NCBI GenBank assembly: GCA_030390025.1
Contig: CM059431.1
Location: forward strand, 149,112,001 to 149,176,000
From: Squalus acanthias
Lineage: Eukaryota
DNA: 64,000 nucleotides
Direction of reading: 5' to 3'
Shown here one piece after another: positions 1 to 64,000 of this stretch. Each line of letters begins with the position of its first letter. The first letter of the stretch is position 1. Under the pieces are notes generated by a model. The model had not been told where the DNA came from and did not search any database. It saw only the letters and a list, made by a program, of their open reading frames with translations. Position numbers and translations under genes: made by a program.

Positions 1-785
1 AATGTCCGTGTAGTTGATAGTGAGGAAGACAGTTGTAAACTGCAGGAAGATATCAATGGAATGGTCAGATGGGCAGAAAAGTGGCAAATGGAATTCAATC
101 CAGTGAAGTGTGCGGTGATACATTTGGGAAGGGTTAACAAGGCAAGGAAATGCACAATAAATGCTGGGGAAATGAAAAGTGTAGAGCAACAGAGGGACCT
201 TCGAGTGCATGTCCACAGATCACTAAAAGTAGCAGGACATGTAGATGGGGAGGTTAAGAAAGCATATGGGATTCTTTGGTTTATTGGACAAGGCATAGAA
301 CATAAGAGCAGGGAAGTTATGCTAGAACTGTATAAAACACTAGTTAGGCCACAGCTAAGAGTATTGCATACAGTTCTGGTCACCACATTAAAGGAAAGAT
401 GTGACTTCACTCGATAGTTTACAGAAGAGATTCACGAGGATGTTGCCAGGACCGGAGAATTTTAGCTATGAGGAAAGATTGGATAGGATGGGGCTGCTAA
501 TTTGGAACAGAGGAGGCTGAGCGGAGATTTAATTAAGCAGTATAAATTTATGAGCGGCCTCGTTAGAGTGGATAGACAGCATCAATTTCTCTTAGCAGTG
601 CGGTCAATAACCAGCGGGCATAGAGTAAAATGTAATTGGTAGAAGGATTAGAGGGGAGATGAGGAGATTTTTTTTCACCCAGAGTGCGGATATGGAAAGT
701 GGAATTAGGCTGGATAGCTATTTCAATCGGCGCACACACGATGGGACGAATAGCCTACTTCTGTGCAGCCAATTTCTATGATTCC
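1..785 (+). mobile_element. CR1 LINE 3' fragment (RT C-terminus and 3' UTR), degenerate
   Basis: ORF 61-417 WAEKWQMEFNPVKC...ELYKTLVRPQL is typical of CR1 ORF2; ends in a ttctatgattc-type tail. Confidence 0.9.
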
Positions 786-789
786 ATCT

Positions 790-1580
790 TTCTGTTTCTT
801 AACCTTCCCTGCTCTAAAATGAACAATCCCTGCTTCGCCAGTTTCTCCACCTAACTGACGTCACAGATCGCTGGAACCTTTCTGGTAAATCCCGACACCT
901 TCTCTAATCATTGACATGCTTCCCAAAGTTTGGCGCCCAGAATTGGACACAATGCTCCAGCTGGGGCTTAACCAGTGATTTATAAAATGTTAGCATTTTT
1001 TCCTCGATTTTGTTACAGTGTGTCTCTGTTTGTAAACCCAAGGAATCAGTATGTTCTTTTAATTGCCGTTGCAACTTGTCCTGCCACCTTTAGAGATTTG
1101 TGTAAGTACAGCCCAGGTCACACTGATCGTACAACCGCTTTAAAATTGTACCATTTAACTTAAATTGCCTCTGCTCATACCTCCTACCAAAATGTTTCAA
1201 TTCACCCTTCTCTGTATTAAATTGTATCTTCCATGTATCGGCCCATCTCACCAGTCTGTCTGTGTCCTCCTCAAGACTGTTGCTACCGTCCTGATTGTTG
1301 ATTAACATTGCTGACATTGCTGACATCAGCAAACGTTTAAATTATGCGTTGAATACCCATGTCTATGGCATTGATGTGCATGGAAAGAGCAATTGCCCCA
1401 ACAAGGACAGCTGGTGAACACCACTGAATACTTCCATCCAGTCTGAACAACAACCGTTAACCACTACTCTCTGCTTTCTGTCTCTTAGCCAACATCCGAG
1501 CCATGTTGCCACTGCCACTTCAATCACTTGGACTTCAATTTTGTTTTCATGTGATACTTCATCAAAACTCTTTTGAAACG
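790..1580 (-). mobile_element. CR1 LINE RT fragment, degenerate
   Basis: Minus ORFs with WLRDRKQRVVVNG and LVRWADTWKIQFN. Confidence 0.85.
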
Positions 1581-1884
1581 ATAGCGAAATTGGGAAAGTG
1601 TGGGCAAGTAGAATCATAGAATTGGTGAGACAAGTTGTGTTGACGCCCCGCTCTGATCACAGGCCTCATTCCCATTTTATTATTTATATCCATTTATTCT
1701 CAGGATATTGTAAAGCTTTCAAGGCAGGTATTACTTGTCCATTCCTAGATACACATGAGAAAATGGTGGACTTTCTTCTTGAACCGCTGCAGTCCGTGTG
1801 GTGAAGGTGCTCCCACAGAACGGTTACGGAAGGAATTTTAGGGTTTTAATGCAGTGACGATGAAGGAATGGCGATATGTTTGAA

Positions 1885-2292
1885 GGGTACGGTAGCATAG
1901 TGGTTATGCTGCTGGACTAGTAAACCAGATACCTGGACAGATGATCCAAAGTCCACCAGCTGGGGAATTTAAATTAAATTAATTAAGCAATTCAGTTTGA
2001 AAAAGTGAGTGTCGATAATGGTGAGCATGACACTACCAGATTGTCGTAAAACCAATGTGGTTCACTAATGTCCTTCCGGGAAGAAAATCTGCTGTCCTTA
2101 CCCATTCTTGACGAAATGTGACTCCAGACCCAAAGCAATGTGCTTGAGTATTAACAGCTCCTCTGAAATGGCCTAGCAAGCGTCTCAGTTGTATACGCTG
2201 GTTCATCAGAACATTCTCAATGGCAGTTAGGGAAGGGAAATAAATGCTGGCCTTGCCAGCGACGCCCACACCCAAGAATGATTTTTTTTTAA
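1885..2292 (+). mobile_element. tRNA-derived SINE with LINE-like tail
   Basis: A-box-like head ggtagcatagtggtta; body gactccagaccc...ctctgaaatggcctagcaag; a related copy lies on the minus strand at ~6545-6935. Confidence 0.65.
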
Positions 2293-2539
2293 GTTCATTA
2301 CTGGATGCTGTGTGAGTTGAAGGGAGTCATTGGAGGTGGTGCTCGTTTGAGCTACAGTCTGGCCGAATTCTGCTCCCTCGCCTGTGCCTCCTCCACCTGA
2401 TGCCAGTTGTAGGAATCCAGCTGCAGCCCTGCGGGTGAAAGGTACTTACGGTAATATACTAAACAGAAACAATTACACGTTTGGCATTTTCGGGATACAA
2501 GTCCTTTACTGGACACTTGGAAATGATTTGGGGCTGAAC

Positions 2540-2660
2540 ACGAGAGGAGAATATTATAATCGAGGCATTGCCGAACCGGTAGACAATGTAAGTCAGCGAT
2601 CAGAGGGGTGATGTTTGAACGGGACTTGGTCCGAGTTAGGACAGGGACAGCAGAGCTTTG
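2540..2660 (-). mobile_element. L2-clade LINE RT fragment
   Basis: PVLTRTKSRSNITPLIADLHCLPVRQCLDYNILL resembles the L2 HITPxLxxLHWLPV motif. Confidence 0.65.
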
Positions 2661-2911
2661 GATCAGAAATAAATGATTGGTATTTATGTTAGATATAACC
2701 TTATATCTCCGCACGCCAGTAGCTTCTGTCACGGAAGCTAACAAATAACTCTGAATGGGATCAAGCTGAAACTTTGAGAGGCAAAGTCTAAGCCCAATTC
2801 CTCAGCATGCTGTGACATTTGATATGTGCCGATGTCGGAAGACAAGGGCCGAGATATTCGTCTCGGGCGGTGCCGCTAAATGTGTGGTGGCGCTAAACGG
2901 GCGGTATTCGA

Positions 2912-4320
2912 TCATAACAACATAAGAATTAGGAGCAGCGCTAGACCGTTTGGCCCTTCAAGCCTGCTCCGCCATCAAGTTTGATCATGGCTGATCTTGT
3001 ACCTCATCTCCACTTTCCTGCACTATCCCCAAAATCCTTGATAGCCTTAATATTCAAAAATCTATCGAACTCTGTCTCGAATATACCCAACGACTGAGCC
3101 TCCACAGCCCTCTGCGGTAGAGAATTCCAAAGATTCACCACCCTCTGAGTGAATAAATGTCTCCTCATCTCAGTCCTAATTGGCCGACCCCTTATTCTGA
3201 GACTGTGACCCCTGGGTCTAGGTCCCCGAGCCAGGGGAAATATCCTCTGTGCATCTACCCTGTCAAACCCTTTAAGAATTGTGTATGTTTCAATGAGATC
3301 ACCTGTCATTCTTCTAAACTCTAGAAAATATAGGCGTAGTTTACTCAATCGCTCCTCATAGGTCAATCCCCAATCCCAGGAACCAGTGTGGTGAACCTTC
3401 TTTGAACTACATCAATGACAAGTATATACTTCATTAGTTAAGAAGACCAAAACTGCACACAGCATTCCAGGTATGGTCTCGCCAGGGCTCTATATTTGCA
3501 GTATGACGTCTTTACTCGTATACAGGAATCCTCTTGTAATAAAGGCCAAAATACCATTTGCTTTCCTAATTGCTTCCTGTACCTGCATGTTAACTTTCAG
3601 TGATTCGTGTACGAGGACACCCAAATTCCCAATGAACAGCAACATTTCCCAATCTCTCACCATTTAAAAAATGCTCTGCATTTCTATTTTTCCTACCAAA
3701 ATGGATAACATCATATTTATCCATGTTGTATGCCATTTGCCATGTTCTTGCACACTCACTTAGCCTATCTATATCCCCTTGAATGCTTTTTGCATCCTCT
3801 TCACAACTTACATTCCCACCCAGCTTTGAATCACCAGCAAACTTGGATATATTACATTTGGTCCCCTCTTCCAAATCATTGACTCAGATTGTGAATAGCT
3901 GTGGCCAAGCACTAATCCTTGCGGGTCCCCACTTGTTGCAGCCTGCCAACAGGAAAATTAACAATTTATTCTTACTCTTTGATTTCTGTCCGTTAACCAA
4001 TCCTGAATCCATGTTAGTATATTATCCCCAATCCTAAATTTGTTTAAAAATCTCTTGTCTGGCACTTTATCGAATGCCTTCTGAAGATCCAAATACACCA
4101 CATCCATGGTCCCCTTGTCTATACCGCTAGTTACAATCTCAAGATCTGTCAAACACAATTTCTCTGCCCAATTCTATTATAATTTTCTAAGTGCCCTGTT
4201 ATGAAGTCCTTAAAAATAGATTCAAGCATTTCCCTAATACTGATGTCAGGCTAACTGGTCAGTGGTTCCCGTTTTCTCTCTCCCTCCTTTCTTTAATAGT
4301 GGGTTTACATTTGTTACCTG
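2912..4320 (-). mobile_element. CR1 LINE 3' portion, degenerate
   Basis: ORFs with DVVYLDLQKAFDKVP, ISKFAGDSKLGG, YEERLSKLRL...FTQRVVNLWNSLP. Confidence 0.92.
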
Positions 4321-4579
4321 CGTTACACGCAGCTCCTGATATTCAGTTCCACCGCAGTCAATGAAGGATTTCTAGGCCAAGGTCTTCAATTCTTAACACT
4401 AATATTCCAGCAAAGGTTTCTCCGTAACTCTTTGAAGCCACTTCTGTGTCAAAGAACTAGTCTCAGTAATCCTGCAACATCAGCATCCCTGTGGTCCCAA
4501 ACCGCATGGTTCCCTGTTTAAAAAAAACAATATCCATTCCGGCTCTTCTTAACATTCAATGAGCATCTAAACAAAAGGG

Positions 4580-6325
4580 AGGAGTCACAGCCAGTGACAC
4601 AGAAACATTGATAATGGCTTTTTAAAGAGACTACCAGTAAAACAGGTTTTCTGAAGAGACAAGACAGTCAGGCTTTTTAAAGAGAGAGGACCAGAGACGC
4701 AGGCTTTTTTAAAGGGACAGAACACTTCACACAGGCTTTGTAAAGAGAGAGGATCAGTCACACGGGCGCTTTAAGGAGACAGGACCAGTCACGTAGCCTT
4801 TTTAAAGAGAGAGGAGCAGTCACACTTGCTCTAAAAAGAGACTGGAGCTGTCAATCAAGAATTGTTAAGAGAAAAGACCAGTCACACAGGCTTTTTAAAT
4901 AGACTGGACCTGTCACTCAAGAATTTTAACAGAAAAGTCCAATCACACATGGTTTTTAAAGAGAAAGAATCGGTGACACAGGCTTTCATAGAATCATAGA
5001 ATAGTTACAGCAGGGATGAAGAACATTCGGCCCGTCGAGCCCACGTCGGGTCTGTGCAAGAAACACGTCAGCTAGCCCCACTCCCCCGCTGTTACCGCCT
5101 GCATTGTTTTCTTTCAGGTACTTATCTAACTCCCTTTTGAAAGCCTTGATTACGTACGCCTCCACCGCCATTTTAGGCAGTGCTTTCCAGATCCTAACCA
5201 CTTGCTGTGTAAAAAGTTTTTTTTCCTGATGTCGCCTTTGGTTCTTTTGCCAATCACCTTAAATCTGTATCCTCTGGTCGTCGACCCATCTGCCAATGGG
5301 AACAGTTTCTCCTTATCTGTTCTGTCCAGACCCATCATGTTTTGAACACCGCTATCAAATCTCCTCTCAAACGTTTCTGCTTCAAGGAGAACAACGACAG
5401 GTTCTCCAATCTATCTACGTCCCTGAAGTCCCCCATCCCTGGAATCATTCTCGTAAATCTTTCCTGCACCCTCTCAAAGGTCTTCACATCCATCCTGAAG
5501 TGCGGTGCTAAGAATTGAACACAATACTCCAGTTGAGGCCAAACCAGTGTTTTATACTGGTTCATCACAATTTCCACGCTTTTGTACTCTATACCTCTAT
5601 TCATGAATCACAGGATCCTGTAAGCTTTTTTAACTGCTTTCTCAAACAGCCCTGCCAACTTCAATGATTTGTGCACATATAACCCGTAGGTCTCTCTGTT
5701 CATGCACCCCCTTTAGGATTTTATGCTTTAGTTTATATTTCCTCTCCTCACTGTTTCTACCAAGATATATCACTTCCCTTTTTCCTGCGTTAAATTTCAT
5801 CTGTCACGTGTCAGCCCATTCCACTAGCCTGTCTATTTACTCTTGAATTATATCACTATACTACTTACTGTTTACTATATTATTAAAGACACAGGACCAG
5901 TCACAGAGATTTTTTAAAGAGACATAATCAGCCATACAGGCTTATTAAACAGACAGAACCAGTCACACAGATTTTTAAAGATCCAGGAATAGACACACAG
6001 GTTTTATAAAGAGACAAAACCAGTCGCACAGGCCTTTTAAAGTGAAAGGAACACTCACAAAGGCTTTTTCAAGGAACATGATCAGACACACAGGCTTTTT
6101 AAAGAGACAGGACCAGACGCGCAGGCGTTCTAAAGAGACAGGACCAGTCACACAGGCTTTTTAAAGAGACAGGACCAGTCACATGGTTTTTTAAAGAGAC
6201 CTGGCCTGTCACGCAGGATTTTTAAACAGACAAGACCAGTCACCGAGGCTTTTTGAACAGACATGGCCAATGTCACAGATTTTTAAATGAGAAAGGACCA
6301 GTCACACAGGCTTTTCAAAGAGAAA
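4580..6325. repeat. ~31-bp minisatellite (AGAGACAGGACCAGTCACACAGGCTTTTTAA), split by a CR1 insertion at ~4986-5880
   Basis: 31-bp period visible at 6141/6172; the same unit flanks both sides of the CR1. Confidence 0.9.
4986..5880 (-). mobile_element. CR1 LINE 3' fragment inserted in the minisatellite
   Basis: (CATAGAAT)n tail at ~4988-5002; YKTLVWPQLEYCVQF motif. Confidence 0.9.
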
Positions 6326-6544
6326 AAATGGTATCAGCAAAAGGGCCTCGAAATTCCTTCTCTGGCGATGGCACAAAACAGATGTTTTTTCTCGGAAATT
6401 CTAGGCCCCCATAGCTGGCCTCTACAGATTATTAGAACATTAATGTTCGTTCACAAAATCTAATCTGGTCCTGAATATGACCTCTTACAACCTGCTTATT
6501 TTGCAGACTATTAATTTTAATATGTTTAGTTCATGGAAAGTGTG

Positions 6545-6935
6545 TAATCCTGGCAATACCAGCCAATCCCTAGTTGTCCTTGAGAAGGTGGTGCTGAAAC
6601 AATACCTTGAACCGCTGCAGTCGTTGTGGTGAAGATACTGCCCAGTGTCTGACTTTTGTACAACTGAGTGTCTTGCTAGGCCATGTCAGAGTGCAGTTAA
6701 GATTCAAACGCATATGGGCAGCCCAAGTAAGGATGGCAGGTTTCCATCCTTAAAGCACGCTTTCGAAACAGTTGGGTTTTTCCTGACAATCCTGTAGTTT
6801 CATGATCTGCATTACAGATACTAGATTTTTCATTCCAAATGTATTTAATTAACTGAATTTAAATTCCCCTACTGTCGAGGTGGGATTGAACTCAAGTCTC
6901 ATAGTTTATTCGTCCAGGTCTCTGGATTACTACGA
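6545..6935 (-). mobile_element. tRNA-derived SINE (same family as 1885-2292)
   Basis: Reverse-complement similarity to 1885-2292 (ttgctaggcca, aatttaaattcccc, ctggattac). Confidence 0.6.
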
Positions 6936-7526
6936 TAGCAAAATACTGCAGATGCTGGAAATCCGAAAACATAACCAGCATGCTGATGTACTCGGTGTCT
7001 ACAAATAGTACCCCATAAAACTATTGGCTTCTCGGTGTTGGAGATGTTTTTGGGGATTCAGGAGGTGAGTTACTCACCGCAGATTACCCAGCCTCTGACC
7101 TGCTGTAGTAGCCACGGCATTTATGTGGCTGGTCCAGTTGATTTTTCTGATCAATGGCGGCCCCTAGGGTTTTGATGGTGGAGGATTCGGTGATTGCAAT
7201 GCCAATGACTGTCAAGTTAGATTATGTCTTGTTGGAGGTGGTCATCGTCTGGCGCTTGTGTGGAGATAATGTATCATGAATTACACCAGGGATGAGGGAT
7301 TTCAGTTATGTGGAGAGACTGGAGAAGCAGGGATTCTTCGCCGTGGAGCAAATAAGTCTAGGGGAAGATTGAATAGAAGTGCTCAAAATGTTGAGGGTTT
7401 TTAAAGAATAATTAAGGAGAAACTGTTTCCACTGGCTGTCTTAAAATTACCAAAAGGACGTACCTTGATTGCGCAATAAGATAATCATAATGAACTCTCT
7501 GAAAGGTTTGTGGAAGCAGATTCAAT

Positions 7527-8165
7527 CGGTTCAGTGGGTAGCAAACTCACCACTAAATAATAACCTTATGGTTTCAAGTCCCATTCCAGCGACGTGAGTC
7601 CAAAAATCTAGACTCAAACTCTCGTGCAGTTCTTAGGAAGCACTCTACTGTCAGAGGGGTCGTACGAAGGGCGGGCTGAACTAACAGAGGCTCAGTACTG
7701 AGAGACCAATGCACTGTCGGAGGGGCAGTTTGAGAATTTGCTGCACTGTCGGAGGGGCAGTACTGAGCGAGCGCTTCACTGTCGGAGGGTCAGTACTGAG
7801 GGAGCGCCGCACTGTCGGAGGTGCAATACTGAGGAAGTACTGTCTTGTCGGAGGGGTCGTCATTCGGATGCGACTTTAAACAAAACCCATGTCTGCTCTC
7901 ATAAGTGGATGTATATGATCCCAGGGCAAGATATGAAGAAGAGCAGCGGAGTTATCCCCAGTGTTCTGGCTAATATTTATCTCAATCAACATCACTAAAA
8001 CAGATGAACTGGTCGTTATTGCAATACTGTTTGTGGGAACTTGCTGTGCACAAATTGGTTGCCGTGTTTACTACAGTACATCAACTGACTTCAATTCAAA
8101 AGTACTTATTTGGCTGTGAACTGCTTTCGGGACATCCCAAGTTCGTGAAAGGCGCTCTTTCTTAG
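7527..8165 (+). mobile_element. SacSINE1-like DeuSINE with internal tandem amplification of a 33-bp unit
   Basis: tRNA-like head, gtactgagggagcgccgcactgtcggagg repeats, Deu-domain-like gaagaagagcag...aatatttatctcaatcaacatcactaaaacagat, 3' gtgaaaggcgct. Confidence 0.8.
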
Positions 8166-8309
8166 TAATAAGTTTCAAAAGGTAATATGATATATACATG
8201 AAAAGGATCAATTTTCAGGACTATGATGAAAATGTTTAATTGTTTACTACCATTCACGAAAGTATGTGACAGCTTTGAAATAATCATATCGTTTGCCTGA
8301 ACATGTGCT

Positions 8310-8570
8310 GATTCATCAGCTGAATGATGGAGGTAAGTGGTAATCAGCAGGAAGTGACATTGCCCATGTCTGACTGGAAGCCATGATACTTGATTATGTC
8401 CTTCGGCAAATTTGTGGCCTCGCAGATCTCTCCCAGTCGACTGTGTACCCCTGTGCACCCACCTCTGTTGGGTGTGTCCTACCTTTGGAACAGGATATTA
8501 CCCTGAGATGGTGATGGAGGAGTCGGGAATGTTGACTGATAGGTATGGTTCTGTGACTATGATTGTGCGG
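8310..8570 (-). mobile_element. CR1-clade APE endonuclease fragment
   Basis: IIVTEPYLSVNIPDSSITISG...VSWLPVRHGQCHFLLITTY in one frame with one stop. Confidence 0.65.
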
Positions 8571-8789
8571 GAATTCAATTTTCCAGAGCGATTCATTGAG
8601 TATTGAGACAGTGACAGGGTATGTATGTCATTGGTTAATATTTTAAGCAGTTTCCTTTGATTGCTTGGTGTAAAACCATTTATCGTTTGACTATTTTCTC
8701 TCCCTCTGTAAAGCACCATTATAGGATTGGTTTTTTGATGTCAATCATTCGAAACACCTTCTTGTACTTGTTCTAGATTCAGGCAAATT

Positions 8790-9330
8790 GAATGCCCTGG
8801 GAATCAACTTGTTGGACAAAGAGGGGAACATAAAAACTTGCCAGCCCTGGGAATGAAATTCCTTGATTGAGGCGGGAGCTGTGTAATCTAGGCCGACCAA
8901 GGAATTAAATTCCTGTTATGTGGTGGGAGCATTGTAATCTTGGTGGCCGTGGGAATAAAATTCCAGGATTTAGGTGGGGGCAGTCTAATATAGGTGGCTC
9001 TGGGAATTAAATTCCTGGACTGAGGCATGAACAGTTTAATCTAGGCGTTGCTGGGAATTAAATTCCTGGATGAGGCAGGAACAGTTTAATCTAGGCGGCG
9101 CTGGGAATTAAATTCCTGGACTGGGGCATGAACAATTTAATCTAGGGGTTGCTGGGAACTGAATTCCTGGACTGAGGCAGGAACAGTTTAATCTAGGGGT
9201 TGCTGGGAACTGAATTCCTGGATGAGGCAGGAACAGTTTAATCTAGGCTTTGCTGGGAATGAAATTCCTGGAGTGTGGCAGGAACAGTTTAATCTAGGCG
9301 GCGCTGAGCATAAAATTCCTGGACTGAGGA
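8790..9330. repeat. ~51-bp minisatellite (GGGAATTAAATTCCTGGACTGAGGCAGGAACAGTTTAATCTAGGCGTTGCT)
   Basis: 51-bp period at 9002/9053; about 10 copies. Confidence 0.9.
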
Positions 9331-9674
9331 AGGGTGAAATGTTGTGCATGCGCTCACTTTTAATTTAAAGCTGTGTACAATAATGTGAGCTAGGTTGAGT
9401 TGCAGTGAAGTTTTGGGGTAACAATGGATCAATGAGTCTGGGTGTTCAATGACTGTAATTAATGCCAGTTGCAGTGAGGCCTAATGATGTCACTCGGGGA
9501 ATTCACTCTGAACTAAATAAGGATTTCCCTTCACTCTGTGACCTCACACAATCAGCGCGTTCCCTCCAGCACAAAGAGCACCCGCCTCTCAAAGAAGGGA
9601 TGTCGTGTGTCCGAGGATCTGGACGGAAAGTATTCTTGAACAGTGGCAGTTAACAAGAATACTTTGGATTAACA

Positions 9675-9880
9675 ACAGAAAATGAATAAAAACACTCAGC
9701 AGTTCAGGCAGCATCCGTGGAGAGAGAACCAATGTTACCGTTTCTGGTCTGTGACCTTTCATCAGAACTGGAAACACTTAGAGATTTATTAAATTTTAAG
9801 CCGGTGCAGGGGCAGGGAAAGGGGGTAGGGTAGGAATGAACAAAAGGAATCGTCTGTGATAGGGTGGAATGCAGGAGTGG
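9675..9880 (-). mobile_element. Penelope-like element 3' UTR/pseudo-LTR remnant with hammerhead-like core
   Basis: Minus strand CTGATGA-AA-GGTC-ACA-GACC-A-GAAAC followed by tctctccacggatgctgcctgaactgctgag. Confidence 0.65.
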
Positions 9881-10128
9881 TGAAATGCAGGGTCTTGAAT
9901 CTGTATAAAGCTCTGCCCGAGAGAGCTGTGGAGGCTGGGTCATTGAATATATTTAAGGTGGAGACAGAAATATTTTTGAACAACAAGGGAGTGAAGGTTA
10001 TGGGGAGCGGGCAGGGAAATGGAACTGAGCCCAACATCAGATCAGCCATGATCTCATTAAATGGCGGAGCATGCTCGAGTGTTCGAATAGACTACTCCTG
10101 CTCCTATTTCTTATGTTCCTATGTTCTT
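9875..10128 (+). mobile_element. CR1 3' end
   Basis: LPERAVEAGSLNIFK and (ttcttatg)-like tail. Confidence 0.85.
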
Positions 10129-10134
10129 ATACTA

Positions 10135-10320
10135 AAAGGCGAGTTTGTGGCCGTGGACAGTGGGAAAGGAGGAGGTAAACGGGCAGGTGTTGCATCTCCT
10201 GCGCTGGCACTGGAAGTTGCTGTGGGGAGGGTAGGTTAAGGGGCAGTTGGGGGTGATTGAGGAGTGGACCAGGATGTTGTGGAGGGAGCGGTTCCTTCGG
10301 AATGCTGAAAGGGGAGGGGA
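10135..10320 (-). mobile_element. Penelope-like element ORF fragment (RT to GIY-YIG linker)
   Basis: Minus translation PLSAFRRNRSLHNILVHSSI...CQRRRCNTCPFTSS. Confidence 0.7.
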
Positions 10321-10321
10321 T

Positions 10322-10559
10322 GATATACAAATGATTTACTATCCCCTTCTCGCTCCTGTTAGTGTTCCTATTAAGTGTCTAAGTTCAGTTATTAATTATA
10401 TAAGCCATGTTATACTGTAATATTATTCTCGCTATTTACTGTCGCATACTCAGTTATTAATGTTAATCTGTGTTTCAAGTTGTTGCATCTTTGTTGATGT
10501 AAGAGTTGTTGTTTAAAAAGACTGGCACATCCTCGCTAATGTTGGTGTTCCTGGTAAGT
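10322..10559 (+). pseudogene. Damaged, duplicated exon-1 remnants of the GPR139-like GPCR
   Basis: Copy 1: DIQMIYYPLLAPVSVP followed by TTAAGT (donor GT lost, 10371). Copy 2: HILANVGVP-G|GTAAGT (donor 10554) with an in-frame TAA at 10514-10516. Both are phase 1, matching exon 2. Confidence 0.7.
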
Positions 10560-12281
10560 CTCTGTATCCAGCTATTAATTATATAAATCATGTTTAGCAG
10601 TATTACTGTTCTTGTCATACTCCATCCCATCCCCACTGCTGTCGGCTGTTGATTCTGAAGGTGTTAACAAGATTCAATCGTTCTGTATTCAACTCAGGAA
10701 ACGATATTGGACGAGACTCTTTATTTAACGAATTTCCTCCTGCTATCTACACTGAACATTTGTAACAGGTCAGCAGAATATTGTCTTGGTTGAGGAGAGT
10801 TGTCAGCTAATGGCGGAAGAACATCGCCCTGTAACGTTAACTCTCTCTCTCTCTCCACAGATGCTGCCTGACCTGATGAGTATTTAAAGCTTTTTCAATT
10901 CTTATTTCAGCCTTCCAGCATGCGCAGTAATTTGATTTTGTTTTCACCAATGCTCGGTATGGTTACTGACACAGAGTCACATAAACAAATCCTGACAGAT
11001 CACATCCACATTTTTAAATGTCTGAAATATCCGCTAATCATTCAGTTCCAGTCAGTGTCTCCTTTCCCACCATCTCCAGCTCTGCATTAGTGGCACTGCT
11101 TCTGATGTTTAGAATAGGATTACAAGGATCATTTTCATCCACAAAAAACGTTCAGTCCGCCGTATTTCAAAGCGTTTATTCTCAATCTTTGTTTTGAATT
11201 TACAATTGGATCCCATGCCGGACTGTCACAGTTCAGTGTTTCTCTCAGTGAGACCGAGTGATTCTCTATTGCCTCCTGCAGTACTGCAGAATAAACAATC
11301 CCAACTGATTGTTACATGAATACTGAGGATAAGAAAATCCATTCATATTTTCTCGACTAATATTCTCTGCACAAATTGGAAACCAACAGGTGAAAAAGTA
11401 CAAGGATAAATCTCTTCCATTTGATTTCAGATACTTTACAAAAGCGTTCCGCGGCTCGTTCCCTGTGTGATAAGTCGCGTGATTATGAAGCTAAAAAGTG
11501 TATTTAGTGGGTTGTTACCTGATCAAAGATAACTATTTATTTTAATTCAGAATCAATTTTTTGCAATGTTATTTGGAAAATCTTCATTTCAATGAGCTAC
11601 AATATGAGTATTTCAGCAAAACTGTAGAAAGCTCAGAGTTCAAAGCATTTCGTACAGCCGAGTTATCATTATAAATGTAGGTCAATTGTATTTATTATCC
11701 CATATTTGCATATTACAGCCGTACATATTAAATACAATTGCCGGTAATTATTGCACGACAAGGTTGCAGTTTTTGTATTTTGTTGTTGCAATCATTTTCA
11801 GTTGTAACTATAGCCAGGAACATGAATCTAAGCGGGATTTCCCCCTCACTAACACAGGGGCACAGAAGCGAATTGCACCGTTTCAAATGCTGACTGATCC
11901 CGGGATACGAAGGCTTCCTGACAGTTTCTGGTCCTTTGTGTCCCTGGTACCTCGGGCGGAGCTTTTGTCTGCTGGGCTAAAGTTATATCTACCATTTAGT
12001 CTCTCATTGATCAAACATCTGTTAATTTCATGCTATATTTATCCCCGTTTCATTTCTTGATACCGCAGTGTATTCCCGATTATTCTTACAATAAACACTG
12101 TATTCAGCTCCACGGGTAATATGATTAGATGATATAATAGAATATCGCTATTGAGTTACAGATTTCTCCCCGAATTCCATCAAAGTGCTGTTCTTTCTCA
12201 CAGCCTGATATACAATTTCCGTGTTTTTTTCCGCTCCCAGCCTGATGTATAATTTCCGTGTTTTTTTTCCATTCCTCACAG

Positions 12282-13183
12282 TGAACTTAGTGACGATTGT
12301 GATCCTGTCTCAGGGAAAGTGCGGTCTCTCCAAATGTGTCACTCGGTACCTGGTGGCCATGGCAGCGGCAGATCTACTGGTCGTTATCCTCGATCTGATA
12401 CTGAGGCAGATTCCGATTGCTTATATGGAACAGTTTCTTTTCTTGAAGTCATTCCCCGTGTGCAATATCCACGCCGTCCTGCTTTATGCAGCCACGGACT
12501 GCTCTGTCTGGTTCACCGTCACTTTCACCTTTGATAGATTTGTGGCAATCTGTCGCCAGAAGCTGAAAACTAATTATTGCACAGAGAAATCGGCGGCTGT
12601 GGTTTTGGGAACAGTGACTGTGCTGAGCGGGTTAAAGAACATTTTCTGGTATTTTATGTTCAATGATCGGTATATACTTATGAACTTCCCCTGGTTTTGT
12701 GATGTAACAATCCGTGTTCTGTTTTCCCGGATCTGGGGAGCAATCGAGTTCCTTCATTATATTCTCACCCCGGGGATCCCGTTTGTTGTGATTCTGCTGC
12801 TCAATGCTGTCACCGTCAGACACATTTTAGTGTCCAACAGAGCCCGCAGGAGACTTCGGGGTCCCAGCAGTGGGGAGAGTCCCAGAGACCCAGAGATGGA
12901 GAGCCGCAGGAAATCCATAATTTTATTGCTTGTTATCTCCGGCAATTTCATCCTGCTATGGGCAGCTTTTACGGTGTTTGCTCTTTGGAACCGCATGTTT
13001 TTTCTGGGGTTTCGTAATATGGATCCACCTACTTTTTTACAGGAATTGGGATTGATGTTGCAGCTGCTGAGTTGCTGCACAAATACTGGGATTTATGCCT
13101 TGACCCAGACTAAGTTCAGAGAGCAGTTGAAGAACGTTGGGAAATATCTCTTCGCTCTGACTGTAAAATTCATTAAAAAATGA
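12282..13183 (+). CDS. Exon 2 of a class A orphan GPCR, GPR139/GPR142-like
   Basis: Acceptor ttcctcacag|TGAAC; open 300 codons; YLVAMAAADLL, TFDRFVAIC (DRY-like), LSCCTNTGIY (NPxxY-like); several hydrophobic segments. Confidence 0.88.
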
Positions 13184-13289
13184 AAAGAAGCGGAGACTTT
13201 GTAGCCTGAAAGCTCCCAAGTCCACATATTGTGGCGACCCGCTCTTTCCCGAACCAGCCCGCCCCCCGGCGGGAAAATTCATGTTAAAA

Positions 13290-13790
13290 AGTTGACCGCC
13301 ACGGCGCCCCGCACAAAAATGGCGGCTCCGGTACCTCGCACAATGATGGCAGCTCCGGTAGCGCCAAAAAATTTAGCGGCCCCGGCGCCAAGCACAAAGT
13401 TGTCGTACCCGGCGCCCCGCAGAAAAATGGCGCACCCCGGCGGAACGCACAAAGATTGCGGCTCGGTTGCACCGCACAACGATAGCGGCCCTTGGCGCTC
13501 CGCGCAAAGATGGCGGCTGTGGCGCACCTGACAAAAAAGGCGGCGCTGGCGTACCGCAGAAAGATAGCGGCTCTGGCACTACTGCGCAATAATGTCGACT
13601 GCGGCGCTCATAAAAAATATGGCGGCTCTGGCGTCCGGCACAAAGATGGTGGCTCTGGTGCTCCTAACAAATATGCCGGCTCTGGAGCCCCTAACAAAGA
13701 TGTCGGCCCCGGCGCCTCGCAGAAATAAATAGTTTCTCTGGTGCCCCGCAAAAAAGATGGCGGCTCTGGCGGCACTCACAAAAATCGCGG
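13290..13790. repeat. GC/CpG-rich ~27-bp minisatellite (GGCGGCTCTGGCGCCCCGCACAAAGAT)
   Basis: Repeated unit; 9-aa periodicity in spurious ORFs (MAAPVPRTM). Confidence 0.8.
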
Positions 13791-13919
13791 CCAATTCTAT
13801 GGTTTTATGAATGATACTACTCACAATTTTACAATTTCCCTATATTTTCAAGAGGTGCTTGATAAAGTTGCAAATATTAACAACACTGAAGCCCATGGAA
13901 GCAAATTGGCAGTGGCCAC

Positions 13920-15382
13920 AGTGAGTAGTGCGAGGTATATCAGTGTTAGAGTGAGTGGTGTGGGGTGTAACAGTCCAGAATGTGACATGTATCAGACGGT
14001 TACAGTGAGTGGTGTGGGGTACATAAGATTATAAATGTGAGGGGAGTGGGGTATTACAGAGTGTGTTACAATGAGTGGCGTGGGGTATATCAGAGTGTTA
14101 ACGTGAGGGGTGTTGTGTATATCAGTATTCCAGTGACTGGTGTGGGGTGTAACTGTCCAGAATGTAGCATTTATCAGAGTGTTACAATGAGGGGTGTGGG
14201 GTATATCAGACTGTTAGAGTGAGGGGTTTGGGGTATATCAGAGGGTTACCGTGAGGGGTGTGGTGCCTATTTGACTGTTAAAGTGAGGAGCGTGGGGTAT
14301 ATCACAGTGTTACAGTGAGGTGTGTGGGGTATATCAGAGAGTGTTAGAGTGAAGGGTGCCGGCATATCAGATTGTTACAGTGAGCAATGTGCGGGAATTC
14401 AGATTGTTGCCATGAGCAGTGTGTGGTATATCAGAGTGTTACAGCGAATGGTGTGGGATATCTCAGAGTATTACTGCGTTGTGGGGTATATCAGAGTCTT
14501 ACAGCTAGTGGTGTGGGGTATATCACAGTGGTAAATTGAGGGGTGTGTGGTATATAAGAGTTTTACAGTGAGGAGTGTGGGGTGTTTCAGAATGTTACAG
14601 TGTGGGTTGTGGAGTATATCAGAGTGTGTCACAGCGAGTGGTGTGGGGAGTAACAGCCAGTGTGTGGTATATATCAGAGTGTTAGAGTGAGTGGTGTGGG
14701 GTATATCAAAGTGTTATAGTGAGGGGTGTGGGATATATCAAATTGTTACAGTGATGTGTCTGGCGAATACGAGTGTGTAACAGTGAGGTGTATGGGTATA
14801 TAAGTGTGTTACACTGAGAGGTCTGGGTCATAACAGAGTGTTACTGTGAGGGATGTGTGGTATATTAGATTTTTACCGTGAGGGTGGTGTAGTATATAAG
14901 AGAGTTAGAGTGAGAAGTGTGGGTATATCAGATGTCTGCAGTGAGTGATGTGGTTTACATCGGTGTTACAGTAATGGGTGTGGTGTATATAAGAATACTA
15001 CAGTGAGGGATGTTGGATGAACCACAGTGGTACAGTAAGGGAGTGTTGGTTATTTTAATGTTACAGTGAGGGTGTGAGTTATATCAGAATGTTACATTGA
15101 TGGATGTGAAGCATATCATAGTAAGTTACAGTGTGGGGTATATAAGAGTGTTACATTGAGTGGTGTGGGGTGTATTACAGTATTACAGTGAGGGGTGTGG
15201 GATATATCTGAGTGTTAAAGTGAGGGGTGTGGAGCATATCAAACTGTCTTGTAGTGATGGAGGTGGTGTTTATCAGAGTGTGACAGTGAGGATGCCGGAG
15301 TGTATCAGAGTGATGCGAGGTATATCAATACTACAGTTAGGGGTATTTGGTATATCAAAAGATTAGAGTGACAGGTGTGTGG
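13920..15382. repeat. ~32-bp minisatellite (GTGTTACAGTGAGGGGTGTGGGGTATATCAGA), left part
   Basis: Degenerate tandem units; continues after the Gypsy insertion. Confidence 0.9.
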
Positions 15383-15576
15383 TGTCGTAAGAATGAGCCT
15401 TACTCGTGGTGAACTTAAAGTAAGCTTTAATCAACTAAAAAGGTGCTACATACAAAAGAGGTCTTACTCTATGCCTCTCCCGGATCCAACTGATCAGCCC
15501 AGTATTTATCCTGGACTAATCACAGGAAGTAATGTAATAAAGTTCGAGTCACAGGAAGCTGTATTGTGTTACCACA
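15383..15576 (-). repeat. Gypsy 3' LTR
   Basis: Direct repeat of 19670-19863; adjacent PPT GGGGGGGGAGAA (minus, 15577-15588). Confidence 0.95.
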
Positions 15577-15961
15577 TTCTCCCCCCCCAAAAAAAATTAG
15601 GAGGCCGGGATGAACTTCGAGTCACAGGAAGCTGTATTGTGTTACCACATTCTCCCTCCATTTCGTAGCCGCTGGACGAGGGAGAGCAGCACCCGTTTGG
15701 GTTCTCGTAGCGGTAGAGGGCCCCTAGCCCGTTTACCCGCCGCGGGCCGTGGACCAGAGTCCGAGTGATCCAGCCCGCTCTGTGAGGGGTCAGGACGATC
15801 CTGACTGTGTACTGGTGCCCGAACGGGTGTCGGGCAGGGCTGTGGCAGATCCGTTTCCGAGCGTATGGTACGGGGTGGATCGTGGCTGAGCGTGCGAGCC
15901 CCGACGGGCTCATAGTCAGTCTGCCCCAGGTCGGCACGCTGGAGTGAGGTACCAGCCGGCG

Positions 15962-18900
15962 TCAGATCCAGATCGTGATGAGAGGCACCTGGCGAGCCCA
16001 GAGATGTGCCTGGTACAATATCATCCCCGGGGGCCCTCTATGTTTCGGCGGGCAGGGAGCCAGATCCCGCAATGACACGGTAGATTCCCGACCGTCAGGA
16101 TACCGAATATAGGCGTAGGTAGGGTTGACGTCAGTGAGCTCAACCTCATCTACCAGGGGGTCATTCTTAGACGCCCGAACATATCTTCGGAGTAGCACTG
16201 GTCCCGCTGCAGTCAGCCACGACGGGAGAGATATCCCATAGGATGAGCGACGCTGAAATCGGAAGAACCGTTCATGAGGCGTCGTATTTGTGGCGGTCGA
16301 AAGGAGGGACCTTGTGGAGTGTAATGCGTCTGGAAGTACTGCTTCCCATTGCTGGTTGGGTAGGCCCCGAGATCTCAAAGCCAGACGTACCGCATTCCAG
16401 ATGATAGCGTTAAAACGCTCGACTTGCCCATTCCCGACCGGATGATAAGGCGTCGTTCTGCTGGCAGCAATACCCCGTTCCGAGAGATAGGCCTTGAGTT
16501 CTCCTGACATAAAAGAACGGCCCCGATCCGAATGAACATAGGATGCCATGCCACAGAAAGCAAATACCTGCTCAAGGCAGCTGATAACCGTGGTCGTCAG
16601 CATATTGGGGCAGGGAAAGGCAAATGGAAAACGGGAATACTCATCGACCATGGTCAATAGATAAGTGTTGCGAGTTGAAGAGGGCAACGGCCCCTTAAAA
16701 TCGATGCTAAGCCGTTGCATTGGCTGGGTCGCATGTATGAGTATACCACCCGAGGGGCGGAAAAACTGAGGTTTCAATTCCGCACAGACTCTGCAGTCCG
16801 AGCACATCTTCTTTACATCCCCGGTAGAGAATGGGAGATTTCGGGACCGCACGAAGTGTAGCATGCGAGGAACGCCCGGATGACACAACCCATCATGGAT
16901 GTCTACGAGCGTAGAGGGTGCCATGGCGGAGCAGAATGCTCGTATGAGGGTATCCGGAGCCACATTCTCCTTGCCAGGTCGATAGTGGATGGTGTAACCA
17001 AAAGAGGCCAATTCCAGCCGCCAAAGCTGGATTTTATTATTTTTAATTTTGGTCCGTTTTCGATTATCGAGCATGAAGGCGACCGATCGCTGGTCCGTGA
17101 TTAAGGTAAAGTGCTGGCGAGCTAGGAGATGAGTCCACTTCCGTACTGCCTCTATGATGGCTGTGGCTTCTTTCTCGACTGGAGGATAATGTAGCTCAGC
17201 CCCTTGAAAAGTCCTGGACAAAAATGCCACCGGACGACCTTCCTGATTCAGAGTGGCCGAGATCGCCACCTCCGAGGCATCACACTCAACAACAAAAGGA
17301 AGACTCTCATCGATGGAGTGAAGAGCCGCTTTCTCCAACTGTTTTTTCAGGAGGTTAAAGGCTGCAACAGCCGCTGTGTCTAGTGGGAATGTGCTGGCCT
17401 TCAGTAGAGGTTGGATTCGGTCCGAGAAGTTAGGAATCCATTTAGCATAGTATGCGAACAGGCCGAGGGCCCGGCGCAAGGAGGCCGGATTCTTAGGTGG
17501 CGGGAGTTCTTGGAGTGGGCGAAGCCTTTCAGGGTCAGGTTTAATGATGCCATTGCCCACACAATAGCCAAGGATGTTGATGGTTGGTTGTGACTCAATG
17601 GATTTAGCCGCATTTAATGTCAAATTACGGTGCTGGAGTGCATCCCAAAATCGTTGGAGATTGGCGTCATTTTCCCGCTGATTGCGACCTGCGACAGTAA
17701 TATTGTCCAGATAAGGAAACGTATCCTTTAAGTCTTCCTGTTTGACCAGGTCATCCATTGCTCGCTGGAAGACAGCCACTCCATTAGTGACCCCAAAGGG
17801 GAGCCGACGAAATTGATACAGCCGTCCATTGGCTTCAAAGGCCGTATACTGCTTGTCTGAGACCTTCAAGGGTACCTGATGATAGGCACTTTTCAGATCA
17901 TATGTTGAGAACACCATGTACTCAGCCAGTTTATTAACCATATCATCGATGCGCGGCAATGGGTATGCGTCCAAGTCCGTATATTGATTGATGGTCTGTG
18001 AACAGTCAATGCACAGCCGTTTCTTGTGAGGTTGTAGAGGGTTCTTAACAATAAGGACCTGGGCGCGCCATGGCGACGAACAAGGCTCGATGATATCCTC
18101 TGCTAAAAGCCCAGAAATCTCAGCCGCAATAAAAGACTGGTCTTCCTGACTGAAACGTCGTGACTTTGTTATAATCGGTTTGCATCGAGGAGGGATACTG
18201 GTAAACAGTGAGGGTTCATCCAGTGAAGCTGCTGACAATGCACAGAACGGTAATCGAGGTCGTATATTAGAAATAGTGAGTTCAGGTTTGGATCCGCCGA
18301 ACTCAATGGTGAGCTTCTTATGCTGCTTTTGAAAATCTAGCCCTAAGATAAGATCACTACATAAGTCCTTGAGCACCGAAAGCCGGGTGGAGGGATACCT
18401 GTGACCATTAAGTGTTATTTCAACCATACAAAAGCCAGAAATTCTGGTATTAAGTGATGACTGAGCCATCGCAATTGCCTGGTCCGATGGGAAAAGATGT
18501 AGCTTTAACTCTGCAACAATCTGTTCCCTAATGAAACTATCAGTGGTACCTGAGTCAATTAAGGCATCTAAAGTATATCCATTAATTGATGCTTTTGTAG
18601 CTGCATGGAATAGGTTCTGAGGACAAGCAGCTGTAATTGGTGTCGTTGCACAAAGAGTGGCTGAAACTCTAGGTGTGTTTCTTCGAGAGAAAACCCGAGA
18701 GGAAGCACGATAGATTTTAGCTGGAACATCTTGATAGACCCTTACCGGGGCAGTTCGGTAGGACTTAGCTTGATAAGCCCTCGTAGAGGCTCTTGATAGG
18801 CAAACCTTTGCAAAATGACCCTTTTTGTTGCAATGACTGCAAAACGCATTGCGAGCAGGGCAGAATTTCCGAGGGTGAAACTCATCGCCACAAAAGAAGC

Positions 18901-19591
18901 ATTTCTTAGATTGCCAAGAGGCTGCCACAGTGGGGTCATCATCCTCTTCATCAGTGAAGTCATCAGATTGATCGTCAGGGATAAAGTCCTCCCTAATAGA
19001 GTTCACCTGTGGCCTCTTAAATTGCCTGACTGTAGTTAAGGCAGCAGACCGAGGTCTGGGCACTGTATAAAGGTCTGCATTTCTTTTTGCCAGATCTAGA
19101 GAGCAAGCCATGTCATAAGCTCTCTGAAGCTCAAGTGTCTTACTTTCCAGTAGACGCTGGCGTATAAATGGGGAGGCAAGCCCGCAGATGAAAGCATCAC
19201 GGATCATTTCTTCACGGTACAGCTCAGCTGAGGCCGCCTGAAAGTTACAGTCCATACTAAGTCTGCGAAGCTCTTGGAGGAATTTATCAATGGATTCCTC
19301 CGGCCCTTGTTGGGCTGTAGCTAGTAGATGTCTGGCATAGACCTCATTCGGTGTCTTAGTATATAGTCTTTTAAGCGTCCGAATTGCCTCCTCGTAACTG
19401 CCCCATTCCTCGACATACTGAAATACATTCGGGGTGACACAGTTGATGAGTATCCGCAATTTTGAGTCATCATCAGCCTTGCAATATTCGAGAAAATTGT
19501 CAAACGTGCGATACCAGTGTTTCCACACCTTACCGGCTGCTGGGGTGTTTGGGTCCAAGTCAAGACGCGATGGTTTAAGGATGTTTTCCAT
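15962..19591 (-). CDS. Gypsy Gag-Pol polyprotein (1209 aa; Gag with zinc knuckles, PR, RT, RNase H, IN)
   Basis: CFFCGDEFHPRKFC/CSHCNKKGHFAKVC; ALIDSGT; YLDN; CDASEVA; HDGLCHPG...CSDC; IDFKGPL, HSDRG, GQVERFN. Confidence 0.96.
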   Translation of the reverse strand: MENILKPSRLDLDPNTPAAGKVWKHWYRTFDNFLEYCKADDDSKLRILINCVTPNVFQYVEEWGSYEEAIRTLKRLYTKTPNEVYARHLLATAQQGPEESIDKFLQELRRLSMDCNFQAASAELYREEMIRDAFICGLASPFIRQRLLESKTLELQRAYDMACSLDLAKRNADLYTVPRPRSAALTTVRQFKRPQVNSIREDFIPDDQSDDFTDEEDDDPTVAASWQSKKCFFCGDEFHPRKFCPARNAFCSHCNKKGHFAKVCLSRASTRAYQAKSYRTAPVRVYQDVPAKIYRASSRVFSRRNTPRVSATLCATTPITAACPQNLFHAATKASINGYTLDALIDSGTTDSFIREQIVAELKLHLFPSDQAIAMAQSSLNTRISGFCMVEITLNGHRYPSTRLSVLKDLCSDLILGLDFQKQHKKLTIEFGGSKPELTISNIRPRLPFCALSAASLDEPSLFTSIPPRCKPIITKSRRFSQEDQSFIAAEISGLLAEDIIEPCSSPWRAQVLIVKNPLQPHKKRLCIDCSQTINQYTDLDAYPLPRIDDMVNKLAEYMVFSTYDLKSAYHQVPLKVSDKQYTAFEANGRLYQFRRLPFGVTNGVAVFQRAMDDLVKQEDLKDTFPYLDNITVAGRNQRENDANLQRFWDALQHRNLTLNAAKSIESQPTINILGYCVGNGIIKPDPERLRPLQELPPPKNPASLRRALGLFAYYAKWIPNFSDRIQPLLKASTFPLDTAAVAAFNLLKKQLEKAALHSIDESLPFVVECDASEVAISATLNQEGRPVAFLSRTFQGAELHYPPVEKEATAIIEAVRKWTHLLARQHFTLITDQRSVAFMLDNRKRTKIKNNKIQLWRLELASFGYTIHYRPGKENVAPDTLIRAFCSAMAPSTLVDIHDGLCHPGVPRMLHFVRSRNLPFSTGDVKKMCSDCRVCAELKPQFFRPSGGILIHATQPMQRLSIDFKGPLPSSTRNTYLLTMVDEYSRFPFAFPCPNMLTTTVISCLEQVFAFCGMASYVHSDRGRSFMSGELKAYLSERGIAASRTTPYHPVGNGQVERFNAIIWNAVRLALRSRGLPNQQWEAVLPDALHSTRSLLSTATNTTPHERFFRFQRRSSYGISLPSWLTAAGPVLLRRYVRASKNDPLVDEVELTDVNPTYAYIRYPDGRESTVSLRDLAPCPPKHRGPPGMILYQAHLWARQVPLITIWI

Positions 19592-19669
19592 GATGGGTGA
19601 TTCCCTGGATCCTTAGTTCCGAGTTCGTCCAAAAAGTTTGAGTGCGAAGTTTTTCAAAGTTGATTAAAT

Positions 19670-19863
19670 TGTCGTAAGAATGAGCCTTACGCGTGGTGAA
19701 CTTAAAGTAAGCTTTAATCAACTAAAAAGGTGCTACATACAAAAGAGGTCTTACTCTATGCCTCTCCCGGATCCAATTGATCAGCCCAGTATTTATCCTG
19801 GACTAATCACAGGAAGTGATGTAATAAAGTTCGAGTCACAGGAAGCTGTATTGTGTTACCACA
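19670..19863 (-). repeat. Gypsy 5' LTR
   Basis: Direct repeat of 15383-15576. Confidence 0.95.
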
Positions 19864-20400
19864 TGTGGTATATCAGTTTTAGAGTGAGGGGTGTGTGGTA
19901 TAACAGAGTGCGATAGTGAGTGATGTGGGGTATATTAGAGCGTTACATTGAGAGGCTTAGGGTATATCAGAATGTTACAGTGAGGGGTGTGGGGTATATC
20001 AGAGTGTTACAGTGAGAGGTGTAGGGTATATCAGAGCTTTACAGTGAGGAGTGTGGGGTATATCAGAGTGTTAAATTTTGGGGTGTGGGTTATATCAGAG
20101 TGTTATAGTGATTGTTGTAGCGGATATCAGTGTTACAGCGAGAGTTGAGGTCCACAACTGAAATTTATTGGGCAGCGGGGGTTTATCAGGGCATTGCACT
20201 GAGAGGTTTGCGGTATATCAGTGTGTTACATTTATGGGGTGTGGTGTATCAGAGTTTTACAATAAAGAGTGTGGGGAATTGCAGTGTGGTACAGTGAGGG
20301 TTCAGGGCATATCAGATTGTTACAATGAGTGTTGTGGGGTATATTTGAGTTTTACATTGAGGGGTGTGGTGTATATCAGAGTACTATAACGAGTGGTGTG
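19864..20400. repeat. ~32-bp minisatellite, right part
   Basis: 32-bp period at 19981/20013. Confidence 0.9.
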
Positions 20401-20439
20401 GCCAGGAATCGCAAGGCGATCTCGGTGCCAGGCATCGCG

Positions 20440-20610
20440 AGTGGAGCTCGTGACCAGAGACAAGAGGCGAGCTCGGGGCCAGGATCCGCGATGCGAGCTC
20501 GACGCGACTAATAGTGAGTGGAGCTCGGGGCCAGGGATAGCGAGGCGAGCTCGGGGCCAGGGATCGCGAGGTGAGCTCGGGGCCAGGAACAGCGAGTGGC
20601 GCTCGGGGAC
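20440..20610. repeat. Short GC-rich tandem (GCGAGCTCGGGGCCAGG...)
   Basis: Several GAGCTCGGGGCCAGG copies just upstream of the RTE. Confidence 0.6.
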
Positions 20611-20719
20611 AGGAGTACTAATACAAATAGAGGCACAAATACAAAAAAACTGATGCGGCTCCACTAACCTCCCCCCGGCTAAACTTCACCAGAATATCAG
20701 TGCTAATTTGATCTTCTGA

Positions 20720-23700
20720 GACGCAACATAATTCATGTCCGAGGCCGGGACACAGAAGCCAGGACGAGCGCAGCAGCGTGGTCAAGTCCCAAGAGTTGCG
20801 CAGCGTGGACCAGCAGTGGGGTCGGGGCCCAGGGAAGGTGCGGCACGGGCCAACAGCGAGTTCGGGAGTACGACAATGCATGCTACGAAATCCAGGCAGA
20901 GAGGACCTGTGGGTAGGAGGGAGGAGGATTGTAGGAGTATGTTTGTGTGTGTGTGCTTGGCCGATGGTGCAGAGCATTGTCTGCAATCGTCTTGTATCCC
21001 CTTGCCATTGGTCCAAGACATTGCTATGTCGAGCCCGTATGGTAGCTGGTGTGCAACGGTCAGCCCACGTTCAAAGAATTCACGCACAGGCACTTCTACC
21101 ATTTAAAATGAAGTTCAGGACCTGGAACTTAAGGACCCTCATGGACAACTCGGGGAGCTGAGACGTTTCGACAATGACATCGTCGCACTAAGTGAGACCC
21201 GGCGGGCAGGGGAAGGCCAGCTCAAGGAGCAAGGCGTTGGCTACACCTTCTTCTGGAATGACAAACCTGAAGACGGACGCCAGCTCAATGGGATAGGCTT
21301 CACCATAAAAAATGAACTAGCTGGGCTTGTCAGAGACTCCCCTTGCGGTATTAATGAGTGCCTCATGTCTCTTCTACTCAACCTTGCCCGGAACCAGTGC
21401 GCGCCTGTCATCAGTGCTTACGTCACAACACTGGAAGCCACAGACGAACCAAAGAGGAATTCTGCTCCAGCCTCGAAAATTCCCTGTCCCGAGTTCCAAC
21501 AGGCGAAAGTTGTCCGAGCGAGCGACTGCAAGTATGTCCGCATCACCTGCGCCATGACAGGAACTCAAGACTGCTGGACAGACCACCACCTAATCCGCTA
21601 TGTCATCTCCAACAACGTAGCGCCAAAACAGCGGCTGCAACAGAAACAATGCCACAGGGGAATCAACGCTGGAGCACTCTAAGACCCCGCTAAGAAAGCC
21701 CTATTCTGACTGCGCCTCACAAACAATCTGATCACTCCCAGTGATGCAGAGACACAGAGTGTCCACAGCGCCTGGGCTGCACTCAAGGCCTCCATAATCA
21801 ACACCTGTTAAGAGACTCTAGTCGCTCGACCAGTAAACACAAAGACTGGTTCGACGAGGACGACCAGGAAATCCAGGACCTAATAAGTTGCAAGTGCAAG
21901 GCATTCCTGAACTGGAAACTGCAACACAACTCGAGAGCAAGAAAGCAGCTCTACAACCGCCTGAATGCCGAGGTCCAACAAAAAACTCACGACCTAAAGA
22001 ACAGATGGTGGGTGGAGACAGCGCAGGAGATCCAGCAGCTAGCCGACCACCATGACATGCGTGGATTTAAGCGCAGTCAAGACCACCGACGGCCCAAGAA
22101 CCCAAGGTCCTACCCCACTGCGGGCCAAGAATGGAGAGATACTCATCAAGGACAGAGACGCAGTCAGTTTGTCGCTGGAAGAAGCACTACGAAGATCTCC
22201 TTAACCGAGATTCAGTCTTCGACGTGAGTGTCCTCAAATCCATCCCGCAGCATGCTACCCGCCACCATCTCAGCACAACCGCGTGAAATAGAAAAGGCCA
22301 TCCAACAACTGAAGAATAACAAGGCCTCAGGAGCAGATGGAATCCTCGTAGAGGATCTAAAACATGGCTGAGAAGCACTATTGGCACGAATACGTGAACT
22401 CATTTCTCTTATTTGGAAGGAGGAGAGCATGCCAGGAGATCTCAGAGACGCGGTAATCATGACCATCTTCAAGAAAGTTGACAAGTACTATTGTGGTAAT
22501 TACAGAGTTGTCTCCCTGATGTCTGCCACAGTTAAAGTCATCGCAAGAATCCTCCTCAATCGCCTCCTCCCAGTGACTGAAGACATCCTCCCAGAGTCGC
22601 AATGCGGATTCCGCCCACTAAGGGGCAGAATGGACATGATCTTCACCGTGCGTCAACTACAAGAGGAATGCAGGGAATAGAACCAACCCCTGTACATGGC
22701 CTTCTTTGACCTCAAAAACGCCTTTGATATCGTCAACCGTGAGGGATTATTGACTGTCCTCCTCACATTCGGCTGCCCTCAAATATTTATCACCAACCTC
22801 CGCCTGCCTGCTCCACGACGACATGCAAGCTGTAATCCTGAACAACGGATCCACCATAAACCGAATTCGCGTACGACCCGGGGTCAAGCAAGGCTGTGTC
22901 ATCAAACCAACGCTCTTCTAGATCTTCCTTGCTGCAATGCTCCATCTCAACCTCAATAAACTTCCCGCTGGAGTGGAGCTAATCTGAAGAACAAAGGGAA
23001 CACTGTTCAACCTCTGTCGCCTCCAGTCTGGATCCAAGGACGTCCCATCCACTTTAATTAAATTACAGTATGCAGACGACGCTTGCGTCTGCGCTCATTC
23101 TGAGGCCGAAGTCCAAACGAAAGTCAACACCTTCACCGAAGCGTACGAGAGCATGGGCCTTACACTAATCATCCGTCAGACAAAGGTCCTCCTCCAACCT
23201 ACCCCCGCCACACAGTACTGCTCCGTGATTATCAAAATCCAGGACGTGGCCTTCGAGAAGCTGGACCTCTTTCCATACCTCGGGGCCCTACTGTCAACAA
23301 GAGCAGACGTCGATGACGAAGTCCAACACCGACTTCCGTGTGCCAGAGCAGTCTTCGGTCGCCTGAGGAAAATCGTGTTTGAAGACCAGTACCTCAAACC
23401 CGGCACTAAGGTCATGGTTTACAGAACCTGTCCTGTATGCTTCAGAGACATGACCATGTACAGTATGCACTTTAAATCACTGGAGAGGTACCACCAACGC
23501 TGCCTCTGAGTTGGCACGATAGGAGCACCAGCGTCAGTATTCTCGCTCAGGCTCCGATGGACGGGTCAGATCGTTCGCATGGTCGATACGAGATTACCAA
23601 ATCTTGCGCTCTACTCGGAGCTCCGACACGGCAAAGAGTCCCAGGTGGGCAGAGGACACGCTTGAAGGACACCCTCAAAGCCTCCATTAAAAAATGCAAC

Positions 23701-23990
23701 ATCCCCACCGACAGAAGGGAATCCCTGGCCCAACACCGCACAGATTGCAGGAGAAGCATCCGGGAAGGCGCCGAACCCCTCAAATCTCTTCGGCGGGAGC
23801 AAGCGGAAGCCAAGCACTCACAGTGAAATGAGCGCACCTCAATCCAAGCACCCCAACCACCCGCCCCTTCAAGCACCGTCTGCCCAACCTGTGACAGAGA
23901 CTGTAGGTTCCGCATTGGTCTCATCAGTTACCTGATAACTCATTTTTAGTGTGGAATCAAGTCAAACTCGATTCGAGGGACTACCTAAGA
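20720..23990 (+). mobile_element. RTE-clade LINE, near full length, degenerate
   Basis: MKFRTWNLRTLMD endonuclease start; ILPESQCGFRPLRG, FFDLKNAFDIVNRE, LQYADD; C-terminal CPTCDRDCRFRIGL; many stops and frameshifts. Confidence 0.92.
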
Positions 23991-24089
23991 GATAATAGAG
24001 TCTAGCATTTTCCCTACTGCTGATATAAGGCTAACTGATCTGTAGTTCCACGTTTTCTCTATCCCTCCTTTCTTAAATAGTGGGGTTAC

Positions 24090-24870
24090 ATTTCCTCTCT
24101 CTCTCTCGGACCCAGGGGTCGATTGACAATGATCAGTATCAGGAACCCTGGCTAATTTCCCCTCTCACTAAACTAGGGGTCCCTGGACAGGGCTCAGGAG
24201 CAGGAACTCTGGCTCAACCCCAGTCTTTCAAACCCAGGGCACACTGGAAAGTGACCAGGAGCAGGAACACTGGCTCAGTCCCACCCTCCCAAACCCAGGC
24301 GTCACTGGAAATTGATCAGGAGCAAGAAGCCTGGCTAATTTCAACTTTCAATAAACCAGGGCCCAGTGGACAGTGATCAGTTTCAGGAACCCTGGCTGAT
24401 TTCGCCTCTCTATCTACCAGTTGTCACTGGACAGTGATTAGGAGCAAGAACCCTGGCGGAATTCCACTCTCTATAAACCAGGGCTCACTTGACAATGATC
24501 AGGCGCAGGAACCATGGCTTGTTTCACCTCTATCTCAACCATGGGTCACTGGACAGTGATCAGGCGCAGGATCCATGGCTTGTTTCACCTCTATCTAAAC
24601 CAGGGCTCACTGGACAGTGATCAGGCGCAGGATACCATGGCTTGTTTCACCTCTATCTAAACCATGGGTCACTGGACAATAATCAGACGCAGGAACCATG
24701 GCTTGTTGCACCTCTATCTAAACCAGGGCTCACTGGACAATGATCAGTCGCAGGAACCATGGCTTGTTTCACCTCTACCTAAACCAGGGCTCACTGGCCA
24801 ATGATCAGGCGCAGGAACCATGGCTTGTTTCACCTCTATCTAAACCATGGGTCACTGGACAGTGATCAGA
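24090..24870. repeat. ~61-bp minisatellite (CACTGGACAGTGATCAGGCGCAGGAACCATGGCTTGTTTCACCTCTATCTAAACCAGGGCT)
   Basis: 61-bp period at 24547/24608; about 12 copies. Confidence 0.9.
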
Positions 24871-25289
24871 TGGGTTTTTATAACAATCCGGTAGTTCCAT
24901 GGTCACCGTTACTGCTACCAGCTTTTTATTCCAGATGTATATAATTAACGGCGCGGCTCCGTGAGATGTTGTGATGAGAACGGAGCTACATCTCCCAGCA
25001 TGCCCAGCGAGTTGGGCACCTCCACATAGTCCAGGAAGCCGGCTCCTGCGTCACTATTTAAAGGGATCCTCACCAATATCTCGCCCCTGACAGGGATTTG
25101 CAGTTTGAGTGGCTGTGTGCTATTTCCTGCCACTGCAAGAGCATTCTTTAGTTATTTCACGTTTATTTAGTATTGTGAGTATTCTGGAAAGTAAAAAACT
25201 CCCTCATTATTTTTGAGGCGCTTCAAACTATAACACCTGCTGTAAGTCAAGGGAACTGTACTGGCAGTCGAACTCGCCCTCCAGCAAAA

Positions 25290-26402
25290 ACAGTGGAGGG
25301 AGCGGAGGCAGCGAGAAAGACGGGACCATGTGCGCAGAGGGAGGAAGAAGAGGGCCATCAGGTCTCTCAGCAGGAGGGCTTACCCTCCTCGGGTCTTCCG
25401 ACATCAGTGCAACTACCTTAAATTAAGTGAGGAGCAGTGTATTCGGAGGCTTCGTTTCACCAAGGAGGTGATCACAGAACTCTGCCCCCCTCCTGAAACC
25501 AGACCACCATTATCAGTCCAGAAAAACCGCAGCTCTCCCAGTGTCTGTCAAGGTCACCGTGGCCCTCAATTTCTTGGCCAGAGGATGCTTCCAGTCTGCA
25601 GCAGGAGAAGTAGCTAACATCGCACAGTTCGCCGTCCATCGCTGCATCCTGGATGTCACTGAGTCTCTCTACACCAGGAGAAGGGACTAAATTGGCAACC
25701 TCATTACCAGAGAGAAGCGGTACGAGTTTGCCTGTGGCTTTGCCAGGATAGCGGGCTTCACCAAGGTGAAGGGCGCCATCGACTGCAGCCACGTGGCTTT
25801 GCGGGCACCGCATAACAATCCTGAGTATTTCCGTAACTGGAAAGTGCGACCACACACCGTGAATCCTCTATATCAATGCCCGCTATCCTGGTCGCAGCCA
25901 TTTTTCCTTCATCCTGCGCAAGGCCGGTGTGGCAACACTCTTCCAGCCACCACGTCAAGCTCGAGGGTGGCTGCTCGGAGACAAGGGCTAGCCGCTCTCC
26001 ACCCAGCATATGACTCCCCTCATCAAATCCAACATTCATACTAAGCACTCATATAATGGGAGACGTACTGCCACCAGCAACATCATCGAGCATTCCATCG
26101 GCTTATTGAAGCAACGGTTCTGCTGCCTTTGCAGCTCGGGAGGAGCCCTCCAGTACTCCGCTGAGCGGGTGTCCCATTTCGTTGTTGTCTGCTACATGCT
26201 TCACAACTTGGTATTCTTGACGGCGCAGCCTTTGCCGGCATGGATTGCGGAAACTCGTCAGGAGGAGAACGAGGGAGAAGAGGAAAGGAGGACGAGGAGG
26301 AGAAGGAAGTGGAGCAGGAGGGAGGGTGGAGGCAGTGAGACAATTGGTCTTTTGGATGGGCCGTCCGTGACCAGCTCATCAGACTCCGATTCACATAAAT
26401 GA
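25290..26402 (+). pseudogene. PIF/Harbinger transposase (HARBI1-like), degenerate
   Basis: QCIRRLRFTKEVITELC; KGAIDCSHVALRAP; GWLLGDKG; IIEHSIGLLKQRFCCL...LQYSAERVSHFVVVCYMLHNL; acidic tail; frameshifts. Confidence 0.9.
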
Positions 26403-26589
26403 AACCCCAGATCCCCGTATTTCACCACATCCCCATCATACAATCCCTTTCTCATGGCGGATCATAGCGTCCTCCTGGGCGCAAGGGTGAAATGATAGAA
26501 ACCACAAAAGATTCCAAGCCCAATTAATAAATGTATCCATAAATATATCACAAATACTTACATAAACACTATTACATAAATACAATAAC

Positions 26590-26925
26590 GAATCACCCTT
26601 GCACAATCCCTTAGTGCCTGTCGTTCGTGTGCATTTTCCGACTCTGGTGCTCCTACGCAGTGCTACCCCAGTGGCTGAAGCACGGCTGTTGGAAGGCTGC
26701 TGAGTTACCATGCTGGAGACTTCAGATGGCATTGCAGGACGACCTCGAGCAGCTGTGGACCTACAAGGCCCGGCTGTAGACTGCACCACCTCGGTATGGG
26801 CGACGGCACTCTGGGCTGGCTGGCTGATGGGCAAGGGCAAGGGCAAGGGCGGCTTGGCAGAGATGGGAGCAGGAATGCACTCAGCCTGAGAGATGACAGC
26901 AGGTTCCTGCTACACTGACCCACTC
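26590..26925 (-). pseudogene. Probable 3' end of the Harbinger second (Myb/SANT-type) gene
   Basis: Convergent to the transposase; P/S/A-rich with terminal LRRSTR, as expected for Harbinger ORF2 ends; the SANT domain itself is not seen. Confidence 0.45.
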
Positions 26926-26959
26926 CTGTTCCAATTTCTTATGTTCTTAAGTTCATATA

Positions 26960-29030
26960 ACTCAGAAGTAGGAGAAAAAAGTGATAGAGTGAGAGTTAGA
27001 GAGACATAGAGCGAGGAACAGAGAGAGAGATAGACAGAGAGGGACAGCTAGAGATATTATGGAAAGCGAGAGAGACAAAGAGAGAAACATCCAGTGAGAG
27101 ACAGAGAAAGCGATACAAAAAGACACAGAGAGATCTAAAGGCAGAGAGAGAGTCAGAGAGGAGTGAGAGAGAGAGAGAGACAGACAAAGATAGATAGAGA
27201 TATAGAGGGAGGGAATGAAGCAGACATGCAGAGAATGGGATAGTAGAAAGTGATGGAGAGAGACAGAGACATAGAGACAATGACACAGAAAGACAGAGAA
27301 AAGCAAAGAGATAGACAGGAACAGAGACGAGGAGAGAGAGAGGGAGAGAGAAAGGGAGATAGGGAGAGGAGAGATAGACCGAGAGAGATTTGGAGAGACT
27401 TTAAAAAGGAGCGACAGGTTGTGAGAGACAGAGAAAGTGAAGTTGAAGCAGAGGGGATGCGATAGCGGGAGGCAGAGACATAAATAGCGATACATATTGT
27501 GAGAGGGAAAGTCAGAGCACTGGAGAGAGAGATGGAGTGACAGTGTGAGTGACAGCGACAAAGTTGGAGAGAGAGAGAGAGAGAGAGGGAGAGAGAGGCA
27601 AAGTAAAGACAGAGTGACAGAGAGAGGGGGAGAGAAGTAGATGGACAGATGGACAGAGTGAGACACAAAGTGAGACACAGAGTGAGACGCAGAGTGAGAC
27701 ACAGTGTGAGAACAAAGTGAGACACAGAGATACATAAAGTGAGACACAAAGTGAGACACAGAGTGAGACGCAGAGTGAGACACAGAGTGAGACACAGAGT
27801 GAGACACAGAGAGACACAGAGTGAGACACAGAGTGAGACGCAGAGTGAGACACAGTGTGAGACACAGAGAGACACAGAGTGAGACACAGAGTGAGACGCA
27901 GAATGAGACACTAAGTGAGACACAGAGTGAGACGCAGAGTGAGAAACAGAGAGATACAGAGTGAGTCATAGAGTGAGACAAATATTTAGACGCAGAGTGA
28001 GACACAGAGCGAGATGCAGAGTGAGACGCAGAGTGAGAGGCAGAGTGAGACACATAGTGAGACAGAGAGTGAGACACAGAGAGACACAGAGTGAGACACA
28101 GAGAGAGACATAGAGAGACACAGACAGAGACACAGAGTGAGACACACAGAGACACAGAGCGAGACACAGAGTGAGACACACAGAGACACAGTGAGACACA
28201 GAGTGACAAAGAGTGAGACACAGACACATAGAAGGGCAGAGAGAGAGAGACAGAGGAAGTGAAACAGAGGGAGCTAGAGAGACAGAGGGGGTAAAGTGGG
28301 AAAGACCGAGAGACCGAGAGAGAGAGACAGGAGAGAGTCTGAGCTACAGAGTCAGAAAGAGAGAGTGAGGGAAAGAGAGACAGACAGAAGAGGAATGCGA
28401 GAGAGAAGAGGAGAGACAGAGAGAATAGAAGACGATAGATATAGAGAGGGAGAGGGAGAGACCGGGATAGATTGAAAGAGACAAAGAGCGAGACAGGGAG
28501 AGCGGGATGCATAGAGACAGAGAGAGAAAGGGATATGGGAGGCAGAGACAAACAGAGGCTGGGAGAAACGGAGAGAGAGAGAGAGAGAGAAAATGAGAAA
28601 AGGGGGAGAGAGAGACAGATACACACAGAGTGATCAAATGAAAGGGGGAGACTGAGAGCCAGATAGAGAGAGAGAGAGCGAGGGAGACACAGAGAGAGAC
28701 GGAAAAGAGCAGAGAGAGCGTCGCAAAATGTGGAGAGAAACAGAGTGGAGTTCTGAAAACAACATTGACAGATTGAGAAAGATCGTGAGAAAACGAGAGA
28801 AAGATAGAAAGAGCAACGCTGTGAGATATTCAGGGACAGAGGGAGTGACTAAGTGACATTCAGAGAGGAAGAGGCAGATAGAAGGAGGGAGACAGAGGAC
28901 GAGAGGGAAAGAAGGACCTGCAGAGTGCGAGACAGAGAGAGAGGGTGTGACAGAGATAATGGGGAGATCGATGATAGCAGACAAACACGGAGTGAGATGC
29001 AGATTATAGACAGAGAGAGATGTGTTTCCC
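26960..29030. repeat. GA-rich low-complexity tract with a (GAGTGAGACACA)n 12-bp core
   Basis: Direct inspection; core at ~27650-28230. Confidence 0.95.
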
Positions 29031-29699
29031 TCTTGGTTCTGTAAAATTATGTGTGATGTGATCCCTTTGAGCTCTTAATGATCATTTGACAGAATGTGCT
29101 TTATTACTGGGAGTGATCCCAGATTTTTTATCTTCAAAAATGGCAGAGAACTGAACTGTTGCCAGCTACCAAAATCTACTTGTTGGAAGCACAGTAGAGT
29201 TATTCCAGGAAGAAAGTGGATTAATTTAAATACGCTGGGACGACGGAAGCAGGAATTTATATCTCGACACTGATCTGACAGAGAGACTGGATCAGAGCAT
29301 CCCAGGGAGGGGCATCACTGAGAGTGTGGGGAGGCAGTGATCATTGGGAAATGCCCAGGGTCCATTCCCAGCCTGTGTTGAGTCAGCCGTATCTCACACC
29401 TGATGTGGTACTGAGCTCCCCCAATACACACACACAGAGCAGGAGAGACCCAGGCTTCATACACGGCAATTGGTGAGTGAGCCGATCTCACACACGCTGC
29501 GGTACTGAGCTCCCACAACAAACACACACAGAGCAGGAGAGGCAAGGCTTCATCCCCGGCAATTGCTGAGAAGCTGTTTTCACACCCGCTGTGGTACTGA
29601 TCCCCACACACGCACACAAATACTGAATGGGACCTTTTAGATGGAGATTTGCTCTACATCTCACAAATGCTGTATCTGCCATGAGCGACATTGAGGGGA

Positions 29700-30150
29700 A
29701 GTGCAGAGGGAGTTTTACTCTGTATCTAACCTCGCGCGTTTCCTGCCCTGGGAGTGTTTGATGGGACAGTGTAAAGTGAGTTTTACTCTGTATCTAACCC
29801 GTGCTGTATCTGCCCTGGATGTGTTTGATGGGACAATGTATAGTGACTTTTACTCTGTATCTAACCTGGGCTGTACCTGACCTGGATGTGTTAGATGGGA
29901 CAGTGGAGAGGGAGCTTTACTCTGTATCTAACCCGGGCTGTACCTGCGCGGGGTGTGTTAGATGGGAAAGTGCAGAGGGAGCTTTACTCTTTATCTAACC
30001 CGTGCTGTACCTGCACTGGGAGTGTTTGATGGGACTGTGCAGAGGGAACTTTACTCTGTATCTAACCCCGTGCTGTACCTGCCCTGGGATTATTAGATGG
30101 GACAGTGTAGAGGGAGCTTTACACTGCATCTAAACCCGTGCTATACCTTC
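29700..30150. repeat. ~67-bp minisatellite (GTGCTGTACCTGCCCTGGGAGTGTTTGATGGGACAGTGTAGAGGGAGCTTTACTCTGTATCTAACCC)
   Basis: 67-bp period at 29761/29828. Confidence 0.9.
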
Positions 30151-30599
30151 CAGTGTAGCAGTTTAAACTAAGATGAATGTCATTCCCCACTCTTCACATT
30201 CCTGAGCATTAATCTGAGACAGTGTTTCTGTTGGTCAGTCCTGTTATTACAAAAATCCTTCTGTTCACCCTGTAAGGTTATGTTTCTCGCTGTGGTCCGG
30301 GTTCCTCGGTCAGTTCATTGATTGGTCACTGCTGAGTGTTGCAGTTTATACGGTTCAGGCGTCGCGTTCAGTGTCCATCGTGATTTCCGCTTCTGAAAAA
30401 AAAAATCATCTCTGCCCCTGCCTGAGCTCATCTTCTGCTGGCCATCTCATCCTCGTCTTCGTTACCTCAAGACACGATATCCTGAGAACAAATAGATATA
30501 AATAATGTAATCGGAATACAATCAATGATTTTTAATTCACTGATTAAAACCGGCACGGCCTGTGATTTGAGCGGTGTGTCATGCTCCTCTAAACAAATT

Positions 30600-30900
30600 A
30601 CATAGAATGTACAGCACAGAAACAGGCCATTAGCCCAACTGCTCCATGCCGGTGCTGATGCTCCACACGAACCTCCTCCCACCCCTTTTAATCTTACACT
30701 ATCAGCATAACCTTCTATTCCTTTCTCCTTCATGTGTTTTTCACGCTTCCCCTTAAATGGATCAATGCCATTTACTTCAAACAATCTCTCTGTGGTAGCG
30801 AGTTCCACATTCTCACCTCTCACTGGGTAAAAAGGTTTCTCCTGAAATGCTTATTGTATTTATTGGTGACTATCTTATATTCATGGCCCCTATTTTTGAT
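30600..30900 (-). mobile_element. CR1 3' end
   Basis: catagaatgtacagcacagaaacaggcc tail; KEKGIEGYAD. Confidence 0.8.
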
Positions 30901-31089
30901 CACATTATTATTTCATAATTTCAGTTTTTTTAAACTCTATTTTGAATTTGTCAACACACCTTGCCGCACCATCACGTTGTGTTTGGTTTTCCGCTGTCGA
31001 CTTTATCAGAGTATAAGTAACGATTAGAATCTGTCTCAAAAACTGCAGGACTCCGATTCTACACATGAGACAAAGTCTCAATGGAATCT

Positions 31090-31880
31090 GTTATCATAGA
31101 ATCACAGAATCATACAGCGCAGAAGGAGGCCATTCAGTCCATCGAGCCTGTGCCGGCTCTTTGAAAGAGCTTTTCAATTAATGCCCCTCCCCTGTTCTTT
31201 TCCCATAGTCCTGCAAATCCCTCACTTCCAGTATTGATCCCGTTCCCTTTTCGAAGTTATTATTGAATCTGCTTCTTGACCTTTTCAGGCAGTGCATTCC
31301 CGATCATAACAACTCGCTGCATAGATCAAATTCTCCTCATCATCCCTTTGGTTATTTTCCCAATTATCTTGTATCTGTGTCTTCTGGTTACCGAACCTTC
31401 TGGCAGTAGAAATATTTCCTCCTGCTTTACGCTATCAAACCCGTCATAATTTTGAACATCTCCAGTATATCTCCCTTTTATATTGCGTGCTCTCTGGAGT
31501 ACAATTCCAGCTTCTGTTGTCTCTTCGCATAAATTAAGTCCCACATCCTTGGTATCACTGTAGCAAATCTCCTCTGTTTATCACTCCAAGTCCTTGACAT
31601 CCTTCCTAAAGTGTACAGCCAAGAATTGGACACAATACTCCAGCCGGGGCCCAACCAGTGATTTATAAAGCTTCAGCTTAACTTCCTGGCTCTTGTACTC
31701 TGTCTCTTTTAACAACCTTTTGAAATTGTCCTGCCATCTTCAAAGGCTTGTGTACATAAACTCCCAGGTGTCTCTTTTCCTGCACCCACTTTAAAATTGT
31801 ACAGTTTAGTTTACATTGCCTCTCCTCAGTTTCCTCCCAGATTTATCCTTCACACATCTCTGCATTAAATTGCAACAGCC
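31090..31880 (-). mobile_element. CR1 3' fragment
   Basis: (CATAGAAT)-like tail at ~31095; degenerate RT C-terminus. Confidence 0.8.
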
Positions 31881-33115
31881 TTTTTTTCATTTTTATTAAT
31901 TCATGTGATGTGCCATGGCTGGCACGGACAGCAATTAATGTCCATCCCTAATTGCCCTTGTGAAATTGGAGTTGAGCCGCCTTCTGGAACAGCTGCAGTC
32001 CGTGGATCGTCGTTTCTCCCACAGTACTCTTACGAAGGGAGATGCAGGATTTTGACCCAGCGACGATGAAGGAACGGCGATATACTCCTAAACTAGGAAA
32101 TCGTGTGATTTGGAAGGGAACTTGGAGATGCTGATGTTTCCATGCGCCTACTGCGCTTGTCCTTCTCGGTGGTAGAGGTCGCGAGTTTGAGAGGTGCTGT
32201 CGAAGAAGCCTTGGCGAGCTGGTGCATTGTATCTTGAAGATGTGACACACTGCAGCCACGGTGCACCATCGGTGGAGGCAGTTAAGGTTTAAAGTTATTG
32301 ACCTGGTGCCATTCAAGCGGGTAGTTTTGAATTCGATGATGTCGAGCAACTTGAGTATTGTTGGAGCTGCACTCATCCAGACAAGTGGGGAGTATTCCAT
32401 CACACTCCTGAGTTGTGCCTTGTAGATGGTGGAAAGGCTTTGGGGTGTCAGGAGGTGAGACAATCGCCGAAAAATATCCAGGCTCTGACCTGCTCTTGTA
32501 GCCACAATTTTTACGTGGCTGGTCCCGGTCCAGTTAAGTTTCTGGTGAATGTTGACCCTCAGGATATTGATGGTGATGGATTTGGCGATAATAAGGCCAT
32601 TGAATGTCACGGGGAGGTGAGAATTGTTGGAGACCGTCATTGCCTGGCACTTGTGTGATTCGAGTGCTACTTACCTCTTACAGCGCAACCCTGAAAGTCG
32701 TCCAGGTCTTGTTGCATGCGGCACCGTCTGATTCATTATCTGAGGAGTTGCGAATGGAAGTGAAAACAGCAATCGTAAGCGAACATCTGCATTTCTGACC
32801 TTATGTTGGAGGGAAGTTCATTGATGAAGCAGCCATCTTCCTTTGCGCAGGGTATTACTCCAGCCAATGGAGAGTCTTCCGCCTCATTCCCAATTACTTC
32901 AATTTTACGAAGGCTCATTGATGCCACACTTGGTCAAATGCTGCCTTGATGTCGAGGGCAGTCACTCTCAACTCATCTCTCGAATTCAGCTATTTGTCCA
33001 TTTTTCGACGAAGGCTGTAATGAAGTCTGGAGCACATTGCCTCTGTCTCAAGCCAAACTGAGCGTTAGTGAGTAGGATTTTATGTTTAGGTATCACTTCA
33101 TAACACTGTCTGCCA
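31880..33115 (-). mobile_element. CR1-clade LINE (second family) RT 3' part
   Basis: LSTIYKAQLRSVMEYSPLVW; MFAYDC (FADD-like). Confidence 0.85.
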
Positions 33116-34597
33116 CTCAGAAAAAGACTTGTTTATTCCAACACTTTGCTTCCTGTCTGCCTACCAGTTTTCTATCCAAGTTAGTACGTTACCCCCAATC
33201 CCAAGTGCTTTAACTTTGCACGCTAATCTCTTATGCAGGACCTTATCGAAAGCCTTCTGAAAGTCCAAATACACCACATCCACTGGTTCTCCCTTATCTA
33301 TTGTACCAGTTACATCCTCAAAAAATTCCAGTAGTTTAGCCAAGCATGATTTATCTTTTTTAAATCCATGTTGACTTTGTCCGATCCTGTCATTTTTTTT
33401 CAAGTGATCTGCTGTTACATCTTTTATAATGGACTCCAGCATTTTCCCCACTGCCGATGTCATGCTTACCGAACTATAATTCCCCGTTTTCACTCTACCA
33501 ACTTTTTTTAAATATTGGGGTTACATTAGCTACCCTCCAATCCATGGGAACTGTTCCAGAGTCCACAGAATTTTGGAAGATGATCAGCAATGCATCTTCT
33601 ATTTCTAGGGCCAGTTCCTTAAGTACCCTAGGAAGTAGATTATCAGGCCCTGGGGATTTATCGGCCTTCAATCCCATTAATTTCCTGAACAACATTTCCC
33701 TATAAAAACTGATTTCATTCAGTTCCTCCCTCTCATTAGACCCTATGTTCCCCGACATCACTGGGAGGGTATTTGTGTCCTCCTTTGTGAAGCCAGAACC
33801 AAAATATGTATTTAAATGTTCTTCCATTTCTTTGTCCGCATTATAAATTCCCCTGATTCTGACTACAAGGGACCTACGCTTGACATTATCAATCTTTTTC
33901 TCTTCACATATATATAGAAGCATTTACAGTCAGTTTTTATGTTTCCCACAAGCTTACTCTCATACTCTATTTTACCCGTCTTAATTAAGCCCTTTGTCCT
34001 CCTTTGCTGAATCCTAAACTGCTCCCAATACTCAGGTTTGCTGCTTTTTCTGGCCAAATTATATGTCCTCTCCTTGGATCTTATGCTATCCGTAATTACC
34101 CTTGTAGCCACAGTTCAGTCACCTTTTTGATTTATTTTAATGCCAAACAGGAATGAACAAATTCTGTAGTTCATCCATGCGATCTTTAAATGTTTGCCAT
34201 TGCCTATCCACCGACAACACTTTAGGTAACGTTCCCCAATCCATCCTAGCCAACTCACGCCTCATACCTTCGCAAGTTATTATATTTAAATTCAGGACCA
34301 TAGTATCTGAGACAACTACTTAATTCTCCATCTAAATGAAGAATTCTATCATATTATGATTGCTCCTCCCCAAGGGCCTCGCACAACAAGATTGCGAATT
34401 AATCCTTTCTCATTACATAATACCCAGTCGAAGATGGCCTGATATCTAGTTGGTTCCTCGACATATTGGTCCAGGAAACCATCCCGTATACACTCTAGGA
34501 ATTCCTCCTTCACAGTATTGTTACTAATTTGATTAGCCCAATCTAGATGCAGACTAATGTGACCCATGATCACTGCTGTGCCCTTATTGCACGCGTT
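33115..34597 (-). mobile_element. CR1 ORF2 internal fragment
   Basis: KSPGPDNLLPRVLKEL; QHGF; DVVYLDFQKAFDKV. Confidence 0.92.
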
Positions 34598-35339
34598 AGG
34601 GACCCTGTTAAAGATGGAGTCTCAACATCAGAGACCCTTTTTAAAGAGAAAGTCTTTCTATCACTGACCCTTTTAAAGAGAGAGTCTTTCTATCATTGAG
34701 TCCTTTTAAAGATGGAGTATCACCCTCGGGGACACATTTTAAAGAAAGAGTCTTTCTATCAGGTACTCCTTTTAAAGAGAAAGTATTTCTATCAAGGTCC
34801 CCTTTTAATGAGGGATTCTTTCCATTAGGGACCCCTGTTAAAGAGGGTCTCCCCATCAGGGACCCGTTTCACAGAGGGTGTTTCAGCATCAGGAACACCT
34901 TTTAAAGTGTAAATCTCAACATCAGGGTACATTTTAAAGAGGGAGTATCTCCTTCAGGGATTTTAATGATCGAGTCTCTCCACAAGCGACCCCTTTTAAA
35001 GAGCGCGTGTCTCCATCAGGGAACCATTTTAAAGTTGGAGTCTCACCACAGGGACCACTTTTAAAGATGGAGTTTTTCTATCAAGGGCCCCTTTTAAAGA
35101 GAGAGTATTTTTATCAGGGATACCTTTTAAAGAGAATATTCCTATTAGGCACACCTTTTAAAGATAGAGTCTCACCATCAGGGACCCCTTTTAAAGAGAG
35201 AGTCTCGCCAACAGGGACCCCTTTTAAACAGGGAGTCTCACCATCAGGGAACCATTTTAAATGTTGGAGTCTCACCATCAGGGACCTTTTTAAAGAGTGA
35301 GTCTTTCGATTAAGGGGCCCTTTTAAAGAGAGAGTCTGT

Positions 35340-36877
35340 TGACCATTTGTGCGGGAAGTGTATCCAGCTGCAGCTACTCGCAGACCGCATTGCGGCGCTG
35401 GAGCTGCGAATGGATGCATACTGGAGCATTCACGATGCTGAGGACATCGTGGATAGAATGCTTAGGGAGTTGGTCACACCGCAGGTAAAGGCTGTACGGG
35501 CAGGAAGGGAATGTGTGACCACCAGGCAGAGCAGTAGGCGCAGGCAGGTAGTGCAGGGGTCCCCTGTGGACATCCGCCTCTCAAACAGATATACCACTTT
35601 GGATATTGTTGAGGGAGATGGCTTATCGGGGGAAGGCAGCAGCAATCAAATTCCTGGCACCATGGGTAGTTCTGCTGCACAGGACGGGAGGAAAAAAATC
35701 GGGAGAGCTATAGTGATAGGCGATCCTAATGTAAGGGGAATAGATAGGCGTTTCTGCGGCCGCAAACCAGACTCCAGGATGGTATGTTGCCTCCCTGGTG
35801 CAAGGGTCAAGGATGTCCCGGAGCAGCTGCTGGCATTCTGGAGGGGGAGGGTGAACAGCCAGTTGTCGTGGTGCATGTAGGTACCAAATATAGGTAAAAT
35901 TCGGGATGAGGTCCTAAAAGTTGAATATAGGGAGTTAGGAGGTAAATTAAAAAATAGGACCTCAAAGGTAGAAATCTCAGGATTGCTACCGGTGCCACGT
36001 GCTAATCAGAGTAGAAATAGAAGGATATTTCAGATGAATACGTGGCTAGAGGAATGGTGAAGGGTGAGGGATTCAAATTCCTGGGATATTGGAACCGGTT
36101 CTGGGAGAGGTGGGGCCAGTACAAACTGGACGGTTTGCACCTGGGCAGGACCGGGACCGATGTCCTAGGGGAGTGTTTGTTAGTGCTGTTGGGGAGGGTT
36201 TTAACTCAAATGGCAGGGGGTTGGGAACCTGTGCAGGGAAACAGAAGAAAGGGAAGCAAGGATAGAAGCAAAAGACAGGAAGGAGAAAAGCAAAAGTGGA
36301 AGGCAGAGAAATCAAGGGTGTAAATAAAAGAGGGCTACAGTAAATAATAATTCTAAAAGGGCTGAGTGTTAAAAACAAGCATGAATGTTTTGTGACTTAA
36401 TGAGAGGAGCATTCGTCATAAGGTGGATGAATTAGCTGCACAAATAGATGTAAACGGATGTGATATAATTGGGATTAAGGAGACATGGTTCCAGGGTGAC
36501 CAAGGCTGGGAATTCAACATCCAGGTGTATCCAATATCCAGGTAGGGCAGACAAAAAGGAAAAGGAGGTGGGTAAGCATTGCTGGTAAAAGAGGAGATTA
36601 ACTCAATAATAAGGAAGGATATTAGCTCTGATGATGTGGATTCTGTATGGGTAGAGCTGAGAAATACCAAGGGGCAGAACACGTTAGTGGGAGTTGTATA
36701 CGGACCCGCAAACAGTAATGCTGAGGTTGGGGATGGCATTTAACGGGAAATTAGTGACGAGTGCAATAAGGGCACAGCAGTTATCTTAGGTAACTTGATT
36801 CTACATATAGATTGGGCTATCCAACTTAGTAACAATACTGTGGAGAAGGAATTCCTGGAGTGTACACGGGATGGTTT
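35340..36877 (+). mobile_element. CR1 5' part: ORF1 (SGNH esterase-like) and start of the ORF2 endonuclease
   Basis: CGKCIQLQLL; AIVIGD..VRGIDR; MVCCLPGARVKDV; DGLHL; then IIGIKETW, GVVYGP. Confidence 0.9.
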
Positions 36878-38445
36878 CATAGAATCATAGAATCATAGAA
36901 TCATAGAAGTTAGAAGCAGGAGTAGGCCATTCGGCCCCGCTAGCCTGCTTCGCCATTCAATGCAATCATGGCTGATCATCCAAATACAGTACCCTGTACC
37001 TGCTTTCTCCCCATATCGCTTGATCCCTTTAGCCTTAAGAAATATATCCAACTCCTTCTTGAATCTATTTAATGAATTGGCCTCTACTGCCTTCTGTGGC
37101 AGAGAATTCCACAGGTTCACCAATCTCTGGGTGGTAGGTCCATGGAATATGCTACTTAAAAAGCTGTAGAAGCTACATCATTACATAAATTTAAAACAGA
37201 AATAGACAGTTTCCTACAAGTAAAGGGAATAAGGGTTACGGGGAGCGCGCAGGAATTTGGACATGAGTCTAGGTTCGGATCGGTCATGGCCCTGTGGGTA
37301 GCATAGCGGGCCCAGGGGCCGTGTAGCCTGATCCTGCTCCTATTTTGTTTGTCCAATTCTGTTAGGTTCAGGAGATGCTTCTGTGATAGTAGATTGGCGG
37401 TTAGAATCAGATCAGCCATGAGCATATTGAATGGCGGAGCAGGCTCGAGGGGCCAATTGGACTACTCCTGCTTCTATTTCTTATGTTCTTATGTTCTTAT
37501 GTTAATTCCTCCTCATTTCTGTCCTAAATGGCTTACCCCTTATCCTTAGACTGTGACCTCTGGTTCTGGACTCCCCGACCATCGGGATCATCCTTCCTGC
37601 ATCTAGTTTGTCCTGTCCTGTTAGAATTTTATAAGTGTCAATGAGATCCCCTCTCATTCTTCTAAACTCCAGCGAGTTTAAACCCAATCGATCCAATCTC
37701 TCTTCATACGTAATTCCTGCCATCCCAGGTATCAGCCTTGTGAATCTTCACTGAACTCCTTCCATGGCAAGAATATCCTTCCTCAGATAAGGCGACCAAA
37801 ACTGCACACAGTATTCAAGGTGTGGTCTCACCAAGGCCCTGTACAACTGCAGCAGGACATCCTTGTTCCTGTACTCAAACCCTCTCGCTATGAAGGCCAA
37901 CATACCAATGGCTTCTTAACCGCCTGCTGCACCTGCATGCTTACCTTCAGCGACAGGTGCACAAGGACACCCAGGTCACATTGCTCTTCCCCTTCTCCCA
38001 ATCTATTGCCATTCAGATAATAATCTGCCTTTTTGTTTTTGACACCAAAGTGGATAACCTCGCAGTTATCCACGTTATATTGCATCTGCCACGCTTCTGC
38101 CCAATCACCCAACCTGTCCAAATCATCCTGAAGTTTCTCGGCATCCTCCTCGCAGCACACACGCCCACCCAGTTTTGTGCCGTCTGCAAACTTGGAGATA
38201 TTACATCTAGTTCCCTTGTCTAGATCATTAATATATATTGTGAATAGCTGGGGTCCAAGGATCGATCCCTGCTGTACCCCACTAGTCACTGCCTGCCACT
38301 TGGAAGAGGACCCGTTTATTCCAACTCTTTGCTTTCTGTCTGACAACCAGTTCTCTATCCAAGTCAATACCTTGCCCCCAATCCCATGTGCCTTAACTTT
38401 ACACGCTAATCACTTATGCGGGACCTTATCAAAACCCTTTCGGAA
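36878..38445 (-). mobile_element. CR1 3' part with nested plus-strand CR1 3' ends at ~37135-37502
   Basis: (ATAGAATC)n tail at 36879-36908; ISKFADGTKLGG; nested (TTCTTATG)n tail ending ~37502. Confidence 0.88.
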
Positions 38446-39704
38446 GTTCTTAGGGAGTCCTATTAAGGAGGGAGTCTCACCATCAGAGACCCATTGAAAG
38501 AAGGAGTATTTCTATCAGGGAGCCCTTTTGAAGTGAGTCTTACTATCAGGGACCTCTTTTAAAGTGTGAGTCTCACCATCAGAGAACCATTTTAAGCAAC
38601 GAGTCTCAAACACAGGGATGCCTTTTAAAGAGGGAGTCTCACCATCAGGGACCTCTTTTAAAATGAGTGTCTCACCAACAGAAAAGAGAGAGTATTTTAA
38701 TCAGGGACCCCTTTTAAAGTGAATCTTCCTATTGGAGGGAATGTCTCCATCAGGGACATCTTTTAAAGAAGCTTTCTCCCTATCAGGAACAATTTTAAAT
38801 AGGGAGTCCCACCATTTAGGACCCCTTTTAAAGAGGGTGTCTCTCCATCAGGGACCCCTTTTAAAGAGCGTGTAACACCACCAGGGACCCCTTTTAATAG
38901 GGAGTCTCAACAACAGGCACCACTTTTAAAGAGGGATTCTCACCATTAAGGAAACCCCTTTTAAAGAGAGAGTCTATCCTTCAGGACCCCTTTTAAGGAG
39001 GGTGTCTCAACATCAGGGACCCCTTTTAAAGAGGGAGTCTCACCATCAGTGACCCCATTTAAAAGGGAGTGCCCCAATCAGGGACCCCGTTTAAGGACAG
39101 TCTCACCATCAGGGGCCCCTTTTAAAGAGGCTCACCTTGAGGGACACCTTTTAAAGAAAGAATCTCCACATTAGGGATCCCTTTTAAAGAAGGAGACTCA
39201 CCATCAGAGACAGTTTCAAAGAGGGAGTCTTTCTATCAGGGAGCCCTTTTAAAGATGGATTCTCACCCTCGGGGTCCCATTTTAATGTCAGAGTCTTTCT
39301 ATTAAGGACCCCTTTGAAAGAGTGAGTCTTTCTGTCAGGAACCTCTTTTAAACGGAATCTTCCGATAAGGGACACCTTTTAAAGAGAGAGTCTCACCATC
39401 AAGGACCACTTTTAAAGAGGGAGTGTCACCATCAGGGACACTTTTAAAAAGTGGGTGTTTCCCCAGCAGGGACCACCTTTAAAGAGGGAGTCTCACGATC
39501 AGTGTCTCGGTTTAAAGTGCGTGATTCAGCTTCAGGAACACTTTTTAAAGAGAGAATCTCACCATCAGGGGCCCCTTTTAAAGAGGGAGTATCCCGATCA
39601 GGAACACCTTTTTAATAGAGAATCTTTCCACCACGGACCCCTTTTAAAGAGGGAGTCTCACCTTTCGTGATCCTGTTTAAAGTTGGAGTTTCAGCATCAG
39701 GGAC

Positions 39705-41142
39705 CGCTGTTCCATAATTCAAGAAGGGGAATAGGGATACACCAGGGAATTCCAGGCCAGTGAGCCTTAAATCACTGATAGTGAAATTATTGGAAAAAAT
39801 TCTGAGGGACAGAATCAGTCTCCACTTGGAGAGGCAAGGATTAATCAAGGATAGTCAGCATGGCTTTTTCAGGGGGAGATCATGTCTAACCAATTTGATT
39901 GCATTTTTCGAGGGGGTGACTAGGTGTGTTGATGAGGGTCGTGCAGTTGATGTAGTCTACATGGTCTTAAGTAAGGCTTTTGACAAACTCTCGCATCGGA
40001 GACTGGTCAAGAAGGTAAGAGCCCATGGGATCCAGGGCAATTTGGTACATAGGATCTATAATTGGTTTAGTGGCAGCAGGCACAGGGTGATGGTCGAAGG
40101 TTATTTTTGTGACTGGAAGCCTGTGTCCAGTGGTGTACCGCAGGCATCGGTGCTGGGTCCCTTGCTGTTTGTAGTGTACATTAATGAATTAGATATAAAT
40201 GTAGGAGGTATGATCATTAAGTTCGCAGATGACACGAAAATTGGTGGAGTGGTAAATAGCGAGGAGGGAAGCCTCAGGCTACAGGACAATATAGAGGGGC
40301 TGTTCAGATGGGCAGAACAGTGGCAATTGGAATTAACCCTGAAACGAGTGAGGTGAAGCATTTTGAGAGGACTAGCAAGGCAAGGGAATAAACTATTAAT
40401 GGTAGGACCCTAGGAAGGACAGAGGATCGGAGGGACCTTGGTGTGCATGTACATAGATCCCTGAAGGCAGCAGGACAGGTAGATAAGATGGTTAAGAAGC
40501 CATATGGGATACTTGCCTTCATTAGCCGAGGCATAGAATATAAGAGCAGGGAGGATATGATGGAGCTGTACAAAACGCAAGTTAGGCCACAGCTGGAATA
40601 TTGTGTGCACTTCTGGTCGCCACACTATAGGAAGGATGTGATTGCTTTAGAGAGGGTGCAGAGGTGATTCACAAGGATGTTACCTGGGCTGGAAAGTTGC
40701 AGCTATGAAGAGAGACTGGACAGGCTGAGGTTGTTTTCCTTAGAGCAGAGATGGCTGAGGATGGACCTGATTGAGGTGTACAAAATTATGAGGGGCATAG
40801 ATAGGGTAGATAGAAAGGAACTTTTCCCCTTAGTAGAGGGGTCAATAACCAGGGGGCATAGTTTCAAGGTAAGTGGCAGGAGGTTTAGAAGGGATTTGAG
40901 GAAAAAATAATCACCCAGAGAGTGGTTGGAATCTGGAACTTACTGCCTGAAAGTTTGGTGGAGGCAGGAATACTCACAACATTCAAGAAGCATTTATATG
41001 AGCACTTGAAACGCCATAGCATACAAGGTTACGGACCAAATGCTTCAAAATGGGATTAGAGTAAATAGTGCTTTATGGCCGGCGCAAACACGATGGGCCG
41101 AAGGGCCTCTTTCTGTGCTGTATAACTCTATGAATCTATGAC
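39705..41142 (+). mobile_element. CR1 3' portion inserted in the satellite
   Basis: QHGF, KFADDTKIGG, RPQLEYCVHFWSP; ctatga tail. Confidence 0.92.
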
Positions 41143-41655
41143 AATATTTTAACGAGATAGTCTCTCCCTCAGGGACTCGTTTTAAAGAGAGAGTCTCACC
41201 ATCAGGGACCCTTTTAAATGGAGAGGTTCACCATCAAGGTACCCATATAAACAGGGAGTCTCACCATCAGGGACACGTTTTAATGATAGTCTCACCATCA
41301 GGGACCAATTTTAAAGAGGGAGTCATCCCATCAGGGACCACTTTTAAAGAGAGAGTCTCGCCATCAAGGACCCCTTTTAAACAGGGAGTCTCACTATCAG
41401 GAACCCCTTTTAAAGAGGCTGTTTCAAAATCAGGGACCCGTTTTAAAGAGAGAGTCTCAACATCGGGGGCACCTTTTAATGAGGGAGTATACCCATCAGG
41501 GACCCCTTTTAAAGAGAGGGTCTCAACATCAGGGTACGCTTTTAAAGAGGATGTCTCACCATCAGGGTCCCCTATTAAATGGAGTCTCATCATCAGGGAT
41601 CCCTTTTAAAGAGGGAAACTTCCCATCAGGGACCCTATTAAAGAGGGAGTCTCAC

Positions 41656-42100
41656 ATAGAAACATAGAAACATAGAAGATAGGAGCAGGAGTAGCCAATC
41701 AGCCCCTCGAGCCTGCTCCGCCATTCAATGAGATCATGGCTGATCATCCAAATTAAGTACACTGTACCTGCCTTCTCCCCATATCCTTTGATAACTTTAG
41801 CTTTAAGAAATATATCTAACTCATTCTTGAATATATTTAATGACTTGGCCTCAACTACCTTCTGGGATAGAGAATTCCACAGGTTCACCATTCTCTGGGG
41901 GAAGAAATTCTTCCTCATTTCTGTCCGAAATGGCTTACCACTTATCCTTAGATTATGACCCCTGGTTCTGGACTCTCCGACCATCGGGAACATTCTTCCT
42001 GCATCTAGTTTATCCAGACCTGTCAGAATTTTATATGGTTCGATGAGATCCCCTCTCATTCTTCTATACTCCAGCGAGTATAAGCCCAATCGACCCAATC
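41656..42100 (-). mobile_element. 5'-truncated CR1 inserted in the satellite
   Basis: (CATAGAAA)n tail; RLGLYSLEYRRMRGDLIE. Confidence 0.9.
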
Positions 42101-45100
42101 ACACTATCAGGGACCACTTTTAAAGAGAGTGTCTTTCTATCAGGGACCCCTTTTAAGGAGGGAGACTCATCCTCGGGGACTCTTCTTAAAGAGAGAGTCT
42201 ATCTATCAAGGACCCCTTTTAAAGATGGAGTCTCCCCAATAGGGAACCCTTTTAAAGAGGCTCACCAGCAGGGACCCCTTTAAAGAGGGTGTTTCAGCAT
42301 CAGGGACTCCTATTAAAGAGGGAGTATCACCATCAGGGACCCATTTTAAAGAGACAGTCTCAACATATGGGACCACTTTTAAAGAGGGAGTCTCACCATC
42401 AGGGACCCTTTTTAAAGAGGGAGTCTCACCATCACGGACCCTTTTTAAAGAGGGAGTCTCACGCTCAGGGACCACTTTTAAAGAGGACGTCTTTCTATCA
42501 GGTACCCCAATTAATGGGAGAGTATCTCCACCAGGGACCCCATCACGGATCACTTTTAAACAGGGAGACTCACCGTCAGACACAATTTTAAAGAGCGAGT
42601 CTTTATATCAGGGACACCTTTTAAAGAGGCTCTCTCTCTATCAGGGACCCTTTTTAAAGAGGTAGTCTCACCATCAGGGTCTCCTTTTAAAAAGGGAGTC
42701 TCACCATCTGGGTCTCCTTTTAAAGAGGGAGTCTCATCATCAGTGTCCCCTTTTAAAGAGGGATACTTAACATAAGGATCCCCTTTTAAAGAGGGTGTCT
42801 CACCATCAGGGAGCCCTTTTGAAGTTATTTTTACCATCAGGGTCCCCTTTTAAAGGGGGAGTCTTAAGATAAGGACCCCTTTTAAAGAGAGGGTCTCACC
42901 GTCAGAGACCCTTTAAATGAGGTAGTCTTTCTATCAGGGAGCACTTTTAAAGAGGGAGTCTCACCGTCAGAGAACCTTTTAAAGAGGGAGTTTTTCTATC
43001 AGGTACCCCTTTTAAATAGGGTCTCACCCTTGGGGACACATTTTAAATACATTCTTACCATCAGGGACTCAGTTTAAAGAGAGAGTCTTTATATCATAGA
43101 CACCTTCTAAAGTGGGCGTTTTTCTATCAGACCCCATAAAGAGAGAGTCTCCCCATTAGGGACACTTTTAAAGAGGAAGCTCACCATCAGGGACCGCTTT
43201 TAAAGAGGATTTTTCAGCATCAGGAACTCCGATAAAAGAGAGAGTATAACACTCAGGGACCACTTTTAAAGAGGAAGTCTTTCTATCAGGGACCCCTTTT
43301 AAAGTGATTCTTACTATCAGGGACCGCTTTTAAAGAGGGAGTCGCCCCAACAGGGACCCGTTTTAAAGAGAGTTTCACCAACAGGGACCCCTTTTAAAGA
43401 GAGTGTCTCACCATCGGGGACCCCTTTTAAAGGGGGCCTGTCTCCATCAGGGTCACATATTAAAGAGGGTGTCTCCCCATCAGGGACACCTTTTAAAGAG
43501 GGTGTCTCCACATCAGGGACCCCCTTTTAAGAGGGACTCTCCCCAACAGGTACAACTTTTAAACAGAGTTTCAGCTACAGGGGCCCCTTTTCATGAGGGA
43601 GTCTCACCATCGGGGACCTCTTTTAAAGAGGGAGTCTCACCATAAGGTGTCCCTTTTTAAGAGGGAGTCTCACCATCAGGTACCCCTTTTAAAGGGAGAG
43701 TCTCAACTTTAGGGGCCCAATTAAAGAGGGAGTCTCACCATCAAGGGCCCATTTTAACGAGAGAGTCTCAACTTTAGGGGCCCAATTAAAGAGGGAGTCT
43801 CACCATCAAGGACCCATTTTAAACGAGAGAGTCTCCCCATTAGGGATCCATTTTAAAGAGGCAGTCTCTACATCAGAGACCCCTTTTAAAGAGAGAGTCT
43901 CACCATCCGGGTCCACTTTTAAAGAGGGCGTCTCACCATCAGGGACCTATTTAATAGGGGGAGTCATCATTAGGGACCCCTTCTAAAGAGAGAGTCTTTC
44001 TTTCAGGGACCCCTTTTAAAAAGGGAGTCTCACCCTCGGGGATTCTTTTTAAAGAGAGAGACTTTCTATCAGGGACCCCTTTTACAGATAGAGTCTCCGC
44101 ATTAGGGACACCTTTTAAAGAGGCTCACCATCAGAGATCACTTTTAAAAAGGGTGGTTAAGCATTAGAGACCCCTTTTCAAGAGGGAGTCTCACCATCAG
44201 AGACCCTTTTAAAGAGGGTGTCTTTCTATCAAGGACACCTTTTAAAGAGGGTGTCTCACCATCAGGGGCCCCCTATAAAGAGGGAGTCTCACCATCAGGG
44301 ACACATTTTAAAGAGGGAGTCTCACCATCAGTGGCCCATTTTAAAGAGGGAATCTCACCGTCAGAGACCTTTTTATAGAGGGAGTCTTTCTATCAGGGAC
44401 ACCTTTTAAAGAGGCTGTCTCACCATAAGGGTCAACTTTTAAAGAGGGAGTCTCACCATCAGGGGCCCATTTTAAAGAGACAGTATCAACATCAGGGACC
44501 ACTTTTAAAGAGAGAGTCTCAACATCAAGGTTCCCTTTTAAAGAGGAAGTCTTTCGATCAGGGAGCCCTTTTAAAGAATCGCTTACCATCAGCGATCCCT
44601 TTTAAAGATGGAGTCTTTCTATCAGGTACCCCTTTTAAATAGGGTCTCACCCTTGGGGACTCATATTAAAGAGATTCTTACCATCAGGGACCCTTTTTAA
44701 AGAGAAAGTCTCAAACTCAAGGACCCCTTTTAAAGAGGGTGTCTCACAATTAGGGACTCATTTTAAAGAGAGAGTCTTTATATCAGAGACACCTTTTAAA
44801 GAGGGCGTTTTTCTATCAGAGACCCCATAAAGAGAGAGTCTCCCCATTAGGGACACTTTCAAAGAGGAAGCTCACCATCAGGGACCGCTTTTAAAGAGGA
44901 TTTTTAAGCATCAGGGACTCCGATTAAAGAGGGAGTGTCACCCTCAGGGACCACTTTTAAAGAGGGAGTCGCACCATCAGGGCCCTTTTAAAGAGGGAGT
45001 CTTTCTATCAGGGACACCTTTTAAAGAGGGAGTCTAACCATCAGGGGCCCCTTTTAAAGAGGGAGTCTCACCATCAGTGTCCCATTTTAAAGAGAGAATC

Positions 45101-46749
45101 TGACCAACATAGACCCTTTTAAAAAGGGATTCTTTCTTTCAAGGACCCCTTTTAATGAGAGAGACTCCCCATTAGGGCTCCCTTTTAAAGAAGATGTCTC
45201 ACCATCAGGGATCCCTTTTAAATGGATAGTCCATCTATCAGAGAGTCCTTTTAAAGTGTTTCTTCCCATCAGGGACCCCTATTAAATATTCAGTCTCACC
45301 ATCAGCACCCATTTTAAAGAGAGCGTTTTTCTAGTGAGAGAGTCTCCCCCCATTAGGGACTCATATTAAAGAGGGAGCCTCTCCAGATTGGACCCCTTTT
45401 AAAGAGGGCGTTCACCATCAGGGAACCCTTTAAAAGAAGGAGTCTCACCATCAGGGACCTCTTTTAGCGAGAGTGCCTCCCCATAAGGGAACCCTTTGAA
45501 AGAAGCAGTCTCACAATCACCTTTTAAAGAGGGAGTCTCACCATAAGCGGCCGCTTATAAAGAGGGAATCTCACCATCAGGGACCATTTTAAACGAGAGT
45601 CTCTCCCCATTAGGGATCCCTTTGAATGAGGAAGTCTCACTATCAGAGTCCCCTTTTAAAGAGAGGCTCTCACTGTCAGGGACATATTTTAAAGAGGGTG
45701 TTTCAGCATCAGGGACTCCTATTAAAGGGGGTGTCTCACCATATGTGACCCATTTAAAGAGGGAGTCTGACCATCGGGGAAGCCCTTAAATGAGGGAGCC
45801 TAACCATCAGGGACCCCTTTTAGTGAGAGAGTCTCTGCAGAAGGGAACCCTTTTAAAGAAGCAATCTCACCATCAGAGATCTCTTTTAAAGAGGGTGTCT
45901 CACCATAAGGGACCCCTTTTAAAGCGGGTGCATCGACTTCAGGGATCCCTTTTAAAGAGAGAGTATATCCACTAGGGAGCCCTTTTAAAGATGGAGTCTC
46001 ACGATCAGGGACCCCTTTTAAAGAGGGAGTTTCACCATCAGGGACCTATTTTAAAGAGAGAGTCTTTCTATCAAGGACCCCTTTTAAAGAGGGCGTATTT
46101 CTATCAGGGACCCCTGAAGAGAGACCCTCCCCAGTAGGGACACTTTTAAAGTGGCAGACTCACCATCAGGGATCACTTTTGAAGTGGTTGTTTCAGCATC
46201 AGGTATTCCGATTAAAGAGGGAATCTCACCATCAGTGACCACATTTAAAGAGTGAGTCACTCCATCAGGGACCCCTTTTAAAGAGAGAATTTCACCATCA
46301 GTGTCCATTTTAAAGAGGGAGTCTTTCTATCAGGGGAGCCTTTTTAATTGCGTATTACCATCAGGGACCCCTTTTAAAGAGGTAGAGTCTTCTTCAGGGG
46401 CTCCTTGTAAAGAGGGAGTCTAAACATCAGGGCCCACTTTTTAAGAGGGAATCTCCCCAACACGGACCCCTTTAATAGAGAGTCTCACCATCAGGGGCCC
46501 CTTTAAATGCGGGAGTCTCACTATAAGGGGTCCCTTTTAAAGAGGACGTCTCAACATCAGAGAGCCCTTTTAAATGAGAGAGTCTCCACATTAGGCATCC
46601 CTTTTAAAGAGGAAGTCTCCCCATCAGAGACACCTTTTAAAGAGAGAATCTCACCATTAGGGTCCCCAATTAAAGAGGATGTATCCCCTTCAGTGACCAC
46701 TATTAATGAGAGAGTCGCTCTACCAGGGACCCATTTTAAAGAGGGAGCA

Positions 46750-47070
46750 ATACGGGGCAATACGGTGAAATAGTGGTTATCACTGTTGCCTCACAGTGCC
46801 AGGGACCCGTGTACGTATCCAGCCACAGGTGACCGTCAGTGTGGAGTTTGCACATTCTCCCCGTGTCTGCGTGGGTTTCCCCCGGGTGCTCCGGTTTCCT
46901 CCCACAGTCCAAAGATGTGCGGGTTAGGTTGATTTGGCTAAGATAAATTGACCCTTAGTGTTAGGGGGATTAAATACGTGGGGTTACGGGGATAGGCTGG
47001 GATATGTGTCGGTGCAGGCTCGATTTGCCGAAATGGCCTCTATCTGCACTGTGGAGATTCTGCGATTCTG
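46750..47070 (+). mobile_element. HE1-like V-SINE
   Basis: tRNA head tagtggttatcactgttgcctcacagtgccagggaccc; V-domain gtggagtttgcacattctccccgtgtctgcgtgggtttcc...cccacagtccaaagatgtgc; CR1-type tail. Confidence 0.88.
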
Positions 47071-47992
47071 ACCATCAGGTACCCTTATCAGAACGGTGTC
47101 TCAGCATCTGGTACCCCTTTTAAAGAGGGAGTCTTTCTATCAGGGACCTCTTTTAAAGAGGGAGTCGCACCCTCGGGAACGCATTTTAAAGAGAAAGTCT
47201 ATCTATCAGGGATCCCTTTTAAAGACTCGTCTTTCTTTTAGCGAATCCTTTTAAAGAGAGATTCCACCCTATAGGAACAACTTTTAAAGAGGCACTCTCA
47301 CCATCAGGGACACCTTTTGAAGCGGGTGTTTCAGCATCAGTGACTCCTATTTAAGAGGGAGTCTCAACATCAGGGAGCTCATTTAAAGAGGGAGTCTTTC
47401 TATCAGCGAGCCCTTTTAATGTTAGTCTTATCATCAGGGACCCAGTTTTAAAAAGTGAGTCTCAAAATCAGAGATCCATTTTCAAGATGAAGTGAGTTTC
47501 ACCATCAGAGATCCCTTTTAAAGAAAGAGTCTCTCCATCACGGACCCCTTTTAAAGAGGGTGCTTAGCCACAGGGACCCCTTTTGAAGAGGGTGTCTCCC
47601 CATCCGGACCCCTTTTTAAGATGGAGTCTCCCCAATAGGGACCTCTTTTAAAGAGGGAGCCTCTCCATCAGGAACCCCTTTTACAGAGGGAGTCCCACCA
47701 TCAGGGACACATTTTAATTAGGGCGTCTCCCGATCAGGGACCCCTTTTAAAGAGAGAATCTCCCCATTGGGGACGCGTTTTAAAGAGGATCACCATCAGG
47801 AAACCCTTTTGAAGGGAAAGTTCACCTTCAGAGACAACTTTTAAAGATACAGTCTCACCATCAGGGATACCTTTTGAAGATGAAGTCTCACCGTCAGAGA
47901 CCCTTTTAAAGAGGAAATCTTTCTATCAGGGAAACCTTTTAAAGAGGGTGTCTCCCCATCAGGGACCTTTTTAAAGAGGGAGTCTTTCTATC

Positions 47993-48522
47993 TGAGGAAG
48001 GATGTTCTTGCCATGGAAGCAGTTCAGCGAAGATTCACAAGGCTGATACTATGGGATTGCAAGAATGACATATGAGGAGAGATTGGCTCGATTGGGCTTA
48101 TACTCGCTGGAGTATAGAAGAATGAGAGGGGATCTCATCGAAACATATAAAATTCTGACAGGTCTGGACAAACTAGATGCAGGAAGAATGTTCCCGGTGG
48201 TCGGAGAGTCCAGAACCAGGGGTTATAATCTAAGGATAAGGGGTAAGCCATTTCGGACAGAAATGAGGAAGAATTTCTTCACCCAGAGAGTGGTGAACCT
48301 GTAGAATTCTCTACCACAGAAGGTAGTTGAGCCCAAGTCATTAAAAATATTCAAGAATGAGTTAGATATCTTTCTTAAAGCTAAAGGTATCATGGGAGAT
48401 GGGGAGAAGGCAGGTAAAGGGTACTGTGTTTGGATGATCAGCCATGATCTCATCGAATGGCAGAGCAGGCTCGAGGGGCCGAATGGCCTACTCCTGCTCC
48501 TATCTTCTATGTTTCTATGTTT
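47993..48522 (+). mobile_element. 5'-truncated CR1 (same subfamily as 41656-42100)
   Basis: YEERLARLGLYSLEYRRMRGDLIE; (TTCTATGT)n tail. Confidence 0.9.
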
Positions 48523-49042
48523 AACAGCGAGCCATTTTAATGTGAGTCTTACCATCACGGACACCTTTTAAAGATGGAGTCTCAACATATAGAAACCTTT
48601 TAAAGAGGGAGTCTCAACATCAGGGACAGCTTTTAAAGAGTGAGTCTCTTTATCAGAGACCCTTTTAAAGGGGGAGTCTTTCTATCAGGGTGTCCATTTA
48701 AAGAGAGTTTTACCATCCGGGACCAGTTTTAAAGATGGAGTCTCACCATCAGGGATCCTTTTTGAAGAGAGCGTCTCAACATCAGGGACCCCTCTTAAAG
48801 AGCGAGTCTCACCACCAGGGACCACTTTTAAAGAGAGACTATCTCCATTAGGGATCACTTTTAAAGAAGAAGTCTCACCATCAGGGATCCCTTTTAAAGA
48901 GGGAGTCTTTCTAACAGGGAGTCCTTTTAAAGAGGGAGACTCACCATCAGAGGCCCAATTAAAAAGTGAGTCGCAGCATCAAGGACTCCTTTTAAAGTGG
49001 GTGTAGCCCCTTCAGGGACACATTTTAAGGAGAGAGTCTCTC

Positions 49043-50329
49043 TGAAGCGATAATTATTAGTCCTGGCCCCTTTAGGGCTACCCCGGATCAGGCGTATTCC
49101 CCAGACGTTCACTTTCAACTGAAGTTTGAGGTAGCCGAATTCTAAAGACGCTTAATTGGGTCTTAAGGTCCAAACTAACTCTCCCTAAAGGAAAGGAACA
49201 ACCTAAAGATGTTACCGTCCTCCAGATAGCACTTTTAATACGTTTAGCTAACCTGTAATATTCTGGATATTATGAGGGTCCGGAAAACTCCCTCAGAATT
49301 CTGCAACTCCTCACCAAAGAGTGTACAGAGATTCAGTTTGCGGATTTGATACAGAAATACTATTTTAGACAATTCTAACAATATATAGATTTATTAAAGA
49401 ACCGACATGGAATTTACAGTTGGAGATTCAATCGCAACATTAACAGTTCCAAAAACAGAAATCTTACAATTCTATTATCAGAGATCCTCATTCTCAAATC
49501 TTAAAATCGCTAGTTTTACATTTCTTAGTTTATTCCAAAATATCCACCAAGATACAAAGATTTGTAGACTTACAGAGCCTGCCTCTGAAGCCGAGAATCG
49601 CGTTGCCCCTTTACACCGAATCTATCATCCCATTTGAAAATCTAATTTTTATACTCCTTTTCAGTGGTATTTCCTTTGAAGTTTTCTGCTGATGTAAGCT
49701 AATTATCGCTAGTCATTTTTCTGTTGACCCCTGCGATTCTTACAGTCAGTTTAGCTGGTAGCAAGCAGACTCGTGTCTCTCCTTTATGTGTTCGAGGCTT
49801 ATCTTAAAAACGATGTGACCAGCTGGTGCAGCTATTTGATGTCATTTTTACCCAGGTCTTCTATGCAATTCATAAGTCACCTCAGTTGTTTGCAACACAG
49901 AATCGTGTCTCCTAGGTGTTCGATTTTCAACACAAAAACAATGTGACGGCTGATGCCTTACCAAATTGATGCCATTCCCACGAATGCATATGTTTCTTAA
50001 TTTTCTGTGATTCTTTTTATGTCATTTTTACGAAGACATATGTTTCTTCTTTTTTTGTGTATTTCTTTCCAAAGAGTTATTTAAGACACCTTAACAGTGT
50101 ATACCATTGTGTTCTTTCCAAGCCTTCAGACTTCAGGAACCTTTAACCTTCTGTTTCAACAAGGCTATTGATTCAGTTTCAAAAACTTTTCTTATCTCAA
50201 TAGCCTGTATACTGTTTACAGCTTTTCCATTGTTAGTGTTTTTGATTTTCATCCCAGTTTGTCATGTTACAAAGGCCAGAATATTAAATAGAATTATGTA
50301 TTTTTCTGAAAAAGGCTTATTCCTTCACA
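49043..50329 (-). repeat. ERV 3' LTR (1287 bp)
   Basis: Diverged direct repeat of 56327-57640; PPT AAGAGTGGGG on the minus strand at 50330-50339. Confidence 0.92.
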
Positions 50330-50557
50330 CCCCACTCTTGACCAAACAATGTACTCAATACATTAGGGCACAGTTTGCTCAATATTACAAATATGGTTAC
50401 AATAGGACATTAATTTCACGAAATTCACAAGAGCCTTATCATGTGTTACATGAAAATTCCTTTTAAGTCATCCTAGTACAATGTTTTGCCTTATTTTAAA
50501 TTGAACACAATTTAAAAGGATGATAGGTACATTGTCATGTAATTAGCGAAACCACAT

Positions 50558-53500
50558 TTACTTAGAATTATCAATCAGCAGATGTACGTTCCCTAGAGGT
50601 GAGTTATTCATACGAGTCAAGGAGATGTCCTTTGGAACTAGCTGGAGCTTGACATGCTGTTCCTTCGAACCAATGTGTGGACATATTGTTGTTTTCGTAA
50701 AGGCCTTGCCAGGCGCTCTGTTGATTCCTTCTTCATCCACAGTGTCTTCCTCCTTCGTTGAAGCTACTCGTTGATCTTTCCTTGTTTCGGTATTGGCTTT
50801 TTGCGAATCCAATTCCTGAGGTGTTGCCAAGCATCGTGTGGAGGAGTCGTTGACATCATCTGACTGACCGTCGTTAGTAGTTTGATCGCATCCATTTCCT
50901 GTGTCGTGCTCCAAGCTGGGTCTTGAAAGATAGTGTACGACTGCACCTTGTATTATTCCTCCATTTCGGTATCCGGCAAGACATCTTTTGAGATTGTCTA
51001 TGCAGACAGTGTTAAGAATATGCTTGCTATTCGGCTGATTAATATGTATTTTAACTGTTCTTTCATTAATAACAGTAGGTATTTGAACAGGTTTTTCCAC
51101 TTCGGTCTTAAACCAGGTTTTTGCTTGAACCTCTTTTCCTGTACCTATTCTCCTACGAGGGGTTCCATGCTTTGTTTGTCAATTTTTTCTGCCTATTTGC
51201 CTCCTTTATCCTCTGATCAATTTGATGAGTCACCTCTGTTACTTCTTTTTTCAAATCAAATGTCGCTGTAGGGTCGAGGACTCAGAGAGTGCAGCAGCAA
51301 TAAAAGAACTATGGGCAAGCGGTGTATTCTTCTCAACTCCATACATCAGATAATATGGAGTTTTTGGGGACACTGTCCCTGATACAGATGTGGGTACATT
51401 ATTAAGTGATAGCTGCACCTCCAGAATGAAGGTGGTCCACTTATTTCCCCTGATTCTCAACAGTTTGACAAATAGCTTTTTTACTTCCTGTTTTTTACGT
51501 TCCAGCAGCACCGCTGATTGCGGATGACGTGGCGTGCTGTGCTCTAACTCAATCCCCCTTCGTTCGCAGTAGTCTTTGAAGACCTTAGAGACAAAGGCTC
51601 CGCCTTGAACGGAGTGTAAGATTTTGGGTGCACCAGCTACAGTAATTATGTCAGAAATATTCTTGGCTAGTGCGTTATCCAAAACAGTTTTTGTGGGGAT
51701 CAGCCTGCATAAGGAAGTGCATCCATCTGCACAATTTAGAACATGTCTGTATCCCAAAGACGGGGCAAGTAGTCCAATAAAGTTAATAAAGAATTTTCCG
51801 ATTGGCTCATCAGCTTTCACAGGAGCCAATGGTGGTGGCTTAATTAGTGATGACATGTTGGTTAAAAACCGTGGCTCACAATTTGTCCCGTATGTTTTAC
51901 AGGCCTTAAGCATGCCTGGCCACCAATATAAGGGAGTCAATTTGCGGAATGTTGTTCTGGGACCACAATGTGCTTGACCTATGCCCTCGTGAGCATCTTT
52001 TACAAGCAGTTCTCGTTTGTGTATCGGGGGTACTTCTCTGGTGCCCTTTGGCAACATAACTAGCTCAATACCCTTAGGGGTTTCCGAGTAAAATCCTGGT
52101 GGATTCTCTTTTGTTGGGTCTAATAGCGGAATCAATTCCTCATCCTGATTAGCTGCCCGTTCTGTCCTAGTGATTATACTAATATTGTCAGTCCCCTCTC
52201 GAGGGGGTGTCATGCAGAAAGAACATTTTGCTTGTTCGTCTGCAAGGCTGTTTCCTTTTGCGTGTACTGTCCCAGTAGTATGCCCGTTTACATGAACCAC
52301 CTGACAAATCTGTTTCTCCATTCTCGAATGGAGAATGTCTTCCCACAATGAATTATGTTTTATGGGTTAACCCTTATGATTGGTAAAATTTATTTGATCC
52401 CAGAAAAATAGATCTTGGTTATATCCTCTTTCACAGTAGTCACTATCCGTACAGATTAGTATGGGTTGAATGGGGTCTGCCTTTTCTAAAGCATACAGTA
52501 ATGCTGCGGCTTCAGCATATTGCGCTGTCTTATAGCCAAGTGGTATGGACAGTAATTCTTCTGGAGAAAAAGAATAGGAATCCCGAAAAGTACCTACTAC
52601 TATCCCCATCCCAGCTGAGGATTGTTGGGATGTCCTTGTTCAATCGTCATTGAAGATCCATCACAGTAATGACTTGATGGATCTCTGTAAGCGGTCTCAT
52701 AGGTATTTGTCTGATTCCCACCTCCGTATCATTATCCTCCATGATGGGGAGATCCTCTCATTCCATTTCCGGGGAGAGGAATTTAAAAATGAGTGTAGGA
52801 TCATTCAAGAACGATTCGCATTTATTATATCGGATGTGGCTGGCTCTTTTTTTCATCAGAGGCCATCCTCAATACTGATCTTAAATCGGGAATCTCAGTA
52901 TAGATGGAGCACGGGCTATTTTCCTTGAAGGGACCGTGCCTTGATGAGGCATTAGACTGGAATAGTCATGACCCTTTTCTTTTTTAATGTACCTCCTTTC
53001 GACATTGGAAAAGTTATAAGAATGGAATTGAAGAGCACTATGATATTTTCATTATAGAAAACTGCAACTGACACTTTAGGGGATGAACTGAGATGAATAT
53101 TGAGGGGAATTGTAAGTCCCTCTGTTCCAGGTCTATGGCTTTTTGTACCTCTCGGCATAATTGTTGCAATTTTGAGTAATCGTCTGCTGAAAATATGAAT
53201 GGCCCTTTTGCTGCTTCGCCCACTCCAGCATACAGGGGTGCTGAGAGCTCGGCAAAGGTTGTCGTAAAGGATCGCGCAAAATTCTGGTGTTCTAAATTTG
53301 CTTGCAGATTTTTCATAATTTTAGGATATTGAATGGTGGCTAATGTTTCTTTATAGGATTGAGTTAATCCTCTTCTGTTTCCAGTTATTCGCAGGCTCAG
53401 AAAATCTACCTCTTCCCTAACTAGTTAATTCTTTTTTATGTTGATCATGTACCCAGCAGTTGTAAGTCGAGATAACACATTATCAATGGCTTTCAAGTGT

Positions 53501-54517
53501 TCCTGGAGATTGCCATGTGACAGGTATATATCGTCCACATAATAATTGACGTTAGGTAGGTCTTTAAAAGGTCAATGATGTGGGCTGAAAACAGAACGGG
53601 ACTGCTTTGAAAAACCTGGGGCAATCTGGTCCAGCAATACAGATAACCATCGGGTCTAGTCATCGCTGTTTTTGGCCAATCAGCTTTTTCGATTGGATGT
53701 GGCCAGAAGCCGTTTGCTAGATAAATACAAGATTTATATTTTTCGCTCATGATTCCAGAGAGAAGGGCTGTGGAATTTTGCTGTTGTGCAGTATGTGGGG
53801 CAATTACCTTACCTAAGGCTGAATAATTGACCACTAATCTCCACATCCCATCTGGTTTAGCAACACCAAACAATGGTGAATTAGTTCAAGATGCCATTTT
53901 GATTAAGACATCTTGTTCTGTTAGTTCTTTGAGCGTTGTTAGGAGATCTATTTTTCCTTTGTGGTCTTGAATAAGCCACTGTATTTTAGGTTTGTGCCAG
54001 CCAGCATCAAGTGGGTGGGGTTTGATATCTATCTTTCCACATTGATTTGGATGACTTTGTAGATACGGGTCGTATCTATAAATGAGTTGCTCGAGGAGAT
54101 CTTTGCATCCCCCTCTAGGCAAGTTTGTTCAAGCTGTGTCCGAAAATGTTTTCCGTTGTCATCCTTGTCTGTGGATGCTTCAACAGGTCTGGTTGAGATT
54201 TTAAGGTAATGTTTCATGTCTGGTTGTCCTATTATGAGGGAACAGGCCAATTGTGGTACCAGTCCGACATCTAGGGTCACCATGATTCCATATATGATAA
54301 CAGGTATTATGTAAAAAAATAATTAGTCTAGTGTGAATCCCCCTAATGGTCTTTTACAAATTGGGCACCCCAAATCTGTCCACCAAGTTTTTATAATTGC
54401 AGCATCTATTACAGTGTAATCAGATCTCGTATCAAACAGGGCCTTCACTTGTGTGTTTGTGGGCAAGGTTGCCAGGGCATAGGGGAATTCAAGAGGTCCT
54501 GGCCGCGTGCCAGGCCT
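50558..54517 (-). pseudogene. pol: Foamy-like pol (PR-RT-RNase H-IN), multiple stops and frameshifts
   Basis: KALFDT(R)S protease; KPDGMWRLVVNY, NGFWPHPI, WTRLPQ, YVDD (53530-53541); TAQYAEAAA, TDSDY, GNSLADEQAK; KFFINFIGLLAPSLGY, PKILHSVQGGAF, STPRHPQS, RPKW...TVCIDNLK. Confidence 0.92.
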
Positions 54518-56063
54518 TCAATCCTGGGATTGATCATCCTCAGATTCCTGAGTTTCATTTGCTGCTGTGACTTTAATTATTTTAACTGATTTTTGTTCCT
54601 CCCTCTTGGGGGTTTCATGTTTTCCAGATCCCTCAGGTGGTTTGTCGGACCGTTTATTATCTTGACGATACTCCTGTTAGTTTGGACTTTGGTTCTGCCA
54701 GGAATCTTTTTGATCGCCATTTCGGATTTCCCTTTATCCTCCCATGGCTCTTTGATAACTTTGGCCAGTGTAAAAGCTGTCCCCAGTGGGACTCACTTTC
54801 TTTCGCTTTCCTTTCGAGCTCTAGCCCCTCATCTATCCCATCTTTATGGGGAGAATTTTTTCTCGTAGAGTTGGCGGGTTGGGGTTGTAAATCTTCTGGA
54901 ATACCCTCTTGGGGGTCCCGTGCCACGAGTTTGTGTCTGGGCGGGGTGGACTTGCTTCTGTGTACCAAAGGTACCATCTCGGTTTTGTTTACACCTAATT
55001 TCTGATCTCATTATAGGTTTAGATTGGGGTAGACCTAAGAGATCATGATTTAATTGGATAATGCGATTGACGTTATCCCATCTTTGTTTATTATCTCGAT
55101 AATCGATTACAGCACCGTCACAGGCATGTTTGAGGGCTGTATTTTGTTATTGATTGGCCAGGCAACCATGGACAATATCCCAGTTATCCTGTGTAATTAC
55201 TTTGCCTAATCTGTAGGCGGCTACCAGCCCTTTAGTTGTGGCTGTATTAGTGAGTTTTTCCTTGATGGAACCCATTATATGCCCTCCCTGAGTTGCCGTG
55301 AGAACATATTTGAACCCCGTTGTTACACTGGTTTAATGCGGGAATTAAGTCTGAACTTGGTATCATTTGCATTATTTGCCTCAGGTGTTGGGCATTCCAA
55401 ACTTGGCAACAGTTTTTCCAATTTATCAAGGTTAGTTAGAATCCAGCAGATTTTTTCCTGGCTGGTTTTCCCCAGTCTACCACACATCGTGTAGATAGAT
55501 CTCAGGTTAATTGAACTAGGGGCGCAATGTGTGGTTGCTTGTGTTGGCTTACTGGACCAGTAATCATTGAGCCTCTAGCATTTAGATAAGATTGCGCTAG
55601 TGCCAGTCGGCATTGATTATAATGGATTCTATGCTGTCTATAGTTTTCTCGAAGATTCTGGTCATTTATTTCATCATGAGCTTGCCACCTTAACCGGAAT
55701 CCATGGCCTCGAGGACCATAGCCTGCTCCGGGTCCTACTCTTCGGCCATGGTTGCCAACACCTTTTTGTGCACCATTCATTAGGCCTCCCAATTGTATGG
55801 ATGTGCACCTTATCATTAAGGAATTTAGTAGATTTGGAGTAATAGTTTGATTATCCCACCGGATATTCTGTATCCCCTGGTTCTGGGGATTAACATCAAT
55901 CGTGCCATGAGTTCTAACGGCTCCGTCGGCATCAAAGCCTTCTATTTCAAAAATTATCACTTGGATTTGTGGAGGTACAGGGATAGCATTATTTTCCCCG
56001 AAAAAAGCAATTGTTTGAATTTCCTAATAAAAAGTCTTGGCCAATTCCGACAGGGTTTGCCAT
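54518..56063 (-). pseudogene. gag: Foamy-like gag, degenerate
   Basis: Candidate ATG at 56063; KLTNTATTKGLVAAYRLGKVITQDNWDIVHG resembles the foamy CA helix region; HDLLGL (55030-55047) matches the YxxLGL motif; no CCHC knuckle. Confidence 0.78.
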
Positions 56064-56306
56064 TTCATCAGGACCTAACCTCGGTTAGGGTGTAATATGA
56101 AATTTATCCGAAATGTCTAGACCTCAATGGTATATTGAGGGAGTTCTGATTTACGTTCTACAAGGCCTGATCAGGTAATTATCATCTCGAGAGACTTAAA
56201 TCTGCGTCTTAATACCACTGTCAGTAAAACACTCCTTCTATACTTAACAATCTACAAGATGGACATATATATAAATATAAGTATAGCTTCTGTATCAACT
56301 CGTTAA

Positions 56307-56324
56307 CACACAGGTTGGGCGCCA
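56307..56324 (-). promoter_or_regulatory. Primer-binding site, tRNA-Lys1,2 type
   Basis: TGGCGCCCAACCTGTGTG, 2 nt after the 5' LTR; first 11 nt match the foamy PBS TGGCGCCCAACGTGGGGC. Confidence 0.85.
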
Positions 56325-56326
56325 AC

Positions 56327-57640
56327 TAAAGTGATAACTACTAGTCCTAGCCCCTTTAGGGTAACCCCGGAGCAGGCATATTCCCCTGATGTTCACTTTC
56401 AACTGAAGTTTGAGGTAGCCGCATCCTGAAGACGCTTAATTGGTTCTAAAGGTACAGACTATCTCTCCCTAAAGGAAAGAAAAAACCTGAAGATGTTACC
56501 GTACTCCAGATAGCACTTTTAATAAGTTGAATTAGACTGTAACAATCCGGATAATCATGAGGGTCCAGAAAACTCCCCCAGAATTATGCAACTCCTCACC
56601 AAAGAGTGCACAGAGATTGAGTTTGCGAGTTTGATACAGAAGTACTATTTGAGACATTTCGAAAAAATATATAGATTTATTAAAGAACCGACATGTAATT
56701 TACAGATGATGATTCAATCGCCAAATTAACAGTTCCAAAAACAGAAATATTACAATTCTATTATCAAAGATCCATATTCTCAAATCTTAACTTCTCTAGT
56801 TTTACATTTCTTAGTTTATTCCAGGATATCCAACAATATCAAATACAAGTACCTTGATCCCCGAGATACAAAGAGTTGTAGACTTACAGAGCCTGCTTCT
56901 GAAGCCGAGGTTAGCTTTGCCCTTTACAGCGAATCTATCATGCCATTTGAAAGTCCAATTTTTATACCCATTTCCAGTGGTATTTCCTTTGAAGTTTCCT
57001 GCTGATATAAGCTAATTATCTCAAGTAATTTTCCTGTTAACCCCTGCTATTCTTATAGTCAGTTCAGCTGGTAGCAAGCACACTCGTGTCTCTCCTTTAA
57101 GTGTTCGAAGCTTATTACAAAAGCGATGTGACCAGCAGGTGAATATATATGATGTCATTCTTACCAAGGTCTTCTATGCAATTCTTAAGTCACCTCAGCT
57201 GGTTGCAACATAGAATCGTGTCTCCTAGGTGTTCCAAGTTCAACACAAAAACAATGTGACGGCTGGTGCCTCCCCCACCTGATGCCATTCCCACGAAGGC
57301 ATATGTTTCTTAATTTTCTGCGATTCTTTTGACGTCATTTAAATGAAGGCATATATTTCTTCTTCTTTTATGTGTGTCTTTCGTAAGTGTTATTTAAGAC
57401 ACCTTAACAGGGTAGACCATTGTGTTCATCCCAGGGCTTCAGAGTTCAGGAACCTTTAACCTTCTGTTTCATCAGGGCTATTGTTTCAGTGTCAACAACT
57501 AATCATATCTCAATAGCCAGTATTGTGAACAGCTTGTCCATTGTCAGTTTTTTAGGTTTTCATGGTCAGTTTGTAATGTCACATAAAAAGAATATTTCAT
57601 AGAATGGTTTATTGTTCAGATTATGGCTTATTCCTTCACA
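56327..57640 (-). repeat. ERV 5' LTR (1314 bp) with TATA (56959-56966), GTAAGT donor (56882-56887) and AATAAA (56815-56820, 56676-56681)
   Basis: Direct repeat of 49043-50329; all these motifs are present in both LTRs. Confidence 0.92.
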
Positions 57641-57699
57641 TCTCCACGAGGGACCCCTTTTAAAGAGAGAGTCTCACCGTCAGAAACCCTTTTAAAGAG

Positions 57700-58205
57700 C
57701 GGACAACGAAAAATCGTCTAGCAGAAACTGATAGCCAAGTTCCGCACCCATGAGGACGGCCTCAACCGGGATCTTGGGTTCATGTCACGCTACAATATAA
57801 CCCCACCTGACGAAGAGTCATCCAGACTCAATCCGTCTCTCCACATAGATGCGGCCGGACCTGCTGTGATTTCCAGCAAAAAACGTTTTTTGTTTTCCAT
57901 AAAGACCCCAGCATCTGCCACATTTGACCCCTTGTGACACCACATCATTGTCTTTGATGTAATGTTTTCCTGACTGTACTGTTTGGACACCATCCACACC
58001 TGTGATTGCCGTGATTACCTCTCTGCCGAGGTGTGATAAAGGGCAGTGAGAAAGATTAACTGTAATCATCTGGCAGTGTTCTCTGATTATATATGCTGTG
58101 CCTATATGCATCTCTTCACTCCTCCTGACGAAGGAGCAGCGCTCGAAAAGCTTGTGATTTCAAATAAAGCTGTTGGACTATAACCTGGTGTTGTGCGACT
58201 TCTCA
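57700..58205 (+). mobile_element. Penelope-like element 3' end with nested remnant and hammerhead-like cores
   Basis: QKLIAKFRTHEDGLNRDLGFMSRY (GIY-YIG end); CTGACGA-AG-GAGC-AGC-GCTC-GAAA at 58125-58148; aataaa-ctgttggactataacctggtgttgt-like tail. Confidence 0.8.
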
Positions 58206-59234
58206 CATCTAACTAGGTTAGGCTCTGATATTACAGGGACTGTGCTCACCAAAGGTCTTCTCCACAGTTTAGACCAGTTGCACACTGCTTTCTCTCTCCT
58301 CAATCTTGTGGACTCCTCGGCTGGTTGCGGTGTCTTCGGTATTAGAACTGTTCGACGTTTTGATGGGAAACAACATTTTCCTCGAGTCAGCGCAGGACGA
58401 TGGTTGCTCTTTCAGTGACTCCGAGGCTTCTTGTTGGGTTTTCTTGCTGCGTTGCTGTAACCCCGTGTGGCAAGTTAAATGTTTCAAAGCCAGAGTAAAA
58501 ATTCCAGAGTCCAAGTGCCTTTCCAGCGTGTTCCCGGGTACGTTTCTTCTGCTCCGGTGCGCTGCTGCTGCTGCTGCTGCCGGCAAATCTCTCCCTTCAG
58601 CCCGTCTGTTCAGAGTCTCTTTAGCTACTAGCAAGCCCCCTGTTATACCTAAGAGGCTGCTTATCTTTTGCGCCAAAACTCGGGTGCACAATTGATTTTA
58701 GATGACTCACTTCTGTGCGATTTTGGCAAGCCGATCAACTCTGATGTGATCCCTTTGTGAGAATGTTGGTGGGCTGATTGAGCACTAGCATGATACAACA
58801 TTCCCAAAGGTGTTGATGGGGTTTTTGAATGTTGCAGTTAGAAGGTAATCAGGTCTTGCTACTGTCCAATGTGTGTTTAGCTGAAGCCAGGGTTTTTCTG
58901 GATAGCCGTTTTAAGAACCATTAAAATATGTATGTCTCTGGGTCCCTGGTAAGTGGGCTTTTGCTAGACAGCTAATGTCCCCCTGGAAGACTGCCTCCCA
59001 GGTGGATTAGCATCCCTATACGGTTTCCCATTTTCCTGTGCAGACCCGGCATATAATTTAAAATGTCCAAAATCATTCAATAGGCCCTAGTTTAGTCCAA
59101 AGGCGCCTGATAGTGAGATATTTCTGTCCACATTTTTCCTCCAAGAGGTCCAACACAGCCCCCGTTTTAAATTCCAGACACATGTCCATTAAGTAGGGGG
59201 TCCCGGAATTTTGTGAATCCTGCACCTCAGAACT

Positions 59235-59355
59235 GCCGCTCCGACTGTGCAGTGCTCCATCAGTACTGCCCCCGCCCCCTCAGTTCTGCCCCTCCGACAG
59301 TGCAGAGCTCCCTCAGCACTGCCCCTCCGACAGTGCATCACTCCCTCAGCACTGT
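59235..59355 (-). repeat. Deu-SINE-derived 33-bp tandem
   Basis: Reverse complement of the gtactgagggagcgctgcactgtcggagggg unit. Confidence 0.75.
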
Positions 59356-60510
59356 TTAGATACAGTGTAGAGCTCCCTCTACATTACCCTGTCTGTGTGT
59401 CCCCCACTTAATACCCAGTGTCAGCATCGAGTGCTCCCGGGGCAGGTACAGCACGTGTTAGGTACAGTGTAGAGCTCCCTCTACATCACCCTGACAGTGT
59501 TTCCCCACTTTATATCCAGTGTCAGCATCGAGCGCTGCCAGGGCATGTACACCCCAGGTTAGATACAGTGCAGATCTCCCTCTACATTAACCTGAAAGTG
59601 TATCCCCGACTTTATATCCAGTGTCAGCATCGCGCGCTCCCAGGCAGGTGCAGCACGGGTTAGATACAGTGTAGAGCTCCCTCGACATTACCCTGTCAGT
59701 GTGGCCCCCACTTTATACCCAGTGTCAGCATCGAGCGCTCCCAGGGCAGTACAGCACAGTTTAGATACAGTGTAGAGCTCCCTCTACATTACACTGACAG
59801 TGTGTTCCCATTTTATACCCAGTGTCAGCATCGAGTGTTCCCAGGGCAGGTACAGCACGGGTTAGATACAGTGTAGAGCCCCCTCTACATTAACCTGACA
59901 GTGTGTCCCACACTTAATACCCAGTGTCAGCATCGAGCGCTCCCGGGGCAGGTGCAGCACGTGTTAGGTACAGTGTAGAGCTCCCTCTACATCACCCTGA
60001 CATGTTTCCCCACTTTATATCCAGTGTCAGCATCGAGCGCTGCCAGGGCAGGTACACCCCAGGTTAGATACAGTGCAGATCTCCCTCTACATTAACCTGA
60101 AAGTGTATCCCCGACTTTATATCCAGTGTCAACATCGAGCGCTCCCAGGCAGGTGCAGCACGGGTTAGATACAGTGTAGAGCTCCCTCTACATTACCCTG
60201 TCAGTGTGGCCCCCACTTTCTACCCAGTGTCAGCATCGAGCGCTCCCAGGGCAGTACAGCACAGTTTAGATACAGTGTAGAGCTCCCTCTACATTACACT
60301 GAAAGTGTGTTCCCATTTTATACCCAGTGTCAGCATCGAGTGCTCCCAGGGCAGGTACAGCACGGGTTAGATACAGTGTAGAGCCCCCTCTACATTAACC
60401 TGACAGTGTGTCCCACACTTTATAAACAGTGTCGGCATCGAACGCTCCCAGGGCAGGTGCAGCAAGGGTTAGATACAGTGTAGAGCTCCCTCTACATTAC
60501 CCTGACAGAG
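59355..60510. repeat. ~101-bp minisatellite with a ~505-bp higher-order repeat
   Basis: 101-bp period at 59761/59862; diagnostic variant ACCCCAGGTTAGATACAGTGCAGATCT at 59551 and 60056. Confidence 0.9.
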
Positions 60511-61139
60511 TGCCTTGCACCTTGTTAAAGACAGGAGTCCCGGACAAATGAATTTGCAAGTCGCTGATTGAGAGATGGCGATGCAACTCCGGCAATGTTT
60601 TTGAACTGAACACGATAAATCAACGACTTTCAGGTGATATGAATGTTATTTTATTGCACACATCTGGTACGGACTGACCATATAACTCTTTATTCATTGA
60701 CATGAACATATTACAGCCGTCACACAGTCTAATTCCATTGATAAACCTCGGACACTGGAGAGGGTTCAGTGAGAGCAACATTCACAGATAAAGTGCAGTT
60801 AAAGTCACAGGCCACCAGGGCCAGAGGTCAAACTCCTCTATCTGGGGTGGGTGTTGGGGAGAGGCTGTGGTTTGGGGAGATGGGGTGACTGAAGCTCCCC
60901 GCTCCCCCCCACCCCCGTCCCAAGGAGCTTTATTCGGGCAGCCTGGAATATCTTCGATCGGTTTGGAATCCCGCTCATGTCCCGATCAGATCCGTTTCGC
61001 GCTTTCATCTCCGGGCGGTCGGTCAAAGATTCGGTTTGCTCGGGAGCTCCAGGCCGGAACAGTGCATCACCCCTCCCCTCTCCCCGCCAGCACAACACGA
61101 GAGGACGGGGATGGAAGGATGTGCGAGGCTGACAGGGCC

Positions 61140-61320
61140 ACATTCGCCCGCCCATTGCCTCGGACAGTGCAGCGCTCCCTCAGTACGGCCCCTCCGACAG
61201 AGCAGCGCTACCTCAGTACCGGCACCGTGGAGTGTTATCCCTGGATTATGTGGCTCGAACCCACGAACTTCTAACTCAGAGGAGAGAGATTGAGAGAGTG
61301 CCACCCACTGAGCTCTGGCT
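61140..61320 (-). mobile_element. SacSINE1-like 5' fragment
   Basis: tRNA-like head (gctcagtgggtggcactctc...gggttcgagcc) followed by 33-bp units. Confidence 0.6.
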
Positions 61321-61699
61321 GACAAAGAACATATGTTGTGGAACAATATAACACAGCTCTCCACAACCCAGTTCAGTGCAGTGTTAAGCGTAGTGTAACA
61401 TGCTACAGCGCTCTGCACTATAGGAATGTACAGTGCAGCACAGCATAGTGCTTGAAATGTTAAAGTACAGAGCTTGAAGATTCACTGGTACAAAATAGGC
61501 CAGGCCAGCGTGGGGTAAGTAAAGTGCAGAACAGTCAATCTGGCATGGTTTAGTCTGGACCAGTACAGCTCAGTAAGCTGCAGGTCAGTCAATCTGTAGG
61601 GTGCAGGGCCAGTGAAACAAAGACATCAGGGTTTTTTATTTTTGCAAGCTTCTTCTGTGCTTATCAAGGCGAGGTATGTCAGCGCTGGGGAAGAAAGCA

Positions 61700-62372
61700 A
61701 TCCCACTTTATACCCAGTGTCAGCATCGAGTGCTCCCAGGGCAGGTACAGCACGGGTAACATACAGGATAGACCTCCCTCTACATTACCCATGAAAGTGT
61801 GTCCCCCTCTTTATACCCAGTGTCAGCATCGAGCGCTCCCAGGGCAGGTACAGCACGTGTTAGGTACAGTGTAGAGCTCCCTCCACATCACCCTGACAGT
61901 GTTTCCCAACTTTTTCCCCAGTGTCAGCATCGAGCTCTCCCGGGGCAGGTACAACACACGTTAGATACAGTGTAGAGCTCTCTCTACATTTCCCTCACAG
62001 TGTGTCCCACACTTTGTACCCAGTGTCAGCATCGAGCGCTCCGAGGGCAGATACAGCACGGGTTAGATACAGTGTAGAGCTCCATCTACATCACCCTGAC
62101 AGTGTGCCCCCCACTTTATACCCAGTGTCAGCATCGAGCGATCCCAGGGCAGATACAGCCCTCTTAGATACAGTGCAGAGCTACCTCTACATTACCCCAG
62201 ACAGAGTGTCTCCCACTTTATACCCAGTTTCAGCTTTGTGCGCCCCCAGGACAGGTACAGCACGGGTTAGATGCAGTGTAGAGCTCCCTCTACTTTACCC
62301 TGACAGTGTTTCCCCACCTTATACCCAGTGGCATCATCGAGCACTCCCAGGGCAGGTAGAGCAGGGGTTATC
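61700..62372. repeat. ~101-bp minisatellite, second block
   Basis: Same unit as 59355-60510. Confidence 0.9.
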
Positions 62373-62495
62373 AACACACCCTCCGGGTCGGGAGTTGAAC
62401 TCAGCTCCCAGAGGGTGAAAGCTCAGAGTCTGACCCCCTGCCCTCACTCCAGTCCCCAAGGAATAAAACGTAAGTTGCGGTCAGTTGGTTTTTTT

Positions 62496-62700
62496 TTAGG
62501 GCTTCCGGAAGAATCTGAGCACGAGGTAGCAGGCGAGACGAAAGGCCACCATAAATAGGAGGAGAATGACGACGTTGGCCCAGATCGGGAGGGTGACGTT
62601 AAAATAGGCCAAGATCTCGTCCCTGGGGATGTAGGTAGAGCTGTTGGTTGTGTTTCTGTCCATATTGCAGTGTCGATAGGCTGAGTTCCCCGCTTTACAT
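62496..62700 (-). pseudogene. ABCG half-transporter terminal coding exon
   Basis: Acceptor ttttgcag|A; reads CKAGNSAYRHC...EILAYFNVTLPIWANVVILLLFMVAFRLACYLVLRFFRKP*; phase 2 joins the upstream exon. Confidence 0.85.
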
Positions 62701-62729
62701 CTGCAAAACAGAAAATTAATAAATCATTT

Positions 62730-63200
62730 AGGGATGGTCCCTAACTATCCATCAGGCACATGGGGATGAGGGAGATGATTGAGGAGAGAGTGCGTTTAGG
62801 AACAGTCAATAACTATCCAGGTAAATGGGGTGGGAGGAGGGAGGAATCTGATTGAGGAGAGGTCGTGTGTGAGTTTAGGGACGGTACCAGATAGCCATCA
62901 GACACAAGGCTGAGGGAGTGTGTGTTTAGGGACGGTTCCTATCTATTCAGGTACACGGGTGAGGGATGTGACTGAGGAGAGTGTGTGAGAGTTTAGAGAC
63001 GGTCATGTGTAAGGGAGCTGAGAGAGGAGAGTGTGTGTTTCGGGTCAGTCCCTAACAATCAGGTACATGTGGAAGGCAGCTGAATGAGGAGAGTGTGTGT
63101 TTAGGGACAGTCACTAACTATGAGGAATATGTGTATGGGAGCTGATTAAGGAGAGTGTGTGTGTTTAGGGACGGTCACTAACTATCCATCAAGGACAGAG
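62730..63200. repeat. Intronic degenerate ~55-65-bp tandem (GAGGAGAGTGTGTGTTTAGGGACGGTCACTAACTATCC...)
   Basis: About 7 degenerate copies between the ABCG exons. Confidence 0.75.
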
Positions 63201-63218
63201 AAGGAGCGTGGTACTAAC

Positions 63219-63427
63219 AGAATGGAGTGATCATCGGAGAACTCCACACTCAGCATGACGCGGAACTGTTAGATCACAAAGGCCAGATATCGAGCCCAGG
63301 TGACCCAGGCTGGCAACTTCTGGATGTCGAACCCGCCCAGCAGGAGAGACGTCAGCATGAAGATAGAGGCGAAGATGATGGACTGGTCAATCCTGAGGAA
63401 GTCAGCGCTGGTAAACAAACCGATGGA
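63219..63427 (-). pseudogene. ABCG half-transporter penultimate exon (ABC2 membrane domain) with an in-frame stop
   Basis: Acceptor tcttag|TCC; SIGLFTSA...IFMLTSLLLGGFDIQKLPAWVTWARYLAFVI*QFRVMLSVEF; donor CT|GTTAGT; TAA at 63269-63271. Confidence 0.85.
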
Positions 63428-63559
63428 CTAAGAGAAAGAGAAAGAGAGAGAGGAGGAGGTGCTGTGGAATGATAATTGTCCGTCTACAGGTAAAATCCAC
63501 CCACCGAAATGGACTTGTTGCTCCCTCTCCCACCACCCACCCACACCTTACCGCTACCG

Positions 63560-64000
63560 TAGCAGTCACTGGGATTCACTCTACCATCGGATTCAAAATT
63601 TCGTGTTTCGAGCCCACAATCCTAGGCCTACACTGCCCCTGGATGCAAGTGCTGAGGGAGCGCTACACTATCGGAGGGGCATAACTGATGGAGCGCTGCA
63701 CTGTCGGAGGGGCAGTACTGAGGGAGCGCTGCACTGTCAGAGGGTCAGTACTGAGGGAGCGCAGCACTGTCAGAGGGTCAGTACTGAGGGAGCGTTGCAC
63801 TGTCAGAGGGGCAGTACTGAGGGAGCACTGTAATATCAGAGGTTCAGTTCGGAGGGAGCGCTGCACTGTCGGAGGGGCAGTACTGAGTTAGTCCAGCACT
63901 GTCAGACGGGCAGTACTGAGGGAGCGTTGCACTGTTGATGGAGCAGTAATGAGGGAGCACTCCAGTGTCGGGGAGCAGTAATGAGGGAGTACTGCAGTGT
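63560..64000 (+). repeat. SacSINE1-like head followed by an expanded 33-bp tandem (GTACTGAGGGAGCGCTGCACTGTCGGAGGGGCA)
   Basis: About 10 tandem units, running to the window end. Confidence 0.85.

Follow-up and report, generated by a model that had tools for sequence, protein, structure and literature searches.

The case for a marine, Palaeozoic origin of retroviruses rests mainly on foamy viruses, whose record is thinnest in cartilaginous fish. In the published accounts cited here, the chondrichthyan record consists of a chimaera lineage, CmiFLERV of Callorhinchus milii, of which pol only is described as detected (PMC5512871, PMC4422223), and of one catshark family, ERV-Spuma.0-Sca of Scyliorhinus canicula, which is described as grouping with teleost foamy-like ERVs, as numbering 293 elements, and as having no Gag or Env domain detected (PMC10699275). 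Env-less ERVs of other kinds are described as "superspreaders" (PMC4643047), and the account of prototype foamy virus (PFV) cited here describes late reverse transcription, budding that requires Env and, for env-deficient virus, intracellular retrotransposition (PMC3185757).

The locus described here lies in a window of 64,000 nucleotides from the genome of the shark Squalus acanthias. The same window holds an intronless host GPCR gene, of which at least the 120 best matches all belong to three shark species, in agreement with a shark host. The locus is very probably a dead provirus, deleted for env, of a foamy-like (Spumaretrovirinae-like) family that is endogenous to the shark and whose env-less form multiplied in the germ line. 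Like CmiFLERV and ERV-Spuma.0-Sca, the family has a cartilaginous-fish host and a Pol that falls in the foamy-like clade, and like the catshark family it is present in many copies; in contrast to ERV-Spuma.0-Sca, it has a recognisably foamy Gag and Env, and the teleost rows of our tree stand apart from it. Identity with ERV-Spuma.0-Sca, from which the family is set apart by published description and not by sequence, is unlikely, and full-text literature searches found no description of the present shark lineage. A selachian family with clear foamy Gag, Pol, and Env provides three alignable genes for deep phylogeny and permits a test of co-divergence versus cross-class transfer.

Affinities of the shark family

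One sister copy retains a naturally open Pol frame of 1,153 amino acids, in which Pfam recognised Spuma_A9PTase, RVT_1, RNase_H, Integrase_H2C2, rve, and SH3_11 and found no dUTPase domain. This Pol matched SFV and FFV Pro-Pol with E values of 6.6e-223 to 1.5e-204 over 92-94% of its length, whereas matches to Ty3/gypsy elements began only at E 1e-51. A HMMER scan of 1.84 billion representatives gave 700 bits for the mammalian foamy virus cluster and 613 bits for an unnamed protein (P0010), the rest scoring at most 380 bits. The integrase ORF of the window copy (integrase with H2C2, core, and SH3-like C-terminal parts) matched PFV integrase in the PDB at E 1e-53, whereas Ty3 integrase reached 1e-9 and that of HIV about 1e-3. 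The protease family Spuma_A9PTase, expected at the start of a foamy Pol, exceeded its cut-off of 21 bits both in the sister Pol (26.3 bits) and in an ORF of the window (22.5 bits). In pol, dN/dS is 0.31 when env-less copies are compared with env-bearing ones and 0.32 within the env-bearing group, which indicates purifying selection on the predicted protein between lineages of the family.

In sister copies, Gag_FV_central was found at 38-53 bits (cut-off 30) in all four central Gag segments; the window copy has a match of 24.4 bits, under the cut-off, at 55147-55332. The preliminary description of this DNA had noted a Gag with the motif HDLLGL (YxxLGL-like) and without a zinc knuckle, and both observations stand: the motif lies at 55030-55047, and a CCHC knuckle is absent from the gag region in 4/4 copies, while two are present in a Ty3-type ORF of this window that served as control. 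In one sister Gag segment the C-terminal half, the part in which foamy viruses have glycine-arginine (GR) boxes, shows an arginine plus glycine fraction of 0.2-0.3 per 30 amino acids. Foamy_virus_ENV (PF03408) exceeded its cut-off at 11 places in the genome, with scores of up to 87.8 bits. The family thus encodes a predicted foamy-type Gag, a Pro-Pol with a foamy-type integrase and, in about 8 loci, a foamy-type Env.

The preliminary description had suggested a Pol phylogeny as a check. In a careful maximum-likelihood analysis with IQ-TREE (32 rows, 1,092 columns) the family fell within a foamy clade of 15 rows (100/100) and, inside it, within a subclade (96/96) shared with the mammalian foamy viruses (SFV, PFV, FFV); among the non-foamy retroviral rows, the sister clade is made up of MLVIN_C-bearing and unnamed amphibian sequences, and none of the rows is a named ERV-L, lokiretrovirus, epsilon- or lentivirus. 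Teleost rows were basal and separate from the family. A C. milii protein, 35% identical to the family Pol, lay outside the 12-row clade that holds the family, and the nearest named relative was an RT fragment in a gene model of Scyliorhinus torazame (41% identity, sister at 90/74). Pol similarity, phylogeny, and the foamy-specific Pfam families for protease, Gag, and the sister Env together uphold the foamy-like identity first proposed.

A non-foamy element whose likeness to foamy viruses is confined to integrase, be it of class III (ERV-L-like) and env-less or of the Ty3/gypsy kind, might be suspected from the window copy, which has no env and a sub-threshold gag match, and from the lack of a named ERV-L among the tree rows. 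We consider such an origin highly improbable and already largely refuted: a Foamy_virus_ENV gene is present in sister loci of the family, Gag_FV_central and Spuma_A9PTase exceed their cut-offs in sister copies, and only foamy viruses and P0010 scored above 380 bits in the scan. ERV-L elements are ancestrally env-less, with a dUTPase in pol and a primer-binding site (PBS) for tRNA-Leu; membership of ERV-L or class III was rejected, the family having env, no dUTPase match, and a PBS that matches tRNA-Lys. Membership of the Ty3/gypsy group (Metaviridae) was likewise rejected, with the Ty3/gypsy rows outside a retroviral clade that is itself supported at 100/100, and with no CCHC knuckle in Gag.

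Resemblance to the mammalian foamy viruses extends to the order of the Pol domains, including the A9 protease and the SH3-like C-terminus of integrase (37-39% identity), to the sequence YVDDIYLSHD, identical in PFV, to a Gag that has the foamy central domain, lacks a Cys-His box and, in one sister segment, is enriched in R and G towards its C-terminus, and to a foamy-family Env, a tRNA-Lys(CTT) PBS, a 4-bp target-site duplication (TSD), and LTRs of more than 1 kb. Unlike those viruses, the shark family is endogenous and most of its copies are env-less; its protease motif is DTA (DTAAD in the sister, DTRSD in the window copy) and not DSG or DSQ, its YxxLGL-like motif reads HDLLGL, and its Gag has roughly 480 codons against about 650 in PFV. 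Nor was a tas/bet-like ORF of at least 90 amino acids found in one env-bearing shark copy, a degraded one in which the stretch from the end of env to the LTR holds no sense ORF of that length. The accessory genes tas and bet define the complex mammalian foamy viruses and not the wider foamy-like clade.

Structure of the window copy

The features of the window copy are listed in Table 1. The coding strand is the minus strand, and the internal region between the LTRs measures only about 6 kb; the preliminary description was silent on both points and on the absence of env.

Table 1. Features of the foamy-like element and its insertion site in the window
Feature	Position	Strand	Remarks
Satellite array (33 bp) hosting the insertion	44003-49042		resumes right of the element for ~60 bp, 57641 to about 57700
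TSD, left copy, TCTC	49039-49042		satellite register restored by excision
Whole LTR element	49043-57640	minus	8,598 bp
3' LTR	49043-50329	minus	1,287 bp; ends ...CA; direct repeat with 5' LTR
Putative polypurine tract, AAGAGTGGGG	50330-50339	minus	directly upstream of 3' LTR
env-deletion junction	50658-50689	minus	env-bearing sister loci have ~3.2 kb with Foamy_virus_ENV match here
Broken pro-pol (predicted A9-type protease, RT, RNase H, integrase)	50927-54517	minus	
Broken gag	54580-56081	minus	weak Gag_FV_central match; HDLLGL; no CCHC knuckle
PBS for tRNA-Lys(CTT)	56307-56324	minus	14/18 positions match by eye, first 11 intact
5' LTR	56327-57640	minus	1,314 bp; starts TGTG; direct repeat with 3' LTR
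TSD, right copy, TCTC	57641-57644		same 4 bp as left copy

The LTRs were first detected as direct repeats at about 49042-50329 and 56326-57640, and their boundaries were then refined; the two LTRs of ~1.3 kb in the preliminary description are thereby confirmed in the refined alignment. The element ends are TGTG...CA, and the 5' LTR of the window copy now terminates in TA. Two bases beyond the 5' LTR lies the PBS core TGGCGCCCAAC (56314-56324). An env-bearing copy has the PBS TGGCTCCCAACGTGGGGC, of which the window copy retains the first 11 bases, and the PBS complement corresponds to the 3' end of host tRNA-Lys(CTT) genes in all three host loci examined, in agreement with the tRNA-Lys1,2 primer first named. 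The putative polypurine tract, which the preliminary description also noted, adjoins the 3' LTR.

In the window copy, gag has a frame change and one stop in its N-terminal segments and four in-frame stops in its C-terminal segment, and pro-pol is interrupted by 13 or more in-frame stops and changes frame at least 4 times. All six peptide strings that had been quoted from the element can be found in it, including YVDD in RT (53530-53541), KFFINFIGLLAPSLGY (51749-51796), STPRHPQS (51515-51538), TVCIDNLK (50987-51010) and, in a locally shifted frame, RPKW (51097-51108). Two of the three catalytic residues of integrase, both aspartates, have been lost, one by a change of D to N (within 51749-51796) and the other by a change of D to V. 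To judge from its reading frames, with gag and pol broken and two integrase aspartates gone, the window copy is inert. Foamy viruses express Pol separately from Gag, from a spliced mRNA and with a start codon of its own. In C18 and C548, the copies readable at the gag/pol boundary, the pol frame opens about 60 nt past the gag stop in another frame, with no overlap; as read in these two copies, the non-overlapping frames argue against frameshifting, but the protease motif has no ATG before it.

Loss of env and spread of env-less copies

Of the provirus with intact termini that had been proposed, the LTRs, TSD, PBS, and polypurine tract stand, but the element is not whole: it is an env-deleted derivative, one of hundreds of copies. 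The ~3.2-kb env stretch of its sister loci is deleted, position 4874 of locus L019 mapping to element position 6952 and L019 position 1706 to element position 6983. Four fetched loci with Foamy_virus_ENV carry a pol 83-89% identical to that of the window element. A probe for env gave 37 candidates, all of which were scored, with substantial env at 8 loci, whereas a probe for the deletion junction gave 493 candidates, and 40/40 scored genomic matches span the junction; these copy numbers are rough, being first-look candidates with 40 of the 493 junction matches scored. The 11 sampled sisters are the best-scoring matches, a choice that favours young copies; all of them are collinear with the window copy over the junction, and a branch with a support of 100 divides 12 env-less from 4 env-bearing copies in the tree. 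One lineage lost ~3.2 kb of env; hundreds of copies with its junction exist today, as opposed to a handful that bear env. An env-deleted form with one common junction in up to ~490 candidate copies points to retrotransposon-like behaviour.

The env-deleted genome probably spread inside germ-line cells. Without Env, foamy capsids do not bud, and their reverse transcription takes place before exit from the cell; env-less capsids would therefore return their DNA to the nucleus, resulting in intracellular retrotransposition. Env-less genomes might instead have been packaged and provided with Env by co-expressed env-bearing members of the family, re-infecting germ-line cells. The similarity in pol of the env-bearing copies that coexist with them in the genome is compatible with this route, and env-bearing copies, judged by their LTR pairs (3.1-3.2% mismatches), are not of greater age than an env-less copy (4.7%), so that active helpers may have been present alongside. 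We nevertheless consider complementation in trans unlikely, given that env-less copies exceed env-bearing loci by tens to one and that env-deficient foamy virus reportedly retrotransposes intracellularly without a helper, according to the account cited (PMC3185757).

Like the IAP-type "superspreader" ERVs (Magiorkinis et al. 2012, as cited in PMC4643047), the shark family underwent one loss of env, after which env-less copies came to outnumber their env-bearing relatives by far. It also belongs to a virus type for which env-less intracellular reintegration has been reported in culture, with env-deficient PFV (Heinkelein et al. 2000, as cited in PMC3185757). Those cases concern mammalian gamma- or beta-like ERVs and a laboratory construct, whereas for the shark family we infer spread in cis; a natural foamy example of env-less spread was not found in literature searches. 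Whether the foamy way of replicating, with late reverse transcription and budding that depends on Env, predisposes to retrotransposon-like spread can be tested in nature by comparing the env-less copies with the env-bearing ones.

We tentatively raise the possibility that these copies represent an undescribed shark foamy lineage with gag, pol, and env that, after one env deletion, became a self-propagating retrotransposon with hundreds of copies. If so, the shark Pol would stand closer to mammalian foamy viruses than do the lineages of salamanders and the chimaera, hinting at foamy transfer across vertebrate classes or at lineage splits that predate the classes, and nature would provide in this family a first counterpart to the intracellular retrotransposition that env-deficient prototype foamy virus shows in culture.

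Insertion site and age of the window copy

The window copy lies in a 33-bp satellite array, and the exact 4-bp TSD (TCTC) that had been reported for it passes a test of satellite register: the 33-bp spacing returns when the element is excised with one TSD copy, whereas it becomes 37 with both copies left in and 29 with neither. Two random satellite 4-mers agree by chance with a probability of 0.010. The duplication, shown here for the window copy, is real. A spacing of 4 bp is that of foamy integrase, and gammaretroviruses likewise duplicate 4 bp.

The whole locus was segmentally duplicated after the insertion, and the duplicate lies about 479 kb away. The window copy entered the satellite, was later duplicated together with its flanks, and has lost all reading frames and the two integrase residues. 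Of 1,284 aligned LTR sites, 168 are mismatched (p 0.131, K2P 0.144), and there are 7 indel events besides; about 12 differences fall in the last 80 aligned columns (counted by eye), consistent with the about 18 in ~134 nt from which an old insertion had first been deduced. Taken at face value, the K2P distance corresponds to roughly 70-140 million years, assuming 1e-9 to 0.5e-9 substitutions per site per year; the lower rate is the one assumed for cartilaginous fish in the account cited (PMC10699275).

A truly ancient insertion would agree with this divergence, with the 119-124 private pol changes (5.6-5.7%) of the window copy as against 17-43 in each of 11 sisters, and with the LTR pairs of three other copies, which differ by only 3.1-3.2% (env-bearing) and 4.7% (env-less). 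We find such an age rather doubtful. A tree rooted on env-bearing copies places the window copy in the star of young sisters, on a stem of 0.00076, whereas a source that evolved neutrally from an old to a young insertion date should leave a stem of ~4%. The private changes are also rich in transversions, with transition:transversion counts of 36:53 in the window copy and 31:65 in the segmental duplicate, compared with 248:168 among the remaining copies (p 0.0014 and 1.4e-6), which speaks for a different, and probably faster, regime of mutation in the satellite-embedded region. The inference of an old insertion from 13% LTR divergence is unsafe because the neighbourhood appears to decay abnormally fast, and by transversion-rich change, in both duplicates. 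As a practical warning, LTR-divergence dating may err several-fold in satellite-embedded regions.

Structure and foamy-virus identity of the provirus

The provirus (49043-57640 in the window) lies between two direct repeats, each about 1.3 kb long. Its primer-binding site (PBS), TGGCGCCCAAC, starts two bases past the 5' LTR, the polypurine tract (PPT), AAGAGTGGGG, immediately precedes the 3' LTR, and TCTC adjoins the element at both ends. Because the insertion lies inside a 33-bp satellite, the target-site duplication (TSD) can be tested by repeat spacing: the spacing of TTTTAA is 33 after excision of the element and one TCTC, 37 if both copies are kept, and 29 if both are removed. Since one-copy excision restores the spacing of 33, and two random satellite 4-mers agree by chance at only 0.010, the 4-bp TSD is real. 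The LTR pair, TSD, PBS, and PPT named in the preliminary description are thus borne out, and all six peptide strings quoted there were found in this copy.

Coordinates of the provirus, its relatives, and other features of the window
Feature	Position	Strand	Remarks
5' LTR	56327-57640	minus	1,314 bp, begins TGTG
3' LTR	49043-50329	minus	1,287 bp, CA at end
Integrase ORF	51251-52366	minus	371 aa
env-deletion junction	50658-50689 (element 6952/6983)	minus	from mapping to L019, an env-bearing copy
33-bp satellite hosting the provirus	44003-49042		extends about 60 bp past the right end of the element
Duplicated locus pair	46000-59320 and G000:C7:149637000-149650811 (G000, host assembly)		second locus is L038
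L025/L026	G000:C6:123316000-123332000		env-bearing
GPR139-like GPCR	12245-13183	plus	intact, intronless
Ty3/gypsy-type frame	15962-19612	minus	1,216 aa, open
Open frame	26962-28848	minus	628 aa
0.55-kb repeat	47990-48540		interrupts the satellite
101/102-bp tandem repeat	59347-60512 and 61702-62370		two arrays, 82-85% matches
Second 33-bp repeat	63648-64000		unrelated to the satellite around the provirus

All long retroviral ORF fragments of the window copy lie on the minus strand. A Pfam scan of 16 minus-strand window ORFs detected Spuma_A9PTase (22.5 bits, cut-off 21), Gag_FV_central (24.4 bits, under its cut-off of 30), RVT_1, RNase_H, Integrase_H2C2, and rve. In a comparison with PDB, the integrase ORF matched prototype foamy virus integrase at E 1e-53, Ty3 at 1e-9, and HIV-1 at about 1e-3. 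Decay was mapped by aligning the copy to the naturally open frames of sister copies, other members of its family in the genome. The pol region carries at least four frame changes and at least 13 in-frame stops across four main segments, the N-terminal gag segments a frame change and one stop, and the C-terminal gag segment four in-frame stops. The reverse transcriptase (RT) retains YVDDIYLSH, and the first two catalytic aspartates of the integrase are N and V; the copy is inert.

A 2.6-kb pol probe against the 3.7-Gb host assembly, in which the window lies on contig C7, gave 581 first-look candidates. Scoring 40 of these yielded 47 matches, with identities of 84-100% overall and 90-92% for the long matches. 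Three copies recovered at length are 5'-truncated, interrupted, or partially deleted in an LTR. In an index of sequencing runs, no RNA run was listed and none of the runs shared more than 0.15 of the sampled sequence words. At one sister locus a 1,153-aa Pol frame is naturally open and was queried as is, without repair. Against the Pro-Pol of macaque, other simian, and human-derived foamy viruses, it reached E values from 6.6e-223 to 1.4e-209, with 38-39% identity across 92-93% of its length. E was 1.5e-204 for feline foamy virus (37% identity), 4e-178 for the 1,687-aa protein P0010, 2e-83 for a newt protein, and 3e-51 for the best Ty3/gypsy protein. HMMER over 1.84 billion representatives scored the mammalian foamy cluster at 700 bits, P0010 at 613 bits, and all else at 380 bits or less. 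This Pol contains Spuma_A9PTase, RVT_1, RNase_H, Integrase_H2C2, rve, and SH3_11 domains, with the D, D, and E residues of the integrase intact.

The Pol tree (IQ-TREE, LG+C20+F+G4 by PMSF; 32 rows, 1,092 columns) included the family Pol, four mammalian foamy viruses, P0010, and newt, salamander, and Pelodytes frog sequences; Callorhinchus, Scyliorhinus torazame, two teleost-associated, and Xenopus and other frog proteins; and four MLVIN_C-type or allied retroviral Pols, mite and unnamed rows, and six Ty3/gypsy proteins. In this tree, which is without named ERV-L, lokiretrovirus, epsilon-, or lentivirus rows, the family falls inside a foamy/foamy-like clade of 15 rows supported at 100/100. The phylogeny, together with the PDB, Pro-Pol, and HMMER comparisons, confirms that the foamy-like provirus first noted in the window is real and was rightly named. 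Within this clade the family belongs to a 9-row group (96/96) with the mammalian foamy viruses, the Pelodytes sequences, P0010, and the S. torazame fragment, its sister at 90/74; the salamander clade and the Callorhinchus and teleost rows lie outside. Monophyly of all tetrapod foamy sequences gave an lnL 12.1 lower in an AU test (p-AU 0.044). Because that result is borderline and the hypothesis was framed post hoc, after inspection of the tree, nesting of the shark lineage within the tetrapod foamy viruses is suggestive only.

The S. torazame row covers only the RT portion, since its gene model also includes a PRDM domain. Among named sequences it is the closest relative of the family RT. The predicted protein that contains it (P0155), with its PRDM PR/SET domain, is probably a chimera produced by annotation, in which a piece of an ERV has been joined to a host gene.

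The Gag of sister copies begins MANPVG, spans about 480 codons, and can be read almost entirely in a single frame. All four central Gag segments matched Gag_FV_central at 38-53 bits, and one N-terminal segment had no Pfam match. In a segment whose residues 6-110 align with profile positions 63-167 of 173, HDLLGL occupies residues 104-109. It therefore falls at the C-terminal end of the central domain, where the foamy YxxLGL motif lies. No CCHC knuckle was found in gag of four of four copies; the control, the Ty3-type ORF in the window, has two. The knuckle-less Gag with HDLLGL that had been proposed therefore holds. The PBS of an env-bearing copy is TGGCTCCCAACGTGGGGC. The 15-nt PBS complement occurs 280 times in the genome, versus 0 for the reversed control, and at each of the three loci examined a tRNA-Lys(CTT) gene ends in this sequence at its 3' side. 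As regards Pol expression, in copies readable there, pol opens about 60 nt past the gag stop in a different frame, with no ATG upstream of the protease motif. As regards accessory genes, one env-bearing copy has no sense ORF of at least 90 aa between env and the LTR.

Loss of env and expansion of the family

The internal region of the window copy is only about 6 kb, and the PPT comes almost directly after the end of integrase; 11 of 11 sampled sisters are collinear with it over this stretch. Foamy_virus_ENV was nevertheless matched at 11 places in the genome, all above cut-off (maximum 87.8 bits). At the four such loci fetched, pol DNA is 83-89% identical to the window element, and Pol pieces share 65-95% protein identity with the sister Pol. 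In L019, the env-bearing copy mapped in detail, about 3.2 kb with the Env match takes the place of some 30 bp in the window copy. A 401-bp probe for the deletion junction gave 493 first-look candidates, and all 40 scored cross the junction end to end at 89-100% identity. An env probe gave 37 candidates, all scored, with substantial env at eight loci; the others are pieces of 300 bp or less from one short stretch.

In a pol DNA tree, 12 env-less copies, which form a star, are parted from four env-bearing copies by a branch supported at 100. Pairwise Nei-Gojobori dN/dS in the open sister-copy frame was 0.31 between env-less and env-bearing copies (44 pairs), 0.32 among env-bearing copies (6 pairs), 0.54 among env-less sisters (55 pairs), and 0.85 for the window copy versus its sisters (11 pairs). 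On the evidence of the shared junction, the split in the tree, the probe counts, and these ratios, env was deleted once, purifying selection acted on Pol as the lineages diverged, and it was the env-less lineage that increased in copy number.

Foamy viruses cannot bud without Env, their reverse transcription is finished within the producer cell, and env-deficient prototype foamy virus constructs reintegrate in the same cell (PMC3185757); env loss also accompanies high copy number in other ERV families (PMC4643047). We infer that the env-deleted shark element most likely spread through intracellular retrotransposition in the germ line. The main rival account of this spread is that env-bearing helpers may have packaged the env-deleted genomes.

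Among earlier descriptions, Callorhinchus ERVs were reported by Han (2015), and Aiewsakun and Katzourakis (2017) found pol alone in that genus. Song et al. (2023; PMC10699275) described ERV-Spuma.0-Sca, with 293 elements in Scyliorhinus canicula, which is reported to group with teleost foamy-like ERVs and to have no detected Gag or Env domains; no shark foamy virus was found in PMC8227577. Full-text literature searches turned up no account of a selachian foamy lineage whose Gag and Env are both of foamy type, nor of an env-less amplified foamy ERV; to judge from the descriptions, the present family is unlikely to be identical to ERV-Spuma.0-Sca. The expansion after env loss and the closeness to mammalian foamy viruses raise the significance of the shark family, whereas the established presence of foamy-like ERVs in fish, cartilaginous fish included, lowers it.

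Age of the insertion and its mutational setting

The insertion had been called old. The LTRs differ at 168 of 1,284 aligned sites (p 0.131, K2P 0.144; 71 transitions, 97 transversions) and by seven indel events. Taken alone, the LTR clock would put the insertion at 72 My with a rate of 1e-9 and at 144 My with 0.5e-9, the rate assumed for cartilaginous fish in PMC10699275. This reading of age is doubtful because of four observations. The window copy has 119-124 private changes in 2.6-kb pol (5.6-5.7%), versus 17-43 in each of 11 sisters; with the env-bearing copies as outgroup, it joins the sister star with a stem of only 0.00076; the partial LTR pairs of three other copies are 3.1-4.7% different; and its locus has been duplicated.

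About 479 kb away on the same contig lies a sequence 88% identical to the right flank. Because this second locus, L038, is collinear with the window over both flank-LTR junctions, it is the same insertion, carried along by a segmental duplication that comprises satellite, element, and right flank at 86-90% identity. L038 has additionally lost about 1.3 kb, made up of part of the 3' LTR and sequence just upstream of it. At 2,212 pol sites uniform in 11 sisters, 32 changes (15 transitions, 17 transversions) are common to both loci. A further 89 are confined to the window copy (36:53, transitions to transversions) and 96 to L038 (31:65), versus a pooled 248:168 for all other copies (Fisher p 0.0014 and 1.4e-6, respectively).

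The same transversion-rich, heavy decay is thus seen in two independent lineages of this satellite-embedded neighbourhood. Our interpretation is a mutation regime particular to this region, possibly linked to the 33-bp satellite, which makes the LTR date too old, by as much as 4-5 fold should the window copy share the burst of its sisters. Alternatively, the copy may be of great age and its source static, as the LTR divergence taken alone would allow; the tiny stem and the transversion-rich decay of both duplicates speak for the regional regime.

L025, an env-bearing copy whose long pol branch (L025/L026, 5.7% privately diverged) might have shared this cause, was rejected as a parallel case. 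Because its spectrum is transition-rich, satellites are absent, and its LTRs are only 3.1% apart, its divergence is older than its insertion, marking a distinct viral sub-lineage of the family and not an older insertion.

Other repeats and genes

Within the env region of L019 (the C20 copy) lies a stretch of about 250-300 bp (approximately 3067-3362; positions 1295-1590 of the env probe) that more than 20 other loci share, at 88-97% identity, while lacking the remaining env. Either this env may have received a small mobile insertion, or another element may have spread the fragment. The 0.55-kb repeat within the satellite has 4,774 first-look genome candidates at 96-97% identity, and is a young, very abundant short element of unassigned type. 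Two tandem repeats, of 101/102 bp and 33 bp, lie farther right.

The Ty3/gypsy-type polyprotein frame, with two CCHC knuckles, protease, RT, RNase H-like, and integrase parts, looks like a young LTR retrotransposon. The 628-aa open frame has no Pfam match and lies in a purine-skewed stretch (GC skew about +0.3 and AT skew about +0.35 over 26-30 kb). Mitochondrial COX1 occurs in the assembly only as decayed nuclear copies. A search with the rhodopsin-family, GPR139-like GPCR (Pfam 7tm_1) retrieved 2,316 relatives with E values no higher than 1e-20. The 120 best matches listed all come from three shark species (Heptranchias perlo, Pristiophorus japonicus, and Heterodontus francisci; 53-78% identity), which identifies the host as a shark. 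Together these numbers suggest that the receptor family has expanded very greatly in sharks.
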